From sequence record PP400780: 64,000 nt of DNA. The stretch is one strand, 5' to 3'. Shown in pieces: positions 1 to 64,000 of this stretch. The DNA comes from Escherichia phage FL18. Below the pieces are notes generated by a model that was not told the origin of the DNA, made no database searches, and was given only the letters and a program-made list of their open reading frames with translations. Within the stretch, counting starts at the first letter, position 1. The number at the start of each line of letters is the position of its first letter. The position numbers and the translations under genes were made by a program.

Positions 1-21
1 TCTTAACGAGAGGAAAATATT

Positions 22-975
22 ATGACACGTTCACATTACATTGATTATTTTGCAGGTCTTATCGCTAACGTTCATGCCCAACGTGCTTCTGGTTCATTAG
101 GATTTGATGTTCCACACCGAGTTGTAGTAAGTGGTATTCTTCGCGATTTTGGTACATACACAGGCCAAGAAAATCATATCTGTAAAGATACTCAGAATGC
201 GTATTCTCATTCATTAGGGACACTGCTTCAATGGTTCAAACGTTCTCGTTTATTATCTTCGACTGTAGCTCGCGATAACATTAAAAACTTTATGAAGCCG
301 AGCTTTATTAAATCTGCGACATCTAAAACCGATTTGGTTGAATTCACTATTGTTAATGATGTTAAAAAGACTCATTTGGCTGATTGGTTATCTACCATTC
401 CTGAAACTAAATTTGCTGATAAATTTGCTTGTGAATTCAATAACCAAGTGAATATGCTTTTTAAACATTCTCGTAAATTATTTACAGGTGGCGATGGTCG
501 TACAAATAAAGTTCATGCTAAAGATTGGGTTACTGCAGTATTCAAACCAACCGGTAATGGTAACGCATCATTGTCAATTGATATCCAGGTTCCTTATTAC
601 TACTCACGTAATCTCGGTACCATGAAAGCCGAAGAAATTAATAAGCGCAACAAAACCGTTCGTTCGCTGTCTTATAAACTTTGTACGATGTTACAGATTA
701 TGGATGTTGTTGAAATGTTCGACGAAACCGAAGATAACGGTTCAATGTTATTCAGTTCTAATATTCGAATTAAGCTGAAGAACCCTAATACATATAAACC
801 TAAGCCTATTAAAGAACCTAAAGTAGAAAAAGTTGATAACTTAAGAGAAGAACGCGAATATCTCAAATCTCGTCTGAAAGAAGTCGAAGCCCAGATTGCA
901 GAACAGACTAAATCGTTAAAAGCTCTGAATGCGAAAGCGGATGGTTTACGAAATGCCATTGAGGTATTGAAATGA
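22..975 (+). CDS. hypothetical protein upstream of nrdC (nrdC.x series), coiled-coil C-terminus
   Basis: 317-aa ORF, ATG start, stop overlaps next ORF start (ATGA); C-terminal heptad-like charged stretch. Confidence 0.6.
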   Translation: MTRSHYIDYFAGLIANVHAQRASGSLGFDVPHRVVVSGILRDFGTYTGQENHICKDTQNAYSHSLGTLLQWFKRSRLLSSTVARDNIKNFMKPSFIKSATSKTDLVEFTIVNDVKKTHLADWLSTIPETKFADKFACEFNNQVNMLFKHSRKLFTGGDGRTNKVHAKDWVTAVFKPTGNGNASLSIDIQVPYYYSRNLGTMKAEEINKRNKTVRSLSYKLCTMLQIMDVVEMFDETEDNGSMLFSSNIRIKLKNPNTYKPKPIKEPKVEKVDNLREEREYLKSRLKEVEAQIAEQTKSLKALNAKADGLRNAIEVLK

Positions 976-1286
976 AAAAGCGTCTATTAGAAGACATTGC
1001 AGCTTCAAGTAATTCCAGTTTAATTAAAATTATTATGGCCGGTGAAGAAGACGATCTGGAAATGCGCGGAAAGATTCATGGTTGTGATGATTATAGCAGC
1101 CCTATTAATTGGAATTCTGTAATGGTCATGGTTGAACGCCGCGAACGTGCTTCTAAAAACGTTCCTAATTGCCCTGAATGTGGAACTGAACAGGTGCAAT
1201 TGGTCCATTGGCAGACTAATAATCTTCGTTATAAATGTCGCCATTGTAAACACCGATTTGACCGAGAAGAAAATGACCAAGCGTAA
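972..1286 (+). CDS. zinc-ribbon protein
   Basis: 104-aa ORF with CPEC-x17-CRHC motif; translationally coupled to upstream ORF. Confidence 0.55.
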
Positions 1287-1431
1287 AGAATATATGGAGA
1301 CTGCTGAAAAGGCAGTCCGTGAATTAGCAATAGCTTATTATAATGAACATGGTAAATTTCCTGATAGATACAGCGTGCTTAAATCAGCTTTAACTCGTTC
1401 ATATAAAAAATATGCTATCAGAAGTAAGTGA
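1273..1431 (+). CDS. small hypothetical protein (52 aa)
   Basis: Internal ATG (MTKRKEY) of ORF 1132..1431; upstream part overlaps previous gene in another frame. Confidence 0.3.
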
Positions 1432-1517
1432 TATTATATACAAACATAAAGAACAAACGGGCCAAAGTCTTGATTACGACGAGACTTTTAAACAAGTACT
1501 AGGAATTAAGGAATAAT

Positions 1518-1781
1518 ATGTTTAAAGTATATGGTTATGATAGCAACATCCATAAATGTGTGTATTGCGATAATGCAAAACGTCTTTTGACCGTGAAGAA
1601 ACAGCCATTTGAATTTATCAATATTATGCCGGAAAAAGGTGTTTTTGATGATGAGAAAATTGCTGAGCTTCTGACTAAACTAGGTCGTGATACTCAAATC
1701 GGCTTGACAATGCCTCAGGTATTTGCTCCTGATGGAAGTCATATTGGTGGATTTGACCAACTGCGAGAATATTTTAAATGA
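1518..1781 (+). CDS. nrdC: glutaredoxin/thioredoxin NrdC
   Basis: 87 aa, CVYC active site, matches T4 thioredoxin as recalled; RBS AAGGA upstream. Confidence 0.95.
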   Translation: MFKVYGYDSNIHKCVYCDNAKRLLTVKKQPFEFINIMPEKGVFDDEKIAELLTKLGRDTQIGLTMPQVFAPDGSHIGGFDQLREYFK

Positions 1782-2113
1782 ACGATATTGATTTTGCCAA
1801 AGCATATAAATTTGTAGCAACTCTTCTCGGCCCTGACGCTCCTACTAAGCTTGAAGTTTTAAATTCGATTCCGACTTCATTGGTTCGAGATGCTGAAATA
1901 TGGACATGGGACGACCCAGCTGTTTGTGAAGACCTGTACATTCTGATGAATGACATGATGGTTAAAAAGCCTGAAACAATGGTTACTATTACTGTTGAAG
2001 AATATAATCGCCTACAAGCCATCGAAGAGCTTCTGTGGAATGTTGAATCTGATTTGCCATCTGGGCTAGAATCCTGGGTTGATTATGAAGAGCTCAATAA
2101 GCTCCGCGGTTAA
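1778..2113 (+). CDS. hypothetical protein (49.x-like)
   Basis: 111-aa ORF, ATGA overlap with nrdC stop. Confidence 0.6.
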   Translation: MNDIDFAKAYKFVATLLGPDAPTKLEVLNSIPTSLVRDAEIWTWDDPAVCEDLYILMNDMMVKKPETMVTITVEEYNRLQAIEELLWNVESDLPSGLESWVDYEELNKLRG

Positions 2114-2163
2114 ACCGTGGTATTCGGCTCGACTGTCTCCCATCGAGCCAGACGTCGAAACAG

Positions 2164-2192
2164 TTTACAACGACGAAGAAACATGTTATGAT
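2164..2192 (+). promoter_or_regulatory. T4-type early promoter (TTTACA -35, TGtTATGAT extended -10)
   Basis: GTTTACA followed about 17 nt later by TGnTATGAT; preceded by inverted repeat GGCTCGA..TCGAGCC. Confidence 0.4.
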
Positions 2193-2241
2193 GAGCCTTC
2201 AATAAATGAATTAATTGATATGGAAATGGGAAGAGATTATT

Positions 2242-2412
2242 ATGCAAGTTAAATTATTGTACCGTTTATTAAAAAATGGCAAGCATGATTGGTATTTGCT
2301 TATTAAAACCGATCAGAATTTTTTCTCCGGACACCCATTTACAGTTCGTCCTACTAAACGTCAGCTTCGCAAAGCTAAACGTTCTCATCGTAACTTTTAT
2401 AACGTTTACTAA
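2242..2412 (+). CDS. small basic protein with VRPTKRQLR tail motif
   Basis: First ATG of ORF 2215..2412 (track start is TTG); C-terminus shares motif with ORF 30152..30364. Confidence 0.4.
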   Translation: MQVKLLYRLLKNGKHDWYLLIKTDQNFFSGHPFTVRPTKRQLRKAKRSHRNFYNVY

Positions 2413-2414
2413 AT

Positions 2415-2422
2415 TATAAATA
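2415..2422 (+). promoter_or_regulatory. late promoter TATAAATA upstream of gene 49
   Basis: Exact TATAAATA about 30 nt upstream of the gene 49 ATG; T4 late promoters are defined by this gp55-recognised element. Confidence 0.55.
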
Positions 2423-2451
2423 CCCTTATCTATTTAAGGTAAGGGTTTATC

Positions 2452-2925
2452 ATGTTATTATCAGGCGCAAAATATAAAGAAGAAAAACAAAAATTTTATG
2501 ATGCACAGAATGGTAAGTGTCCTATTTGCCACCGTGAATTAGACCCTGATGTTCAAGGTAACCATCTTGACCACGACCACGAATTAAACGGGCCAAAAGC
2601 CGGTAGAGTTCGTGGATTACTCTGTAATCTGTGCAACGCAGCAGAAGGTCAAATGAAGCATAAGTTCAACCGTTCCGGTCTTAAAGGACGTGGTGTCGAC
2701 TACCTCGAATGGCTTGAAGCTCTTCTTGTTTATTTGAAACAAGATTATTCTGATAATAATATCCATCCTAATTTTGTTCCAGACAAAACTAAAGAGTTCT
2801 CAAGACTAGGTAAAGAGGAAATGATGGCTGAGATGCTTCAAAGAGGATTTGAATATAATGAATCTGACACCAAAACACAGTTAATAACTTCATTTAAGAA
2901 GCAGCTTAGAAAGAGTTTAAAATGA
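2452..2925 (+). CDS. 49: endonuclease VII (Holliday junction resolvase)
   Basis: 157 aa; CPICHRELDP..HLDHDHE..GLLCNLCNAAEG zinc/HNH-like core as in T4 endo VII. Confidence 0.95.
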   Translation: MLLSGAKYKEEKQKFYDAQNGKCPICHRELDPDVQGNHLDHDHELNGPKAGRVRGLLCNLCNAAEGQMKHKFNRSGLKGRGVDYLEWLEALLVYLKQDYSDNNIHPNFVPDKTKEFSRLGKEEMMAEMLQRGFEYNESDTKTQLITSFKKQLRKSLK

Positions 2926-3590
2926 ATGTAGTATATAAACTATCATTTATTAGTAGAATTAATGCTAAAACCCCGCCATATTATTATATTGGAAGTAAAA
3001 CCAATTGCACTTTTGACGGAACGAATATTATTGATAAAAATGGTAAATTTTATTATTCGTCTTCGTCATCTTCCGAATTTCAAAAAGCTTTGTTGAAAGA
3101 AACACCGAAAGTTGAAATATTATATTTTCAATTAGTCGGAGATGAACAAATAACTAGCATTGAAGCTGAATTTCAAAAGAATATAGAAAAAGATATATGG
3201 AATAAAGAGTATTTTAATTTAGCATATGCTAATGGTCAATTTACAACGTACGGTGTTTCTCCTTCTAAAGAAACTAGAGAAAAGCAATCAATAACCATGA
3301 TTAAAAGAAATCGTAATAAAGGTAAAAATCATGGATTTTATGGAAAGCATCATACTAATTTAGCCAGAAAGAAAATATCAGAAGCTTCTAAAAAATACTG
3401 GAAAGAAAATCCACATCATGGATTTTCGCACACAAAGGAAGCTAAAATTAAAATTGGAATTTCATCTTCTATCAGGCATAAAGGAAGTGGAAATCCGATG
3501 TACGGCGTAAAACCTTGGAAAACTCCTAGCGTTGTTCCATGGAATTTAGGTAAAATGAAAGAAATGGTAAAACGAGTAAAACATGCATAG
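2922..3590 (+). CDS. GIY-YIG-like homing endonuclease-like protein (degenerate motif)
   Basis: 222 aa; VYKLSF...YYIGSK resembles GIY-x(n)-YIG; NUMOD-like GSGNPMYG repeat; paralog of ORF 13128..13661. Confidence 0.55.
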   Translation: MNVVYKLSFISRINAKTPPYYYIGSKTNCTFDGTNIIDKNGKFYYSSSSSSEFQKALLKETPKVEILYFQLVGDEQITSIEAEFQKNIEKDIWNKEYFNLAYANGQFTTYGVSPSKETREKQSITMIKRNRNKGKNHGFYGKHHTNLARKKISEASKKYWKENPHHGFSHTKEAKIKIGISSSIRHKGSGNPMYGVKPWKTPSVVPWNLGKMKEMVKRVKHA

Positions 3591-4413
3591 GTATTATATA
3601 ATTTATAAAATAACAAATATAATTAATTCAAAGGAATATATCGGTGCGCATAGCACCGATAACATAAATGATGGTTATATGGGATCAGGAACATTGATTC
3701 GTGCCGCTTTATTAAAATATGGTAGAAAAAATTTTAATAAAGAAATTTTACATGTTTTTGATAATGAAAAACAAATGTATGATAAAGAAGCTGAACTCGT
3801 AACCGAAGAGTATTGTCTAAAAGAAAATACATATAATATTAAACCTGGTGGAAAAGGTGGAACTGCCTATGAACAGACACTTGAACATCGCCGCAAAAAT
3901 AGTTTAGCAAATAAAGGTAAAAAGAGAACAGAAGAAACTAAAATAGCTATTTCACGTGCTTTAAAGAAATATAAACGTACGCCAGAGCATCAAGCAAATT
4001 TAAATAAAGCCGTAAGCATAGCTATGAAGCGAAAAGATGTTAGAAGTAAATTAGCTGGAGAGCGGTCTGAGAAAGATAAATTACCTATATCAAACGGTGT
4101 TAAAAAATATTACAATTCTTTGAGTGAAGAAGAACGCGAACTTCATCGCAAGCGAATTATTGAAGGTAAAAAGAATTCTCCCATGTCATTGGAATCTAGA
4201 CAAAAGCTTTCAAAAGCTTTAAAAGGACTTCAAGTTGGTTCAAAAAATCCAATGTATGGAAAAATTTCTCCAACTAGCAAAACCGTTTCAGTTGACGGTA
4301 TTAAATATGATTCAATTAAAAAGTGCTCAAATGCCATAAAAGTTTCTAGACATCTTATACTAAAACGCTGTAATTCTACTGATGAAGCTTGGAAAAATTG
4401 GATATTATTATGA
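3583..4413 (+). CDS. GIY-YIG homing endonuclease (Seg/I-TevI-like)
   Basis: 276 aa; IYKITNIINSKEYIGAHS GIY-YIG motif, repeated KNSPMS/NPMYGK NUMOD3-like modules, basic C-terminal DNA-binding region. Confidence 0.75.
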   Translation: MHRYYIIYKITNIINSKEYIGAHSTDNINDGYMGSGTLIRAALLKYGRKNFNKEILHVFDNEKQMYDKEAELVTEEYCLKENTYNIKPGGKGGTAYEQTLEHRRKNSLANKGKKRTEETKIAISRALKKYKRTPEHQANLNKAVSIAMKRKDVRSKLAGERSEKDKLPISNGVKKYYNSLSEEERELHRKRIIEGKKNSPMSLESRQKLSKALKGLQVGSKNPMYGKISPTSKTVSVDGIKYDSIKKCSNAIKVSRHLILKRCNSTDEAWKNWILL

Positions 4414-4880
4414 ATTATGACAGAATATACCCGTGTTGCTTTGTGAATGGCCCTGGATGCAGGGTCGTTCTTTTCGTTACAGGTTGTTTGCATAAATGCG
4501 AAGGGTGTTATAATAAATCAACATGGAATGCTAGAAATGGTGTTCCATTCACTGGTGAAACACTAGAACAATTAATTGAATGTTTGAATAATGATTATAT
4601 AGAAGGATTGACTATAACCGGAGGTGACCCTCTTTATCCTGATAACAGAGACGTGATTCACTCTGTGGTTCAAACTATTAAAAATCTTTATCCCAATAAA
4701 AGCATTTGGTTGTGGACAGGATATAAGTTTGAAGATATTAAACAACTAGAAATGCTTAAATATGTTGATGTTATTATTGATGGGAAGTATGAGAAAAATC
4801 TTCCGACTAAAAAGCTGTGGCGAGGATCAGATAATCAGCGACTTTGGTCAAATACCGATGTGGTGTGGAAACATGATTAA
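4410..4880 (+). CDS. nrdG: anaerobic ribonucleotide reductase activating protein (radical SAM)
   Basis: 156 aa from internal ATG (MNYDRIYP); CLHKCEGC radical-SAM cluster motif; ATGA coupling to upstream gene. Confidence 0.9.
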   Translation: MNYDRIYPCCFVNGPGCRVVLFVTGCLHKCEGCYNKSTWNARNGVPFTGETLEQLIECLNNDYIEGLTITGGDPLYPDNRDVIHSVVQTIKNLYPNKSIWLWTGYKFEDIKQLEMLKYVDVIIDGKYEKNLPTKKLWRGSDNQRLWSNTDVVWKHD

Positions 4881-4995
4881 ATTGAATTATATTATGGATA
4901 CTATAAATGATATGATTTTTCATTTTGGTCCAGAATTTTATTCGCAGTATAGTTTAGTGCTTATCAATGCTTGGTTAATCAATTAAGGGTAAAAT

Positions 4996-5211
4996 ATGTA
5001 TAAATTTCGTAAAGGTTTAGCTGATTTTCTTACAACTGTAACATTCTTTCTGTTTATGGCAGTTGGAGCTATTTTCCTTATTCCTTTTATTGCTATATTT
5101 TTCGTGATTAGTTTGATTTCTCCAGAAAAAGGACTATCTTCTAGTGAGTTCAATGAGCGTCTGGATAAAATTACTAACAAGCTGAATGCGGTTCTTGATA
5201 AAAAGGATTAA
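4996..5211 (+). CDS. small membrane protein
   Basis: 71 aa with one long hydrophobic segment (LTTVTFFLFMAVGAIFLIPFIAIFFVISLI). Confidence 0.5.
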   Translation: MYKFRKGLADFLTTVTFFLFMAVGAIFLIPFIAIFFVISLISPEKGLSSSEFNERLDKITNKLNAVLDKKD

Positions 5212-5213
5212 TT

Positions 5214-5525
5214 ATGATTAGTTTTGAGCGGTATGTAGTAGAGAGTTGGAATGGTTTTGATATGTTCGGTAATGACTATTATTTCTATGAATGTAGTCTG
5301 AACCCAAGCTTCTGGGCTGGACGTGAACAAGACCTCGAAGAAATCAACGCTCGTGCCGATTTGTTAGGTGAACTGCCTACGGTTTATTTTACCTTTGATG
5401 AATCCGGCTTCGTTATCCAGGTTTATTTTCCTGAAGAAAACTCTGGTGAGGATTCTGTTAATCCTCCTTATTGGGCTTACCAAGGAATTATTTCTCGTGG
5501 AACAAAACTCGAACTTAAAGAATAA
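5214..5525 (+). CDS. hypothetical protein
   Basis: 103-aa ORF, ATG 2 nt after previous stop. Confidence 0.55.
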   Translation: MISFERYVVESWNGFDMFGNDYYFYECSLNPSFWAGREQDLEEINARADLLGELPTVYFTFDESGFVIQVYFPEENSGEDSVNPPYWAYQGIISRGTKLELKE

Positions 5526-5820
5526 GATTGAAGTCTATGGAATTCCAGATGAAGTAGGTCGTTGTCCTGGATGTCAATCAGTTACAAAACTTCTAAAGGA
5601 GCTCAATGCTCCTTTTACTTTCTATAAAGTTCTTACAAATAATGGTAAGATTGAGTATGATCGTCCACTGATTGTATCTCTTGCTAAACGCGCTGGATTC
5701 ACATCTCTTAACATTCGTTATCCAGTCATTTTCATTAATGATTCTAGACAAAAGAATATTAAACACTTCAAAGAAACTCTCATTTCACTTGGATATGATA
5801 GAGATATCATAGAAGATTAA
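5398..5820 (+). CDS. nrdH: glutaredoxin-like protein (NrdH-like); start uncertain
   Basis: C-terminal ~97 aa form a CPGC redoxin domain (from about 5530); only in-frame ATG/GTG lie 130-160 nt upstream, overlapping ORF 5214..5525. Confidence 0.5.
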   Translation: MNPASLSRFIFLKKTLVRILLILLIGLTKELFLVEQNSNLKNKIEVYGIPDEVGRCPGCQSVTKLLKELNAPFTFYKVLTNNGKIEYDRPLIVSLAKRAGFTSLNIRYPVIFINDSRQKNIKHFKETLISLGYDRDIIED

Positions 5821-5823
5821 GAC

Positions 5824-5846
5824 GGGCCCTCTGGGCCTTTCTTTCT
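5824..5846 (+). terminator. intrinsic terminator-like hairpin
   Basis: GGCCC-TCT-GGGCC stem-loop followed by T-rich tract just after nrdH-like stop. Confidence 0.45.
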
Positions 5847-5918
5847 CACATTCTGTATATTACCATTCTAAGCTATCGTTCCTTTCTTATCATTCCCTAA
5901 AATATTTTTCACAAAGTT

Positions 5919-5949
5919 GTTTACAACGAGCTCAAACCGTGGTATTATT
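5919..5949 (+). promoter_or_regulatory. T4-type early promoter
   Basis: GTTTACA then about 17 nt then TGGTATTAT. Confidence 0.45.
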
Positions 5950-5978
5950 AACATATGAATTGCCTTTGAGGATTTGAT

Positions 5979-6161
5979 ATGGTTGTGGTTGATAAAGAAA
6001 TTAAAAAGGGACAGTATTATCTTATTAATGGTAATGCTGTTCGCGTTACCTACGTAAATGGTTATGATGTTTATTATCTTATACTTAAGTTACATAAACA
6101 CATGATTTGTGACCGTGCTGTATTTAGTTCAGTTGCTAAGGAAATTAAACTCCATGGGTAA
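5979..6161 (+). CDS. hypothetical protein (55.x series)
   Basis: 60-aa ORF, ATG with GAGGA RBS. Confidence 0.45.
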   Translation: MVVVDKEIKKGQYYLINGNAVRVTYVNGYDVYYLILKLHKHMICDRAVFSSVAKEIKLHG

Positions 6162-6447
6162 AACGTATCGTCGTAAAGACTTAAAAGTGCGTGATTATGA
6201 CTATTTCGGAAAGCGTAAAGCTCCTGACGGTGTAAGTCATAAAGATATGGTTGAAAACATTTTTCGCTCAGATAAATGGCGTAGAATGAAAGGTATTGAT
6301 TCAGAAGTTAAAGATGAGTTAAATCGTCAATTACGCGGTGAAGTAAGAAAGTTGAAAAAATCAGTTTACATTGACGATGATTTTGATTATAATACTTCTC
6401 AACGAGTTGCTAAACGTAAATCAAACGAGTGTTATCGTTACAGCTGA
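6154..6447 (+). CDS. hypothetical basic protein (55.x series)
   Basis: 97 aa from internal ATG (MGKTYRRKD); Lys/Arg-rich. Confidence 0.5.
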   Translation: MGKTYRRKDLKVRDYDYFGKRKAPDGVSHKDMVENIFRSDKWRRMKGIDSEVKDELNRQLRGEVRKLKKSVYIDDDFDYNTSQRVAKRKSNECYRYS

Positions 6448-6454
6448 GGAAAAT

Positions 6455-6586
6455 ATGAATATCAAACGCATGCTTTTTAAGCAAGGGCTATATACTTTAA
6501 ATGTTACTCCAAAAGGCGATACAACTAAGTGGTCAGTAAATGACTGGATTAAATTTATTGATGAAAACGGTAATTGGGAAATTTAA
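6455..6586 (+). CDS. small hypothetical protein (43 aa)
   Basis: ATG preceded by GAGGA RBS. Confidence 0.3.
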   Translation: MNIKRMLFKQGLYTLNVTPKGDTTKWSVNDWIKFIDENGNWEI

Positions 6587-6787
6587 ATGAATCCTGAATC
6601 TAAATTATCGCAGCGAATTGCTGAAGAACGCGCCAAATTTTTCCAGAACATGAAACACAATGGTATTGAGGATGAAGTTTTTCTAAATTGGTTCTGGAAT
6701 AATAAGTATGCAGCATGTGAAGGAGCTTTGTCATTGTCAGTCGCAATGATGTACGAAGGCTGGAAGGGTGCCAAAAAGTTTAGCTAA
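6587..6787 (+). CDS. hypothetical protein (55.x series)
   Basis: 66-aa ORF, TAAATGA coupling. Confidence 0.5.
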   Translation: MNPESKLSQRIAEERAKFFQNMKHNGIEDEVFLNWFWNNKYAACEGALSLSVAMMYEGWKGAKKFS

Positions 6788-6805
6788 GGGCTTCGGCCCT
6801 TTTTG
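6786..6805 (+). terminator. intrinsic terminator (UUCG-loop hairpin + U-run)
   Basis: AGGGC-TTCG-GCCCT followed by TTTTT. Confidence 0.5.
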
Positions 6806-6840
6806 GATAATAAAATTTTTAACGTAATTGAGGATAATGT

Positions 6841-7167
6841 ATGACTATTCAAATTAAAAACGCCATCAATTCTTACGCATATGATAAAGTAGTTTCTTTG
6901 CTAGAAAAAGGCGATATTGTAACTCCTCAAATTTTGGATAAATGGGAAAAAGAGCTTCATCAAATGATGAAACAGAATGATCAGAAGATTGGACGCAACA
7001 CTGTACGTGAATTGTTGGTTCAATATATCTTGTCAGAATTTGATGTTAAAGCTTTTGGTGTAGAATCTAAAGCTTATCAAAAGCATGAAATTTCCGATAA
7101 AACTATTCGTCGCATGAAAAATCAACGCAAGAAAAAAATTGCAGACCTGAAAATTACTAAGGTATAA
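6841..7167 (+). CDS. hypothetical protein (55.x series)
   Basis: 108-aa ORF with ATG and GAGGA RBS. Confidence 0.55.
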   Translation: MTIQIKNAINSYAYDKVVSLLEKGDIVTPQILDKWEKELHQMMKQNDQKIGRNTVRELLVQYILSEFDVKAFGVESKAYQKHEISDKTIRRMKNQRKKKIADLKITKV

Positions 7168-7169
7168 TT

Positions 7170-7385
7170 ATGAACGAAGCTCTTATTAACGATTTGCGTC
7201 TTGCTGGATATGAAGTAAATACAAATGGCATTGGTTTAACTCAAATTGAAGGAAACGGATTCATCCTTGAGTATGAATTTAGCCAATGGTGGTTATATGC
7301 CAATTACGGCGAATTGATTGAATATGTTGACCAATTTGATTCACTAGATGCAGCTCTTGAAGCGGCTAAGTTGATGAATGTATGA
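7170..7385 (+). CDS. hypothetical protein
   Basis: 71-aa ORF tightly packed after previous gene. Confidence 0.5.
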   Translation: MNEALINDLRLAGYEVNTNGIGLTQIEGNGFILEYEFSQWWLYANYGELIEYVDQFDSLDAALEAAKLMNV

Positions 7386-7651
7386 AATTTATTAATATTT
7401 CTATTACTATTGAAAATTATGGCATTTTCTATGTTGACCAATACATGAAAATTTCATTTTTCCCAAATAAGACTGGTGTTGGATATTGGGAAAGTCATGT
7501 TTCTGAATTAAATGAAAGTGAATATGTTAGCACACATGAAAAGTTTTTAGACTTTTTATATCATGCAGATTTAACTAGTCATTATATAGATATTCATGAA
7601 TTTAAAAAGATGATGGAGAAAGTGTTCCAAGCATACTGTTTACTTAGATAA
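7382..7651 (+). CDS. hypothetical protein
   Basis: 89-aa ORF, ATGA overlap. Confidence 0.5.
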   Translation: MKFINISITIENYGIFYVDQYMKISFFPNKTGVGYWESHVSELNESEYVSTHEKFLDFLYHADLTSHYIDIHEFKKMMEKVFQAYCLLR

Positions 7652-7691
7652 CTGATATCCTCTATGCTTTAAGATAGATCTTCAAATATTA

Positions 7692-7700
7692 TGATATAAT
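7692..7700 (+). promoter_or_regulatory. extended -10 element (TGaTATAAT) upstream of gene 55
   Basis: TGATATAAT about 30 nt upstream of gene 55 ATG; TGCTTTA-like box lies further upstream at about 7665. Confidence 0.3.
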
Positions 7701-7729
7701 AGATCTATGAATTGAGCTAAGAGGTGAAA

Positions 7730-8287
7730 ATGTCAGAAACTAAGCCTAAATATAATTACGTAAACAATAAAGAGCTTTTACAAGCTATTATTGATTGGAA
7801 AACAGAATTAGCAAATAATAAAGACCCAAATAAAGTAGTTCGTCAGAATGATACTATCGGATTAGCCATTATGCTTATTGCAGAAGGCTTATCTAAACGT
7901 TTCAACTTTTCAGGATACACCCAGTCTTGGAAACAAGAGATGATTGCAGATGGGATTGAAGCCTCTATTAAGGGACTTCATAATTTCGACGAAACTAAGT
8001 ACAATAACCCGCATGCATACATAACTCGAGCTTGTTTTAATGCTTTTGTCCAACGTATCAAAAAAGAACGTAAGGAAGTTGCAAAGAAATATAGTTACTT
8101 CGTTCATAATGTCTACGACAGTCATGACGATGATATGGTAGCGTTGGTAGATGAAACGTTTATTCAAGACATCTACGATAAAATGACGCATTATGAAGAA
8201 TCCGCTTATAAAGCTCCTGGGGCTGAAAAGAAGGAAGTTGTTAGCGATTCGCCTAGTTTGGATTTTTTATATGAGGACGACAATTGA
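7730..8287 (+). CDS. 55: late-transcription sigma factor gp55
   Basis: 185 aa from ATG ([10 protein letters not shown]); matches T4 gp55 N-terminus and length; GAGGTG RBS. Confidence 0.9.
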
Positions 8288-8486
8288 CATCTCTAACTAC
8301 TTAGAAGAACCTTTTGACGAAGCAATCCCTTATTTGGTAAAACTGTTGGGTCGAGAATTTAAAATTAATTTTGACATCGACCCTTTGAACCCACATGACG
8401 TGTCATTTTCGATAAATGGGACTCCAGTTGAGTACGAGTTCCGTATTGAAGAGGACGGACGTTTTTATTTTAATTTAATGAGATAA
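8271..8486 (+). CDS. hypothetical protein (71 aa)
   Basis: Internal ATG of ORF 8193..8486 overlapping gp55 stop. Confidence 0.4.
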
Positions 8487-8487
8487 T

Positions 8488-8811
8488 ATGACTACCGAGA
8501 TTATTGAAAATAAAGAAGCAGAAGATGCAGTAGCTAAAATGCTACAAGAAATCCAAAAGAAAAATGAAGCTGAAGCACGTAAAAAATCCGAAAAGATTCT
8601 TAAAAAGAATCGTTTTGAACTAAACCGTCTTTATGCTCATGCTCAAGAAGCAGCAATTCAAAACAACTTCGAAGCTTACGAATATGCTATTAAGAAATCT
8701 CGGGATATTCTACGACAACCATATAATGACAAGTTAATTAAAATCCAGTGGGTTACTACTCGTCAGGCTATTGAGGACATCATTAATGGCGCTAGTTCAA
8801 ACAAAGTTTAA
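8488..8811 (+). CDS. hypothetical coiled-coil protein
   Basis: 107-aa ORF rich in E/K/A/Q. Confidence 0.55.
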   Translation: MTTEIIENKEAEDAVAKMLQEIQKKNEAEARKKSEKILKKNRFELNRLYAHAQEAAIQNNFEAYEYAIKKSRDILRQPYNDKLIKIQWVTTRQAIEDIINGASSNKV

Positions 8812-8992
8812 ACGTCTGAAGCTGAACGCAGGGTTCACCCTTAAATTGGGAGGTCCTCTTTGTGTTAAAATTTCTGAAAAGGAATATCACGACGGTTCTA
8901 TTACAGAAATTTGTCCGCCTATTGTAAAGGCACACCCAAAACAACTCGTGTGGGTTGATTCATTTCAAGTTAAGAAATGGTGGAAACGATGA
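8786..8992 (+). CDS. hypothetical protein (68 aa)
   Basis: ATG (MALVQTKFKR) overlapping end of upstream ORF. Confidence 0.35.
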   Translation: MALVQTKFKRLKLNAGFTLKLGGPLCVKISEKEYHDGSITEICPPIVKAHPKQLVWVDSFQVKKWWKR

Positions 8993-9031
8993 GAGAAATT
9001 GATTTAGGCATTTTCTGAGAGGTGCTTATGC

Positions 9032-9205
9032 ATGACGAACATCCCGACTTCTGAAAATTTCGATAAAATCCGTAAAGGCAAAGCAGAAAGAATGAGACGT
9101 TTTAAAGAGTCTTATGATAAAGCTAAAGCCGAAGGAACTATTACATACAAGCCCATTCGATTTAAAAGTTCAAATGAGCCTCTGTACGGTGTACTATGTG
9201 GATAG
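9032..9205 (+). CDS. small hypothetical protein (57 aa)
   Basis: ATG after GAGAGGTG RBS; below ORF-track length cut-off; ends at terminator hairpin. Confidence 0.35.
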   Translation: MTNIPTSENFDKIRKGKAERMRRFKESYDKAKAEGTITYKPIRFKSSNEPLYGVLCG

Positions 9206-9228
9206 GAACTCTTCGGAGTTCCTTTTTT
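9205..9228 (+). terminator. intrinsic terminator
   Basis: GGAACTC-TTCG-GAGTTCC perfect hairpin followed by TTTTTT. Confidence 0.6.
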
Positions 9229-9251
9229 GCTTTATAAACGGATGATAGAAT
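9228..9251 (+). promoter_or_regulatory. MotA-box middle promoter upstream of gene 47
   Basis: TGCTTTA box about 19 nt (centre to centre) upstream of TGATAGAAT extended -10. Confidence 0.45.
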
Positions 9252-9274
9252 GAATTAACTAATGAGGAAATAAT

Positions 9275-10294
9275 ATGAAAATTTTGCACTTAGGCGACTT
9301 CCATATCGGAGTCAAACAAGACGACCCATGGGTTCAAGATATTCAACGTGATGGTATTCGACAAGCAATTGAATACTCTAAGAAACACGGGATTAAAACT
9401 TGGATTCAGTACGGTGATTGGTTTGACGTCCGTAAAGCAATAACACATCGTACAATGGAATTCAATCGTGAAATCGTTGATATGATTTCTAAAGCAGGCA
9501 TTCACGTTCATGTCACGATAGGAAACCATGACATGGCGTTTAAGAATACAATAACACCTAACACTGTTTCTGAATTGTTAACTCAATTTGAAAACTTTAC
9601 TATTTACGAGCATCCGACTACTGTAGATTTTGACGGATGTCTGATTGATATCGTTCCATGGATGTGTGAAGAAAATACAGGTGAAATCTTAGAGCACATC
9701 AAGACTTCTTCTGCCGCATATTGTGTTGGGCACTGGGAACTGAATGGCTTTTATTTCTATAAAGGGATGAAGTCTCATGGGCTTGAACCTGATTTCTTAA
9801 AGACCTATAAACAAGTCTGGTCTGGCCACTTCCATACAATCTCTGAAGCTGCTAACGTCAAATATATTGGGACACCATGGACCCTTACTGCAGGTGATGA
9901 GAACGACCCTCGCGGATTCTGGGTATTTGACACTGATGTTGAACGTATGGAATTTATTCCTAATGAAACAACATGGCATCGACGAATCACTTATCCATTT
10001 AAAGGCAAAATCAATTATTCTGATTATACTAATCTAGCCGTACGTGTTATAGTATCAGAAATTGATTCAGAGTTGACTAAGTTTGAATCTGAACTTGAAA
10101 AAGTAGTTCACTCTCTTCGTATGGTTTCTAAAGTTGATAACAGTGTTGAATCTGATGACGACCAGGAAATCGAGATTAAATCACTTCAAGATATCATTAA
10201 AGAATATATTGACGCGATTCCAGATATCTCAGACGAAGACAGAGAAGCGCTGGTCAAATATTCCAACGAACTTTATATTGAGGCGACACAATGA
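9275..10294 (+). CDS. 47: recombination endonuclease subunit gp47 (Mre11/SbcD-like)
   Basis: 339 aa; phosphoesterase motifs LHLGDFH, GDWFD, GNHD, GHWE, GHFH. Confidence 0.9.
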   Translation: MKILHLGDFHIGVKQDDPWVQDIQRDGIRQAIEYSKKHGIKTWIQYGDWFDVRKAITHRTMEFNREIVDMISKAGIHVHVTIGNHDMAFKNTITPNTVSELLTQFENFTIYEHPTTVDFDGCLIDIVPWMCEENTGEILEHIKTSSAAYCVGHWELNGFYFYKGMKSHGLEPDFLKTYKQVWSGHFHTISEAANVKYIGTPWTLTAGDENDPRGFWVFDTDVERMEFIPNETTWHRRITYPFKGKINYSDYTNLAVRVIVSEIDSELTKFESELEKVVHSLRMVSKVDNSVESDDDQEIEIKSLQDIIKEYIDAIPDISDEDREALVKYSNELYIEATQ

Positions 10295-10548
10295 CTTTAG
10301 ATGAATTTAATAATGCTGGTCTTGGGCTTGAAGTTGAAATAGACGTTAAAGATGATGATGGATTCGAGAACACTATCAAGTATTGGATTGAACCATTACG
10401 TGTTGAAGGCAATGAAGTTAAAGCAGTTCATGTCTGCACCGACTGGGCTATTGAATTTAGCTTTAATATAATGGACAACGATACTCCCGGCTCTATTCTT
10501 AAAATGGCTGAAGCGTGTATTGAGGATGCGTATAATGACGAAGACTGA
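10291..10548 (+). CDS. hypothetical acidic protein (46.x series)
   Basis: 85-aa ORF, ATGA overlap with gp47. Confidence 0.55.
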   Translation: MTLDEFNNAGLGLEVEIDVKDDDGFENTIKYWIEPLRVEGNEVKAVHVCTDWAIEFSFNIMDNDTPGSILKMAEACIEDAYNDED

Positions 10549-10774
10549 TTATGAAATCCATCGTCATGAATTTAGTATTGGTGACGGTTATATTGGTATC
10601 GTTGAATGGACTGAGAATTACGAGGAATCAACTCCTCGTTTCTTTGGAACAATGTATGTTACCTGTGAGTACGCACCAGGTGTTGTTATGTATGCAGAAC
10701 TAGATGAATATTTTGCTGATAGGGATGACATGTTAAAATATGTAGAGGACTTCATTCGAAGAGAATACATATGA
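10535..10774 (+). CDS. hypothetical protein (46.x series)
   Basis: ATG with GAGGA RBS inside ORF 10520..10774 (track start is TTG). Confidence 0.5.
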   Translation: MTKTDYEIHRHEFSIGDGYIGIVEWTENYEESTPRFFGTMYVTCEYAPGVVMYAELDEYFADRDDMLKYVEDFIRREYI

Positions 10775-12459
10775 AATCATTTAAATTAAATCGTGTTCGT
10801 TATCAAAACATCATGTCGGTAGGTGGGAATCCTATTGATATCCAATTAGATAAAGTCCAAAAGACATTAATCACCGGTAAAAATGGCGGCGGTAAATCTA
10901 CGATGTTAGAAGCCGTTACTTTCGGACTTTTCGGTAAACCATTTCGTGATGTTAAGAAAGGACAAATCATTAATAGCACGAACAAGAAAGAGCTCTTAGT
11001 TGAGCTTTGGATGGAATTCGATGATAAAAAATACTTCATTAAACGTGGCCAAAAGCCCAATATTTTCGAAATCTCCGTTGACGGTGTTCGTCTCGATGAA
11101 TCTGCCAGCAGTCGTGACTTCCAAGAAGAATTTGAACGTAGCATCGGAATGTCATACGCGTCTTTTAAACAGATCGTTGTGCTTGGGACGGCAGGGTATA
11201 CCCCTTTCATGGCTCTTAGCACCCCTGCTCGTAGAAAACTTGTCGAAGACCTTTTAGAAGTCGGCACACTCGCTGAAATGGATAAAATCAATAAGTCTCA
11301 AGTTCGCGAACTTAATTCTCAGGGACAAGTTCTTGATGCCAAGAAAGATGGTGTTATCCAACAAATTAAGATTTATAACGAGAATATCGAACGTCAAAAG
11401 AAATTATCTGGTGATAATGTAGCGCGTCTACAGAATATGTATGACGACCTAGCCAAAGAAGCTCGTTCATTAAAAGCAGAAATCGAAGAAGCTAATGAGC
11501 GACTACTTAATATCGTTCTTGATGAAGACCCTACTGAGGCATTCAACAAGATAGGACAAGAAGCATTCTTGATTAAATCTAAAATCGACTCATACAACAA
11601 AGTTATTAAGATGTATCATGACGGTGGCACATGTCCTACTTGTGCATCACAATTGCACCAGGGTGACCCTATTGTCTCTAAGATTACCGATAAGCTTCAT
11701 GAATGTAATCACTCATTCGAGCAACTTACCTGTCACAGAGATAATCTGAGTGTCCTAGTTGATGAATATAGAGCTAATGTTAAGACTAAGCAGGACCTTG
11801 CATCTGATATTCGTACCAAGAAACAAGCAATGATTGCCACTATTGATAAAGCTAAGAAAGTTAAAGCTGCAATAGAACAAGCCTCGGCGGAATTTATCGA
11901 CCATGCTGATGAGGTAGCTTTGCTTCAAAAAGAACTTGATAAAATCATTAAAACAAAATCAGATATCGTTCTTGAAAAATATCATCGTGGTATTATCACA
12001 GATATGTTAAAAGATTCTGGTATTAAAGGTGCTATCATTAAAAAATATGTGCCTCTGTTTAATAAGCAGATTAACCATTATCTTAAAATCATGGAAGCCG
12101 ATTACGTGTTTTCTATTGACGAAGAATTCAATGAATCTATAAAATCACGTGGCCGTGAAGAGTTCAGTTATGCTTCATTTAGTCAAGGTGAAAAGGCACG
12201 TATCGATATCGCATTGTTGTTTACATGGCGAGATATTGCTGAAAAGGTTTCTGGTGTTAAAATCAACACTCTAATTCTTGATGAGGTTTTTGATGGTGCT
12301 GTCGATTCTGAGGCTGTTAAGGCTATAGATACCATCCTTGGTAGTTTACAAAATACTAACGTGTTCATTATCTCTCATCGAGACCATGACCCTCAACGTT
12401 ATGGACAACATCTTCAAATGAGCAAAGTTGGACGATTTACTGTGATGACTGTCTCATAA
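10771..12459 (+). CDS. 46: recombination endonuclease subunit gp46 (Rad50/SbcC-like ATPase)
   Basis: 562 aa; Walker A GKNGGGKST, central coiled coil with CPTC zinc hook, C-terminal LILDEVFDG Walker B/signature. Confidence 0.9.
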   Translation: MKSFKLNRVRYQNIMSVGGNPIDIQLDKVQKTLITGKNGGGKSTMLEAVTFGLFGKPFRDVKKGQIINSTNKKELLVELWMEFDDKKYFIKRGQKPNIFEISVDGVRLDESASSRDFQEEFERSIGMSYASFKQIVVLGTAGYTPFMALSTPARRKLVEDLLEVGTLAEMDKINKSQVRELNSQGQVLDAKKDGVIQQIKIYNENIERQKKLSGDNVARLQNMYDDLAKEARSLKAEIEEANERLLNIVLDEDPTEAFNKIGQEAFLIKSKIDSYNKVIKMYHDGGTCPTCASQLHQGDPIVSKITDKLHECNHSFEQLTCHRDNLSVLVDEYRANVKTKQDLASDIRTKKQAMIATIDKAKKVKAAIEQASAEFIDHADEVALLQKELDKIIKTKSDIVLEKYHRGIITDMLKDSGIKGAIIKKYVPLFNKQINHYLKIMEADYVFSIDEEFNESIKSRGREEFSYASFSQGEKARIDIALLFTWRDIAEKVSGVKINTLILDEVFDGAVDSEAVKAIDTILGSLQNTNVFIISHRDHDPQRYGQHLQMSKVGRFTVMTVS

Positions 12460-12513
12460 ACGCTTTAACATGATGTGGTTATAATGACCACATCAAATTA
12501 AATGGAGAACAAC

Positions 12514-12702
12514 ATGGAGTATTCAACCGGTCAACATCTTCTTGTTGTCCCTGAAATTAAAAAATATGTTTTGACCAATACGTTTTCAGGTGAAGAACAT
12601 ATTGTTACTGAACAAATGCTCAAATCTGCTTTTAAAGATGAGTATAATAAAATAATGTCTAATCGCAATTCCGCATGGACAGTTACCGACTTCTACGAAT
12701 AA
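12514..12702 (+). CDS. hypothetical protein (45.2-like position)
   Basis: 62 aa from second ATG with GGAG RBS. Confidence 0.45.
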   Translation: MEYSTGQHLLVVPEIKKYVLTNTFSGEEHIVTEQMLKSAFKDEYNKIMSNRNSAWTVTDFYE

Positions 12703-12714
12703 GAGAGAAATAAT

Positions 12715-13131
12715 ATGTTTACTACTGTTAAAGGTTTCACTGCTGCTGATCTGAAAGTTACTTCTATCCGTACTGACGCTAACCCACATAACCATAATCG
12801 TGTTCGTAAAGCATGGGTCCTGCATTGTGATGAAGCAAGTGCTAAAAAACTCCAATCTTTGCCACAAGAAACTCGTTTTATGATTTATGGTTTTATTGAT
12901 AACGATGTATCTGATATGTGGATTCATCTGATGCGTAAGCACTATAAAGATTCTATCGAAGCAGGTGCTAAAATCGTTCTTGATAAAGACGGTTCTGAGC
13001 GTCTGGAAGATTTCTACTGTGTTGATGCCGACGAACAACTAATTGCAGCTGGCGAAATTGTTGCTTCTAAAATTCCAGAATATATTGAATCACTGCCTGA
13101 AGCTATTAAAAAGCAGATGGTTGCTGCTTGA
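12715..13131 (+). CDS. hypothetical protein (position of T4 rpbA)
   Basis: 138-aa ORF between gene 46 and gene 45; assignment by synteny only. Confidence 0.55.
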   Translation: MFTTVKGFTAADLKVTSIRTDANPHNHNRVRKAWVLHCDEASAKKLQSLPQETRFMIYGFIDNDVSDMWIHLMRKHYKDSIEAGAKIVLDKDGSERLEDFYCVDADEQLIAAGEIVASKIPEYIESLPEAIKKQMVAA

Positions 13132-14028
13132 TAATTATGAATTTAATATATCTTATAACCTTTTATAATCGTGAGATTAAAAATGAATACCCGTGTTATT
13201 ATATAGGTTCTAAAGTTTCGTGTCATTTTAATGGAAAGGATATTATTGAAGATTCTACCGGTAAAATATATACCGGTAGTGTTAATTCCTCGTATTCTCC
13301 TTTATATAACAGATTAATAGACCAAGGCGAATATTCTGTAAAAATTTTAGGCGAAACCACATTAGACCCTAGAAGAATAGAAAGACTATTCCAACTCAAT
13401 GTTAAAGCCGTTTCAAATGAAAAATATTTTAATAAGGCTTATGCTAACGAGAAGTCTAGAATATCAGCTAAAGGATATGCACCGTATAAAAATTTAAAAA
13501 CAGGCAAAATAGTAAAACTTTCTAAAAACGAAATAAACGAAGATTACGTCGGTGTTAGAAAAAATTGCAAATTGTCGGAGAATCATTTAAACGCAATTAG
13601 AGAATTTCAAAAAAACATATTGGACCAAAGAACGAAGAGAGAAAGTTTCTATTCGTTCTAAAAAAATGTTTAACGATAGAGATTTTGCTTTAAAATTTAA
13701 AGATATAATGAATTCTCCTAATGTTAAAGATAAAATAAAAATATCTAAAACATTGTATTGGTCTAAACCTGAAAATAGAGCAAAGGCCTCTATCGCAGCT
13801 TCGAAAAGAAATGCAACCAAAGAATTTAAGGATAAATTCAGAAAATCTAAAGCTAGAGGTACATGGATATTTCATGAACAAAAATTAAAGGAATTGTGGA
13901 TTGCTTTAGGAAAACCAAGTTATATTACATTTAGAAAACATGCAATTCAGCATGGTTTTAATGATGAATCATACCAAGGTGCTATCCGGTCTTGGACAAA
14001 TTATTATGCTAATAGGAAACCTAAATGA
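13128..14028 (+). pseudogene. GIY-YIG-like homing endonuclease gene split in two frames (13128..13661 and 13666..14028)
   Basis: N-part has YYIGSK/KYFNKAYAN motifs paralogous to ORF 2922..3590; C-part is basic DNA-binding-like; frames differ by one at an A7 run (ctaaaaaaatg). Confidence 0.5.
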
Positions 14029-14711
14029 AACTTAGCCGTGAAACCGTAAATATTCTGAAAAACTTCGCTTCTATTAACTCTGGCATTCTGCTGAGTCAAG
14101 GTAAATTTATTATGACTCGTGCAGTTAATGGCACCACTTATGCGGAAGCAAATATCTCTGATGAAATTGATTTTGACGTAGCACTTTATGATTTGAATAG
14201 CTTCTTAAGCATTTTGAGTCTAGTGTCTGATGATGCTGAAATTTCAATGCACACTGATGGCAATATTAAAATTGCAGATACACGTTCCACAGTTTATTGG
14301 CCTGCCGCTGACAAGAGCACCATTGTTTTTCCTAATAAGCCAATTCAATTCCCAGTGGCTTCTGTGATTACTGAAATTAAAGCTGAAGACCTTCAACAAT
14401 TGCTTCGAGTTTCACGTGGACTTCAGATTGATACAATTGCTATTACAAATAAAGATGGTAAAATTGTTATCAATGGCTATAATAAAGTTGAAGATTCCGG
14501 ACTAACTCGTCCTAAGTATTCTTTGACTCTTACTGATTATGACGGTTCTAATAACTTTAACTTCGTAATCAATATGGCTAATATGAAAATCCAGCCAGGT
14601 AACTATAAAGTAATGTTGTGGGGAGCTGGTGATAAAGTTGCAGCTAAGTTTGAAAGCTCTCAAGTAAGTTATGTTATTGCGATGGAAGCCGATTCTACTC
14701 ACGACTTCTAA
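14025..14711 (+). CDS. 45: sliding clamp gp45
   Basis: 228 aa, near-identical to T4 gp45 as recalled. Confidence 0.95.
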   Translation: MKLSRETVNILKNFASINSGILLSQGKFIMTRAVNGTTYAEANISDEIDFDVALYDLNSFLSILSLVSDDAEISMHTDGNIKIADTRSTVYWPAADKSTIVFPNKPIQFPVASVITEIKAEDLQQLLRVSRGLQIDTIAITNKDGKIVINGYNKVEDSGLTRPKYSLTLTDYDGSNNFNFVINMANMKIQPGNYKVMLWGAGDKVAAKFESSQVSYVIAMEADSTHDF

Positions 14712-14752
14712 GTCAAAGCTTTACGTTTATTGTGATACGATTATGGAGGAGA

Positions 14753-14768
14753 AATCCTCCAGTTTAAT
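14753..14768 (+). other. GNRA-loop hairpin upstream of gene 44
   Basis: GGAGGA-GAAA-TCCTCC stem-loop 19 nt before the gene 44 RBS. Confidence 0.3.
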
Positions 14769-14786
14769 GATAATGAGGAAAATTAC

Positions 14787-15749
14787 ATGATTACTATCAA
14801 TTCCAAAGAACACATTCTAGAACAGAAATATCGTCCTTCTTCCATTGACGAATGTATTCTGCCTGCGTATGACCATGAAACATTCAAGTCTTTAGTATCT
14901 AAAGGAAAACTTCCTCATATTATTTTGCACTCTCCATCTCCTGGTACCGGTAAAACAACCGTAGCAAAAGCATTATGTAATGATATCAATGCCGAAATGA
15001 TGTTCGTCAACGGTTCTGATTGTAAGATTGATTTTGTGCGTGGTCCATTAACTGCATTCGCTCGTTCAGTCTCAATGGAAGGCAAGCCTAAAGTTATTGT
15101 TATTGATGAATTTGACCGTAGTGGCCTCGCCGAATCACAACGGCACCTTCGTACATTCATGGAAGAATTCTCTAGTAACTGTTCTATTATTATTACTGCC
15201 AACAACATCGATGGAATTATTGAACCATTACGTAGTCGTTGTCGAGTTATCGAATTCGGACGTCCAACCGAAGAAGATAAAATCTCAATGATGAAGAAAA
15301 TGATTCATCGTATGGTTGAAATCTGTAAGAACGAAAATATCGAAATCGCTGATATGAAAGTTGTTGCAGCTCTGGTTAAAAAGAACTTCCCAGACTTTCG
15401 TCGTACAATTGGTCAATTAGACCAGTACTCGTCTAAAGGTGTTCTTGATGCGGGTATTTTGTCTATCGTAACTAATGACCGTGGCACAGTCTCTGATGTT
15501 ATCGAAGCAATGAAGAACAAAGATATCAAACAGCTTCGTGCATTAGCTCCAAAATATGCCGCTGATTATTCATGGTTCATCGATAAATTAGTTTCAGAAT
15601 GTTATGACCAAGTTGCGCCTGGTAAAAGTATTATTTCGCTTTACGAAATTGCAGGTGAAAATAATAAGTTTCATGGACTAGCTAGTAATATTGAATTACA
15701 TGTTATGTATATGCTTCTTCAACTGACTTGTGAATTGACTTGGAAATAA
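14787..15749 (+). CDS. 44: clamp loader large subunit gp44 (AAA+)
   Basis: 320 aa; Walker [19 protein letters not shown] Walker B, SRC motif. Confidence 0.95.
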
Positions 15750-15750
15750 T

Positions 15751-16314
15751 ATGAACTTATTTGATGATGACGTCCAGCTTAACGAGCACCAAATTGCATG
15801 GAAGTCTAACGACGCTGATGCGATTCAAAAATGTGCTGACATGTTTAAAGAAAAACCTGAGAATGAATTCTTTAAAATCATTAATGCTATTAATGAAAAG
15901 AAATCTATGTCAATTGCTCAGGTCGACTACTCAAAATTTATGGTTGAGAACTCATTATCCCAGTTCCCAGAATGTATGCCAGCCGTTTACATGATGAACT
16001 TAGTCGGTTCTGAATTAAGTGATGAAGCGCACTTCAACTATATGATGGCGGCAATTCCACGTGGCCGACGATTCTCTAAATGGGCTAAACTAGTCGAAGA
16101 CACTTCAGAGTTACTAGTTATCAAACTGTTGATGAAACATTACACAATCAACATGAATGATGCTACCGAGTATAAGCGGCTCCTTGAAAAAAATAACAAG
16201 TTGCCAATAGTCCTTAAAGAACTGAAGGCCATGGTCACTGATGAGTTTCTCAAAGAAGTTACAAAAAATGTGAAAGAACAAAAACAATTTAAAAAATTAG
16301 CATTGGAATGGTAA
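15751..16314 (+). CDS. 62: clamp loader small subunit gp62
   Basis: 187-aa ORF immediately after gp44, followed by regA, as in T4. Confidence 0.9.
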
Positions 16315-16316
16315 AA

Positions 16317-16685
16317 ATGATCGAAATTAAATTGAAGAACCCCGAAGATTTTCTGAAAGTCAAAGAGACTCTGACCCGTATGGGCATCGCTAATAACAAG
16401 GATAAAGTTCTTTATCAGTCCTGTCATATCCTCCAAAAGCAAGGTAAATATTACATCGTCCACTTTAAAGAAATGCTGCGTATGGACGGACGTCAGGTTG
16501 ATATTGATGGTGAAGACTATCAGCGACGTGATTCGATTGCTCAGTTGCTTGAAGACTGGGGCTTGATTGTTATTGAAGACTCTGCTCGTGAAGATCTGTT
16601 TGGCCTGACTAATAACTTCCGTGTTATCTCTTTTAAACAGAAAGATGACTGGACTTTGAAAGCAAAATATACAATTGGTAATTAA
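16317..16685 (+). CDS. regA: translational repressor RegA
   Basis: 122 aa from internal ATG (MIEIKLKNPEDF), matches T4 RegA as recalled. Confidence 0.9.
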   Translation: MIEIKLKNPEDFLKVKETLTRMGIANNKDKVLYQSCHILQKQGKYYIVHFKEMLRMDGRQVDIDGEDYQRRDSIAQLLEDWGLIVIEDSAREDLFGLTNNFRVISFKQKDDWTLKAKYTIGN

Positions 16686-16689
16686 AGCA

Positions 16690-16710
16690 ATGGGACTTCG
16701 GTCCCATTTG
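16690..16710 (+). terminator. intrinsic terminator-like hairpin
   Basis: GGGAC-TTCG-GTCCC followed by ATTTGG; TATAAT at 16713-16718 follows. Confidence 0.45.
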
Positions 16711-16766
16711 GAGTATAATAAGTTCATCAACAAACAAAAGACAATAACTCGTCTAAAGGAAATTAA

Positions 16767-19478
16767 ATGAAAGAATTTTACTTAACGGTTGAACAGATTG
16801 GTGATTCAATTTTTGAACGTTACATCGATTCTAATGGCCGTGAACGTACTCGTGAAGTAGAATATAAACCATCACTGTTTGCTCATTGTCCAGAAAGTCA
16901 GGCTACGAAATATTTCGATATCTACGGTAAGCCGTGTACTCGTAAGTTGTTCGCTAATATGCGTGATGCCTCCCAATGGATTAAACGCATGGAAGATATC
17001 GGACTTGAAGCACTTGGCATGGACGATTTCAAATTGGCGTATTTGTCTGACACTTATAACTATGAAATCAAATACGACCATACAAAAATTCGTGTGGCTA
17101 ACTTCGACATCGAAGTAACATCTCCGGATGGGTTCCCTGAGCCATCACAAGCAAAACATCCGATTGATGCTATCACCCATTATGACTCAATTGACGACAG
17201 GTTCTACGTATTTGATCTATTGAATTCTCCATATGGTAATGTAGAAGAATGGTCTATTGAAATCGCTGCTAAGCTTCAAGAACAAGGCGGTGATGAAGTT
17301 CCATCTGAAATTATCGATAAAATCATTTATATGCCGTTCGATAACGAAAAAGAATTGTTGATGGAATATCTCAACTTCTGGCAACAGAAAACTCCTGTCA
17401 TTTTGACTGGATGGAACGTTGAGTCATTCGATATTCCATATGTGTATAACCGAATCAAGAATATTTTTGGCGAATCTACTGCGAAACGTTTATCACCGCA
17501 TCGTAAAACTCGTGTTAAAGTTATCGAAAACATGTATGGTTCTCGTGAAATCATTACATTGTTCGGTATCTCTGTTCTTGATTACATTGACCTTTACAAA
17601 AAATTCTCTTTTACCAATCAACCGTCGTATTCTCTGGATTACATTTCAGAATTTGAATTGAACGTTGGTAAACTGAAATATGATGGCCCTATTTCTAAGC
17701 TTCGTGAAAGCAATCACCAACGATATATAAGCTATAACATCATCGACGTGTATCGTGTATTGCAAATTGATGCTAAGCGTCAGTTCATCAACTTGAGTTT
17801 GGACATGGGTTATTATGCTAAGATACAGATTCAATCTGTGTTTAGCCCAATTAAAACATGGGATGCTATTATTTTTAATAGCCTTAAAGAGCAGAACAAG
17901 GTGATTCCACAAGGTCGTTCTCACCCGGTTCAACCTTATCCCGGCGCTTTTGTTAAGGAACCTATTCCAAATCGATACAAATATGTAATGAGTTTCGACC
18001 TTACATCTCTGTATCCAAGTATTATTCGCCAAGTGAATATTAGCCCGGAAACAATAGCAGGAACGTTTAAAGTAGCTCCATTGCATGATTATATTAACGC
18101 AATCGCTGAACGTCCTTCAGATGTGTACAGTTGCTCTCCTAACGGCATGATGTATTATAAAGACCGTGATGGTGTAGTTCCAACTGAAATCACTAAGGTC
18201 TTTAATCAACGTAAAGAACATAAAGGTTACATGCTTGCAGCTCAACGTAATGGTGAAATAATTAAAGAGGCATTGCATAATCCTAATCTTTCTGTTGACG
18301 AACCATTAGATGTTGATTATCGTTTCGACTTCAGCGATGAGATTAAAGAAAAGATTAAAAAGTTGTCTGCTAAATCTCTTAATGAAATGTTGTTTAGAGC
18401 TCAACGTACTGAAGTTGCAGGTATGACTGCACAAATTAACCGTAAATTGCTTATCAACTCGCTTTATGGTGCACTTGGAAACGTTTGGTTCCGTTATTAC
18501 GATTTGCGTAATGCAACTGCAATCACAACATTCGGGCAAATGGCTTTACAGTGGATTGAACGTAAAGTTAATGAATATCTGAATGAAGTTTGTGGTACAG
18601 AAGGTGAAGCTTTCGTTCTATATGGTGATACAGACTCCATTTATGTATCTGCAGATAAAATTATTGATAAGGTTGGTGAATCTAAATTCCGTGATACCAA
18701 CCATTGGGTAGACTTCTTAGATAAGTTTGCACGTGAACGTATGGAACCTGCTATTGATAGAGGTTTCCGTGAAATGTGCGAATACATGAACAATAAACAA
18801 CACTTAATGTTCATGGACCGAGAAGCTATCGCTGGGCCTCCGCTTGGTTCTAAAGGTATTGGCGGATTTTGGACTGGTAAGAAACGTTATGCATTAAACG
18901 TGTGGGATATGGAAGGTACTCGTTACGCTGAGCCTAAACTCAAAATCATGGGTCTAGAAACTCAGAAATCTTCGACCCCTAAAGCAGTACAGAAAGCTCT
19001 TAAAGAATGTATTCGTCGTATGCTTCAAGAAGGTGAAGAATCATTACAAGAATATTTTAAAGAGTTTGAAAAAGAATTCCGTCAATTGAATTATATTAGC
19101 ATCGCGTCGGTATCTTCTGCGAATAACATTGCTAAATATGACGTAGGTGGATTCCCTGGTCCTAAATGCCCGTTCCATATTCGTGGAATTCTGACATATA
19201 ACCGAGCTATCAAAGGTAATATCGATGCACCACAAGTTGTAGAAGGTGAAAAAGTATATGTTCTGCCTTTACGTGAAGGAAACCCATTCGGTGATAAATG
19301 TATCGCATGGCCTTCTGGTACTGAAATCACAGATTTAATTAAAGACGATGTACTTCATTGGATGGACTACACTGTTCTCCTTGAGAAGACATTTATTAAA
19401 CCACTTGAAGGATTCACATCAGCAGCGAAACTCGATTATGAGAAGAAAGCATCTCTGTTCGATATGTTCGATTTTTGA
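16767..19478 (+). CDS. 43: DNA polymerase gp43 (family B)
   Basis: 903 aa; exonuclease motif FDIE, polymerase motifs SLYPS, NSLYG, YGDTDS. Confidence 0.97.
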   Translation: MKEFYLTVEQIGDSIFERYIDSNGRERTREVEYKPSLFAHCPESQATKYFDIYGKPCTRKLFANMRDASQWIKRMEDIGLEALGMDDFKLAYLSDTYNYEIKYDHTKIRVANFDIEVTSPDGFPEPSQAKHPIDAITHYDSIDDRFYVFDLLNSPYGNVEEWSIEIAAKLQEQGGDEVPSEIIDKIIYMPFDNEKELLMEYLNFWQQKTPVILTGWNVESFDIPYVYNRIKNIFGESTAKRLSPHRKTRVKVIENMYGSREIITLFGISVLDYIDLYKKFSFTNQPSYSLDYISEFELNVGKLKYDGPISKLRESNHQRYISYNIIDVYRVLQIDAKRQFINLSLDMGYYAKIQIQSVFSPIKTWDAIIFNSLKEQNKVIPQGRSHPVQPYPGAFVKEPIPNRYKYVMSFDLTSLYPSIIRQVNISPETIAGTFKVAPLHDYINAIAERPSDVYSCSPNGMMYYKDRDGVVPTEITKVFNQRKEHKGYMLAAQRNGEIIKEALHNPNLSVDEPLDVDYRFDFSDEIKEKIKKLSAKSLNEMLFRAQRTEVAGMTAQINRKLLINSLYGALGNVWFRYYDLRNATAITTFGQMALQWIERKVNEYLNEVCGTEGEAFVLYGDTDSIYVSADKIIDKVGESKFRDTNHWVDFLDKFARERMEPAIDRGFREMCEYMNNKQHLMFMDREAIAGPPLGSKGIGGFWTGKKRYALNVWDMEGTRYAEPKLKIMGLETQKSSTPKAVQKALKECIRRMLQEGEESLQEYFKEFEKEFRQLNYISIASVSSANNIAKYDVGGFPGPKCPFHIRGILTYNRAIKGNIDAPQVVEGEKVYVLPLREGNPFGDKCIAWPSGTEITDLIKDDVLHWMDYTVLLEKTFIKPLEGFTSAAKLDYEKKASLFDMFDF

Positions 19479-19518
19479 TATAATGTCATGGACGGTAAAC
19501 TAATTAAATGAGAGAAAT

Positions 19519-20154
19519 ATGAAAACTACTCCTATTACTATCGCTATTGACGCAATCATAAAACAAGCTTCTTCTTTGGCCGCTATGGCCAAAGTAATTA
19601 GTCAAAACCCTGCTCGTTATAATGCTATTCTAGAAACTCTTCGACGCCCTGGACTTAGTAATTATGAAAGCCGGGTAATTATTACAGGTGTTGGTAAGAA
19701 TGCTAATATCGCAACTAAAGCTTCCGAGACATTTGCTTCACTAGGTATTCCTAGCATGTATTTGAACACTGGGCATTATTCTCACGGTGATGCAGGATTC
19801 ATTGCGCCTAATGATGTGTTGATTCATATTAGTCGTTCTGGTAAGACTGAAGAAATGATAGGTGTTGCTAAACATCTTCGTATGATTCGTCCTCAGGTTA
19901 AACAGATTCTGTTACATTGTAACCCAGACATTCCACAAGAATACGAAGCTCTTTTTGATTATACGTTCTGTACTGGCATCGCGGTAGAGGTTGATGAGAA
20001 TTCTCTGGCTCCGACTATGTCCACTACATTGTTGTTAGCGCTTATCGATACGTTTGCTATCAACCTTTCGTCTGAACGTGGATTTACCTCTAATGATTTC
20101 CTTAAGTTCCATCCAGGCGGTGCACTAGGTGCCATGTTACGAGGCGAACAATGA
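19519..20154 (+). CDS. SIS-domain sugar-phosphate isomerase, arabinose-5-phosphate isomerase-like (KdsD/KpsF N-domain)
   Basis: 211 aa; VIITGVGKNANIATK, HGDAG, HISRSGKTEE, FHPGGALG match the KdsD/GutQ SIS signature; no CBS domains. Confidence 0.8.
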   Translation: MKTTPITIAIDAIIKQASSLAAMAKVISQNPARYNAILETLRRPGLSNYESRVIITGVGKNANIATKASETFASLGIPSMYLNTGHYSHGDAGFIAPNDVLIHISRSGKTEEMIGVAKHLRMIRPQVKQILLHCNPDIPQEYEALFDYTFCTGIAVEVDENSLAPTMSTTLLLALIDTFAINLSSERGFTSNDFLKFHPGGALGAMLRGEQ

Positions 20155-20280
20155 AAGCAATAACAATAGGACTTTTACTATTGATGCTTGTCATGACTAT
20201 CTACTGGAGCTTAACGGCTCCGGTAATGATTCCAACACTTGTAATTGGATGGATTATGATTGGACTACAAGCAAAGTATG

Positions 20281-20307
20281 AATGCTTTAACTAGAATAGT
20301 GTACAAT
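20281..20307 (+). promoter_or_regulatory. MotA-box middle promoter upstream of nucleotidyltransferase-kinase gene
   Basis: AATGCTTTAA box about 19-20 nt upstream of TACAAT -10. Confidence 0.45.
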
Positions 20308-20335
20308 ACTCCTACTTACCAATGAGGACTTTAAC

Positions 20336-22021
20336 ATGAAAAAAGCTGTTATTCTTGGTGCTGGACTGGCAACTCGTTTGTATCCAATAACGCATCATAT
20401 TCCTAAGGTGCTTGTTAACTATAAACAAGATACTATTCTGAGCAATTTGTATACAATTTATTCTGACCTTGGCGCAGATGAAATTATTGTAGTAGTTCAT
20501 TCAAAATTTGCTGAAACTGTTCGAGCTTATTGTGAACAAGAAGGGTTCAATGTGACTATTCGTACAGTTGATGAAGCGTATGGTTCTGCTTATGCTCTTG
20601 CTAAATTACACAAAGATTTAGACGGCCATAATGTAATTGTTAACTGGTGTGATATTATTCCTGATTTTGGTTCATGGTCTTGGAATGTTAACGCAATCTA
20701 TGTTAAGGGTGACGAATGTCGATATAATTTCGACGGTGAAAATATCACTAACGTAGGTTCAACAGGTGGTAATGTTGTAGGAATTTATCAGTTCAAAGAC
20801 TGGGAATTCTATATGGGTTCTACTGATGAGGAAATTCATGAATACTGCAAAGGACGTGATTTCGTAGAATTCCTTTACGGCAGCGCATTCAATAAATCAG
20901 AGCTTATGAATCTAATTGATTTAGGTGATATGCCTAAACTTGAAAAAGCTCATGAAGTTCGTGAACTTAATCGTAGTTTTAATGCAGTTGAAATTGGTGA
21001 AGAAACTGTAACTAAATTCGCATTAACCGAACAGGGTCGAGCTCTTCAGAAAGATGAGATTTCGTGGTATCTTAAAGTGAAATCAGATTCAGTTCCTCAG
21101 TTAGTTTCTGTTAATGAAAATAACTTTGAAATGGAACGCATTAAAGGTAAGCCTGCATTTGAATATATTAAATCCAAATCAAGTCTTGCTCGTCCACAAA
21201 TTGTTGATGCAATTTTAGATGCACTGAAATTCAGCACAGACACTTATTTTGTAAGTCCTGAAACTGTTCGTCGTGATTTCACTAAAGAATTCTATACGAA
21301 AGTTATTGATCGTTGTGAAAGCATTCAACCATTGATTGATTCATTTGGTAAAATCACACATGTGAACTACACTAAGATTGGACGTCTGAAGCCAATGCTG
21401 AAACAAGCTTTAGAACACCTCATTCGTTATCATAACCGTTCTCAGGGACAGTACTCTGTTATTCACGGTGACCCGAACTTCAGTAATACTATGATTACTG
21501 ATAATGGCGAAGTCAAGTTTATCGACCCTCGTGGATATTTTGGTGAAACCAAGATTTACGGGCCAAAATTGTACGATGAAGCTAAAGTGCTTTATGCTGT
21601 TTCAGGTTATGATGAATTCAATGCTAATCCGACCTGGGGGCAGTTTACTATTGATGAAACAACTTGTAATGTGACTATTAACATCAATCCATTAGTTTAC
21701 AAATATAGAAAGATGAGTTCGTTTAACGAGTATCATCATTTGGCAGTGGCAATTATCTGGATTGCATTAGGCGGTTATTTCAAGAATAATCCACTTAAAG
21801 CGGTAGCCGCATATTATAAAGGTATGGAACTTCTGACTAAGCAATTACGTAACATGGGCCGTGTACTTCAGGACGGCTCTATTAGTTATGACGTAGCAGA
21901 ACCTGTAACGGCTACTCTGATTACAAAAAATCCTGGTAAATGGGTACTAACTGATAAAGAAACTGGTGTTTCCTATCGTCCAATCGGTGGCGATATCACT
22001 CATCAATGGGAACGAATCTAA
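20336..22021 (+). CDS. bifunctional sugar-1-phosphate nucleotidyltransferase / APH-fold sugar kinase
   Basis: 561 aa; N-terminal AVILGAGLATRLYPIT nucleotidyltransferase loop; C-terminal HGDPNFSN...FIDPRG phosphotransferase catalytic/Mg loops. Confidence 0.75.
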   Translation: MKKAVILGAGLATRLYPITHHIPKVLVNYKQDTILSNLYTIYSDLGADEIIVVVHSKFAETVRAYCEQEGFNVTIRTVDEAYGSAYALAKLHKDLDGHNVIVNWCDIIPDFGSWSWNVNAIYVKGDECRYNFDGENITNVGSTGGNVVGIYQFKDWEFYMGSTDEEIHEYCKGRDFVEFLYGSAFNKSELMNLIDLGDMPKLEKAHEVRELNRSFNAVEIGEETVTKFALTEQGRALQKDEISWYLKVKSDSVPQLVSVNENNFEMERIKGKPAFEYIKSKSSLARPQIVDAILDALKFSTDTYFVSPETVRRDFTKEFYTKVIDRCESIQPLIDSFGKITHVNYTKIGRLKPMLKQALEHLIRYHNRSQGQYSVIHGDPNFSNTMITDNGEVKFIDPRGYFGETKIYGPKLYDEAKVLYAVSGYDEFNANPTWGQFTIDETTCNVTININPLVYKYRKMSSFNEYHHLAVAIIWIALGGYFKNNPLKAVAAYYKGMELLTKQLRNMGRVLQDGSISYDVAEPVTATLITKNPGKWVLTDKETGVSYRPIGGDITHQWERI

Positions 22022-22407
22022 TGCACCGTGTAGAAAACATGCTTAATCTTTGTTTTGATGTCGATGATTGTATAACAGAGTGGAATAACAATCGTGATTA
22101 CGTGAACTTCAAACCTGACGTCGAAATGGTGTCTGCCATTAATGCCCTGTATGATGCAGGGCATACCATAACGCTTTACACTGCTCGCGGTATGAAGTCA
22201 GTAGGTCCTGGACGTATAGCAATTGACATTCTCCCAAGTCTGATTCAGAACTTGGAAAACATTGGTTTGAAGTACCATAATTTGCTAACACATAAACCAG
22301 TATATGATTGGATTATCGACGACAAAGCTATGCGTCCTGACGAATTCAAAGCTCTTATGAATAAAGGCGAATTCGAAACATTTAAATCGTATAAACCGAA
22401 TCTATAA
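22021..22407 (+). CDS. HAD-superfamily phosphatase (KdsC-like size)
   Basis: 128 aa from ATG overlapping upstream stop (TAATG); HAD motif I CFDVDDCIT. Confidence 0.65.
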   Translation: MHRVENMLNLCFDVDDCITEWNNNRDYVNFKPDVEMVSAINALYDAGHTITLYTARGMKSVGPGRIAIDILPSLIQNLENIGLKYHNLLTHKPVYDWIIDDKAMRPDEFKALMNKGEFETFKSYKPNL

Positions 22408-22463
22408 TAATTTAAGTAAGACCTGCAAAAACCATCGCGTCAATTAACGTGAGATGCAAAAAA

Positions 22464-23624
22464 ATGAATACTTTTAAAATTGGAACGAATTTTGATTTAG
22501 CTCTTCTTGATAAAATCGTAGAGCTCAATAAAACTTATCCTAATAGCTTGATAAACGAAGTATACGGCTCTACAAGAGAAATGGCTTTTGTAGCAGCCAG
22601 ACCTGATTTTAGGCTTCCTGACGTTGACAAAAAGATGTTAGAAGATTACGTTAAACGTTGTAACGAATTAGGTATTTGCTTTAACTATACACTCAACACG
22701 ATAAATCCTGGTTCAAAAAGAGAACTAGTTGAGTGGAAGAAGAAAGCTATTCAGGATTATGTTCAGTATCTTTGGTCAATAGGTGTATGGCGTATTACTA
22801 TCGCTAACCCTGTTGTTATGGAAATTGTTCGTGAAGTCAATAAAGACATTGAGATTGAAGTTTCAACAATTCTACATGTCGATGCTGTAACTCAAATCAA
22901 ATACTTGCATGACCAGTATAATATCAAAAAGGTCTGCTGTGGAATTCATAAGAACCGTTCAGTTTCTTTCCTGAAGCGTGCAGCAGAGTTTTGCAATAAG
23001 AACAATATAATATTTGAAGTTCTTGTAAATGAGTTCTGTTCTAATGCTGGTAAAGGGTATACAACACATTGTAGCTATCGTGACTCTTGCTATATTTTCC
23101 ATAGTACTGATGTTACAGCTGATGATGCTAAATCCTTAAACGGATATCCTATGCAGCACTGTATTAAAGCTCGTGATACAGACCCATTTAACTGGTTGAG
23201 AACTCGTTTTGTTCGTCCTCAAGATTTGAAACTTTATAATGATATTGGTATCACTCAATTCAAAGTTTCAGGACGTACAGGTAGCACAGACTACATTTTG
23301 AAAGTTCTTGAAGCATACGCTTCTGAAAAGTTTGAAGGTAATTTGTTAGAACTGTGGAAGCCTTTAGAGACTATTTTCACTCTTGAAAACGAAACTGAGT
23401 TTTCACATACAGTAAATATTGAAACCTCTTTGTTAGATGGCTTTTTAGAAAAAAGGTGGTTCAGACATCCAGATTTCGATTGTGCTAATGAAATCTGCGG
23501 GACGACGTGTACATATTGTGAAAGATATTATAAACGTCAATTATCTAAAAACGGGTTAGCAGAAAACTCTATATCTATTATTGATATAACTAACTCTGAT
23601 GACGCTTTGAGGTACCCGGAATGA
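22464..23624 (+). CDS. U32-peptidase-family-like protein (TIM-barrel, Cys-rich)
   Basis: 386 aa from first ATG; N-terminal VYGS..FVAAR..NYTLNT resembles U32 barrel; EFCSNAGKGYTTHCSYRDSC cysteine cluster; family assignment tentative. Confidence 0.45.
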   Translation: MNTFKIGTNFDLALLDKIVELNKTYPNSLINEVYGSTREMAFVAARPDFRLPDVDKKMLEDYVKRCNELGICFNYTLNTINPGSKRELVEWKKKAIQDYVQYLWSIGVWRITIANPVVMEIVREVNKDIEIEVSTILHVDAVTQIKYLHDQYNIKKVCCGIHKNRSVSFLKRAAEFCNKNNIIFEVLVNEFCSNAGKGYTTHCSYRDSCYIFHSTDVTADDAKSLNGYPMQHCIKARDTDPFNWLRTRFVRPQDLKLYNDIGITQFKVSGRTGSTDYILKVLEAYASEKFEGNLLELWKPLETIFTLENETEFSHTVNIETSLLDGFLEKRWFRHPDFDCANEICGTTCTYCERYYKRQLSKNGLAENSISIIDITNSDDALRYPE

Positions 23625-23860
23625 TTTCTAGAAAAACTTTTAATCACCAACTTAATGAAGAGATTTTGACTACGAAACTGAACACTAACGAACAAATTCT
23701 TAAAAAGGCCCTTATGGGCCTGTTTGAAACCAAAGCGGCTAAAGTGATTAAAGGACCTGTTCAATTAGAATATTACGCTGATACATTTCTTCATAGTGTT
23801 CTTGGAAGTATCGATGCTGAAGCTTTACGTTATATCAACATTGCCAAGAAATTCAAATAA
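23621..23860 (+). CDS. hypothetical protein (79 aa)
   Basis: ATGA-coupled ORF inside the cassette. Confidence 0.5.
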   Translation: MISRKTFNHQLNEEILTTKLNTNEQILKKALMGLFETKAAKVIKGPVQLEYYADTFLHSVLGSIDAEALRYINIAKKFK

Positions 23861-23883
23861 GCTTTACGAATTGAGTATATAAT
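23859..23883 (+). promoter_or_regulatory. MotA-box middle promoter upstream of hydroxymethylase gene
   Basis: AAGCTTTAC box about 18 nt upstream of TATATAAT. Confidence 0.4.
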
Positions 23884-23902
23884 AAATTGTATTGAGGTAA
23901 AC

Positions 23903-24619
23903 ATGGGGAAACATAACACAATGAAATATATCAAAGCCGCAGATTTTCAAACCGCATTTAAAGCAGTCAATCGTGAAATTTTAGAAAACCCGGAATTCGT
24001 AACTGATTCTCGTATTGGACGTTGTAATGAAATTGGGTCTATGACAGTAGTTGTTGACACTCCATCATCATTCAAAATGACTGACCCACGTATTAACCGC
24101 ATCTCTTATGAATATGCCGAAGACTTCTGGAAGTTTATGATTTCTGGTGGTACCAACGCAGAAGAAGCGTTTAAGGCATATCCTAATGTCGCTAAATTTA
24201 TTTCTAAACCAAAATCAGATGTTTTGCCGGCGAACTTCAATACTTTCTATGGTCCTCGCATTGCGGCCCAATTACCAGCTCTTCTAAAAGAACTTAAAGA
24301 GAAGCCTAACTCTCGAAGAGTTGTGTTCCAAATTCTAGAAAGTTCTGATCAGGCTTTGCTTGATTCGGATGAAACGCTTGAATATCCATGTACTGACTCA
24401 GTGACTTATTATATTCGTGATGGTAAGCTTTATACCCACTGTCATATGCGTTCTCAGAACTGTGCTGTTGTTATGCAGTTGGATTTTTATCTCCAAGGAA
24501 AATTACTTCATTATATCGCTAACGAATGCGGTGTAGAAGTTGGTGATTATACTCATACCATGGTAAGTGCCCATGTGTTTGAACGTGATTTTGATTATGT
24601 TAAAGGATTCCTTGACTAA
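23903..24619 (+). CDS. thymidylate-synthase-fold pyrimidine hydroxymethylase, divergent (gene 42 position; likely dCMP hydroxymethylase)
   Basis: 238 aa; PNSRRVVFQIL, catalytic-Cys context YPCTDSVTYYIRDGKL, MRSQN, HTMVSAHVFERDF align with T4 gp42/TS motifs but overall divergent. Confidence 0.65.
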   Translation: MGKHNTMKYIKAADFQTAFKAVNREILENPEFVTDSRIGRCNEIGSMTVVVDTPSSFKMTDPRINRISYEYAEDFWKFMISGGTNAEEAFKAYPNVAKFISKPKSDVLPANFNTFYGPRIAAQLPALLKELKEKPNSRRVVFQILESSDQALLDSDETLEYPCTDSVTYYIRDGKLYTHCHMRSQNCAVVMQLDFYLQGKLLHYIANECGVEVGDYTHTMVSAHVFERDFDYVKGFLD

Positions 24620-25518
24620 TGGCTATTTTCCGCGTACCAATCTTGAGTATGCGGTCTTATGAAACTGGACAGTATGCTATCCTTAAGGATGGCAACTTCC
24701 AACTTCATTTGCACCGTGCTAATCCGGGTGATGTGATTACATATCCACGTAATGCATCTGATATTAAAGAATGCGAACGTCTTTTCCCAGAATTTAAGTT
24801 TGTTCCATTATGGTATAAAGATAACGCTTATAACACTCGTAAATATTTCTGGTCTGAAAATGAATTTGTGGTTGATTCATTAATTGCTTATTATGATTGC
24901 GATTTTCTAATCACAGATATAACTGGATATGACGGCGCTTTTGATGTAGAATTCAATTTCAATATCACTGCAGACCCTAATAAACCACGTTTTTATATTG
25001 ACGAATTCTTAAAAACCGACATGTTGTCGGTTAATCGTTCAATCCAAACAACTGTGTTGAATGAACGTCAAAAAGAAGTGCTGGTTAACGCAGGTGCAGA
25101 TGGTAATAAGATTATCGTAACGCAGAAAGTTATACGTCCTTCCATCATGCAGCGTCTTGTAGGTGATTTGGCTCCTATTTATCTAGATGGTATTTTTCAT
25201 CCATTTCGAATTAGTGACCCGTGCTATCGTTTTGAACAAGTGGTTGAATGTGCAATTCAATTAGGTCAACCGCTTTATATAACCGATCCAAATAATAGCT
25301 TTGACAGAAATAAGTATCCTGAAGAAGCGTTGATTCGAATTTTTAAACCAACTAAAACTGAGTACTATCAAATTCTTAAAGGACGTCCGAAGATTCAATA
25401 TTTCGAAAATCCTGAAGAGGTATTTCATCCAGGTCTTGGTGAGTTCATCTACTTTAATGCTTTAATTTCTTCACCGTATAATATACCTAAATATGAAGAT
25501 GTCGTAATCGAGGAATAA
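24619..25518 (+). CDS. hypothetical protein at beta-glucosyltransferase locus (candidate DNA sugar transferase)
   Basis: 299 aa; no similarity to T4 beta-gt noticed; function by position only. Confidence 0.5.
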   Translation: MAIFRVPILSMRSYETGQYAILKDGNFQLHLHRANPGDVITYPRNASDIKECERLFPEFKFVPLWYKDNAYNTRKYFWSENEFVVDSLIAYYDCDFLITDITGYDGAFDVEFNFNITADPNKPRFYIDEFLKTDMLSVNRSIQTTVLNERQKEVLVNAGADGNKIIVTQKVIRPSIMQRLVGDLAPIYLDGIFHPFRISDPCYRFEQVVECAIQLGQPLYITDPNNSFDRNKYPEEALIRIFKPTKTEYYQILKGRPKIQYFENPEEVFHPGLGEFIYFNALISSPYNIPKYEDVVIEE

Positions 25519-25519
25519 A

Positions 25520-26068
25520 ATGGCTAAAATTATTTTAGTAGATGGCCCGGATAATGCTGGTAAAACAACTTTCATTAATGACATAATGGAAATTAGTGAA
25601 AGATATGTAAAAATTGATTTCCCTAAACGAACAGTTGATGGACGTTTCGATGTTAAGTCTCGAAATGAAGTTGGCTGTTTTGAAACGATGTTGAATTATT
25701 TAGACCCTACTAAGATTTATCTGTTAGACCGTGGATATATTAGTAACTGGGTTTACGGACGTATTCGACAAGATGCGGACTCGGTTCTTGACGTTTATGA
25801 ACAGGATTATATTCGTCTTTGCCAAAACCATGATGTGTTCACAATTATTTTAACACGTAACGAAATGACTGAAAGTTTTGAAGACGACCTTATTACTTTG
25901 TCTTCATTCGGTTTTAATACAGTCATTTCACATTTTGAAGAGTTTGCAATTCATAACAAAATCCAAACGTATCAATTACTTAATCATGATGGTGCTAACA
26001 AAGTTATAGGATTTAATGCAAGCGAACGTAATGGTTTGATTACAGAAATCATCAAATGGGCTCGTTAA
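25520..26068 (+). CDS. P-loop nucleotide kinase, thymidylate-kinase-like
   Basis: 182 aa; Walker A VDGPDNAGKTT, LLDRGY (DRY/H-like) motif. Confidence 0.65.
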   Translation: MAKIILVDGPDNAGKTTFINDIMEISERYVKIDFPKRTVDGRFDVKSRNEVGCFETMLNYLDPTKIYLLDRGYISNWVYGRIRQDADSVLDVYEQDYIRLCQNHDVFTIILTRNEMTESFEDDLITLSSFGFNTVISHFEEFAIHNKIQTYQLLNHDGANKVIGFNASERNGLITEIIKWAR

Positions 26069-26085
26069 GAGCCATTTAAAGTTTT

Positions 26086-26113
26086 AAATGCTGTATAACC
26101 CTTAGTATATAAT
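26086..26113 (+). promoter_or_regulatory. MotA-box middle promoter upstream of uvsX
   Basis: AATGCTGTA box about 20 nt upstream of TATATAAT. Confidence 0.45.
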
Positions 26114-26167
26114 CATCTTATCTTTTAAACATGAGTAAAATATAATGATGCCTATGGAAAAAATACA

Positions 26168-27340
26168 ATGTCTGATTTAAAATCTCGTCTGATTAAAGCT
26201 TCTACTTCTAAAATGACTGCAGACTTGACTAAGTCTAAGCTGTTTAATAATCGTGATGAAGTCCCTACTCGTATTCCGATGTTGAATATTGCACTAGGTG
26301 GTGCTCTGAATGCAGGATTGCAATCAGGCTTGACTATTTTTGCTGCACCTTCTAAACACTTTAAAACGTTGTTTGGACTGACCATGGTTGCAGCATATAT
26401 GAAGAAATATAAAGATGCAATCTGTTTGTTTTATGACTCAGAATTCGGTGCTTCAGAATCTTATTTTCGTTCAATGGGTGTTGATTTAGACCGTGTAGTT
26501 CATACACCAATTCAGTCAGTCGAACAACTTAAAGTTGATATGACTAATCAGCTTGACGCTATTGAACGCGGTGATAAAGTTATTATCTTTATCGATTCAA
26601 TCGGTAATACTGCATCTAAGAAAGAAACCGAAGATGCATTGAACGAGAAAGTTGTAGGTGATATGTCTCGTGCTAAGGCACTTAAATCTCTTTTCCGTAT
26701 TGTGACTCCTTATCTGACTATTAAAGATATTCCATGTGTTGCAATCAACCATACCGCAATGGAAATTGGTGGATTGTACCCTAAAGAGATTATGGGCGGC
26801 GGTACAGGTATTCTTTACTCGGCTAACACTGTATTCTTTATCTCTAAACGTCAGGTTAAGGATGGCACTGAATTGACCGGTTATGACTTCACGTTGAAAG
26901 CAGAAAAATCTCGTACAGTTAAAGAGAAATCTACTTTCCCAATCACAGTTAATTTTGATGGTGGTATCGACCCATTCAGTGGCTTGTTAGAAATGGCAAC
27001 TGAAATCGGTTTTGTAGTTAAGCCTAAAGCTGGTTGGTATGCTCGTGAATTCCTTGACGAAGAAACAGGTGAAATGATTCGTGAAGAGAAATCATGGCGT
27101 GCTAAAGCTACTGATTGTGTAGAATTCTGGGGTCCTTTGTTTAAACACAAACCTTTCCGAGATGCAATTGAAACTAAATATAAACTAGGTGCTATCTCTT
27201 CTATTAAAGAAGTTGATGACGCTGTTAATGACCTTATTAATTGCAAAGCAACAACTAAAGTTCCGGTTAAAACTTCTGATGCTCCGTCTGCAGCAGATAT
27301 AGAAAACGACCTTGACGAAATGGAAGATTTCGATGAATAA
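26168..27340 (+). CDS. uvsX: RecA-like recombinase UvsX
   Basis: 390 aa, close match to T4 UvsX as recalled (MSDLKSRLIKASTSK..., acidic C-terminus). Confidence 0.95.
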   Translation: MSDLKSRLIKASTSKMTADLTKSKLFNNRDEVPTRIPMLNIALGGALNAGLQSGLTIFAAPSKHFKTLFGLTMVAAYMKKYKDAICLFYDSEFGASESYFRSMGVDLDRVVHTPIQSVEQLKVDMTNQLDAIERGDKVIIFIDSIGNTASKKETEDALNEKVVGDMSRAKALKSLFRIVTPYLTIKDIPCVAINHTAMEIGGLYPKEIMGGGTGILYSANTVFFISKRQVKDGTELTGYDFTLKAEKSRTVKEKSTFPITVNFDGGIDPFSGLLEMATEIGFVVKPKAGWYAREFLDEETGEMIREEKSWRAKATDCVEFWGPLFKHKPFRDAIETKYKLGAISSIKEVDDAVNDLINCKATTKVPVKTSDAPSAADIENDLDEMEDFDE

Positions 27341-27674
27341 TCTCGATGATTTAAATCTAGAAATCATTGATGAATCCCCTTCTTCGGAAGGGGAGGACAT
27401 TCGCAAAGAACGAGTGTTTAATGAATCTCTTAAAATTATCCGTTCAGCAATGGAAAATGTCATTCAAGAGATTCTGATTACACTTGAAGACGGTTCCCAT
27501 CATATAGTCTATATTACAAAACTAGACTGGGTTGATGGTAAAATCGTAATGGACTTTGCAGTTCTTGACCAGGACAGAAAAGCAGAACTTGCACCACATG
27601 TTGAAAAATGTGTTACAATGCAAGTACAACAAGCTTTTAATGAACGAACCAAGAAAAAATTTAAATTCTTTTAA
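27333..27674 (+). CDS. 40: gp40-like protein (head vertex assembly chaperone)
   Basis: 113 aa from ATG overlapping uvsX stop; position between uvsX and 41 as in T4. Confidence 0.6.
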   Translation: MNNLDDLNLEIIDESPSSEGEDIRKERVFNESLKIIRSAMENVIQEILITLEDGSHHIVYITKLDWVDGKIVMDFAVLDQDRKAELAPHVEKCVTMQVQQAFNERTKKKFKFF

Positions 27675-27683
27675 GGAGTTATC

Positions 27684-29126
27684 GTGGTAGAAATTATTTT
27701 GTCTCATCTCGTATATGACCAGGCTTATTTTTCTAAGGTCTGGCCTTATATGGATTCTGAGTATTTTGAGCGTGGACCAGCAAAAAATGTCTTTAAAATT
27801 ATAAAGAGCCACGTTAACGAATATAATGCAATGCCATCTATCAATGCGTTAAAGGTGGCTTTAGATAACAGTTCTTTAACTGAAGCCGAATATAAAGGAA
27901 CTTCAGACCTAATTGAAAAATTGGCTGATACTCCTGAAGACCATGAATGGTTGGTTAAAGAAACTGAGAAATATGTCCAGCAAAAAGCGATGTATAATGC
28001 TACATCCAAAATCATTGAGATTCAGTCTAATGCTGAACTACCTCCAGAACAACGTAACAAGAAAATGCCTGACGTAGGAGCTATTCCTGATATTATGCGT
28101 CAAGCACTTTCAATTTCGTTCGATAGTTATGTTGGACATGACTGGATGGAAGACTACGAAGCACGCTGGCTTTCTTATCTAAATAAAGCGCGTAAGGTCC
28201 CGTTCAAATTAAACATTTTGAATAAAATCACTAAAGGTGGTGCTGAAACAGGTACACTAAACGTTTTAATGGCCGGTGTTAACGTTGGTAAATCTTTAGG
28301 CCTTTGTTCACTTGCTGCAGATTATCTTCAAACAGGTCATAATGTTCTTTATATTTCCATGGAAATGGCTGAAGAAGTTTGTGCTAAGCGTATAGATGCA
28401 AACATGCTTGACGTATCACTCGATGATATCGATGATGGTAACGTATCTTATGCTGAATATAAAGCCAAGATGGAAAAATGGCGTTCAAAAACAACATTAG
28501 GACGTTTAGTAGTTAAACAGTATCCTACTGGCGGAGCTAATGCTAATACATTCCGTGCATTGCTTAATGAGTTAAAACTTAAGAAGAACTTTGTGCCATC
28601 TGTAATCATGGTTGATTACTTAGGTATTTGTGGGTCTTGTCGTATCAGAGTTTACACTGAAAATAGCTACACATTAGTTAAAGCTATCGCAGAAGAACTT
28701 CGTGCATTAGCAGTAGAATCTGAAACAGTTCTATGGACTGCAGCTCAAGTAGGACGTGCAGCATGGGATGCTTCAGACATGAACATGAGTGATATCGCAG
28801 AATCAGCAGGTTTACCAGCAACGGCAGATTTCATGTTGGCTGTAATTGAAACCGAAGAACTTGCACAAGCCGAACAACAACTTATCAAACAAATCAAATC
28901 ACGATATGGTGATAAGAATAAGTGGAATAAATTCCTGATGGGTGTACGTAAAGGCAATCAGAAATGGGTTGAGATTGAGCAAGAAGGCATGAACACACCT
29001 AACACAGTAAATGAAAACGCAGGTGCTCAGATGCGTCAGGCAGAGGTGAATCGTACGGAACGCGTAGGTAAAGCCAAAGCAACACGTGCTGACCTAGATA
29101 GCTTAGCCAATGAGTTAAAATTTTAA
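27684..29126 (+). CDS. 41: replicative DNA helicase gp41 (DnaB-like)
   Basis: 480 aa, GTG start with AAGGAG RBS; Walker A MAGVNVGKS; close to T4 gp41. Confidence 0.95.
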   Translation: MVEIILSHLVYDQAYFSKVWPYMDSEYFERGPAKNVFKIIKSHVNEYNAMPSINALKVALDNSSLTEAEYKGTSDLIEKLADTPEDHEWLVKETEKYVQQKAMYNATSKIIEIQSNAELPPEQRNKKMPDVGAIPDIMRQALSISFDSYVGHDWMEDYEARWLSYLNKARKVPFKLNILNKITKGGAETGTLNVLMAGVNVGKSLGLCSLAADYLQTGHNVLYISMEMAEEVCAKRIDANMLDVSLDDIDDGNVSYAEYKAKMEKWRSKTTLGRLVVKQYPTGGANANTFRALLNELKLKKNFVPSVIMVDYLGICGSCRIRVYTENSYTLVKAIAEELRALAVESETVLWTAAQVGRAAWDASDMNMSDIAESAGLPATADFMLAVIETEELAQAEQQLIKQIKSRYGDKNKWNKFLMGVRKGNQKWVEIEQEGMNTPNTVNENAGAQMRQAEVNRTERVGKAKATRADLDSLANELKF

Positions 29127-29131
29127 TAAAA

Positions 29132-29155
29132 AGGAGACTTCGGTCTCCTTTCGGG
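29132..29155 (+). terminator. intrinsic terminator-like hairpin
   Basis: GGAGAC-TTCG-GTCTCC followed by TTTCGGGGTTT. Confidence 0.5.
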
Positions 29156-29156
29156 G

Positions 29157-29185
29157 TTTACATCTTCCTCTAGGCATGATATGAT
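29157..29185 (+). promoter_or_regulatory. T4-type early promoter
   Basis: TTTACA then 17 nt then TGATATGAT. Confidence 0.5.
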
Positions 29186-29214
29186 GTACTTACACAAACC
29201 AAGAGGAAAACATT

Positions 29215-29589
29215 ATGAATATGTCTCAAGCAATTTTTACTGCAATCACCGAAAACACAACTGTTGAAGTAGTTTCTCCGCTGGCAACCTACGTTATTCT
29301 TGCTCCTAAAACTATTGTATCTCGTATGGAAAACATGGGCAAACGTATCGTACAAATTGTTGGAGCTGGAAATCAAAAACTTGATTATCTACGAACCATC
29401 AAAGCTTATGAACATTTCCAACTCGAAAAAGGTTCTCCTATCCAGGTAGAACTCGTAAATGGTGATATCGTTCGAGCAATGTTCCATCATTTCTATGCAT
29501 TGAATGACCCATCTAAAGCGGTTCGTTTAATTGCATATGACGCAAACCAAAACGAAATCAACGCAGATGTATCTAAATTACGTTTTTAA
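29215..29589 (+). CDS. hypothetical protein (124 aa)
   Basis: ORF with AAGAGGAAAA RBS downstream of early promoter. Confidence 0.55.
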   Translation: MNMSQAIFTAITENTTVEVVSPLATYVILAPKTIVSRMENMGKRIVQIVGAGNQKLDYLRTIKAYEHFQLEKGSPIQVELVNGDIVRAMFHHFYALNDPSKAVRLIAYDANQNEINADVSKLRF

Positions 29590-29590
29590 G

Positions 29591-29619
29591 TTTACTTCTC
29601 CGGTAGTTGTGTTATTATA
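29591..29619 (+). promoter_or_regulatory. T4-type early promoter
   Basis: TTTACT then about 17 nt then TGTTATTAT. Confidence 0.45.
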
Positions 29620-29644
29620 GATCTATCAACTACTGGAGAACAAA

Positions 29645-29962
29645 ATGAAAACCATCGATTGTAAAGCAGAATTTAAGATTTTTTATCATGGTTCAAGTAG
29701 TTCAGCTAACATCGAAAACATGCTTTGTCCTCCTGAAGAAACAGGAGTTCTGTCTGAAACTGGACGTAAGAAAAACTTGGATCGTGTATTCTTTACTGAA
29801 GATATCGGTTTAGCAAAGATTTATGCAGGACGAGCAGCACGCTCTTATGGAGGTGAACCACGTCTCTATCGAGTAATTTCTCCGGTAGATGTAGTTCAAA
29901 TGAATGATACTAAAGGTGCTACAGTTTATCACGCTGAATGGGCATTTTGCGAGGAAATATGA
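29645..29962 (+). CDS. small protein with H-Y-E ADP-ribosyltransferase-like motifs (tentative)
   Basis: 105 aa; FYHGSSSSANIENM (H-G-S), VFFTEDIGLAKIYAG, YHAEWAF order resembles minimal PARP/DT-type ART core. Confidence 0.5.
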   Translation: MKTIDCKAEFKIFYHGSSSSANIENMLCPPEETGVLSETGRKKNLDRVFFTEDIGLAKIYAGRAARSYGGEPRLYRVISPVDVVQMNDTKGATVYHAEWAFCEEI

Positions 29963-30150
29963 GCAAATTAACTAAAGTTACTTTTATCGGTTGGTTTAAA
30001 AGCGGTGAGATGTTCACTAAAGATATCATGTTATCAGGTGATCGCGAAGAAATCGAGTGGGTTACGGTACAACTTGCTGAAGTGAACAATGCATTAGTTA
30101 AAGCATTTATTAATGACGAGAAAGTTTTTGAAGCTGATTTCAGAGGATAA
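29959..30150 (+). CDS. dmd: Dmd-like antitoxin (inhibitor of RnlA/LsoA)
   Basis: 63 aa; VTFIGWFKSGEMFTKDI...LAEVNNALVKAFINDEKV resembles T4 Dmd (61.5) as recalled. Confidence 0.65.
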   Translation: MSKLTKVTFIGWFKSGEMFTKDIMLSGDREEIEWVTVQLAEVNNALVKAFINDEKVFEADFRG

Positions 30151-30151
30151 T

Positions 30152-30364
30152 ATGTATTCAACTGTGTTTAAACCATCAGCATACGAATTTGCATCAACTA
30201 CACAATGGAAAGCTCTTATTCTGGAAGGATGGGAACTAATGATGGACTGTGAAGCATCTGAAAAGTTTCCACACGGCAAAGTGGACTTCGTTAAATTTGC
30301 TGTGCGTCCGACTAAACGACAGATTCGTCAAGAAAAACGCAAATTTCGAAAAAGTTTAAAATAG
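30152..30364 (+). CDS. small basic protein with VRPTKRQIR...RKSLK tail (61.4-like position)
   Basis: 70 aa; C-terminal motif shared with ORF 2242..2412 and with gp49 C-terminus (RKSLK). Confidence 0.5.
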   Translation: MYSTVFKPSAYEFASTTQWKALILEGWELMMDCEASEKFPHGKVDFVKFAVRPTKRQIRQEKRKFRKSLK

Positions 30365-30366
30365 CT

Positions 30367-30395
30367 GTTTACAAGCACCACATACTGTGTTACTA
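30367..30395 (+). promoter_or_regulatory. T4-type early promoter
   Basis: TTTACA then 17 nt then TGTTACTAT. Confidence 0.45.
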
Positions 30396-30424
30396 TATTT
30401 CTATCAACTACAGAGGAAATTGAA

Positions 30425-30793
30425 ATGAAAAAATTAATCGCTTTAGCAATGGTGTTCGGATTAACTGGATGTGGTGCTCATGGCTTTATCCCTAATAACG
30501 TTGGCCAACTGATTTACAATCCGAATGTTAAACAGTACAACCAACCTAAAGTTGAAGTGGAAGACCCGGTTACTGTAGGTAATCGAATGATTCAAGCTGA
30601 TGCCCATGCTCAACGTTATCGTGATTCTGATACCGTAGCGTTGTCAAAAGAACAACGCGTTAAAGAACATTGCTTACAGGCTACTGAAATCGCATTCATT
30701 CGCTATGTTGAAACAACTGGTAAAGAGCCTACCCAGAAACAAATCGCGAATAACTACGTCCAGTGTATTGAACGTTTAAACAAATTTAATTAA
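30425..30793 (+). CDS. lipoprotein
   Basis: 122 aa; signal peptide with lipobox LTGC. Confidence 0.65.
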   Translation: MKKLIALAMVFGLTGCGAHGFIPNNVGQLIYNPNVKQYNQPKVEVEDPVTVGNRMIQADAHAQRYRDSDTVALSKEQRVKEHCLQATEIAFIRYVETTGKEPTQKQIANNYVQCIERLNKFN

Positions 30794-30797
30794 TTGG

Positions 30798-30826
30798 TTT
30801 ACGCAAAAGTTAAAACAAGATACTAT
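30798..30826 (+). promoter_or_regulatory. T4-type early promoter
   Basis: TTTACG then 17 nt then GATACTAT. Confidence 0.45.
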
Positions 30827-30854
30827 AAACATAACAAATCAAGAGGAAATTAAC

Positions 30855-31103
30855 ATGGAATTATTCGTAGCTAGTTCAGTAGCAGTTTTAATCGCAGGTA
30901 TTGGTTCAATCATCATTTACATGTTGCCTTGGGTAATCGCACTTATTCGTGGCACAAAAAGCACAACAGCAATCTTCTTTGTATCTTTACTCTTTAACTG
31001 GACGATGATTGGTTGGATTGGAACTTTAATTTGGTCTATCGTTGCCGAAAAGAAATCTGCTCAGCAGCCTCAACAAGTAATTATTATTCGCGAAAAAGAA
31101 TAA
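30855..31103 (+). CDS. imm: superinfection immunity protein Imm-family membrane protein
   Basis: 82 aa, two TM helices; YMLPWVIALIRG...NWTMIGWIGTLIWSI fits the Imm family signature as I recall it. Confidence 0.55.
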   Translation: MELFVASSVAVLIAGIGSIIIYMLPWVIALIRGTKSTTAIFFVSLLFNWTMIGWIGTLIWSIVAEKKSAQQPQQVIIIREKE

Positions 31104-31108
31104 ACTTG

Positions 31109-31137
31109 TTTACATTATAGATGGACTATGGTATAGT
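31109..31137 (+). promoter_or_regulatory. T4-type early promoter
   Basis: TTTACA then 17 nt then TGGTATAGT within GGACTA...TAGTCC inverted repeat. Confidence 0.45.
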
Positions 31138-31166
31138 AGTCCTATCAAATCAACTAAGGAGTTAAA

Positions 31167-31460
31167 ATGAAAAAGTTATCATTGGCAGCAATCTTACTTG
31201 CAGTATCATGTGCACCGGCTCCAGTTACGGCAGGTTATGATAAAGACCTCTGTGAGTGGTCAATGACTGCAAATCAAGAAGATGTTGAACAACAAATCTT
31301 CTCTGATATCATGAACATCACTAAACGAGACCGTCCTAATATGGTTAATAAAGTTGTTGAACAACTTAAGTCTGGCGGTATCATGCAGTACAACTATGTT
31401 TTGTATTGTGACCCTAATTTCGATAACAAAGATATCGTAACCGAAATCACAGGTGAATAA
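31167..31460 (+). CDS. sp: spackle periplasmic protein Sp
   Basis: 97 aa; signal peptide then GYDKDLCEWSMTA...GGIMQYNYVLYCD closely resembles T4 Sp (61.3) as recalled. Confidence 0.8.
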   Translation: MKKLSLAAILLAVSCAPAPVTAGYDKDLCEWSMTANQEDVEQQIFSDIMNITKRDRPNMVNKVVEQLKSGGIMQYNYVLYCDPNFDNKDIVTEITGE

Positions 31461-31461
31461 T

Positions 31462-32112
31462 ATGATTTATTACATGCACAAAAACGCACCATTTAAATAT
31501 GGTAAATTTCCTAATGCACAATGTTATAATATAACGCCGAATGAAAATAATAACGGATACCATATTGGTGTAATTTTTGTAATTGTTAAAGATAACGAAA
31601 TCGTTGCCTGGGCAGATTTTAAAGGTACAACATATGATGTTAATCCTGTGCCTTTCACATATTACAATATAATGGATTTGGCATATGATTATAATTGGTT
31701 TACTCATGACACGTTGGCTCATATTGAAGGTGTAGGATTTGACATCTCTTATTCTAGCTATTCATTATGTCCTATGAGCCGAGCTCACGGTAAAGATGTA
31801 TCATATCTTTCAATTCGGAAACGTGTAAACTTCAAACGTAGTACAGAGTATGTTGGTGGACTCTTTGTTAAAGATAATAAAATAACCCGTATTAGTTATC
31901 CTTTAAGTGTAGGTCAAAAAGATGTTGATGTTGATTTAGACTTAACTGAAAGTAACATTAATCGTATTGCTTCTGTATATTTTGATATCGATGAAAAAAT
32001 TGTAGTGTGTGGATACGAATTACCACCTGAAGAAAAGGCTGAAACAATTGAAGTCGAATTAGAAATTTCTGTTGATGACCAAATATTTAACGCATTTATG
32101 AATCGAGGTTAA
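31462..32112 (+). CDS. hypothetical protein (61.2-like position)
   Basis: 216 aa from ATG overlapping sp stop. Confidence 0.6.
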   Translation: MIYYMHKNAPFKYGKFPNAQCYNITPNENNNGYHIGVIFVIVKDNEIVAWADFKGTTYDVNPVPFTYYNIMDLAYDYNWFTHDTLAHIEGVGFDISYSSYSLCPMSRAHGKDVSYLSIRKRVNFKRSTEYVGGLFVKDNKITRISYPLSVGQKDVDVDLDLTESNINRIASVYFDIDEKIVVCGYELPPEEKAETIEVELEISVDDQIFNAFMNRG

Positions 32113-32113
32113 A

Positions 32114-32311
32114 ATGACTACTGCAATTTGCACTGGTTCTAAAATTAGTGTTTTTACAAGTTTTGAAGATTATGAAGTTGTTTCAAAACACCAATGCCAT
32201 ATTAGCGTAAAAGCTAATGATGGTGTAATTTGGAATATTCCACACTATGAAGACACTACATATGAAGTCACAGATGCGAACGGTGATAAAGCGATCTTTG
32301 TGATTGATTAA
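32114..32311 (+). CDS. hypothetical protein (65 aa)
   Basis: ATG 1 nt after previous stop. Confidence 0.5.
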   Translation: MTTAICTGSKISVFTSFEDYEVVSKHQCHISVKANDGVIWNIPHYEDTTYEVTDANGDKAIFVID

Positions 32312-32330
32312 ATATACTCAGGAGGTACCT

Positions 32331-32798
32331 ATGGGTATTATTAACACTGCAATAGATTCTGTTTATGCATATAAGTTTATTCGACTAATGCAAAAACCTT
32401 TTACTGAATGGAAAGCATACGAAGCCAAAATCATCGATGAACGTGGAAGTGTTCTTAAACGTCCTTCTACTCCAGAAGAGAAAGCGGCTTATACACCTTT
32501 TCATGCTTCAGTTCGTTCAATGAAGCGAATGATGAGCACTGTTCCAGGTCTTAATGGAATGGCCTCAATGATGTCTGCCTGGAGTGCTGTAGCTTCACGC
32601 TATAACATTACAGAAGAACAACAGAAAGAAATATTTAAAGAACTCCCTTTATTTGAGGATATGGTTGCTGGTGATTCAGGTGGCAGCCCTCAAGCTATTG
32701 CATCAGGAACAACTACAGGTGCAGTCGTAAATAAAGGCCCCGAACAAATTCCTTCCAAGAAAAGAAAGCGAATTAAAGTAAATATTAATAAGTTGTGA
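32331..32798 (+). CDS. hypothetical protein (61.1-like position)
   Basis: 155 aa from ATG with perfect AGGAGG RBS (track start is TTG). Confidence 0.55.
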   Translation: MGIINTAIDSVYAYKFIRLMQKPFTEWKAYEAKIIDERGSVLKRPSTPEEKAAYTPFHASVRSMKRMMSTVPGLNGMASMMSAWSAVASRYNITEEQQKEIFKELPLFEDMVAGDSGGSPQAIASGTTTGAVVNKGPEQIPSKKRKRIKVNINKL

Positions 32799-32837
32799 TA
32801 AGATGGCCTTATTAATTTAAGGCCTCTGGAGAATACT

Positions 32838-33860
32838 ATGGCTGAATGGATAGATAATGAATTTGCTTATCGTGCGTTTTCTCACCTACCTCGTTTTAGA
32901 CAAATCAATAATTCAAGCACATTTAAATTAACATTTCGATGTCCAGTTTGTGGCGACTCCCAGACAGATGCAATGAAAGCTCGCGGATGGTATTACGGTG
33001 GTACTCCTGGTAATGTACATTGCTATAACTGTCAATACCACAATACAATTTCCGGATACTTAAAAGAGTACGATGAAGAGCTTTATCGCGAATATCTAAT
33101 GGAAGTTCGTAAAGAAAAAGCTAGAATGGAACCAAAGATTGAAAAGGTTCCTGAAGCTAAGCCGGAGCCAGAGAAAAAGACTATAAATTCTTTGCCGTCT
33201 TGTTCTCGTCTGGACAAGTTGCCTGAAGAGCATCCTATTGTGAAATATGTTAAGTCTCGGTGTATTCCTAAAGAATCATGGAACAGATTATGGTTCACAT
33301 TAGAATGGCCCAAATTGGTCAACAAGATTCAACCTGGTACGTATAAGAAAGAGATTCCCGAACCACGTTTAGTGATTCCTATTTTTAATAAAGACGGGAA
33401 GGCCGAGTCATTCCAAGGACGTGCACTTCGTAAAGATGCTCCTCAGAAATATATCACTATTAAAGCATTTGAGTCTGCAACAAAAATTTATGGTGTTGAA
33501 CGTGTTAAGGAAGGAGACGTCTGGGTAATGGAAGGCCCTATTGATAGTTTATTCATACCCAATGCAATCGCTATTACAGGCGGCTCAATAGATTTAGATG
33601 TGGTACCATTTAAAGAACGTCGGGTATGGGTAATGGATAATGAACCTAGGCATCCGGATACTATAGCTCGCATGAAGCGATTAGTTGATGCAGGCGAACG
33701 TGTCATGTTCTGGGACCGAGCTCCATGGAGTTCAAAGGATGTGAATGATATGGTAATGAAAGAAAATGCAACACCACAAGAAATTTTAGAATATATGAAA
33801 CAGAATATTTCAAGTGGGTTGCATGCTAAAATGAGATTATCTCGTTATTCGAAGATTTAA
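32838..33860 (+). CDS. 61: DNA primase gp61
   Basis: 340 aa; N-terminal zinc ribbon CPVCGDS...CYNC, TOPRIM-like core. Confidence 0.92.
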   Translation: MAEWIDNEFAYRAFSHLPRFRQINNSSTFKLTFRCPVCGDSQTDAMKARGWYYGGTPGNVHCYNCQYHNTISGYLKEYDEELYREYLMEVRKEKARMEPKIEKVPEAKPEPEKKTINSLPSCSRLDKLPEEHPIVKYVKSRCIPKESWNRLWFTLEWPKLVNKIQPGTYKKEIPEPRLVIPIFNKDGKAESFQGRALRKDAPQKYITIKAFESATKIYGVERVKEGDVWVMEGPIDSLFIPNAIAITGGSIDLDVVPFKERRVWVMDNEPRHPDTIARMKRLVDAGERVMFWDRAPWSSKDVNDMVMKENATPQEILEYMKQNISSGLHAKMRLSRYSKI

Positions 33861-34054
33861 ACCAGACCTATAATAGCAAAGGCCAAATCAACTACAGTAT
33901 CCAATGGAACAGAAGGAACTATAATACCATGGGCAACTAACAATGGTGCAATCCCGAAGTTCCATGAAATAATGCCACCTACAACTATTGCAGCGATAGC
34001 AGTTTTCTTTTTATTGCCTTTAATAGCGTTGATTAACGATGGAAGTTTAAACAT
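33857..34054 (-). CDS. small membrane protein on opposite strand
   Basis: 65 aa, two hydrophobic segments; ATG preceded by AAGGAG at 5-nt spacing; in 61-56 intergenic space. Confidence 0.5.
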   Translation of the reverse strand: MFKLPSLINAIKGNKKKTAIAAIVVGGIISWNFGIAPLLVAHGIIVPSVPLDTVVDLAFAIIGLV

Positions 34055-34085
34055 AATATCTCCTTAGTTACCTTATTATTTATTA

Positions 34086-34110
34086 CGCTTTATAAAATTA
34101 ATGTTAGAAT
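34086..34110 (+). promoter_or_regulatory. MotA-box-like middle promoter upstream of gene 56
   Basis: CGCTTTA (one mismatch to TGCTTTA) about 20 nt upstream of TGTTAGAAT. Confidence 0.35.
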
Positions 34111-34143
34111 TAACTCTCTTATACTGAATTGAAAGGAAAAATA

Positions 34144-34665
34144 ATGGCACACTTTAACGAATGTTCACAACTTATTTCTGGTGTTGATAAAGCAGAAGAA
34201 GCTTATTTTAATGCTCTGATTCACGAAGATAAAGACCCACTGCAGGTAATGCTTGATATGCAGAAATCTTTACAGGTTCTTCTGGCAAATGACAAGCCTG
34301 AACATAACAAACATCCTGATGAATTGGCTACTGCTGGTGATGTTGTTGATTGGCTGCGTAATCAGAAAGATTATATTGATGATGAATTTCGTGAACTGCT
34401 GACTTCACTTGGCGGTATGAGCAATGGTGAAAAAGCTGCCAGCAGTGTATGGAAGCCGTGGAAGGCACAACACGCTGAATATCGAAATCGTCGTATCGAT
34501 GAACTGTCTCCTGAAGACCAGCTTGAAATTAAATTTGAAATGATTGATATTCTGCATTTCGTTCTAAATATGTTCCAAGGTCTAGGACTTTCTGCTGAAG
34601 AAATCTTCAAACTGTATTATCTGAAAAACCAACACAACTTTGAACGTCAGGATAATGGTTACTAA
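34144..34665 (+). CDS. 56: dCTP pyrophosphatase gp56 (MazG-like)
   Basis: 173 aa from ATG (MAHFNEC); close to T4 gp56 as recalled. Confidence 0.92.
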   Translation: MAHFNECSQLISGVDKAEEAYFNALIHEDKDPLQVMLDMQKSLQVLLANDKPEHNKHPDELATAGDVVDWLRNQKDYIDDEFRELLTSLGGMSNGEKAASSVWKPWKAQHAEYRNRRIDELSPEDQLEIKFEMIDILHFVLNMFQGLGLSAEEIFKLYYLKNQHNFERQDNGY

Positions 34666-34670
34666 TTAAG

Positions 34671-34678
34671 TTATAAAT
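34671..34678 (+). promoter_or_regulatory. late promoter TATAAATA upstream of soc
   Basis: Exact TATAAATA about 30 nt before soc ATG. Confidence 0.6.
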
Positions 34679-34710
34679 ACACCTGTAATTAAACAACAAA
34701 GGAGTTAATT

Positions 34711-34947
34711 ATGGGTGGTTATGTAAACATCAAAACCTTTACGCATCCTGCTGGTGAAGGTAAAGAAGTTAAAGGTATGGAAGTTTCTGTACCGTTTGAG
34801 ATTTATTCAAACGAACATCGGATTGCAGATTCTCATTACCAAATCTTTCCATCAGAAAAGGCAGCTTATTCTACTGTAGTTTCTGATGCAGCTGACTGGA
34901 AAACTAAGAACGCTGCAATGTTTACCCCTACACCAGTAAGCGGTTAA
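34711..34947 (+). CDS. soc: small outer capsid protein Soc
   Basis: 78 aa; GYVNIKTF...HYQIFPSEKAAYSTV resembles T4 Soc. Confidence 0.85.
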   Translation: MGGYVNIKTFTHPAGEGKEVKGMEVSVPFEIYSNEHRIADSHYQIFPSEKAAYSTVVSDAADWKTKNAAMFTPTPVSG

Positions 34948-34956
34948 ATAATTTAA

Positions 34957-34986
34957 GGAATCCTTCGGGATTCCTTTTTTTTTTTG
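34957..34986 (+). terminator. intrinsic terminator
   Basis: GGAATCC-TTCG-GGATTCC hairpin followed by T11. Confidence 0.65.
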
Positions 34987-34995
34987 TTTCTACAG

Positions 34996-35024
34996 TTTAC
35001 AACCACTAAAAACTGTGTTAAGAT
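34996..35024 (+). promoter_or_regulatory. T4-type early promoter
   Basis: TTTACA then 17 nt then TGTTAAGAT. Confidence 0.45.
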
Positions 35025-35052
35025 ATTTTTACTTACTCAAGAGGAGAACAAT

Positions 35053-35280
35053 ATGTTAAATCGTTGGATTAAACCTAATAACACATTAGGTGCTTTGATT
35101 GCTCAAGAAGTTTCGTTGAAATACGGTCTTGGATATTACGATGATGTGGTCGTACACTCATTCATGATGGATGGTGAAGACGTCAAATTTAATGCCGAAA
35201 TCCGTTGGGATGATGGTGGTGTTCGTTTTGTTCGAGGAACAATTAATGCTTACGATACTGAAGAAGTTGTTTGCTGTTAA
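35053..35280 (+). CDS. hypothetical protein (75 aa)
   Basis: ATG with GAGGAG RBS inside ORF 34984..35280. Confidence 0.5.
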   Translation: MLNRWIKPNNTLGALIAQEVSLKYGLGYYDDVVVHSFMMDGEDVKFNAEIRWDDGGVRFVRGTINAYDTEEVVCC

Positions 35281-35293
35281 ACCAGGCGAAGGT

Positions 35294-35482
35294 ATGATGC
35301 CTATTCCTGATACACACGAAAAAAGTTGTGAATATATCGGTGACGGAATGATGGAAGAAGTTGTTCGTCCTAAGTCTGCTTCAAGCTCTTCAAGTTATAA
35401 TCATTCATACGTATCGTCTTGGCCTGGTGATTCTGGGTCAAGTTATTCTGATTGTGGTTCAAGCTCAGGGAGCTGCGAATGA
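35294..35482 (+). CDS. small Ser-rich protein (62 aa)
   Basis: ATG pair MMPIPD; low-complexity Ser/Gly-rich C-terminal half. Confidence 0.3.
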   Translation: MMPIPDTHEKSCEYIGDGMMEEVVRPKSASSSSSYNHSYVSSWPGDSGSSYSDCGSSSGSCE

Positions 35483-35658
35483 ACAAGATAGTTAAATGGT
35501 TTAAAAGCTGGGACGATGGTGTCGGTCCAGAAGATTGGCTGGATGTTCTTGAAGAGAATATGGTTAAAGAATTCCAGAAACACGAAGAGAAGATCATCGA
35601 AGATGAAGGCGAACGTATTGTAAAACTTTATATGGGTGAACCATCGAGGAAATTATAA
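35479..35658 (+). CDS. small hypothetical protein (59 aa)
   Basis: ATGA-coupled ORF with AGGGAG RBS. Confidence 0.4.
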   Translation: MNKIVKWFKSWDDGVGPEDWLDVLEENMVKEFQKHEEKIIEDEGERIVKLYMGEPSRKL

Positions 35659-36122
35659 TGGATGCTATGTTATTTAAAATGTATTTGCTTGAAGCCAAGT
35701 CGTTTAAACATATACCAGTAGAAGATAAGACTCCACTAGAAATAGCTATTCTCATTAACAAAAGTCTAAATAATCCGCAATATATCGTAGAAGAATTCTG
35801 CAAATTGCAGATTCCTAAAGGTTACAAAATTCGTGTAGATCGAGTTGGAGCTATTACTCATTCTAAAAATTCTCCGTTTAGTCTTGAAGAAGGCATAAAG
35901 GACTTAGGTTATGAATCTACGGAAAATGCCGTTTATGTGAATCCTGAAAAGCGTTTAGACTTGTTTGAAAAGCGAGACCATAAGTATTTTGCCAAAAAAT
36001 ACTTTATTACATCATTAGCAGATTTAATCCATTTGCAACGAGCTATTTGGAAATTTTTTAAGACAAAAGGTGTAGCACTAGAAACATTCTCTGAACCTGC
36101 TAGTTTTTATTTAGGTGAATAA
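35658..36122 (+). CDS. hypothetical protein (154 aa)
   Basis: ORF tightly coupled to neighbours. Confidence 0.6.
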   Translation: MDAMLFKMYLLEAKSFKHIPVEDKTPLEIAILINKSLNNPQYIVEEFCKLQIPKGYKIRVDRVGAITHSKNSPFSLEEGIKDLGYESTENAVYVNPEKRLDLFEKRDHKYFAKKYFITSLADLIHLQRAIWKFFKTKGVALETFSEPASFYLGE

Positions 36123-36123
36123 T

Positions 36124-36312
36124 ATGGACTTGATGAGTATGTTTGATGAGCCTGAAGTTGAGTCTCCTAAAGTGCATCGTAGTGAACTTGTTGATGAACT
36201 AGATAGTATTATACAACGTCATGGCTTTAGTTTACCTGTTGAAGCCCTGAAAGACCTTGCCTCTTATTATGACGACCCTCCACCATGGAGTCCTTGGAGT
36301 CCTTGGAAATGA
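36124..36312 (+). CDS. small acidic protein ending PPWSPWSPWK
   Basis: 62 aa from ATG 1 nt after upstream stop. Confidence 0.4.
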   Translation: MDLMSMFDEPEVESPKVHRSELVDELDSIIQRHGFSLPVEALKDLASYYDDPPPWSPWSPWK

Positions 36313-36473
36313 AAGAGAAATTGAAAGAGAAATTCTTACTAGAAATCAAGGAAAAAGACTTTGAGACATGGTATCGAATGGTGAAAGGGTTGACATTGCT
36401 TTTTAAAACATCCTTATTCATGTTAGAACAACCTGGCCCTGATGGACCTTTAGTAGGAAAGCTTAAAAAGTAG
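36309..36473 (+). CDS. small hypothetical protein (54 aa)
   Basis: ATGA-coupled ORF. Confidence 0.3.
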   Translation: MKEKLKEKFLLEIKEKDFETWYRMVKGLTLLFKTSLFMLEQPGPDGPLVGKLKK

Positions 36474-36502
36474 TTTACATTCCCTCCTCTCGTGTTATGA
36501 TA
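36474..36502 (+). promoter_or_regulatory. T4-type early promoter
   Basis: TTTACA then 17 nt then TGTTATGAT. Confidence 0.45.
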
Positions 36503-36528
36503 GGCTTATCTTTAAATGGAGGACTATC

Positions 36529-37110
36529 ATGACATGTCAATCTGAACTTCAAGAACGCGAATACCTAACAAATCTGATTGATAGCAAATTCACCCGCCAA
36601 GAACAAAACATTCTCTGGGCTTGCACCGATTCTAAGGAAGACCCGGATTTCCACTATGAATTAGACCATCTTGTTCGTAAGCATATGACTTCTACAGTAC
36701 CAATAGAACTCTACCGTGGTGTAACTCCTGAAGAAGTAGAACGTCTTTCCCTTCTTTCTGTTGGATGTCATTGGTCTCCTGGACGAGTAACATCGTTCAC
36801 AACTGATTTCAGTACAGCTCGTCAATTCTCTGGGAGTTGGGAATATCAGACGTACACTATTCTTAGTCTCAGGAATGCTCCATTCATTTTTGATTACTAC
36901 CAAAACATGATTAACATTGTACTTGCCGGAAAGAACCCTAAGCATGTTATGGAAGAAAAGCGTGTTGACGTCCTAGATATGATTGAATCTGAACAAGAGT
37001 ATATGGTCTCAGGTATCTCTAGATTTGAGATTGTGGAAATTGAAGACTTAGAATATGACCCTTTATCTCGATTATACAAAATCATTCATTTGAAAATGTT
37101 GAATTTTTAG
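36529..37110 (+). CDS. modB: ADP-ribosyltransferase, ModB-like (R-S-E class)
   Basis: 193 aa; LYRGV (Arg), FTTDFSTA (STS-like), EQEYMV (ExE); paralog of next gene; position as in T4. Confidence 0.65.
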   Translation: MTCQSELQEREYLTNLIDSKFTRQEQNILWACTDSKEDPDFHYELDHLVRKHMTSTVPIELYRGVTPEEVERLSLLSVGCHWSPGRVTSFTTDFSTARQFSGSWEYQTYTILSLRNAPFIFDYYQNMINIVLAGKNPKHVMEEKRVDVLDMIESEQEYMVSGISRFEIVEIEDLEYDPLSRLYKIIHLKMLNF

Positions 37111-37140
37111 TGTACAAACTCTACCGACGATGATACTATA
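37110..37140 (+). promoter_or_regulatory. T4-type early promoter
   Basis: TGTACA then about 18 nt then TGATACTAT. Confidence 0.4.
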
Positions 37141-37167
37141 CTTTTATCAACCAGAGGAGAAACCTAA

Positions 37168-37776
37168 ATGTTTATGCCATATAACGAGTGTGAAATTGAA
37201 GAAATGGTTCGTCGTGCTCAAAACCCCGAATATCAAGATGTATTGCAGTACGAAATTGATAGTCAATTCAGCGACATTGAACAAAGTGTACTGTGGCAGT
37301 GTATGGAAAACAAGCCAGACAGCATCCAACAAGATTTAAGTGCAATTGTTCGTAGAAATTGGTCGTCTTCTGTTCCTGAGACAATGTATCGTGGAATCTC
37401 TAAGAAAACTATGGCCACACTCGATGATAAAGGCATTGGTAGTATTATTAAATTTGACAGAGTAATGAGCTTCAGCCCAGTGTTCGGTGTAGCACGTAAC
37501 TTTGCTTCGTATAATTTTTACGGAACATTTAATATGTTCTGCATCAAAGATGCACCATTTGCTTTCAACTTCCGTGAACATATGCTTAACATGATTCTGG
37601 CTGCGCCATCTTGTGAGTTCAATGGAGCTTTCCCTGAAGCGACAAGACGGTCTAATGCTAGACTTATATCTGACGAATGTGAATTTATGCTCCCTATAGG
37701 GACTACACTGCGTGTAGATTCTATTATTCAAGATGGACGTTATACAATCTGGAATCTGTCTATTGTCAGTTACTGA
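37168..37776 (+). CDS. modA: ADP-ribosyltransferase, ModA-like (R-S-E class)
   Basis: 202 aa; MYRGI, MSFSPVFG, DECEFML motifs; paralog of previous gene. Confidence 0.65.
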   Translation: MFMPYNECEIEEMVRRAQNPEYQDVLQYEIDSQFSDIEQSVLWQCMENKPDSIQQDLSAIVRRNWSSSVPETMYRGISKKTMATLDDKGIGSIIKFDRVMSFSPVFGVARNFASYNFYGTFNMFCIKDAPFAFNFREHMLNMILAAPSCEFNGAFPEATRRSNARLISDECEFMLPIGTTLRVDSIIQDGRYTIWNLSIVSY

Positions 37777-37851
37777 CTGAATTGGAATAACCGGATGGAA
37801 CTCAGAACCATTATAACACATAAAAAATTAAAGCATTTTATGAAAAAAGAG

Positions 37852-37879
37852 TGTACACTACCTGAGGGCATGATATTAT
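37852..37879 (+). promoter_or_regulatory. T4-type early promoter
   Basis: TGTACA then about 16 nt then TGATATTAT. Confidence 0.4.
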
Positions 37880-37929
37880 AAAGCTTATCAGCTAAATGAC
37901 CTAACGTCCGTAAGACAGAGGAAAATATT

Positions 37930-38676
37930 ATGTTATCAAATAATAAAATTAACAAAATCAATCGTCGTCTTGACCACACCAGAGCTTCTGCGAAGAGACG
38001 CTCTAAGGATTTTAACTTAGACTTTAATTACCTTAAAAACATTCTTGATCAAAAGGTCTGCGCTTACTCAGGTGAATCTTTTAATAACTCTGTTGAAGGT
38101 GAGAAATTATCCTTAGAACGTTTTAATAATGATATAGGCTACATTAAAGGTAATGTTATTCCGGTTAAGAAAAAATATAACACGGCTCGTTCTGATTTAA
38201 CATTAGAAGAACTTATTGAGAAACGTGATGCCATTGCAAGACGTATCGCTAATCCTTCTGTCCGTAAAGTAGAGAAACTTAATCTCGACGAGAAGAAATG
38301 GGCCCAAATTAAAAAGGTTTATGATACTATTTTAAAAATCCGGGCAAAACGTGAAAATCGTGTTAAGCATATGGCGAACATGATGAAAAATCAACCTTTA
38401 TCTAACGAATCTAAACTTAGAATTGTTGCTTTGAAAGCACGCATTAATGGCTCACATCAAGCAGAAGGCCATGAACTTACTAAACTCAACGTTCTTCTTA
38501 AAGGCTCTGACTGGAAAACTAAAACTAAATTAACTGACGCTGAATCGCTTTTCGATACATATGATAAAGTTATCCAAGGTCTGCAACGTTTTGAAAAGAT
38601 TAGTTTCATTGGTAAATTAAAATTGAAACGTGGCTTACCACTTAGCGCATCATTATTCCAACTGATTAAAGGTTAA
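37930..38676 (+). CDS. Srd-like protein (by synteny); N-terminal HNH_3-like motif
   Basis: 248 aa between modA and dda; CAYSGESF...SLERFNNDIGYIKGNV resembles HNH_3 signature. Confidence 0.45.
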   Translation: MLSNNKINKINRRLDHTRASAKRRSKDFNLDFNYLKNILDQKVCAYSGESFNNSVEGEKLSLERFNNDIGYIKGNVIPVKKKYNTARSDLTLEELIEKRDAIARRIANPSVRKVEKLNLDEKKWAQIKKVYDTILKIRAKRENRVKHMANMMKNQPLSNESKLRIVALKARINGSHQAEGHELTKLNVLLKGSDWKTKTKLTDAESLFDTYDKVIQGLQRFEKISFIGKLKLKRGLPLSASLFQLIKG

Positions 38677-38678
38677 TT

Positions 38679-38990
38679 ATGGTTTATGTATATGCAATAG
38701 TTTATCGAGATATGGAAGGATTTACTGTCCCGGTTCCACTTGATGAGCATCGTCCTGCAGTATTTTTTAGAAAGGATATTGCAGATAAAGTTTTCGATAC
38801 TTTGAAAACACAGTATAAAACAGATTTAAAAATGGGAGTTCTAAGAATGGTCGAAACTCCGCGTAAGTTCTGGTTTAATAAGCTTGAAATGAAACACGTT
38901 AAACTAGATGCGGAGACGCAAAGATTGTATCAACGAATCCTGGACACAGGCCGTATTGTTAGTATTCCAATTGCAGGGACTTTACGATGA
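38679..38990 (+). CDS. hypothetical protein (dda.1-like position)
   Basis: 103-aa ORF. Confidence 0.55.
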   Translation: MVYVYAIVYRDMEGFTVPVPLDEHRPAVFFRKDIADKVFDTLKTQYKTDLKMGVLRMVETPRKFWFNKLEMKHVKLDAETQRLYQRILDTGRIVSIPIAGTLR

Positions 38991-40300
38991 CATTTGATGA
39001 TTTGACTGAAGGCCAGAAAAACGCCTTCAACGTTGTTATGAACGCTATTAAAGAAAAGAAACATCACGTAACTATTAATGGGCCTGCTGGTACAGGTAAA
39101 ACAACCCTTACTAGATTCATCGTTGAAGCCCTTATTTCTTCTGGAGAATCAGGTATTATTTTAGCGGCCCCTACACATGCTGCTAAAAAGGTTCTAAGCA
39201 AACTTGCTGGTCAAGAAGCATCGACTATTCATAGCATTCTTAAAATCAACCCAACTACATACGAAGAAAATGTATTGTTTGAACAGAAAAAGGTTCCCGA
39301 CTTAGCCTTGTGTCGTGTACTGTTATTTGATGAAGCGTCAATGTGCGACCGTTCTCTGTTTAAAATAATGTTAGCTAGTATCCCTAAATGGTGCACAGTA
39401 ATTGGAATCGGCGACCGATGCCAGATTCGTCCGGTAGACCCAGGCGAATCAACTGCGTATCTAAGTCCTTTCTTCACTCACAAAGACTTCGTGCAATGCA
39501 ACCTTACAGAAGTTAAACGTAGCAATGCACCAATTATTGATGTTGCGACTGACATTCGTAATGGCAAATGGATTTACGATAAAGTAGTTGACGGGCATGG
39601 TGTTCATGGATATACAGACCTTAAATCGTATATGACGAACTATTTTAACGTCGTTAAAACTCCTGAAGACCTTTTTGAAAATCGAATGATGGCATTCACA
39701 AATAAGTCGGTGGACAAGTTAAATTCAATTATTCGCCGAAAACTTCTTGAAACAGAAAAACCATTTATTAAAGACGAAGTCATTGTTCTACAAGAGCCAT
39801 TTACTAAGACATATAAGCTAGATGGTAAAAATATGACCGAAATGCTTTTCAATAACGGGCAATTCGTTCGTATTCGAGATGCTGTAGAAACGTCTACATT
39901 CGTTAAAGCACGTGGTGTTTCAGGCGAATATATGATACGATACTGGAATCTTACAGTAGAAACATATGGGGATGATGAAGAATACATCCGCGAAGATATA
40001 AAGGTTATTTCTTCTGAAGAAGAGCTTTATAAATTCAATTTGTTTTTGGCTAAGACCGCAGAAACATACAAATTTTGGAATAAAGGTGGTAAAGCTCCGT
40101 GGAGCGAATTCTGGGATGCTAAACGTATGTTCACTAAGGTGAAGGCACTACCGGTATCAACCTTCCATAAGGCCCAGGGTATGTCTGTTGACACGGCCTT
40201 TGTTTATACACCGTGTATCCATTATGCTGATTCAGAATTAGCTAAACAGTTATTGTATGTCGGCACAACTCGTGGTCGTTTTGACGTCCATTTTATTTGA
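38987..40300 (+). CDS. dda: SF1 DNA helicase Dda
   Basis: 437 aa; Walker A GPAGTGKTT, LLFDEASM Walker B; size and position as T4 Dda. Confidence 0.92.
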   Translation: MTFDDLTEGQKNAFNVVMNAIKEKKHHVTINGPAGTGKTTLTRFIVEALISSGESGIILAAPTHAAKKVLSKLAGQEASTIHSILKINPTTYEENVLFEQKKVPDLALCRVLLFDEASMCDRSLFKIMLASIPKWCTVIGIGDRCQIRPVDPGESTAYLSPFFTHKDFVQCNLTEVKRSNAPIIDVATDIRNGKWIYDKVVDGHGVHGYTDLKSYMTNYFNVVKTPEDLFENRMMAFTNKSVDKLNSIIRRKLLETEKPFIKDEVIVLQEPFTKTYKLDGKNMTEMLFNNGQFVRIRDAVETSTFVKARGVSGEYMIRYWNLTVETYGDDEEYIREDIKVISSEEELYKFNLFLAKTAETYKFWNKGGKAPWSEFWDAKRMFTKVKALPVSTFHKAQGMSVDTAFVYTPCIHYADSELAKQLLYVGTTRGRFDVHFI

Positions 40301-40309
40301 GAGAAAATT

Positions 40310-40987
40310 ATGAGCACTGATGTTATTATAGATTTTGAAACATTCGGCAATACATCAAAAGCGGCTGTTATTGACCTTGCGGTTATTGCATATAATTCAG
40401 ACCCTGAAGTTGTTGAATCATTTGAAGAACTTGTTCAACGAGGTAAGCGAATTAAATTTAATTTAGCTTCTCAAAAAGGGAAGCGAGTTTTCGCTAAATC
40501 CACTATGAAATGGTGGAAAGAACAATCAGCAGAAGCACGTAAAAACCTGGCCCCGTCTGAAGACGATGTCACTACGCTTGAAGGCATTAAAATCTTTTTA
40601 GACTATTGCCGAGCTAATAAAGTTGACCAATGGAAATCACAGATGTGGTGCCGTGGTATGAGCTTTGACTTCCCGATCTTGGTCGATTTGATTCGTGACC
40701 TCTATCGTGATGAAGGTGTTCTTGAACCAGATATTGATACTGATAAATTAGAACCTGTTAAATTCTGGGCTCAACGTGATATTCGTACGGCAATCGAAGC
40801 TTACTCGTTGACACGAGGAGTAAGTATGTGTCCATTACCGATGGGTACGCTAAAAGGATTCGTTGCCCATGATAGTATTCATGATTGTGCTAAAGATATT
40901 TTGATGTTAAAATATGCTCAGCGTTATGCGCTTGGCCTTGAAGATGTCCCTGAGAATCCTGACCCGTTAAGTGTAAAACAGCGATAA
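40310..40987 (+). CDS. dexA: 3'-5' exonuclease DexA (DEDD family)
   Basis: 225 aa; N-terminal IIDFETFG exonuclease motif; position after dda. Confidence 0.85.
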   Translation: MSTDVIIDFETFGNTSKAAVIDLAVIAYNSDPEVVESFEELVQRGKRIKFNLASQKGKRVFAKSTMKWWKEQSAEARKNLAPSEDDVTTLEGIKIFLDYCRANKVDQWKSQMWCRGMSFDFPILVDLIRDLYRDEGVLEPDIDTDKLEPVKFWAQRDIRTAIEAYSLTRGVSMCPLPMGTLKGFVAHDSIHDCAKDILMLKYAQRYALGLEDVPENPDPLSVKQR

Positions 40988-40993
40988 AATCAG

Positions 40994-41022
40994 TTTACAA
41001 CCAAGGACGGTTGGAGTATAAT
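40994..41022 (+). promoter_or_regulatory. T4-type early promoter
   Basis: TTTACA then 17 nt then TATAAT. Confidence 0.45.
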
Positions 41023-41053
41023 CTTTCTATCTTAACCAAACAGGAAAAACATT

Positions 41054-41548
41054 ATGAATATCAATACTACGGCTACTTACATCCTGAAAGACGAAAAACA
41101 AATTAACTGGTATGGTGCTTCAGTGCGAGCTTATGAAAAGTTTTGTGAAATTTTAGGTGCCACTCAAGGTAATAGTTTCACTATTGTTAACTTCATCAAA
41201 CAAGCTGAAGGCCCTTGGTTATTCTTAGAAATTAAAAATTCATATGGTACAATTTCTACTACCGCCCTTCCAAGCACCGACTTTGAACTGTTGATTGAAG
41301 AAGTAGAACCCGTTAAAGATATCTGTATTGATATGGATATCGCTTGTATGTACGGTACTCTGATTAAGCCTATTGAGCCTACTGATTTGTTGTGTAAAGC
41401 TGTTTCAATTCGACGTCCGTTCGCAGGTCCAGTAAATGGATGGGTGACTGATCAGTGGATTGAAGACGGTGTTGAACTTCTGAACGTTGTTCATGCAGGT
41501 GATTTTAGTGTAGTTCCACGTAGTGCTGTGGTTAATATCCTTAATTAA
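41054..41548 (+). CDS. hypothetical protein, member of three-gene paralog family
   Basis: 164 aa; C-terminal WIEDGVELLNVVHAGDFSVVP shared with next two ORFs. Confidence 0.6.
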   Translation: MNINTTATYILKDEKQINWYGASVRAYEKFCEILGATQGNSFTIVNFIKQAEGPWLFLEIKNSYGTISTTALPSTDFELLIEEVEPVKDICIDMDIACMYGTLIKPIEPTDLLCKAVSIRRPFAGPVNGWVTDQWIEDGVELLNVVHAGDFSVVPRSAVVNILN

Positions 41549-41550
41549 TG

Positions 41551-41580
41551 TTGTACATCCAAGGATGGATGGAGTATAAT
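41551..41580 (+). promoter_or_regulatory. T4-type early promoter
   Basis: TTGTAC then about 18 nt then TATAAT. Confidence 0.4.
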
Positions 41581-41610
41581 GAATTCAACTTAAACAAAGA
41601 GAGAAAAATT

Positions 41611-42075
41611 ATGATTACTATTGGTGAAATTAAGCGTGTATCAACTGCATCCCGTTCTAAAGCCGCAGGTCGTCTGGTTGAAGTTGTCGGACTTCGCACA
41701 AATGGCATGGGACGTATTAAAGAAGTTAAAGTTCGAATCATTCCTAGTTTTGGACGTCAGGATACTCAGTACGCTTACGTAAGTCCTAAATTCTTGGAAA
41801 CTCGTGTAAGTGCCCACTTTGCTTCAAGCGATATCGTTGAGCCTACTACACAGTTCAAATGGGCCCTTTGCAAAGGTGTTGAATTCCAGACTGATAAAGA
41901 ATTTGACTTCATCGATGAATACGGTTATCCAAGCAAAACTGATACTATGTGTGGCTTTATTAGTGACCAATGGGTTGAAGATGGTGAAAAGTTATACAAT
42001 ATCGTATTCTTAGGTGACTTCCGAGTTGTTAAAGAATCTGAAATCACTCGCTATGTGTCTCCTCGTAAAGCTTAA
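41611..42075 (+). CDS. hypothetical protein, paralog family member
   Basis: 154 aa from internal ATG; SRSKAAGRLVEV and WVEDGEKLYNIVFLGDF motifs. Confidence 0.6.
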   Translation: MITIGEIKRVSTASRSKAAGRLVEVVGLRTNGMGRIKEVKVRIIPSFGRQDTQYAYVSPKFLETRVSAHFASSDIVEPTTQFKWALCKGVEFQTDKEFDFIDEYGYPSKTDTMCGFISDQWVEDGEKLYNIVFLGDFRVVKESEITRYVSPRKA

Positions 42076-42084
42076 GGAATTATT

Positions 42085-42504
42085 ATGAATATTGTAAATC
42101 TCTCTACAGGTGATTACGTATATGTATCTGTTGCTTCTCGCTCTAAAGTTGCCGGGAAGTTGGTTGAAGTTCTTTCTGTGAGTGATCCGGTTTTTGGACG
42201 TAACGAAGTTAAAGTTCGTGATGCTGATGGTAACATTGGTTACGTTAAAAGCCAATTCATTGAACCAGAAGAAAAAGCGTTCAAATGGGGACTATGCAGA
42301 TCAGTTTCTGTTGAAAAAGACCATGAATTCACTATTGCTGCGGCAACTGATGGAACACCGTGGAAAACTAAGCAAATCGCCGGATTTATTAGCGACCGTT
42401 GGGTAGAAGATGGTGTTAAGCTTTATAACATCGTTTTCGCTGGTCAGTTCATGGTAGTTCCTGAATTCCAAATTAAAAAATATAGCCCAGCTGCTTTCGC
42501 ATAA
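42085..42504 (+). CDS. hypothetical protein, paralog family member
   Basis: 139 aa; SRSKVAGKLVEV and WVEDGVKLYNIVFAGQF motifs. Confidence 0.6.
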   Translation: MNIVNLSTGDYVYVSVASRSKVAGKLVEVLSVSDPVFGRNEVKVRDADGNIGYVKSQFIEPEEKAFKWGLCRSVSVEKDHEFTIAAATDGTPWKTKQIAGFISDRWVEDGVKLYNIVFAGQFMVVPEFQIKKYSPAAFA

Positions 42505-42509
42505 AATTG

Positions 42510-42538
42510 TTTACTTCTCCTCTGGTTTTGATATTATA
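42510..42538 (+). promoter_or_regulatory. T4-type early promoter
   Basis: TTTACT then about 16 nt then TGATATTAT. Confidence 0.45.
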
Positions 42539-42563
42539 ACCATATCAACCAGAGGAGAATAAT

Positions 42564-43088
42564 ATGTTAGTTTACCGCGTAGAACGTAGTTTTTGTACTC
42601 AACGTGAATCATTACCAGGAATTGCTATCGAAGACGGTAAAGCCGTCAGAATTTGGGAAACCTCTTGGAATAAAGAACCTCGCTCGCCATACGGTTGGTC
42701 GGGTGCCGACAACTCTGAAGAAACATGGGAGTTCCTTGATAAACATGGAATAATCTCAGGTAACTTCTACCATCACGGCGACAACTATAATGTCCCTAAT
42801 CGTCCTACAGTAAATGAAGACAAACTCCTTGAACAAAATATCTTAAGATACTATAGAATTGAGCACGCATTTGAATTGAGTGAAGATTGGGCTCAAGGGT
42901 TCTATTTTGGATTTGAAAGTGTTGACGCGGTTTATGCATGGTTTGATGACCAGGTGGATGTTGAACTCTTGAAAGCTAAAGGATACTACATCGCGGTCTA
43001 TGAAGCACCTGATTTCATCCTCGGAAGTTGTCAATTAATGTTTAGACGTTCATTGGCAGAACAAGTTGATTTTATTTTGCTAAAATGA
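42564..43088 (+). CDS. hypothetical protein (174 aa)
   Basis: ORF with GAGGAGAA RBS. Confidence 0.6.
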   Translation: MLVYRVERSFCTQRESLPGIAIEDGKAVRIWETSWNKEPRSPYGWSGADNSEETWEFLDKHGIISGNFYHHGDNYNVPNRPTVNEDKLLEQNILRYYRIEHAFELSEDWAQGFYFGFESVDAVYAWFDDQVDVELLKAKGYYIAVYEAPDFILGSCQLMFRRSLAEQVDFILLK

Positions 43089-43118
43089 TGTACAACAACT
43101 ATGGTCTATGATACTATA
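43089..43118 (+). promoter_or_regulatory. T4-type early promoter
   Basis: TGTACA then about 18 nt then TGATACTAT within GTCTAT..ATAGAC inverted repeat. Confidence 0.45.
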
Positions 43119-43145
43119 GACCTATCAAAACAAGAGGAGAATATT

Positions 43146-43373
43146 ATGAAACGTCAAATCATTAAAAACGTAACTACTGATTCAAACATCGATGAGTTTG
43201 AAGATGTTCTGTTTAATCCTGATTTAGTTGTTGTACAGAAAAACTGGACCGAATTTTTATGCTACACCGAAGTGGTTTACGTTTACGAAAAACTCGGCGA
43301 TGAAATGCCTATCTATGGTATCTTCCGTGAAATCACTGAAAATGGTACAACTTATTGGAAGGAAACTTACTAA
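43146..43373 (+). CDS. hypothetical protein (75 aa)
   Basis: ATG with GAGGAG RBS. Confidence 0.5.
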
Positions 43374-43783
43374 TGGCTAATAAATTCCGCGTTAACTCAT
43401 GGTACCAATTTATAGATAAACGTGCCCAAGAAGAGTTTATTAAAGACCACACTGATAATGGGATTTATTCACGACGTCTTGGCATGGAACCATTTAAAGT
43501 ATTAGATGTTGACCATCTTGGACGTCCTACTAAAATTGTGACATCTACTGGCACGGTTGGATATGCATCAGGCGGTGATATCCTTGATGAAAACTTTATC
43601 TGGCTTTCCACGAATGAAGCAGAGTTCTTTGACGAAGTTGAAAATCCGTATCAAGCGTCCGAAGAGCAAGATTCTGGTGAACTTGATGAATTGTCTGAAT
43701 TTCCGGCGATGACGATTACTATCGAAAATAACGACCAGGCATGGTCTTTGTATCAAATGTTGAAAGCACATTTTAAGGAATAA
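43373..43783 (+). CDS. hypothetical acidic protein (136 aa)
   Basis: ATG overlapping upstream stop. Confidence 0.55.
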
Positions 43784-43785
43784 TA

Positions 43786-43965
43786 ATGCCGTTATACGAC
43801 TATAAATGCCAATCTGAAGATTGTGGACATGAATATGAAAAAATTAAAAGGATTTCTGAACGAGAAAACGATGTTTGCCCTGAATGTCATCGTCTGTCTA
43901 CTCGTCGGGTTTCTGCTCCTAAACATGTGAACGGTGGTTTTTACGACTTACTTAAGAAGGGTTAA
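43786..43965 (+). CDS. zinc-ribbon protein (FmdB-like, 59 aa)
   Basis: MPLYDYKCQSEDCGHEY...CPECH; two CxxC pairs; below ORF-track cut-off. Confidence 0.5.
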   Translation: MPLYDYKCQSEDCGHEYEKIKRISERENDVCPECHRLSTRRVSAPKHVNGGFYDLLKKG

Positions 43966-43967
43966 TT

Positions 43968-44393
43968 ATGGCTTTTAAAGGTTTTGAAGTTGGTAAGAAA
44001 TATCGTATTATCAAAGGACAGGAAGATAATTTCTTGAGAATTCTTAATACGACTGGTAAACGTCTTAATACTAATCTGCATACTACTTTATTGTCCAAAG
44101 ATTTTATTGTGGAAGAGATGATTGGTTACGGTGTTTCGGTTATTGCTGTAGAAGCCGTAGGCGATTATGGCCGAACTATTCATAGTATGCAAGGTGATAT
44201 TCTGCTTTATGGTGCAGAATTTAAATTCTTTGAAGAAGTTCCGGAACCAGATACAGCTGTCGATTTCAAAAAAGGCTCTATAGAATTTGTTGATGGTTCG
44301 GTGATCGTATCAGGCGATGTGGTCATTACAGTTAAAAGTGAACAAGGGCGTTTGGCTGCAATCGATACACTTCAGAAAATTAAATTTAAATAA
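43968..44393 (+). CDS. hypothetical protein (39.x-like position)
   Basis: 141-aa ORF ending at terminator hairpin. Confidence 0.6.
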   Translation: MAFKGFEVGKKYRIIKGQEDNFLRILNTTGKRLNTNLHTTLLSKDFIVEEMIGYGVSVIAVEAVGDYGRTIHSMQGDILLYGAEFKFFEEVPEPDTAVDFKKGSIEFVDGSVIVSGDVVITVKSEQGRLAAIDTLQKIKFK

Positions 44394-44411
44394 GGGCTTC
44401 GGCCCTTTTTG
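44393..44411 (+). terminator. intrinsic terminator
   Basis: AGGGC-TTCG-GCCCT followed by TTTTT. Confidence 0.55.
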
Positions 44412-44434
44412 CTTTAGATTTCGGATGATAGAAT
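44410..44434 (+). promoter_or_regulatory. MotA-box middle promoter upstream of gene 39
   Basis: TGCTTTA box about 19.5 nt upstream of TGATAGAAT. Confidence 0.45.
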
Positions 44435-44456
44435 ACCTTCATAACGAGGAGACAAC

Positions 44457-46274
44457 ATGATTAAAAATGAAATTAAGGTATTGACAGATGTAGAACATAT
44501 TAAGAAACGTAGTGGTATGTATATTGGTTCTTCGGCTAAAGAAGCACATGAGCGTTTTTTGTTTGGTAAATATCAACAAGTTGAATATGTTCCTGGTCTG
44601 GTTAAATTAATCGATGAGATTATTGACAACTCGGTTGATGAAGCTATTCGTACATCATTTAAGTTTGCAAATAAAATTGATGTGCAAATTAAAAATAATC
44701 AAGTTTCGGTGGAAGATAACGGACGTGGTATTCCTCAAGGTTTAGTTACTGACCAAACAGGTGAACAAATTCCTGGTCCTGTAGCGGCCTGGACTATTCC
44801 AAAGGCTGGTGGTAACTTTGGTGATGATTCTGAACGCAAGACTGGTGGTATGAACGGCGTCGGGAGTAGTTTAACTAATATCTTCTCTACGTTGTTTACA
44901 GGCATCACGTCAGATGGCGAAAACGAAATCACTGTTAACTGTTCAAACGGAATGGAAAACAAATCATGGTCTTCTAAGAAATCTAAAGGTAAAGGCACTA
45001 AAGTAATCTTCACTCCTGATTTCTCTTCATTTGAAGAACATAATTTATCTCAAATTTATTTAGATATTACTTTAGACCGACTTCAAACATTGGCAGTCGT
45101 TTATCCTGATATCAAGTTCACATTTAATGGTAAAAAGGTTGATGGTAATTTTAAACGATTTGCTAAACAATTTGGTGAAGATAACATCATTCAAGAAAAT
45201 GATAAAGTCTCTATAGCATTCACAACATCACCAGATGGCTTCCGTCATTTAACTTATGTGAATAACATCCATACTAAAAATGGTGGCCATCATGTTGAAT
45301 GCGTAATGGATGATATCTGCGAACATCTTTTGCCGGGTATTAAAAAGAAATATAAGGGTATTGAAGTCACTAAAGCTCGTGTTAAAGAATGCCTCACAAT
45401 GTTGATGTTTATTAGAGACATGAGCAACATGCGTTTTGATTCTCAGACTAAAGAACGTTTAACGTCAACGTATGGTGATATTCGTAATCATATCCAATTA
45501 GATGCTAAGAAAATTGCTCAGGCACTTCTTAAAAACGAAGCCTTGATTATGCCTATTGTTGAAGCAGCATTAGCTCGTAAATTGGCAGCAGAAAAGGCTG
45601 CAGAAACTAAAGCAGCTAAAAAGGCAACTAAAGCTAAGGTTCATAAGCATATTAAAGCTAACCAATGTGGTAAAGATGCAGATACGACATTGTTTTTAAC
45701 AGAAGGTGATTCGGCAATTGGTTATCTCATTGATGTTCGTGACCGTGAACTACACGGCGGATTCCCATTACGTGGTAAGGTGATGAATAGCTGGGGTATG
45801 TCATATGCTGATATGATGAAGAACAAAGAGCTCTTTGATATCTGTGCTATCACAGGTCTTATTCTTGGTGAAAAGGCAGAGAATACGAACTATCGTAATA
45901 TTGCAATTATGACCGATGCCGATCACGACGGTCTTGGAAGTATTTATCCTGCTTTGCTTGCTTTCTTTAGTAATTGGCCCGAATTGTTTGAACAAGGACG
46001 TATTCGCTTTGTTAAAACACCTGTAATTATTGCACAAATTGGCAAAACTCAAAAATGGTTTTATACTGTAGCTGAGTATGAAGAAGTTAAAGATACACTG
46101 CCTAAGCATAGTATTCGATACATCAAGGGATTAGGCTCCCTTGAAAAGTCAGAGTATCGTGAAATGATTCAGAACCCTGTGTACGACGTAGTTAAACTTC
46201 CTGAAAATTGGAAAGAACTCTTTGAAATGTTGTTGGGTGATGATTCAGAACTTCGTAAAGAATGGATGTCCTAA
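44457..46274 (+). CDS. 39: type II DNA topoisomerase large (ATPase/GyrB-like) subunit gp39, unsplit
   Basis: 605 aa continuous; GHKL motif IDEIIDNSVDEA, TOPRIM-like region; no separate gene 60 follows. Confidence 0.92.
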   Translation: MIKNEIKVLTDVEHIKKRSGMYIGSSAKEAHERFLFGKYQQVEYVPGLVKLIDEIIDNSVDEAIRTSFKFANKIDVQIKNNQVSVEDNGRGIPQGLVTDQTGEQIPGPVAAWTIPKAGGNFGDDSERKTGGMNGVGSSLTNIFSTLFTGITSDGENEITVNCSNGMENKSWSSKKSKGKGTKVIFTPDFSSFEEHNLSQIYLDITLDRLQTLAVVYPDIKFTFNGKKVDGNFKRFAKQFGEDNIIQENDKVSIAFTTSPDGFRHLTYVNNIHTKNGGHHVECVMDDICEHLLPGIKKKYKGIEVTKARVKECLTMLMFIRDMSNMRFDSQTKERLTSTYGDIRNHIQLDAKKIAQALLKNEALIMPIVEAALARKLAAEKAAETKAAKKATKAKVHKHIKANQCGKDADTTLFLTEGDSAIGYLIDVRDRELHGGFPLRGKVMNSWGMSYADMMKNKELFDICAITGLILGEKAENTNYRNIAIMTDADHDGLGSIYPALLAFFSNWPELFEQGRIRFVKTPVIIAQIGKTQKWFYTVAEYEEVKDTLPKHSIRYIKGLGSLEKSEYREMIQNPVYDVVKLPENWKELFEMLLGDDSELRKEWMS

Positions 46275-46299
46275 GCTCCTTCGGGAGCTTCATTTTAAT
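46274..46299 (+). terminator. intrinsic terminator-like hairpin
   Basis: AGCTCC-TTCG-GGAGCT followed by T-rich tract. Confidence 0.5.
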
Positions 46300-46316
46300 T
46301 TTAATAAGGCTTAATT

Positions 46317-47417
46317 ATGAAAGTTATGTTTATCCCATCTCGCGCAGTCCCATTTAACCCAGAACGTGTACAAGGTGGTCTTGAAGCAGTACATTTAAAT
46401 GTGTTGAAATATCTTGTGTCCATCGGTGCTGATATTGATTATATCGGCTTTGATAATGACACGTTTGGTGACTGGAAGGTTAATCATCATCCTGTTGGTC
46501 ATCTGACTAAATTCAGTCTAGGTATGAGTTATACTATGGCTCGTAAGATTGTTGAACTAGCCGGCATTAATGAGTACGATTTCGTTGTTACAATGGAACC
46601 GACCAAACTAACCGTTCAGGCAATTAAAGACGCAGGTCTCTCTAAAGTTCATAAGAATTTTATGGCAACACCATTTGAACCAGTATCTCGTGGCATTGTT
46701 CAAATTTGGGACCAGACTATTCAAATTCATAAGAACGGTGGTAAGAGTTATGCTCCTACTAAAGCCTTCCGTGAATTTGAACGCAAATATTGTTATATGA
46801 CTTCAGGTCTGACTGACAAAATTGATTATGATTATTGGCGAGCAAATCCGTTGTTTGAAGCCGAAGATTATCCGGTTATTTGTTTGAATGATAAACCTGA
46901 AGTTCTTCCGGCGACGGATCTGATTATTAGTGCACAACGTTATGACACTAAAATGCGTCGTACTGATGTTGCTCTTGAAGCGATTAAAGCACTAGGCGAA
47001 AATGGTGCAGGATACTGTCCAAGCAAATGGGCGCCACCGGCTAAATATCCTGTTATTATTGATGCTCCACACAGTGAAATTATGGAACGTCTTAAAACAG
47101 CTAAAGCACTTATTAATACGTGTCCTGACACAGGTACGGTAGAGAATAGTTCTATTGAAGCCATCTCTAAAGGTGTCCCTGTAATCCAGTTAGTTTTTAA
47201 GGATTATCCTCATGCGACATTTGAATACGACCCAGATACTGTGCGTGTAGAAATTGATTCCTCTACTCCTAAGAAAGAAGTAGTTGCGCTTTACACAAAA
47301 GCTGTATTAGAATTCACTGACACATACGAAGCTCGAGTTAAACGTGCTGAAGCTGTATGGAAGAAGTATAACCGAGATGCAGTTGTTGCGATGTGGGATA
47401 AAATCTTCACAGCGTAA
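46317..47417 (+). CDS. GT-B fold glycosyltransferase (candidate DNA sugar transferase)
   Basis: 366 aa; N-terminal MKVMFIP..GGLEAVH Rossmann start; C-terminal TGTVENSSIEAISKGVPVI resembles the GT4 E-x7-E donor-binding motif. Confidence 0.6.
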   Translation: MKVMFIPSRAVPFNPERVQGGLEAVHLNVLKYLVSIGADIDYIGFDNDTFGDWKVNHHPVGHLTKFSLGMSYTMARKIVELAGINEYDFVVTMEPTKLTVQAIKDAGLSKVHKNFMATPFEPVSRGIVQIWDQTIQIHKNGGKSYAPTKAFREFERKYCYMTSGLTDKIDYDYWRANPLFEAEDYPVICLNDKPEVLPATDLIISAQRYDTKMRRTDVALEAIKALGENGAGYCPSKWAPPAKYPVIIDAPHSEIMERLKTAKALINTCPDTGTVENSSIEAISKGVPVIQLVFKDYPHATFEYDPDTVRVEIDSSTPKKEVVALYTKAVLEFTDTYEARVKRAEAVWKKYNRDAVVAMWDKIFTA

Positions 47418-47509
47418 ATCCTGAATAGCCTGAGGCACTATTACACATAAGATGATAGATTATATGGTCTTTAGTAATAGTGCCCTAGGAATCTACTGAA
47501 GAGAATATT

Positions 47510-47710
47510 ATGAGAACATATAACGTGGACTTGGAACTTTTTGATAAAGCAGTGCTCCGGGAATTCCGGCTTATCCAAAGATTTTTTGATATCGAGTCAG
47601 CAGAGTCCTTTAAAGAACGCTTTAAAGAAATTCGATATAAAATACAAACCGATACAGCTACTAAAGAAGAACTTCTCGAAGTGGCAGAAATTTTTAAACG
47701 TAACTTGTGA
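47510..47710 (+). CDS. hypothetical protein (66 aa)
   Basis: ORF between glycosyltransferase and rIIA. Confidence 0.45.
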   Translation: MRTYNVDLELFDKAVLREFRLIQRFFDIESAESFKERFKEIRYKIQTDTATKEELLEVAEIFKRNL

Positions 47711-47722
47711 TGAGAGAAAAAT

Positions 47723-48677
47723 ATGATTATTGAAACGGCTAAAGAAACGATTATTGGTTCTGGTGGTAAAAGCACAGCATTTACTATTCAAGGCAATAGC
47801 AAAGTTTATAAGATTTTGTCTAATGACCTTTATACAAACAAAGAATTGGCTTGTGTACGTGAATTAATCACAAACTGTATCGATGGACAAATTCTTAATG
47901 GTTGCACTGATAAGTTTATTGTTCAGGCTCCAGGTCGTTTAGACCCACGTTTTGTAGTTCGAGACTTTGGTCCTGGTATGAGTGATTTCACCATTCGAGG
48001 TAATGACGAAGAGCCAGGAATCTATAACTCATATTTTGCTTCAACTAAAACATCGAGTAACGATTTCATTGGTGGATTCGGACTCGGCTCTAAAGCTCCA
48101 CTAGCATATACCGATACGTTTAACATTACTTCTTATCATAATGGTGAAGTTCGTGGTTATGTAATTTATCAAGATGACAGTGGTCCACAGATTAAGCCAA
48201 CCTTCGTAGATAAGATGGGTCCTGATGACCGGACCGGCGTTGAAGTAGTTGTGCCTGTTAACCCAGAAGATTTTGAAAAGTTCGCATCCGAAATTGCATA
48301 TGTTATGCGTCCTCTAGGTGATATTGCAGAAGTTCGCGGTGTTAAAGATATCAAATACTTTCCTGAATTCGATGATGTTTATTTAGCCAAGGAAGCTCCA
48401 TGGGGTGAACGTGGTAATATCATGGCTGTTTATGGTGGTATTGTATATCCAATCGGAAGTGTTATTAAAGAACAAACCTGGATGATGACGCGATGCACAC
48501 TACGGCTGGTTAGAATGCAACGAAGTTGTTATTGAAATCCCACCGGTAGATGCAGAATATCTTGAAGAAGGAGACCGCATTTATTTTGGCGAACTACACA
48601 TCAGAGGTATCTATGGTAAAGACGAACTTGGGGCTGTTGAGGCTGAAGAGTCTTCCGACATTTATCCTGTCGAATGA
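47723..48677 (+). pseudogene. rIIA: rII-locus remnant: rIIA N-terminal portion (270 codons) followed by a frame-shifted protein-like segment
   Basis: N-terminus close to T4 rIIA as recalled; frame stops at 48535; another frame stays open 48489..48677 with protein-like sequence. Confidence 0.55.
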
Positions 48678-48693
48678 GTTTTTGACTAGCGAA

Positions 48694-49170
48694 ATGAAGG
48701 TTAAGATCGCTGATACTGCTCGGTACTCGTTGAAACAAGATCCAGACCAAAACAAAGAAGATGTAGTTCGACGTTGTAAGGTTGCGGTCTTTGCAGAGTA
48801 TGTAGTAGCAAATTGGCTAGACGGATATGTTAATAAAGGTATTGAAGACGTAGAAGACCCGTACACGTATGCATGGGACGTGTTAGCCCATCCCAAGTAT
48901 TGTGGAATTCGTGTAGAAGTCAAGACACACCAGATAGATTCTAAATGGATTTCGGTTACCACAGGATACAGTGGTGATTATCCGGGTGGTAATGGAATCA
49001 ATATAGGGCCCTTCCTTAATCATCGAGTCGCAGATTGCATTATTATATTAGATGTCAAAGAAACCTCACCTGACGTCTTCTCTTATTCTATAAAGTTCGT
49101 GGGAGACCATGAAGACCTAAAGAAAATCGTCCGTAAGAGCAACTACAACGGGTGGTATCTTCATCTTTAA
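48694..49170 (+). CDS. hypothetical protein, possible PD-(D/E)xK nuclease (denB candidate by position)
   Basis: 158 aa from ATG in ORF 48550..49170; D...EVK motif (WDVLAHPKYCGIRVEVKTHQ); upstream of ndd as denB is in T4. Confidence 0.4.
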   Translation: MKVKIADTARYSLKQDPDQNKEDVVRRCKVAVFAEYVVANWLDGYVNKGIEDVEDPYTYAWDVLAHPKYCGIRVEVKTHQIDSKWISVTTGYSGDYPGGNGINIGPFLNHRVADCIIILDVKETSPDVFSYSIKFVGDHEDLKKIVRKSNYNGWYLHL

Positions 49171-49183
49171 TTTCATAAAAATG

Positions 49184-49212
49184 TTTACAACTAAGTAGGA
49201 CTATGATATAGT
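49184..49212 (+). promoter_or_regulatory. T4-type early promoter
   Basis: TTTACA then 17 nt then TGATATAGT within GGACTA..TAGTCC inverted repeat. Confidence 0.45.
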
Positions 49213-49238
49213 AGTCCTATCTAAAAGAGGATAACATC

Positions 49239-49502
49239 ATGAAATTTAAATTTTTCTACGCAAAACATAAAGTGACCGGTGAGTTTGTTTCAATGTACAA
49301 CACTGTAGATGACGAAGGGATGATTTATACTCATTTAAGTCTATCTCATTGGGACTCAGACGTGCCTTATATGTCATCTGAAGCCGAAATAACTCGTTTA
49401 GTTAATGGACATATGAACGACCATTTTGGTGTTATTCTTTCTAAAGACCTTAAAGAGGTTATCAACAAAGGATATATGGAACTCGCGGAAGTTGAGATAT
49501 GA
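49239..49502 (+). CDS. hypothetical protein (87 aa)
   Basis: ORF with AAGAGGA RBS. Confidence 0.55.
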   Translation: MKFKFFYAKHKVTGEFVSMYNTVDDEGMIYTHLSLSHWDSDVPYMSSEAEITRLVNGHMNDHFGVILSKDLKEVINKGYMELAEVEI

Positions 49503-49695
49503 GCTCTAAAATGTGGATAGGAATATGGTTGCTTAGTATCCCAATGATTTGTATAATATTTTCAATTGTGTTGAGGTACTTATGAAAAATGCACTTCTTA
49601 TTGTACTAAGAACAATTTGTGATGCGTGGTTTTACATTGCATGTTCGTTCACTGGAACATGGTTGGCTTTAACATATTTTAATGTAATTTAATTG

Positions 49696-49725
49696 TTTAC
49701 ATCAAGGTAGGATTATGGTATAGTA
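49696..49725 (+). promoter_or_regulatory. T4-type early promoter
   Basis: TTTACA then about 18 nt then TGGTATAGT. Confidence 0.45.
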
Positions 49726-49752
49726 GTCCTATCAAATCAAGAGGAAAACAAA

Positions 49753-49953
49753 ATGGCTAAGCTTTTTAAAGATGTTGAAATTGGTGAAAAATTTGTCCTG
49801 AATAATGGTCAGCAGCTTATTCGTGTAGCTTCTATAGCCGGACAAACTCATAACTGTATCGCCCCAACGTGTTGGGCCCGATTCTTTATTGAGGATGACA
49901 CCGAATGTTTAACTGTTGAAGAGCTTTTTGAACGTTCTGATATGGCCGAATAA
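49753..49953 (+). CDS. hypothetical protein (66 aa)
   Basis: ORF with AAGAGGAAAA RBS. Confidence 0.5.
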   Translation: MAKLFKDVEIGEKFVLNNGQQLIRVASIAGQTHNCIAPTCWARFFIEDDTECLTVEELFERSDMAE

Positions 49954-49955
49954 AA

Positions 49956-49985
49956 TTGTACAAACTCTTGAGAGCAGAGTATAAT
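49956..49985 (+). promoter_or_regulatory. T4-type early promoter
   Basis: TTGTAC then about 18 nt then TATAAT. Confidence 0.45.
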
Positions 49986-50029
49986 GCTCTCATGGATTAC
50001 AAAAACATTAATCAATTGAGGAAATTAGC

Positions 50030-50476
50030 ATGACCAAATATTTAACTCGTAAAGACCTTCTGGCAGTTGGCGGTGAAGTTGTTGCAGTAGTTCGTAATGG
50101 CGAATACGGTTCTGAAGTTTCTAAAGAGTTTCGTTCTCGTGAAGGTTTTTACTTCTTCGTTAAAGGTTCATCTGATTGGCGACAAGTAGCAGCACGATTC
50201 TTTGTAGGACGTCAACGTTCTAAACAAGGGTTGGATGCAATTCTTTCTCATATTCGTCAAGGCCGTTCGCAACTAGCCCGTACCATGGGCACTAACAATA
50301 TTGAATATGATGTAATCTTTGTTTCAGCTAAGAACATGAAACCTCTGACTACTGGTTATGGTAAAGGTCAATTGGCTCTGGCGTTCACTCGCAATCATTC
50401 ATCAGAATATCAAACACTCACTGAAATGAACCGTCTTCTGGCAGATAATTTCAAATTCATTCTGCAGAGTTACTAA
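50030..50476 (+). CDS. ndd: nucleoid disruption protein Ndd
   Basis: 148 aa; [31 protein letters not shown]...[22 protein letters not shown] matches T4 Ndd as recalled. Confidence 0.85.
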
Positions 50477-50528
50477 TTTATATAGGCCTATTAAGTTGGG
50501 CCTTTAATTTATTTTTGAGGTAATTAAA

Positions 50529-50675
50529 ATGATAGCATGGATTATTGCATTGCTGTGTTGGTCGTTTTTATTCGTTAACACTTTAGTTACAGGCGAAACA
50601 ACAGTATTTCAACAGGCGGTATCACAAGGTACCTTAGCGGTCTTAGCTCTTCTTAACGTATTAAAAGGCGAGTAA
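50529..50675 (+). CDS. small hydrophobic peptide (48 aa; ac/52.1-like region)
   Basis: ATG with GAGGT RBS; single TM segment; below ORF-track cut-off. Confidence 0.4.
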   Translation: MIAWIIALLCWSFLFVNTLVTGETTVFQQAVSQGTLAVLALLNVLKGE

Positions 50676-50815
50676 TGATTAAGAAAATCTTAGCAGGAGC
50701 CTTCGGGCTCTTGTTGTTGCTTACGGTTCTGTACTACGGTGTGATGTTTGGGCTAATCCAAGTAGTGCTTTTCATTTCAGATGTTATAATGGTTATTCGT
50801 TCATTAATATGGTGA
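50675..50815 (+). CDS. small hydrophobic peptide (46 aa)
   Basis: ATG overlapping previous stop; hydrophobic throughout. Confidence 0.4.
   Translation: MIKKILAGAFGLLLLLTVLYYGVMFGLIQVVLFISDVIMVIRSLIW
50765..50790 (+). promoter_or_regulatory. MotA-box middle promoter upstream of gene 52
   Basis: TGCTTTT box about 19.5 nt upstream of TGTTATAAT. Confidence 0.4.
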
Positions 50816-50819
50816 AAAT

Positions 50820-52145
50820 ATGCAATTGAATTCTCGTAATCTAAAAAGTATTATTGATAACGAAGCCTTAGCATATGCGATGTACACCGTTGAAAACCGT
50901 GCAATCCCAAACATGATTGATGGATTTAAGCCGGTTCAACGTTTTGTGGTTCATCGTGCGTTAGATTTGGCTCGTGGTAATAAAGAAAAATTTCATAAAC
51001 TTGCGTCAATTGCAGGCGGTGTTGCAGATTTAGGTTATCACCATGGTGAATCTTCTGCACAAGATGCAGGTGCATTGATGGCTAACACATGGAACAACAA
51101 CTATCCACTGTTAGATGGCCAAGGCAACTTTGGTTCTCGAACAGTCCAAAAAGCTGCAGCATCTCGTTATATTTTTGCTCGTGTAAGTAAAAATTTCTAT
51201 AACGTATATAAAGATACTGAATATGCTCCAGCTCATGAAGATAAAGAACACATTCCACCAAAATTCTATCTTCCTATTATTCCGACAGTTCTTTTGAATG
51301 GTGTCTCTGGTATTGCAACCGGTTACGCAACAAATATTCTGCCTCATAGTTTTAAATCAGTCAAAAAGGCTGTATTACAAGCTCTTCAAGGTAAAAATGT
51401 CACTAAGCCAAAAGTTGAATTCCCGGAATTCCGTGGTGAAGTACATGAAGTTGATGGGCGTTATGAGATTCACGGAACATATAAGTTCACATCTCGCACT
51501 CAAATGCAGATAACTGAAATCCCATATAAATTCGACCGTGAAACGTATGTGAGTAAGGTTCTTGACCCGTTGGAAGACAAAGGTCTAATCTCATGGGAAG
51601 ATGATTGTGGTGAACACGGCTTTGGGTTTAAGGTGAAGTTCCGTAAAGAGTACTCGCTTCCTGATGATGAAGAGCTACGTCATGAAAAAATCATGAAAGA
51701 TTTTAGTCTCATCGAACGTCGTTCACAAAACATCACAGTGATTAATGAAAAGGGTAAATTAGCTGTCTACGATAACGTAGTGGACTTAATCAAAGATTTT
51801 GTTGAAGTCCGTAAGACTTACGTTCAGAAACGTATTGACAACAAAATCCTTGAATCTGAAAAAGCATTTAAACTGGCTTTTGCTAAGGCACACTTCATCA
51901 AAAAAGTTATCAACGGTGAAATTGTGATTCAGGGCAAGACTCGTAAAGCTTTGACTGAAGAGCTAGCACAAATCGAAATGTATAAAGAACATGTCGATAA
52001 ACTGGTAGGTCTTAACATCTTCCATATCACTTCTGACGAAGCACGTAAACTAGCAGAAGAAGCTAAAGCTAAGAAAGAAGAAAATGAGTATTGGAAGTCT
52101 ACTGATGTTGTGACAGAGTATACTAAAGACTTGGAGGCACTTTGA
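50820..52145 (+). CDS. 52: type II DNA topoisomerase medium (GyrA-like) subunit gp52
   Basis: 441 aa; N-terminal NMIDGFKPVQRFVVH, catalytic-Tyr region; size as T4 gp52. Confidence 0.92.
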   Translation: MQLNSRNLKSIIDNEALAYAMYTVENRAIPNMIDGFKPVQRFVVHRALDLARGNKEKFHKLASIAGGVADLGYHHGESSAQDAGALMANTWNNNYPLLDGQGNFGSRTVQKAAASRYIFARVSKNFYNVYKDTEYAPAHEDKEHIPPKFYLPIIPTVLLNGVSGIATGYATNILPHSFKSVKKAVLQALQGKNVTKPKVEFPEFRGEVHEVDGRYEIHGTYKFTSRTQMQITEIPYKFDRETYVSKVLDPLEDKGLISWEDDCGEHGFGFKVKFRKEYSLPDDEELRHEKIMKDFSLIERRSQNITVINEKGKLAVYDNVVDLIKDFVEVRKTYVQKRIDNKILESEKAFKLAFAKAHFIKKVINGEIVIQGKTRKALTEELAQIEMYKEHVDKLVGLNIFHITSDEARKLAEEAKAKKEENEYWKSTDVVTEYTKDLEAL

Positions 52146-52221
52146 GTGCCCTAGCCTTAGGATTTCTCAGTGCAATAGCTGCACTAGTGATTTGGCTATA
52201 TTGGTTGGACAAACATGATTA

Positions 52222-52245
52222 GGGAGCTTCGGCTCCCTTTGTGCA
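52222..52245 (+). terminator. intrinsic terminator
   Basis: GGGAGC-TTCG-GCTCCC followed by T-rich tract. Confidence 0.55.
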
Positions 52246-52262
52246 TTTTCCTCACAAAACAG

Positions 52263-52290
52263 TTTACACGTGCTTCAAACATGATATTAT
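52263..52290 (+). promoter_or_regulatory. T4-type early promoter upstream of motA
   Basis: TTTACA then about 16 nt then TGATATTAT. Confidence 0.5.
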
Positions 52291-52329
52291 AGACCTATCA
52301 AAACAAAACAACCAAATTGGAGAAATAAA

Positions 52330-52962
52330 ATGTCTAAAGTTACTTACATCATCAAAGCTTCTGAAAACGTTCTGAATGAAAAAACTGCTGCAATAATGGT
52401 TTATATCATTAAGAACAACTTCACAACTGCTGCCAATGTCCGTGAAGCTCTGGAAGCAGAATACAATGCATCAGTTGTTAACTCTAACATTGGTGTATTG
52501 ATTAAGAAAGGTTTAGTCGAAAAATCTGGTGATGGACTTGTAGCAACAGGCGAAGCAATGGATATTATCCAAAAAGCTGCAGACCTATTTGCTCAAGAAA
52601 ATGCTCCAGAACTTCTTCAGAAACGTAACACCAGAAAAGCACGTGGAGTTACTCCTGAAATGCATGAACTAGCAAACTTTGTTTTTGAAAATATTAAAGA
52701 TAAAGTTGAAGTTAAAGAAATTGGTGAAAACCGTAGTAACTTGGAAGTTCGATTTGCAAAACGAGTTCTAGGTATTCGTCAGATCGAAATTCGTCGAGAT
52801 GGCGCTCTTAGAATCTTTGCATACAACATGTCAGAAACTGAATCAAAGCTGTTTACTTCTCTTGAAAATGATGTTAAGATTAAGATCGGTGGTAAATATA
52901 CCTACATTGACTTCCCTAATGTGTCCAAAGAAATCATTACCCTTGTAACTAACGTACTGTGA
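52330..52962 (+). CDS. motA: middle-transcription activator MotA
   Basis: 210 aa; N-terminal MSKVTYIIKAS and NSNIGVLIKKGLVEKSGDGL match T4 MotA as recalled; C-half more divergent. Confidence 0.85.
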   Translation: MSKVTYIIKASENVLNEKTAAIMVYIIKNNFTTAANVREALEAEYNASVVNSNIGVLIKKGLVEKSGDGLVATGEAMDIIQKAADLFAQENAPELLQKRNTRKARGVTPEMHELANFVFENIKDKVEVKEIGENRSNLEVRFAKRVLGIRQIEIRRDGALRIFAYNMSETESKLFTSLENDVKIKIGGKYTYIDFPNVSKEIITLVTNVL

Positions 52963-52972
52963 GGAATACATA

Positions 52973-53302
52973 ATGAATAAGCTGAATATTATTAACGAAC
53001 TTCGTAAATGTGCAGAACCTACTCAGGAAGGATGGGATATTTGGTACCACGGGGCTTATTTAGGGACAATTGTAAAGATTAAAGCAGGCCAATATACGGT
53101 TATTCGTGAAAATAATGACGCGCCATTTGGCCTTCGTAAAAACTACATGGCAGCGATCAGTTCATTTGTTGATGCAGCTTACGAAATCTATAAAGAAGAT
53201 TATAAAGAATATCAGCAGTCACAACCGGTTATTCGTTCGATTGGTGTAAATAAACAAGCACAAAAATCTATTTGGCAACGTATTAAGGAATGGTTTAAAT
53301 GA
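52973..53302 (+). CDS. hypothetical protein (109 aa)
   Basis: ORF between motA and asiA. Confidence 0.55.
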
Positions 53303-53760
53303 AAACTTTTAAAGAACGTTTAGCTCTGTTAGATAAAGCTTTGTCGCGTGAGACTCCGGAAAGTCTGGCTGCTAAATTAGCTTCTTACGGTGGTGAATAT
53401 ACAGAACAAAATGTTTTAGACGAAGTTCCTGAAATCTGTTGGCAGACTGTGTATTGGGATGAAAACCAAAAGTATCAACGACGAATTGTCTGTGCAGCCA
53501 ACCGTTTTAAATTAAAAGATGGACGAACTCTTGTTATTCCAGGTGCTCGTCATTATTCTAAAGATATGGCAGAAGTTTTAGATGTAGTTAAACCTCAATT
53601 AGTTACTCAGCAAGTTTGTGATGATGACCAAGGGTTTATTGATCAATATAGTAATTATTGGACACGTGAAGAAGCAATGATTATTGCAACTTACGCTGGA
53701 CAAGTACGTATTGAACGTGGTGGTAATGAAAAAGAACTTTACTCTGAGGACCTTTACTAA
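53299..53760 (+). CDS. hypothetical protein (153 aa)
   Basis: ATGA-coupled ORF. Confidence 0.6.
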
Positions 53761-54056
53761 TGAATATTAAAAAGTTTCAAATTGATGGAATTACGAATCA
53801 AATTAAGGCATTGGAATATGCTAACAAAATGATGTCAACTAATTGGGGAATTTATACCAATGAGCCGGGATTTAAGTTCTGCGATATGGAATTCGCCAAA
53901 AAGCTTGTAGGAAAAGATTATGTATGTCCATTTAGTTCTCCAGTAAATGGAATGCTAAAACCTGCTTTACGCGATCTTTATATTGCGATGAACGAAGAAA
54001 TGATAAAAGAGTTAAAACGTCAACTGAAGGTGATTCAATTTGGCCAGGGAAATTAA
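53760..54056 (+). CDS. hypothetical protein (98 aa)
   Basis: ORF overlapping previous stop. Confidence 0.55.
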   Translation: MNIKKFQIDGITNQIKALEYANKMMSTNWGIYTNEPGFKFCDMEFAKKLVGKDYVCPFSSPVNGMLKPALRDLYIAMNEEMIKELKRQLKVIQFGQGN

Positions 54057-54258
54057 TTCAAAATCTGATTATTTTAATTCTCTCAATGATAAAGATAAAA
54101 ATCTAATAAGGCATTTTATTGTTGAGATGGGATATACGGATACACACGATTTAAGAGAACATATATTTGAATGTGGTGTAGCTAAAAAGTTTTCATTCAC
54201 ATGCAAATGTTTGAGAGAGGTAATTCAGCACTATGAACAATTTAGTCGCAAAACATAA
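54040..54258 (+). CDS. hypothetical protein; start uncertain
   Basis: Track start is TTG; first in-frame ATG would give only 43 aa. Confidence 0.3.
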   Translation: MAREINSKSDYFNSLNDKDKNLIRHFIVEMGYTDTHDLREHIFECGVAKKFSFTCKCLREVIQHYEQFSRKT

Positions 54259-54341
54259 TTTTAATAAAGCTTCTGTTCATAAAGATAAGAAGAAAGCGTT
54301 TAAAGAATCTAATCGCAAACAGAAACATAAGGGGAAGGTCT

Positions 54342-54620
54342 ATGATTATTGATTCTCAGTCCGTGGTTCAATACACAATCAAAATTGATATTCTAGAAAA
54401 GCTATATAAGTTTCTACCAAATTTATACCACTCAATTGTCAGTGAATTAGTTGAAGAACTGCATCTTGAGAATAATGATTTCTTGATTGGAACTTATAAA
54501 GACCTCTCAAAAGCAGGATATTTTTACGTAATTCCAGCTCCAGGAAAAAGTATCGATGATGTATTAAAAACTATAATGATTTATGTCCATGATTACGAAA
54601 TTGAAGATTATTTCGAATGA
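54342..54620 (+). CDS. hypothetical protein (92 aa)
   Basis: ATG with AAGGGGAAGG RBS. Confidence 0.55.
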   Translation: MIIDSQSVVQYTIKIDILEKLYKFLPNLYHSIVSELVEELHLENNDFLIGTYKDLSKAGYFYVIPAPGKSIDDVLKTIMIYVHDYEIEDYFE

Positions 54621-54721
54621 GTCATAATCTTGAAAAGGTAATCGAGCATAATGTAGCTCAGGAACGTGAGTCGTTCAAAGAATTCGTAGAAAAAATTTTT
54701 GAAGAAAATAACACAGACCAG

Positions 54722-54750
54722 TTTACAAATCAAGCGTCTGATGATATTAT
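54722..54750 (+). promoter_or_regulatory. T4-type early promoter upstream of asiA
   Basis: TTTACA then 17 nt then TGATATTAT; second TGGTATAGT at about 54771. Confidence 0.45.
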
Positions 54751-54781
54751 AACAAAGTCAACTAATTGAGTGGTATAGTTA

Positions 54782-55054
54782 ATGAATAAAAATATTGATA
54801 CAGTTCGTGAAATTATTACTGTTGCGTCTATTTTGATTAAATTTTCCAGAGAAGATATTGTTGAAAATCGTGCTAATTTTATTGCATTTCTGAATGAGAT
54901 TGGAGTAACGCATGAAGGTAGAAAATTAAATCAGAATTCATTCCGTAAAATTGTTTCTGAATTAACTCAAGAAGATAAGAAAACCCTCATCGACGAATTC
55001 AACGAGGGTTTTGAGGGTGTATATCGATATCTAGAGATGTATACGAACAAATAA
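54782..55054 (+). CDS. asiA: anti-sigma70 protein AsiA
   Basis: 90 aa, identical to T4 AsiA as recalled. Confidence 0.95.
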   Translation: MNKNIDTVREIITVASILIKFSREDIVENRANFIAFLNEIGVTHEGRKLNQNSFRKIVSELTQEDKKTLIDEFNEGFEGVYRYLEMYTNK

Positions 55055-55711
55055 TTATTTAGCCCTTCCTAATATTCTGGCCGCCTGAGCACATATTGAT
55101 TCAAGGCGGTCATTACTTATATGATCATTTCTATACCAGTACATGGTTATCGTTCCAGCATAGATATTATCCAAATTAAAATATGGACAACTGTACATGT
55201 AGTTTATTTCGGGAGTAGGCTTTTTAGTTGGTAAAAAAGCAAATTTTGAGTTGGAATAATAATGACGTCCATTTAAATGAACTGTATATTCATCCATAGT
55301 TTTATCAACAGGATATCCTCCAAGTGATTTTTCACTTATTGTTGAAGGTAATTTTCCTTCGTATGCTATAATATCAACAAAATAGTTTAAGTTTTTAGGG
55401 CGGAAAGAATACACCGCACTAAAGTCTGCCTCAGATGATATATGAACTATCTGGAGTTGTTCCAGGGCGACAGATTCAAAGCGTGCAGTTCTTTCCTTTT
55501 CAATAATTTCACGGTATGTTTCATACTTTGATTGCTTATAGTACTCAAAGAAACTATCTCCCCTATACCAAACAATCGCCATTATAAACAAAAGAATTAC
55601 GACAGCTACCCGGGAAGCAAGAACTTTCCCGGTAGCGTTATCTTTGAACAAGCGATCTAGAACACCAAATAGAATATCAGAGGGCGAAAATGATATTCTA
55701 GGTGCTGCCAT
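55055..55711 (-). CDS. t: holin T
   Basis: 218 aa, matches T4 holin; single N-terminal TM and large periplasmic domain; convergent with asiA. Confidence 0.95.
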   Translation of the reverse strand: MAAPRISFSPSDILFGVLDRLFKDNATGKVLASRVAVVILLFIMAIVWYRGDSFFEYYKQSKYETYREIIEKERTARFESVALEQLQIVHISSEADFSAVYSFRPKNLNYFVDIIAYEGKLPSTISEKSLGGYPVDKTMDEYTVHLNGRHYYSNSKFAFLPTKKPTPEINYMYSCPYFNLDNIYAGTITMYWYRNDHISNDRLESICAQAARILGRAK

Positions 55712-55742
55712 AGACCCTCCTTTTAAGGATATTTATTCAAAA

Positions 55743-56516
55743 TTATACTCTTGAACCGTATATTGTACCAACCTTAGTCCATGTTGGGGCATTTCCGGTA
55801 ACAGCTTTACCTGCTGCGCCGCCGTTATATTCTGTACCGTTACCTTGAGTATTACATCTTCCTCCAGCAGCACCAACGTTACCGCCCGCACCGCCTGTAT
55901 ATGCACTAAGAGACCCCTCACCAACAGATCCTTTACCAGGAGCGGAAATAGTACCAGCAGTTGCACCGGAACTCATATGAGAGGAAGACCCACCAGCACC
56001 GAATGGGCACCCACCGCCACCGCCAAATATTAGTTTACCCCTGTTACCGCCGCCACCGCCGCCGCCGCCGCCTGCAATAGCTCCGCCATTATTAATTCTT
56101 AGTCTCCCACCAATATCGTTTTGAATACAATGACCCCCAGCTGAGCCAGGACTATTGCTACCACCATTACCTCCACGACCATACATTGTTACGCCATGTA
56201 TATTTAACTGAACATATTCATTTGGTGTATCTCCGTACATGAAGAATAAAGGAACATCTTTAGAATATGATACTAAATCTCCAGTGATATTAAACACTAT
56301 AGGTGCACTACCTGCCTCAAAACATCTATCTCGGAACCATTGACCATTGAAGTTATGGTCTGCTCCAAGTGTGTGAATTACTTCAACAGATCGACCTATC
56401 ATATTACTCATCCAAAACGGAATTCCCATTCTCAATCTCTGTGCGGCACCACCCATCCAAGGATCTCCAGTCTGTACCCTCGCAGACCATCCTACCCACG
56501 GTCCTTCAACTGCCAT
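55743..56516 (-). CDS. 38: long tail fibre tip adhesin gp38 (T2/T6-type, glycine-rich motifs)
   Basis: 257 aa from ATG (track start is GTG); conserved N-terminus [10 protein letters not shown]; poly-Gly blocks [20 protein letters not shown]. Confidence 0.85.
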
Positions 56517-56526
56517 ATACACCTCC

Positions 56527-56543
56527 GAGGGGCTGAAGCCCCT
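56527..56543 (-). other. hairpin between gene 37 stop and gene 38 RBS
   Basis: GAGGGGC-TTCA-GCCCCTC on the transcribed strand, immediately upstream of GGAGGTG RBS. Confidence 0.3.
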
Positions 56544-56547
56544 CTTA

Positions 56548-59500
56548 TTATTTTAACAATGATTTAACTAATTTTTTAAGCTCTTCAATCTCTGACTTAA
56601 GTTCTGCAATTTCTGCAGTATGTTCATTGATTGCAGCTGTATTTAAACCAATTACACCGTTATAGTTCAAACGAAGTAAAGCTTCGCCATCAGGGTCACC
56701 TTCAACTAATTCAGGCAAAATAGCTTGAACTTCTTGAGCTATCAAACCGGCGTTTGGTTCCCATTTCTGATTACCATCTTCGTCAGTTCCACGTTTCTGC
56801 ATATATGTGTAACCATTAATTTTGGAAAGCTTCTCAGAAGCATTTTCAAATTTAATTAAATCCTTTTTAACACGAATATCAGAACGAACATAAACATCGC
56901 GGACATATGTAGAATAGGCATCGCTCTGTTGGACTAAATGACCATGAGAAACGATAGCTCTTCCGGTTTCTGTCCAAAAAGCACCAGTTGTATCCCAAAG
57001 CCCAGGATGAGATTGATAGCCTGCTCCCCAGTTTGCAATATGTATACCATTGGCAACCATATTGATTCGGCCGTCACCACCATGAACTAATCCTGTATCA
57101 TTATCACCAATAACAAGACATGGTCCAGTCCACACTGGGTCGCCACCGCCAGCCGATAATCTTGCTCCGGTTTTAACCATGTTAGGAACATACATAACTC
57201 CATTGTGGTGAAATTCATAGATGGCTTGTGGGCCGGAACCATTTTCCTGATTACCTACACGAATAATACCTTGTGCCCATATATTAGGGGCACGGCGCAT
57301 ACCAAAATCTACGCCGGAAAAATATCCTTCATTCGTAATACCAGATCTTCCTTTAATAATAGGATAATAACAGTCATTACTGACACTACCAAAATCCACA
57401 AATACAGGAGCTTCTAAGCCCCATTGGTCACCCCATGCACCGGATTGATGGGCCGACCATTGTGCAGCCTTTATATAAAGGCGGTCCCTATTAAAATAAA
57501 AAGTATCCGACCCTTGAGGAGCTAAACTAATTTCCCCGCTATTATGAATATTAACACCCGAATTAGTTTGGAAACTATAAAACGATAGGGCGTTATGAGC
57601 GCCGCCATTGCCCACATACCAGTTATTAACGCCTGCTTTTTGTCCTTTCACATAACCAGATTCAGTTGCCGCACTGTTAATAACAATAGCATCCGAGTTT
57701 GTATTCAGAGTTAAACGGCCGGTCATCGTGTCGCCTTCTTTAGAAACACGGGTAGCAATAGCGTCACGGATATTTGTAGTGTCTCCTGCTGAAGTAAACG
57801 ATTTCCAAATATCCGAGAAAATATTACCATTTCTAGCAATAGTAGCTTCACCGCCGCCGACCTGAACGTTATCTGGGAAGTTAACAGTACCGTCTTGATT
57901 AAAACGAGACGTATGGCCTTGTGATCCATCTTCTTTGATATGGTGTAAAACAAATGTACCCGAATTAATTTCAGTACCTAAAGACCAAACGCATTTACCG
58001 TTTAAAAACTTCTGTTTAACAATAGGATAATATTTGCTTACAGCATCATCGATTTCCTGGAAAATAGGAGCCGCTTGAGCATATTGAATGTCATAACCGC
58101 CAGCTCCCGCACCGTGACCAGTAAATTTAATATAGCCGTTTGCTGCGAACGTATTGTAACTTGATTGTAAATCTGGAATAGTAACTTTACCAGTATCTAA
58201 AGCCATACTAAACGGGCGAAGTGGACCGATATCGCCGTGTTTACCTTCACCGTAAGCAGTTGGAATAATATGAAGACTTCCTTCTGAACGTCTAAAAATA
58301 GCTCCATAATCTGCGTTCCAAATACGAAGCGCATTCACAGCCCCAGATGAAATTTCGCCTGTTGTGTGAACTCCCCTATCTCCAGCAGTAACGCCAGATG
58401 ATTCAAATGAACCGTTAACGTTCATTTCTACTTCACCTGTTGTAAGTCTTTGAATATAGCTCATCCAACTAGTTGCATCAGAAATTTCCATGACGTTTTT
58501 ACGATTACCTACACTAGGATTAGTAAACGTATTGCCCCAAACGGAAATTGTCATATTATCAACTGAACTACTACCAGTTGTGTTACCTCTAAACATCAGT
58601 GTAGAAGCATTATTTCTACCATCGATATTAACAGAACCGCCGACCACATCTACATCACCGGGAGTAACTAACAAACCGCCATGGGTATTAATGTTTGTAG
58701 TACCTTTACCGCGGAAATAGTGATGATAATTACCGCCTTGATAATATCCTAAAAGAGTCTGACCATCTCCAACCGCGTTATTATCGTGATATGTCACAAC
58801 AGTAGCAAGAGCATAATTTTCAGTTGGAGGAGTAGTTAAATCGGTTCCGTTAGTAGAATATCCAGCTACAAATTTTCTTAGGCTAGTTGTTTCGCTAGGA
58901 CTAAATAAAAACGTTTTTGTTCCATTATTAACGCTGAAATAATATCCGTCCTGATGCCATTTTAGCCCGGTATCATTATCGCCAAGAGAAATTGAAGCAG
59001 TCCCTAATTCAGAGTATCCTTTATTGCCACCAGGAGTACCAACAGAAATAGAATGGCCTGCTTTCAATCCACCGGACCAGGTAAACGACCAAAGATAAGT
59101 GTCTAAGCCATCTCCAGTATACCAAGTTATTCCATCATTATCTTTAACTTCATGGAATACGCCAGCGCCTACAGCATTGCGCATAACACGGAGATGATTA
59201 ATAGCCGTAGTGCTTTCAGCCAATGGAACGTTGTCTGCCATAGAATAAATGTCATAATCGCTCGTAGATTTATTATTAGTAATAACTCTATTTGTCAAAA
59301 TCTGAGGAGTTGACATAGATTTCCATGCTGATACTTCAGGTGAAGTAAATAGGCCACTGCCTGAAAATGCATAAGTGCTTTCGCTACCGGCGGCGTAGTC
59401 TTGAACCCTGATATTAAGTACTTGTGTAGTTAAACCATCATTAGCCGGGGCATAAATGATTCCACGTTCACGATCAGCCGAATCATTAAAACGAACATGT

Positions 59501-59856
59501 GCTGTACCTGAACTTTTTGTAACAAGTTCACCGCCTTCGGTCATAATCTGCCCAGCGGCAATAATATCACGAGTTACTCGAGCAATACCGGTTAAATTAA
59601 AATTACCTGTCTGAGTGAAGGTGCCATTTAAAGTATAATCGCCAGTTTGGTTATAATTGCCAGTATGAATAACATTCCCGTCAATACTACCACCTTTAGC
59701 AAAACCCAGATCAATAATATTTCCTTGGTCATCTTTAGTAAAAAGTACACGGTCTTTTAAGTTTATAGCCAATTCACCTTCGGCTAATACTGAAGCGGCA
59801 GGACGTGCTCCTGCAGTTTTGCTTCTTTTAAATTGTATTTGTTTTAAAGTAGCCAT
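56548..59856 (-). CDS. 37: long tail fibre distal subunit gp37
   Basis: 1102 aa; N-terminus [13 protein letters not shown] as T4 gp37; C-terminal [15 protein letters not shown] intramolecular-chaperone-like domain. Confidence 0.92.
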
Positions 59857-59864
59857 AAGTCCTC

Positions 59865-60527
59865 TTAATAATAGCCGAAATCTTGAACAGAATCTTTAAT
59901 TACAATCTGGTCGAAACGAGGAACATGATTAGCCTTGGAGGCCGGATTCTGTGAGAAAAAGTTTGGTGCTGTTAAAGTACCCGTCATGGTATCGCCTTTA
60001 CGCAATACACGGGAATTTGCGTTATCCGTAACAATATTTATTCGTCCATCAACATAATCTTTACGAGTAAGGTCATTTGCTGCTATAGGAGCAGCCGCAT
60101 CACTTCTTACTTGACCTGATGCTGATACAACACCTTTTGTGTTAATATCACCATTACGTGTATTAATTACAATAGTTCGGGCTGCTGAACCTTGTGATGA
60201 TTTAAAACCAATACCATTCCATGAAACGATGTCAATATTTGCCATAGCAAAAGTAGCTGCATCACCGTTACCTGGATAAACACCACACTGTTGACTACTA
60301 CCTACAGTAGGAACATGTACGCCTCCATTAAATCGAACAGTTGCAGCGTAAGTACCACCATTAGCTTTAGAAACGAAATCGTTATCAGCAGCTTGTGGTT
60401 TATTATATTCTGAATAGAGTTTAAACGTTTTATACAGGACGTCATCACCTGCTGGCATTAAAGGGAAATTACCTTGATGCCATATAACGGCACCGCCAGT
60501 TGTACTACCAGCTTTTAAATCGGCCAT
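59865..60527 (-). CDS. 36: long tail fibre hinge protein gp36
   Basis: 220 aa, near-identical to T4 gp36 as recalled. Confidence 0.92.
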   Translation of the reverse strand: MADLKAGSTTGGAVIWHQGNFPLMPAGDDVLYKTFKLYSEYNKPQAADNDFVSKANGGTYAATVRFNGGVHVPTVGSSQQCGVYPGNGDAATFAMANIDIVSWNGIGFKSSQGSAARTIVINTRNGDINTKGVVSASGQVRSDAAAPIAANDLTRKDYVDGRINIVTDNANSRVLRKGDTMTGTLTAPNFFSQNPASKANHVPRFDQIVIKDSVQDFGYY

Positions 60528-60551
60528 AGTTGTCTCCTTATATGTATACCA

Positions 60552-60559
60552 TATTTATA
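60552..60559 (-). promoter_or_regulatory. late promoter TATAAATA upstream of gene 36
   Basis: TATTTATA on + strand, i.e. TATAAATA on the coding strand, about 25 nt before gene 36 ATG. Confidence 0.55.
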
Positions 60560-60566
60560 CAAAAAT

Positions 60567-60584
60567 GGGAGACCGAAGTCTCCC
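60567..60584 (-). terminator. terminator-like hairpin after gene 35
   Basis: GGGAGAC-TTCG-GTCTCCC on coding strand followed by ATTTTTG. Confidence 0.45.
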
Positions 60585-60589
60585 TAAAT

Positions 60590-61717
60590 TTATTCTGATG
60601 CTTCTTTAAATTCTTGTCCAAATACCTTACCAGTATCAGTTGAAGATTGAGTAGGTAATGTCATTATGTCTGGGGCACTTAAAGATTCTGAAACATAATT
60701 TACACGAATACCATTTATACCAAACTCAGCAGGTTTTGAAACGCTTCCATTACATGATACTTCAGTGAATATAACGTTTCTTAATCCACCTTGCCCGACT
60801 GGAGCTGTACGATAACAATAAATCGTGAACCCGTCAGCACCAGCAGGAATTTCTATGTAGTCTTCATATATCTTCCATTCACCTGCGTCCCCATCAAAGT
60901 TTATATCCTTAAATGAAATAGGTGAAGTAGAAGGAGATTTAAAGAAACGAATAGAAAGTCGTGTCGTCCCTTGTGCTAACAAATCGGCATCGGCCATTAG
61001 TTGGAATTTCATATAAAGGAAATCTCCAGGCTTCAATTTATACCCAGCGAGAGGTGTAATAATGGACGTTGTAGGCATCCTTTTAATTTCATTATTAGTA
61101 CCTCCAACAGCAGATAAAAATGTGTCTGTCGATTCGTACGTACGACTAGGGAAGCCGGTAGCACCAATATCATCGATCGTGTCGTACACAACATCAAGTG
61201 GTGTACTATAGTCGGTTGAAGTTTTCTTATTACTATACTTAATATGTTCTAGTGCTATAGCATTCTTACCAGAAATATAAAATGCAGAATAAGAAATGTC
61301 CACTATATTTAAAACTTGTTGAGCTAATGGAATAGCAGAACTCCCAGCTTTGGTAAACCATGCGAGAACTTCAGGAGGAAAGTTTGTTTTAGCGTTAGTA
61401 ACAAGAGCAAATATAAAATTTGAAGCATATGTGTCCATGTAAGTAACAAATGCACTTGACGTGGCGTCGTTTTCAGTAGAGAAATTATATGACTTAGATT
61501 CAACTACTGCACCTGTTGTAGGATTTATTACACGAACGTTTAATCCAACGTAAAAAACCTGGGAACCAAGTGGATTATCCTGGAACTTAATATAAGCAGG
61601 AGATGTTGATAGCGGGCAAGAGCCCGCTATGCTTAATTTAAATCGTACTGAATTGCTTTCCGATAAAAATGGCGTTTGGACGTATCCTTGTCCAAACTTA
61701 GCCATAAATTTTTCCAT
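60590..61717 (-). CDS. 35: long tail fibre proximal connector gp35
   Basis: 375 aa, close to T4 gp35 as recalled. Confidence 0.92.
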   Translation of the reverse strand: MEKFMAKFGQGYVQTPFLSESNSVRFKLSIAGSCPLSTSPAYIKFQDNPLGSQVFYVGLNVRVINPTTGAVVESKSYNFSTENDATSSAFVTYMDTYASNFIFALVTNAKTNFPPEVLAWFTKAGSSAIPLAQQVLNIVDISYSAFYISGKNAIALEHIKYSNKKTSTDYSTPLDVVYDTIDDIGATGFPSRTYESTDTFLSAVGGTNNEIKRMPTTSIITPLAGYKLKPGDFLYMKFQLMADADLLAQGTTRLSIRFFKSPSTSPISFKDINFDGDAGEWKIYEDYIEIPAGADGFTIYCYRTAPVGQGGLRNVIFTEVSCNGSVSKPAEFGINGIRVNYVSESLSAPDIMTLPTQSSTDTGKVFGQEFKEASE

Positions 61718-61725
61718 AATACCTC

Positions 61726-64000
61726 TTATTCAATCCACTCGAATTTAACAGATTTATTCACAGGGTCCGGAATAATGCGGACATTACCAATCCTTAAGAA
61801 ATCCCTTATTGTCAAGTTTCCGATTGTTGCATTATCAGAAGGTAAAGCACCAATATCAGAAGGTTGAGGAGGGTTTCCACCATCAAATACCTGAACAAAA
61901 CTTGACCAAGAATTTTTGGTTTTCTGCCATGTACGTGTCCAACGGGTTGTACGTGCTTCTGGAGTTGTTGGATAAGTAATCCAATCTTGGTAAAGTGAAT
62001 CAAGTGTGTTACCAAACTGAGTCAGTGTACCAGGAGATTTAACTTCTTCGCCACGTTCTAAGTATGGAAGCCCAGTCACTTCATTAGTTTTTTCAACCAT
62101 TTTAAAATAACCTGGGAACTGGTTATAAGTGGCTGAATCGTTAATATCGATTGACCAGAATCCTACAGTATCAGATGTTGGCGAACGGGTATATAAATCA
62201 GATGTTTTAGTACCCTGAGAACGAATGCTCGAGTAAACAGATAAACCACCTGAATTTATAGTAACACCTTTAGCAATGATTAAGCCTTCACCAATTGTAA
62301 TCTGGCCGGATTGATTATTAATTGATAATGGGCGTAATCCATTAAATCCACCAGTCTGATCACCTGATGCAGTAAGCATAAAATATGTGCTGCCTCCATC
62401 ATTGCGAATAAAGAATCCGTAATCACCACTAATTGCTCTGAAAGCATTTGCAGACTTGCTAATGAATTCACCATTGGCTGTAACTGAACGACCAAATGTT
62501 GCAACACCATTCGCATTTAACGTGCCTGAAGCGTTAACATTTATTGGCATCACAGTACCATTAATGCTAAACGTTATATTCCCAGCTTTATTACGTTGAG
62601 AATAAAAGTGATTAGATGTTTCATCACCAACTTCAAATACAGTAGAACGTGTTGTATCTGAACCACCACCAAATTCATTTCCCCAAACTCTGATAGTCAT
62701 CGTCTGTGCTGGGTTAGTTCCAGTCTGAGGTCCTTTCTCAAAAATCAGACGAGTTGCCGTTCCAGTATTAGAAATAGTTAATGTACTATTTGCCGAAACT
62801 GAACCACCAAACGTAGCAGTACTAGATGATACAAGAGGGGCACTCAGATTCGTTTGTTGTGTTAAGGTTAGTGAACCATTAACCGTCTGTGCAATGTCCC
62901 TACGAATGAACTGAGATGAATCTAGGCCATCTAATAAATTTGCATCAGCAGCTTTAGCTTTCAATGGCAAATAGTTAGCAAGTACACGGTTTAATTCATA
63001 TGGAGATATAGCATAGCTATTTTTTTCATACGATTCTAAAGGTTGTGTTGAACCAACTGTATCATTACCAACAAATGTAATAGAACCAGATGAAGTTTTA
63101 ACGAATCCGCGAATTGTTGTAGTAGCAGCCCATGTTGGTTCATTCTGGACAATCCATTTTAAATTCTTAGGAGATACAGCAGTATTAGCAGAAGTTCCTG
63201 TTACAGTTTCAGCCTGAGTAGCAACCTTAATTACGCCTTCAGACGTTTCAGTGGACTTAGTCCCTAAAAGCTTTTTAGGAGTAATAAGAACATCATCTAA
63301 AGTTCCTGCATTAGATTCTGCCTGGGTCGCTACTCGAAGTGTACCACGTTGTGTTTCATTTGCTTTAGAAATATCAAGAGTATAATGGTTCCACAAGGTT
63401 CCTTCTTCAATAAGTCCGGAATCAGAATTAACACTGGTACGGTCAGAAGAATCAAAATGAGTTTTAATTTTCAGTGGAGTCGAGATACGAGTATCATCAG
63501 TTCCAGTATCAAATTCAACTTGCGTAGCAAGTTCGGCTATGCCGGATAATCCTTCCGTCGCTCTCCTATCATTTAACGTCTTAGGCGTTACTGCACGTGT
63601 ATAATCAGTCCCAGCATTAGTTTCTGCTTGCGTAGCAATTTCAATTAAACCAATACGTCCATCAGTAGAAGTTTTCTTATGTAGTGTTTCAGGAGTTACT
63701 ACAGCGTGAGAATAACCTGCTTGGGATTGACCAGCAATTACTTCACTTTCAAGAGCCAGAATAGTAGCACCCTGTTGAGTAGAAGTCGCTTTATACTGAT
63801 CGAGAGCTTTAGGCGAAATAGTTAACGTAGTTGTGTCTTTATTATAAACGTTAGTGCCTGCAGTTCCACGAGTTTCAGCAGGAGTAGCAGAAGCAGTTGA
63901 TACATATTTAACTATACCCGATAGTGTTTCGGAACCCTGACGTGCCTGTAATTTCTTAGGCGTAATAATCGTTGTGTCATCAATTCAGCCTGAGTAGCAA
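61726..64000 (-). CDS. 34: long tail fibre proximal subunit gp34 (C-terminal part; gene continues beyond window)
   Basis: Open frame from window edge region to stop at 61726; repeated VATQAE-type motifs; C-terminus IGNVRIIPDPVNKSVKFEWIE as T4 gp34. Confidence 0.85.

Follow-up and report, generated by a model that had tools for sequence, protein, structure and literature searches.

The (gp37)3-gp38 architecture of a long-tail-fibre tip has been described for phage S16, together with the role that N-terminal tryptophan residues of gp38 play in the attachment helices (PMC6851490). In T2 and T6, gp37 is cleaved C-terminally before it is capped by gp38, and the receptors are given as FadL/OmpF for T2, Tsx for T6, and the set OmpF, FhuA, and LPS core for RB69 in PMC3157838. 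Exchange of adhesin specificity via recombination at the GRMs goes back to Tetart et al. 1998, as cited in Trojet et al. 2011. For Escherichia phage FL18, receptor tests of the kind proposed in an earlier note on this DNA are already in print: in Lutz et al. (2025, npj Viruses, PMC12032242), FL18 is OmpA-dependent, failing to plate on an ompA deletion strain, infects only with OmpA variants 1, 3, and 4, and, like FL12 and FL20, has a narrow-host-range "type 2" Gp38. The adhesin family, the intramolecular chaperone (IMC) of gp37, GRM recombination, and the OmpA receptor of FL18 have all been published, and the locus described below carries little weight as a discovery because it represents known biology in a published phage.

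The window, that is, the whole 64,000-nucleotide stretch of DNA that was analysed, is assigned to the Mosigvirus Escherichia phage FL18. Positions 1-25000 are 98.7% identical in nucleotides to Mosigvirus JM17, positions 50001-53200 are 96-100% identical to RB69 and JM17, and the products of genes 35, 36, 37, and t match the FL18 proteins exactly (Table 1), as expected of the same or an indistinguishable phage. The segment under study, 55743-59856 on the minus strand, is bounded exactly by the gene 38 stop codon and the gene 37 start codon. With a probability of roughly 0.9, it is the distal module of the FL18 long tail fibre, working and assembled by recombination in the following way. Trimerisation of gp37 would produce the distal half-fibre, with the C-terminal ~111 residues (from Ser992), an S74-type IMC, driving folding of the trimer and then, as in homologues, being removed by autoproteolysis. 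One gp38 monomer would cap the exposed gp37 tip through an N-terminal helical, Trp-bearing attachment domain, homologues suggesting a gp37:gp38 stoichiometry of 3:1. The polyglycine (PGII) sandwich of gp38 would display hypervariable loops for receptor binding, the published receptor of FL18 being OmpA, limited to certain OmpA loop variants. The module would have been built through homologous recombination at conserved sequence blocks. In this account, genes 34-36 belong to a Mosigvirus lineage like that of JM17, the RB69/Ac3 type accounts for gene 37 together with the 5′ 60% of gene 38, and Tequatrovirus-derived DNA begins at the poly-Gly codons of GRM2 in gene 38 and extends via t, asiA, and arn to arn.2.

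Table 1. Features of the distal tail-fibre locus and its surroundings, in window coordinates.
Feature	Position	Strand	Basis
Tequatrovirus-derived patch (as assigned by identity): arn.2, arn.1, DUF7230 ORF, arn, asiA.1, asiA, t, 3′ ~40% of gene 38	53760..56063	.	nt identity
Gene t (holin), T4-type allele	55055..55711	-	PF11031, E = 4.5e-118; XAO15125.1 exact
Gene 38, receptor-recognising adhesin (257 aa)	55743..56516	-	PF05268, PF21721; PDB matches 9v85, 6F45_D
gp38 aa 115-257, GRM/HVS specificity domain, OmpA "type 2" kind	55746..56174	-	aa identity; 35% Gly
Crossover within gene 38, poly-Gly codons of GRM2 (aa 149-157)	~56044..56064	-	base-level mismatches
gp38 aa 1-114, attachment domain and start of beta-helix, RB69/Ac3/FL23 type	56175..56516	-	aa identity; Trp7, Trp20, Trp35
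Gene 37-38 intergenic: hairpin GAGGGGCTTCAGCCCCTC, then GGAGG Shine-Dalgarno	56517..56547	-	sequence
Gene 37, distal subunit of the long tail fibre (1102 aa), RB69/Ac3 type	56548..59856	-	ORF; matches FL18 XAO15127.1 exactly
gp37 aa 992-1102, Peptidase_S74 intramolecular chaperone with predicted self-cleavage at Ser992	56551..56883	-	PF13884
gp37 aa 913-991, distal beta-helical tip carrying gp38	56884..57120	-	within 6F45_A alignment
gp37 aa 1-60, N-terminal segment conserved across T-even phages	59677..59856	-	sole part "close to T4"
Crossover block, gene 36/gene 37 boundary	59816..59895	-	contains stop of gene 36 and start of gene 37
Gene 36 (220 aa)	59865..60527	-	PF03903; XAO15128.1 exact
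Gene 35 (375 aa)	60590..61717	-	XAO15129.1 exact
Gene 34, C-terminal ~750 codons, continues beyond window	61726..64000	-	PF21560, PF21446

The earlier note had pictured a T4-like fibre (genes 34-36 plus the shaft of gp37) carrying a grafted receptor-recognition module of the T2/T6 type, with the junction inside gene 37. This arrangement is now very improbable. The nearness of genes 34-36 to T4 on which it drew is borne out for the C-terminal half of gp34 (87% identity over 752 residues) and for gp36 (82%) but not for gp35 (63%), and all three proteins lie nearer to Mosigvirus JM17 (96.7%, 90%, and 97% for gp34, gp36, and gp35, with RB69 at 73%, 74%, and 75%). An apparent 13-nt frameshifting deletion is seen in gene 34 at the edge of the window and, if real, would put the proposed assembly of the fibre in doubt. 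The N-terminus of gp37 does resemble T4, with residues 1-35 being 94-100% identical in T4 (94%), T2, T6, RB69, and JM17, and residues 36-60 being 80% identical to T4, but the T4-like segment is equally conserved in T2, T6, RB69, and JM17, and the resemblance ends there. The shaft, residues 61-700, is 25-45% identical to T4 versus 94-100% identical to RB69, and aligned identity to T4 drops to 14% in residues 701-800, 6% in residues 801-900, and 0% thereafter. Over its full length, gp37 is 92.3% identical to RB69 and 90.5% identical to Pu-Krd-SF5, compared with 40% identity to T4 over residues 1-679 only, so the shaft cannot be called T4-like in this Mosigvirus genome. The receptor-recognition end fits a T2/T6 graft in that gp38 belongs to the T2/T6 family, but gp37 is just 34-39% identical to its T2 and T6 counterparts, and in the type Mosigvirus, RB69, a 1103-residue gp37 is likewise followed by a 257-residue gp38. 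The RB69-type module on a Mosigvirus backbone is thus the corrected picture.

The C-terminal end of gp37 is as the earlier note described it, an intramolecular-chaperone domain in place of the T4 tip. Residues 913-1102 match the gp37 chain of the S16 structure (6F45_A, E = 4.4e-44), and the Pfam profile PF13884 (Peptidase_S74) is matched at residues 992-1051 of 1102 with E = 1.5e-12 and 48 bits against a cut-off of 22. The T4 receptor-binding tip (C-terminal ~300 residues of T4 gp37) was sought in gp37 and is absent, local alignment stopping at residue 679. The domain begins with S992-D-I-R-V-K997, an S-D-x-R-x-K motif that is common to the gp37 proteins of RB69, T2, and T6 and is absent from those of T4 and JM17. 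The serine at the beginning of the domain and the lysine five positions after it form what we take to be the Ser/Lys dyad of MEROPS S74 and endosialidase work, and autoproteolysis of the IMC at Ser992 is inferred by analogy.

The mosaic structure was mapped by 150-200-nt identity scans and by base-level breakpoint alignment against the nearest relatives. Upstream of the gene 36/37 boundary block, the window follows JM17, with a single mismatch in 60050-59951; the block itself, 59895-59816, is invariant among all compared phages; and starting at 59815, the window has the RB69 sequence, which here is distinct from those of JM17 and T4. This switch from JM17-like to RB69-like sequence at the gene boundary contradicts a T4 graft, and one T4/T2 junction within gene 37 was rejected by the 150-nt scan together with the base-level alignment. 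In that scan, gene 37 appears as a fine patchwork of RB69/Ac3-type alleles and not as a T4/T2 hybrid. As a whole, genes 37-38 reach a best nucleotide identity of ~89-91% among 50,697 phage records, a set that does not include FL18, and this level is too low to point to a donor. The second crossover lies in gene 38, where the last mismatch specific to Tequatrovirus contig L014 is at 56064 and those peculiar to FL23, Pu-Krd-SF5, or FL12 set in at 56055-56044; beyond it, from ~56050 through t, the window is near-identical to L014. These mismatches place the junction that is relevant to host range, swapping specificity, in gene 38 (poly-Gly codons of GRM2) and not in gene 37. The mosaic breakpoints of FL18 are not described in the available sections of Lutz et al. 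2025 (PMC12032242), and a map at base level could help in the design of chimeric fibres.

The attachment and specificity domains of gp38 differ in their resemblance to other phages. Residues 1-114 are identical to FL23 (100%), 96-98% identical to RB69 (96%), Ac3, and Pu-Krd-SF5, and 42% identical to T2, an attachment-domain type that fits the RB69-type tip of gp37. Trp7, Trp20, and Trp35 are all present, Trp7 and Trp20 being conserved in at least 90% of 120 sequences. Residues 115-257 are 86.7% identical to FL20 and FL12, 73% to FL23, 72% to T6, and 46% to RB69, and from residue ~145 onward gp38 is near-identical to P0036. In alignments of gp38 with 9 and with 119 homologues, the GRM glycines are invariant or near-invariant and the segments between them are variable. 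The view that host range is set by the hypervariable loops of gp38 is consistent with the literature, including the published FL18 data (PMC12032242). Cys170 in GRM3 is rare, with arginine at this position in 111 of the 119 cluster representatives; a sequencing error was considered and rejected, as two natural gp38 clusters that are independent of each other, P0036 and P0051, have the identical string; both are from the lineage that donated the C-terminal half of gp38.

A T6-like, Tsx-binding adhesin could be read from the overall identity of gp38, which is 74.7% to T6 and 84.7% to the Tsx-dependent FL23, and from HVS1 and GRM1, which are the same as in T6 and FL23. The specificity domain, however, is closer to the OmpA-dependent FL12 and FL20 than to Tsx-binding T6 and FL23 by the values given above, HVS2 reads NRGKLIF versus YYSPFSQMRLT in the Tsx set, and HVS3 differs from the Tsx set by a 4-residue insertion (EGSLSAY); both segments agree with OmpA-dependent FL12, FL20, and P0036. 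Together with the experimental OmpA dependence of FL18 (PMC12032242), these segments leave the Tsx assignment with a probability of a few parts in a hundred.

Family membership of gp38 was judged against the Pfam gathering scores (cut-off 25 for both profiles), and both are greatly exceeded: PF05268 (GP38) with E = 2.7e-70 and 237.1 bits, and PF21721 (Gp38_N) with E = 1.3e-19 and 70.3 bits. Among solved adhesins, residues 1-255 align over the full length of the S16 gp38 chain 6F45_D (E = 2.1e-50), and residues 37-257 match 9v85 (E = 9.4e-78). The family matches of gp38 and gp37 lie far above what chance would give, and gp38 is classified from them as a T2/T6/S16-type glycine-rich adhesin. The claim of the earlier note that gp38 is such an adhesin and not the T4 chaperone therefore holds, as does the alignment it proposed with T2, T6, and T4, in which gp38 sides with the T2/T6 adhesins; the gp38 and gp37 protein strings that it quoted are all found in the sequences. 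A T4-type assembly chaperone outside the virion, with gp37 itself binding the receptor, is refuted at sequence level: although some database records label gp38 homologues "distal long tail fiber assembly catalyst", the 183-residue T4 gp38 gives no meaningful alignment with gp38 (best local match, 7 of 24 residues), the adhesin profiles and the S16 structure match strongly, gp37 has no T4 tip, and JM17, which does hold a T4-type pair, has a 183-residue gp38 with a 1018-residue gp37.

The start of gp38 is assigned to ATG 56516, which has a GGAGG Shine-Dalgarno sequence 5 nt upstream; GTG 56522, taken from a mechanical list of open reading frames, was rejected in its favour. A hairpin lies just past the gene 37 stop codon. 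The 31-nt spacing between genes 37 and 38 also occurs in RB69, Ac3, and G2133, where a terminator is annotated in G2133, and the placement of gene 38 directly downstream of an IMC-ending gp37 and upstream of t is likewise that of RB69, T2, T6, and Ac3. The FL18 adhesin in GenBank begins at Met21 (237 residues; P0001) and is 100% identical to residues 21-257 of gp38, so the deposited start is probably 20 codons too short. The shortened version loses two of the three attachment tryptophans, which is of relevance to anyone expressing or modelling the adhesin.

Downstream of the gene 38 crossover, the Tequatrovirus patch is ~2.3-2.6 kb long, with its right-hand crossover in conserved arn.3 (53460-53760). 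Its nucleotide identity is 95-100% to T4, T2, T6, LDJ77, and L014, compared with 80% or less, or no match, for RB69, JM17, and PTE-Eco05, and the t holin is 99.5% identical to T4 t versus 72% to RB69 t. As the 3′ part of gene 38 and t share a Tequatrovirus origin, the OmpA-specific HVS2-HVS4 set would have been imported along with the T4-type holin. Relative to any single known donor, the patch is itself mosaic, L014 being the best match in gene 38 and t and LDJ77 in 53800-54500. It is conceivable, though rated somewhat below an even chance, that the OmpA-specific half of the adhesin, from HVS2 to the C-terminus, entered this Mosigvirus as one contiguous Tequatrovirus cassette of this length together with T4-type t, asiA, asiA.1, arn, arn.1, and arn.2, with the poly-Gly codons of GRM2 at one end and arn.3 at the other as conserved "landing pads". 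If so, host-range, lysis-timing, and anti-restriction genes would move between genera as one linked unit.

Compared with known systems, the FL18 module matches that of RB69 in architecture, protein lengths, spacer, and gp37 IMC. The two phages differ in the specificity domain of gp38 (only 46% identity, versus 92% for gp37 and 96% for the attachment domain), in the receptor set (OmpF/FhuA/LPS core versus OmpA), and in the holin, which is only 72% identical because FL18 has the T4-type t. The domain plan of FL18, compared by protein sequence, is like that of the S16 (gp37)3-gp38 tip (6F45), comprising an attachment bundle that bears Trp residues, a beta-helix, and a PGII sandwich containing GRMs and HVS loops; S16 differs in its HVS sequences and its host. 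T2 and T6 share the adhesin family (gp38 identity of 53% and 75%, respectively) and an IMC-terminated gp37, with S-D-x-R-x-K at ~100-113 residues from the C-terminus in all, but their gp37 proteins differ in length (1341 and 994 residues) as well as in sequence. T4 shares with FL18 the gp37 N-terminus (~60 residues), a weak homology of the shaft reaching about residue 700, and the gene order 34-35-36-37-38-t; its gp38 is an unrelated chaperone, and its gp37 has its own receptor-binding tip without an S74 domain. The gp38 of JM17 is likewise unlike that of FL18, with 124 of 178 residues identical to T4 gp38. As in the GRM recombination of Tetart et al. 1998, the gene 38 crossover of FL18 falls in the GRM2 poly-Gly codons and swaps HVS2-HVS4; unlike that exchange, the FL18 tract does not stop with gene 38 but takes in ~2 kb more, reaching t, asiA, and arn, and crosses genera.

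At the tip of the distal half-fiber of FL18, gp38 is an adhesin of the glycine-rich-motif (GRM) type, as an earlier note had proposed, and gp37 ends in an intramolecular chaperone domain rather than in a T4 tip. gp38 matches the Pfam families GP38 (E = 2.7e-70) and Gp38_N (E = 1.3e-19), aligns end to end with the crystal structure of the S16 adhesin (6F45_D, E = 2.1e-50), and aligns over residues 37–257 with 9v85 (E = 9.4e-78), whereas its best local alignment with T4 gp38 comprises only 7 of 24 residues. A Peptidase_S74 domain lies at residues 992–1051 of gp37 (E = 1.5e-12), and S16 gp37 aligns with residues 913–1102 (E = 4.4e-44). The domain opens with S992-D-I-R-V-K997, an S-D-x-R-x-K motif that is common to the gp37 proteins of RB69, T2, and T6 and absent from those of T4 and JM17. 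The Pfam, structure-chain, and motif results therefore bear out the core observation of that note, whose quoted peptide strings are found and whose span, 55743–59856, is exactly genes 37 and 38. As visualized for this family, the trimeric gp37 β-helix is capped by one gp38, the N-terminal helices of which put conserved tryptophans into gp37 pockets (PMC6851490); W7, W20, and W35 are present in FL18 gp38. By homology with solved structures, the GRMs build a polyglycine-II sandwich, with the distal loops of the hypervariable segments touching the receptor. The S74 domain (residues 992–1102) would help gp37 to trimerize, as a chaperone, and may then be cut off at Ser992 before gp38 docks, by analogy with T2 and T6, in which C-terminal cleavage of gp37 is reported to precede gp38 capping (PMC3157838).

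Fiber and lysis genes of the window, with protein identities (%)
Feature	Coordinates	Strand	Protein	T4	JM17	RB69
Gene 34, C-terminal part	61726 to window end	minus	gp34, C-terminal 752 aa	87	97	
Gene 35	60590–61717	minus	identical to XAO15129.1	63	97	
Gene 36	59865–60527	minus	identical to XAO15128.1	82	90	
Gene 37	56548–59856	minus	1102 aa, identical to XAO15127.1			
gp37 segment	aa 1–35			94		100
gp37 segment	aa 36–60			80		100
gp37 segment	aa 61–700			25–45		94–100
gp37 segment	aa 701–990			0–14		76–86
Gene 38	55743–56516	minus	257 aa			
Holin gene t	55055–55711	minus	identical to XAO15125.1			

The proposal that a T2/T6 module sits on a T4-like shaft does not hold for the distal half-fiber, in which the gp37 shaft is RB69-type. 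Full-length gp37 is 92.3% identical to RB69 gp37 and only 39% and 34% identical to the T2 and T6 proteins, respectively. The closeness of the N terminus to T4 stands for residues 1–60, but the first 35 residues are shared by all of the T-even phages compared (97–100% identity in T2, T6, RB69, and JM17), and the T4 resemblance of gp37, judged by sequence, is simply that of the universal T-even N terminus. Genes 34–36 were likewise described as near T4, which is partly right, yet each of the three proteins is nearer to JM17. RB69, Ac3, G2133, Pu-Krd-SF5, FL23, and PTE-Eco05 all have a 1103-residue gp37 and a gp38 of 257–258 residues, and this RB69/Ac3-type module is widespread, occurring in Mosigvirus and Tequatrovirus alike. 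By exact-sequence look-up, gp37, gp36, gp35, and the holin of the window are identical to proteins of FL18 (165,790 bp), whose accessions are given in the table. The best genome-wide matches are all Mosigvirus phages, and positions 1–25000 are 98.7% identical to JM17, yet JM17 carries a T4-type gp37 (1018 residues) and a 183-residue chaperone gp38 (L006, the JM17 sequence, 18425–22060); both tip systems therefore occur on near-identical Mosigvirus backbones.

The mosaic junction had been placed inside gene 37; instead, crossovers are located at the gene 36/37 boundary and in GRM2 of gene 38. In base-level alignment, the window tracks JM17 down to ~59895, followed by an 80-nt block, invariant in every phage compared, that reaches from the end of gene 36 across an 8-nt spacer into gene 37, up to ~codon 13. 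RB69 identity begins beyond this block, at 59815. No single switch was found inside gene 37, where the best match changes every few hundred bases among RB69, PTE-Eco05, Ac3, G2133, Pu-Krd-SF5, and FL23. The best nucleotide match over genes 37–38 in a 50,697-record phage collection is only ~89–91%, because FL18 is itself absent from that collection. A further observation concerns 57451–57600 (~codons 753–802 of gene 37), where identity to each of the eleven comparison phages does not exceed 70%, with flanks at 85–97% identity to one or more of these phages; by alignment, the distal shaft has a private patch here.

Codons 1 to ~148 of gene 38 are of the RB69/Ac3/FL23 type, and residues 1–114 of gp38 are 100% identical to FL23 and 96–98% identical to RB69, Ac3, and Pu-Krd-SF5. 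The crossover interval, ~56044–56064, falls within the GRM2 poly-Gly codons, and from there to the stop codon the window is nearly identical to L014 (Logan DRR277896_48), a Tequatrovirus-like contig whose gp38 (natural cluster P0036) begins with an N-terminal domain of quite another, T2-like kind. GRM3 reads GGGGGCPFG, with Cys170 (56007–56009) at a position that is Arg (GGGGGRPFG) in 111 of 119 cluster representatives. The Cys-bearing string is shared only with P0036 and a second natural cluster, P0051, both of the donor lineage; an error at this codon is thereby rejected, and Cys170 was inherited as a natural variant.

The tract 53760–55711 (arn.2, arn.1, a DUF7230 ORF, arn, asiA.1, asiA, and t), which directly adjoins the imported 3′ half of gene 38, consists of Tequatrovirus alleles in a Mosigvirus backbone. 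Near-identity to L014, T4, T2, T6, and LDJ77 (95–100% at the nucleotide level) runs on through t to arn.2, where RB69, JM17, and PTE-Eco05 give poor matches or none, and Mosigvirus-type sequence returns within the conserved arn.3 (53460–53760). The holin is accordingly nearer to that of T4 (99.5% identity) than to that of RB69 (72%). The receptor-specifying half of gp38 is thus one end of an ~2.3–2.6-kb Tequatrovirus-derived patch. The best matches differ between parts of this patch, which is compatible with one arrival or several.

As the start of gene 38, the ATG at 56516 is preferable to the GTG at 56522 given in a mechanical ORF list. GGAGG sits 5 nt 5′ of this ATG, and a GC-rich hairpin lies upstream of it, directly after the gene 37 stop. 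The resulting 31-nt spacer between genes 37 and 38 is the same as in RB69, Ac3, and G2133; the ATG agrees with the start in these phages and brings in codons 1–20 (56457–56516), with the conserved W7 and W20 of the attachment domain. The public FL18 "adhesin protein" begins at internal Met21 (237 residues, 100% identical to gp38 residues 21–257), and the deposited coding sequence is probably 20 codons short.

Outside genes 37 and 38, two lesions were observed relative to JM17. In gene 34, an apparent 13-nt frameshifting deletion (ACCGATGCTGGTC) lies 17 nt from the window end (63983–64000, minus strand), so that only 17 nt upstream of it are within the window. The gap falls between ...ATQAE and DDTTIITPKK, removes residues that RB69 and T4 encode, and shifts the frame to an in-frame TGA at 63985–63987. 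The gap was found in no other phage among the junction-spanning collection matches listed (154 nt of the record versus the 141-nt query). A truncated proximal fiber should be lethal, so the record either carries an error from sequencing or assembly here or shows something unexplained. In the rII region (47723–49170), a 2,526-bp deletion with its junction at 48492–48498 takes out rIIA from ~codon 259 onward, the whole of rIIB, and the beginning of the small ORF that follows, leaving a truncated rIIA ORF of 270 residues that directly adjoins denB. Among 167 matching phage records, the same junction is contiguous only in AV116 (OR352946.1, 95.6% identity), and the deletion therefore looks rare and naturally circulating.

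FL18 and its receptor, OmpA, are already published, and the finding is to that extent known. FL18 was isolated as a Mosigvirus with an assigned Gp38 adhesin, and OmpA is reported to be required for its infection (Lutz et al. 2025, PMC12032242); according to this report, the adsorption assay suggested in the earlier note has therefore already been carried out. FL18 is grouped there with FL12 and FL20 as carrying "type 2", narrow-host-range adhesins, and the three are described as infecting only with OmpA variants 1, 3, and 4 (PMC12032242). Identity of the gp38 specificity domain is 86.7% to the domains of the OmpA-dependent FL12 and FL20, 72–73% to those of T6 and FL23, which bind Tsx, and 46% to that of RB69. 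What is added here is the corrected description of the mosaic and the probable misannotation of the FL18 gp38 start. Each element has a known counterpart in the gp38 adhesins described by Trojet et al. (2011), in the S16 structure, in the S74 intramolecular chaperones, or in specificity exchange through recombination at GRMs.
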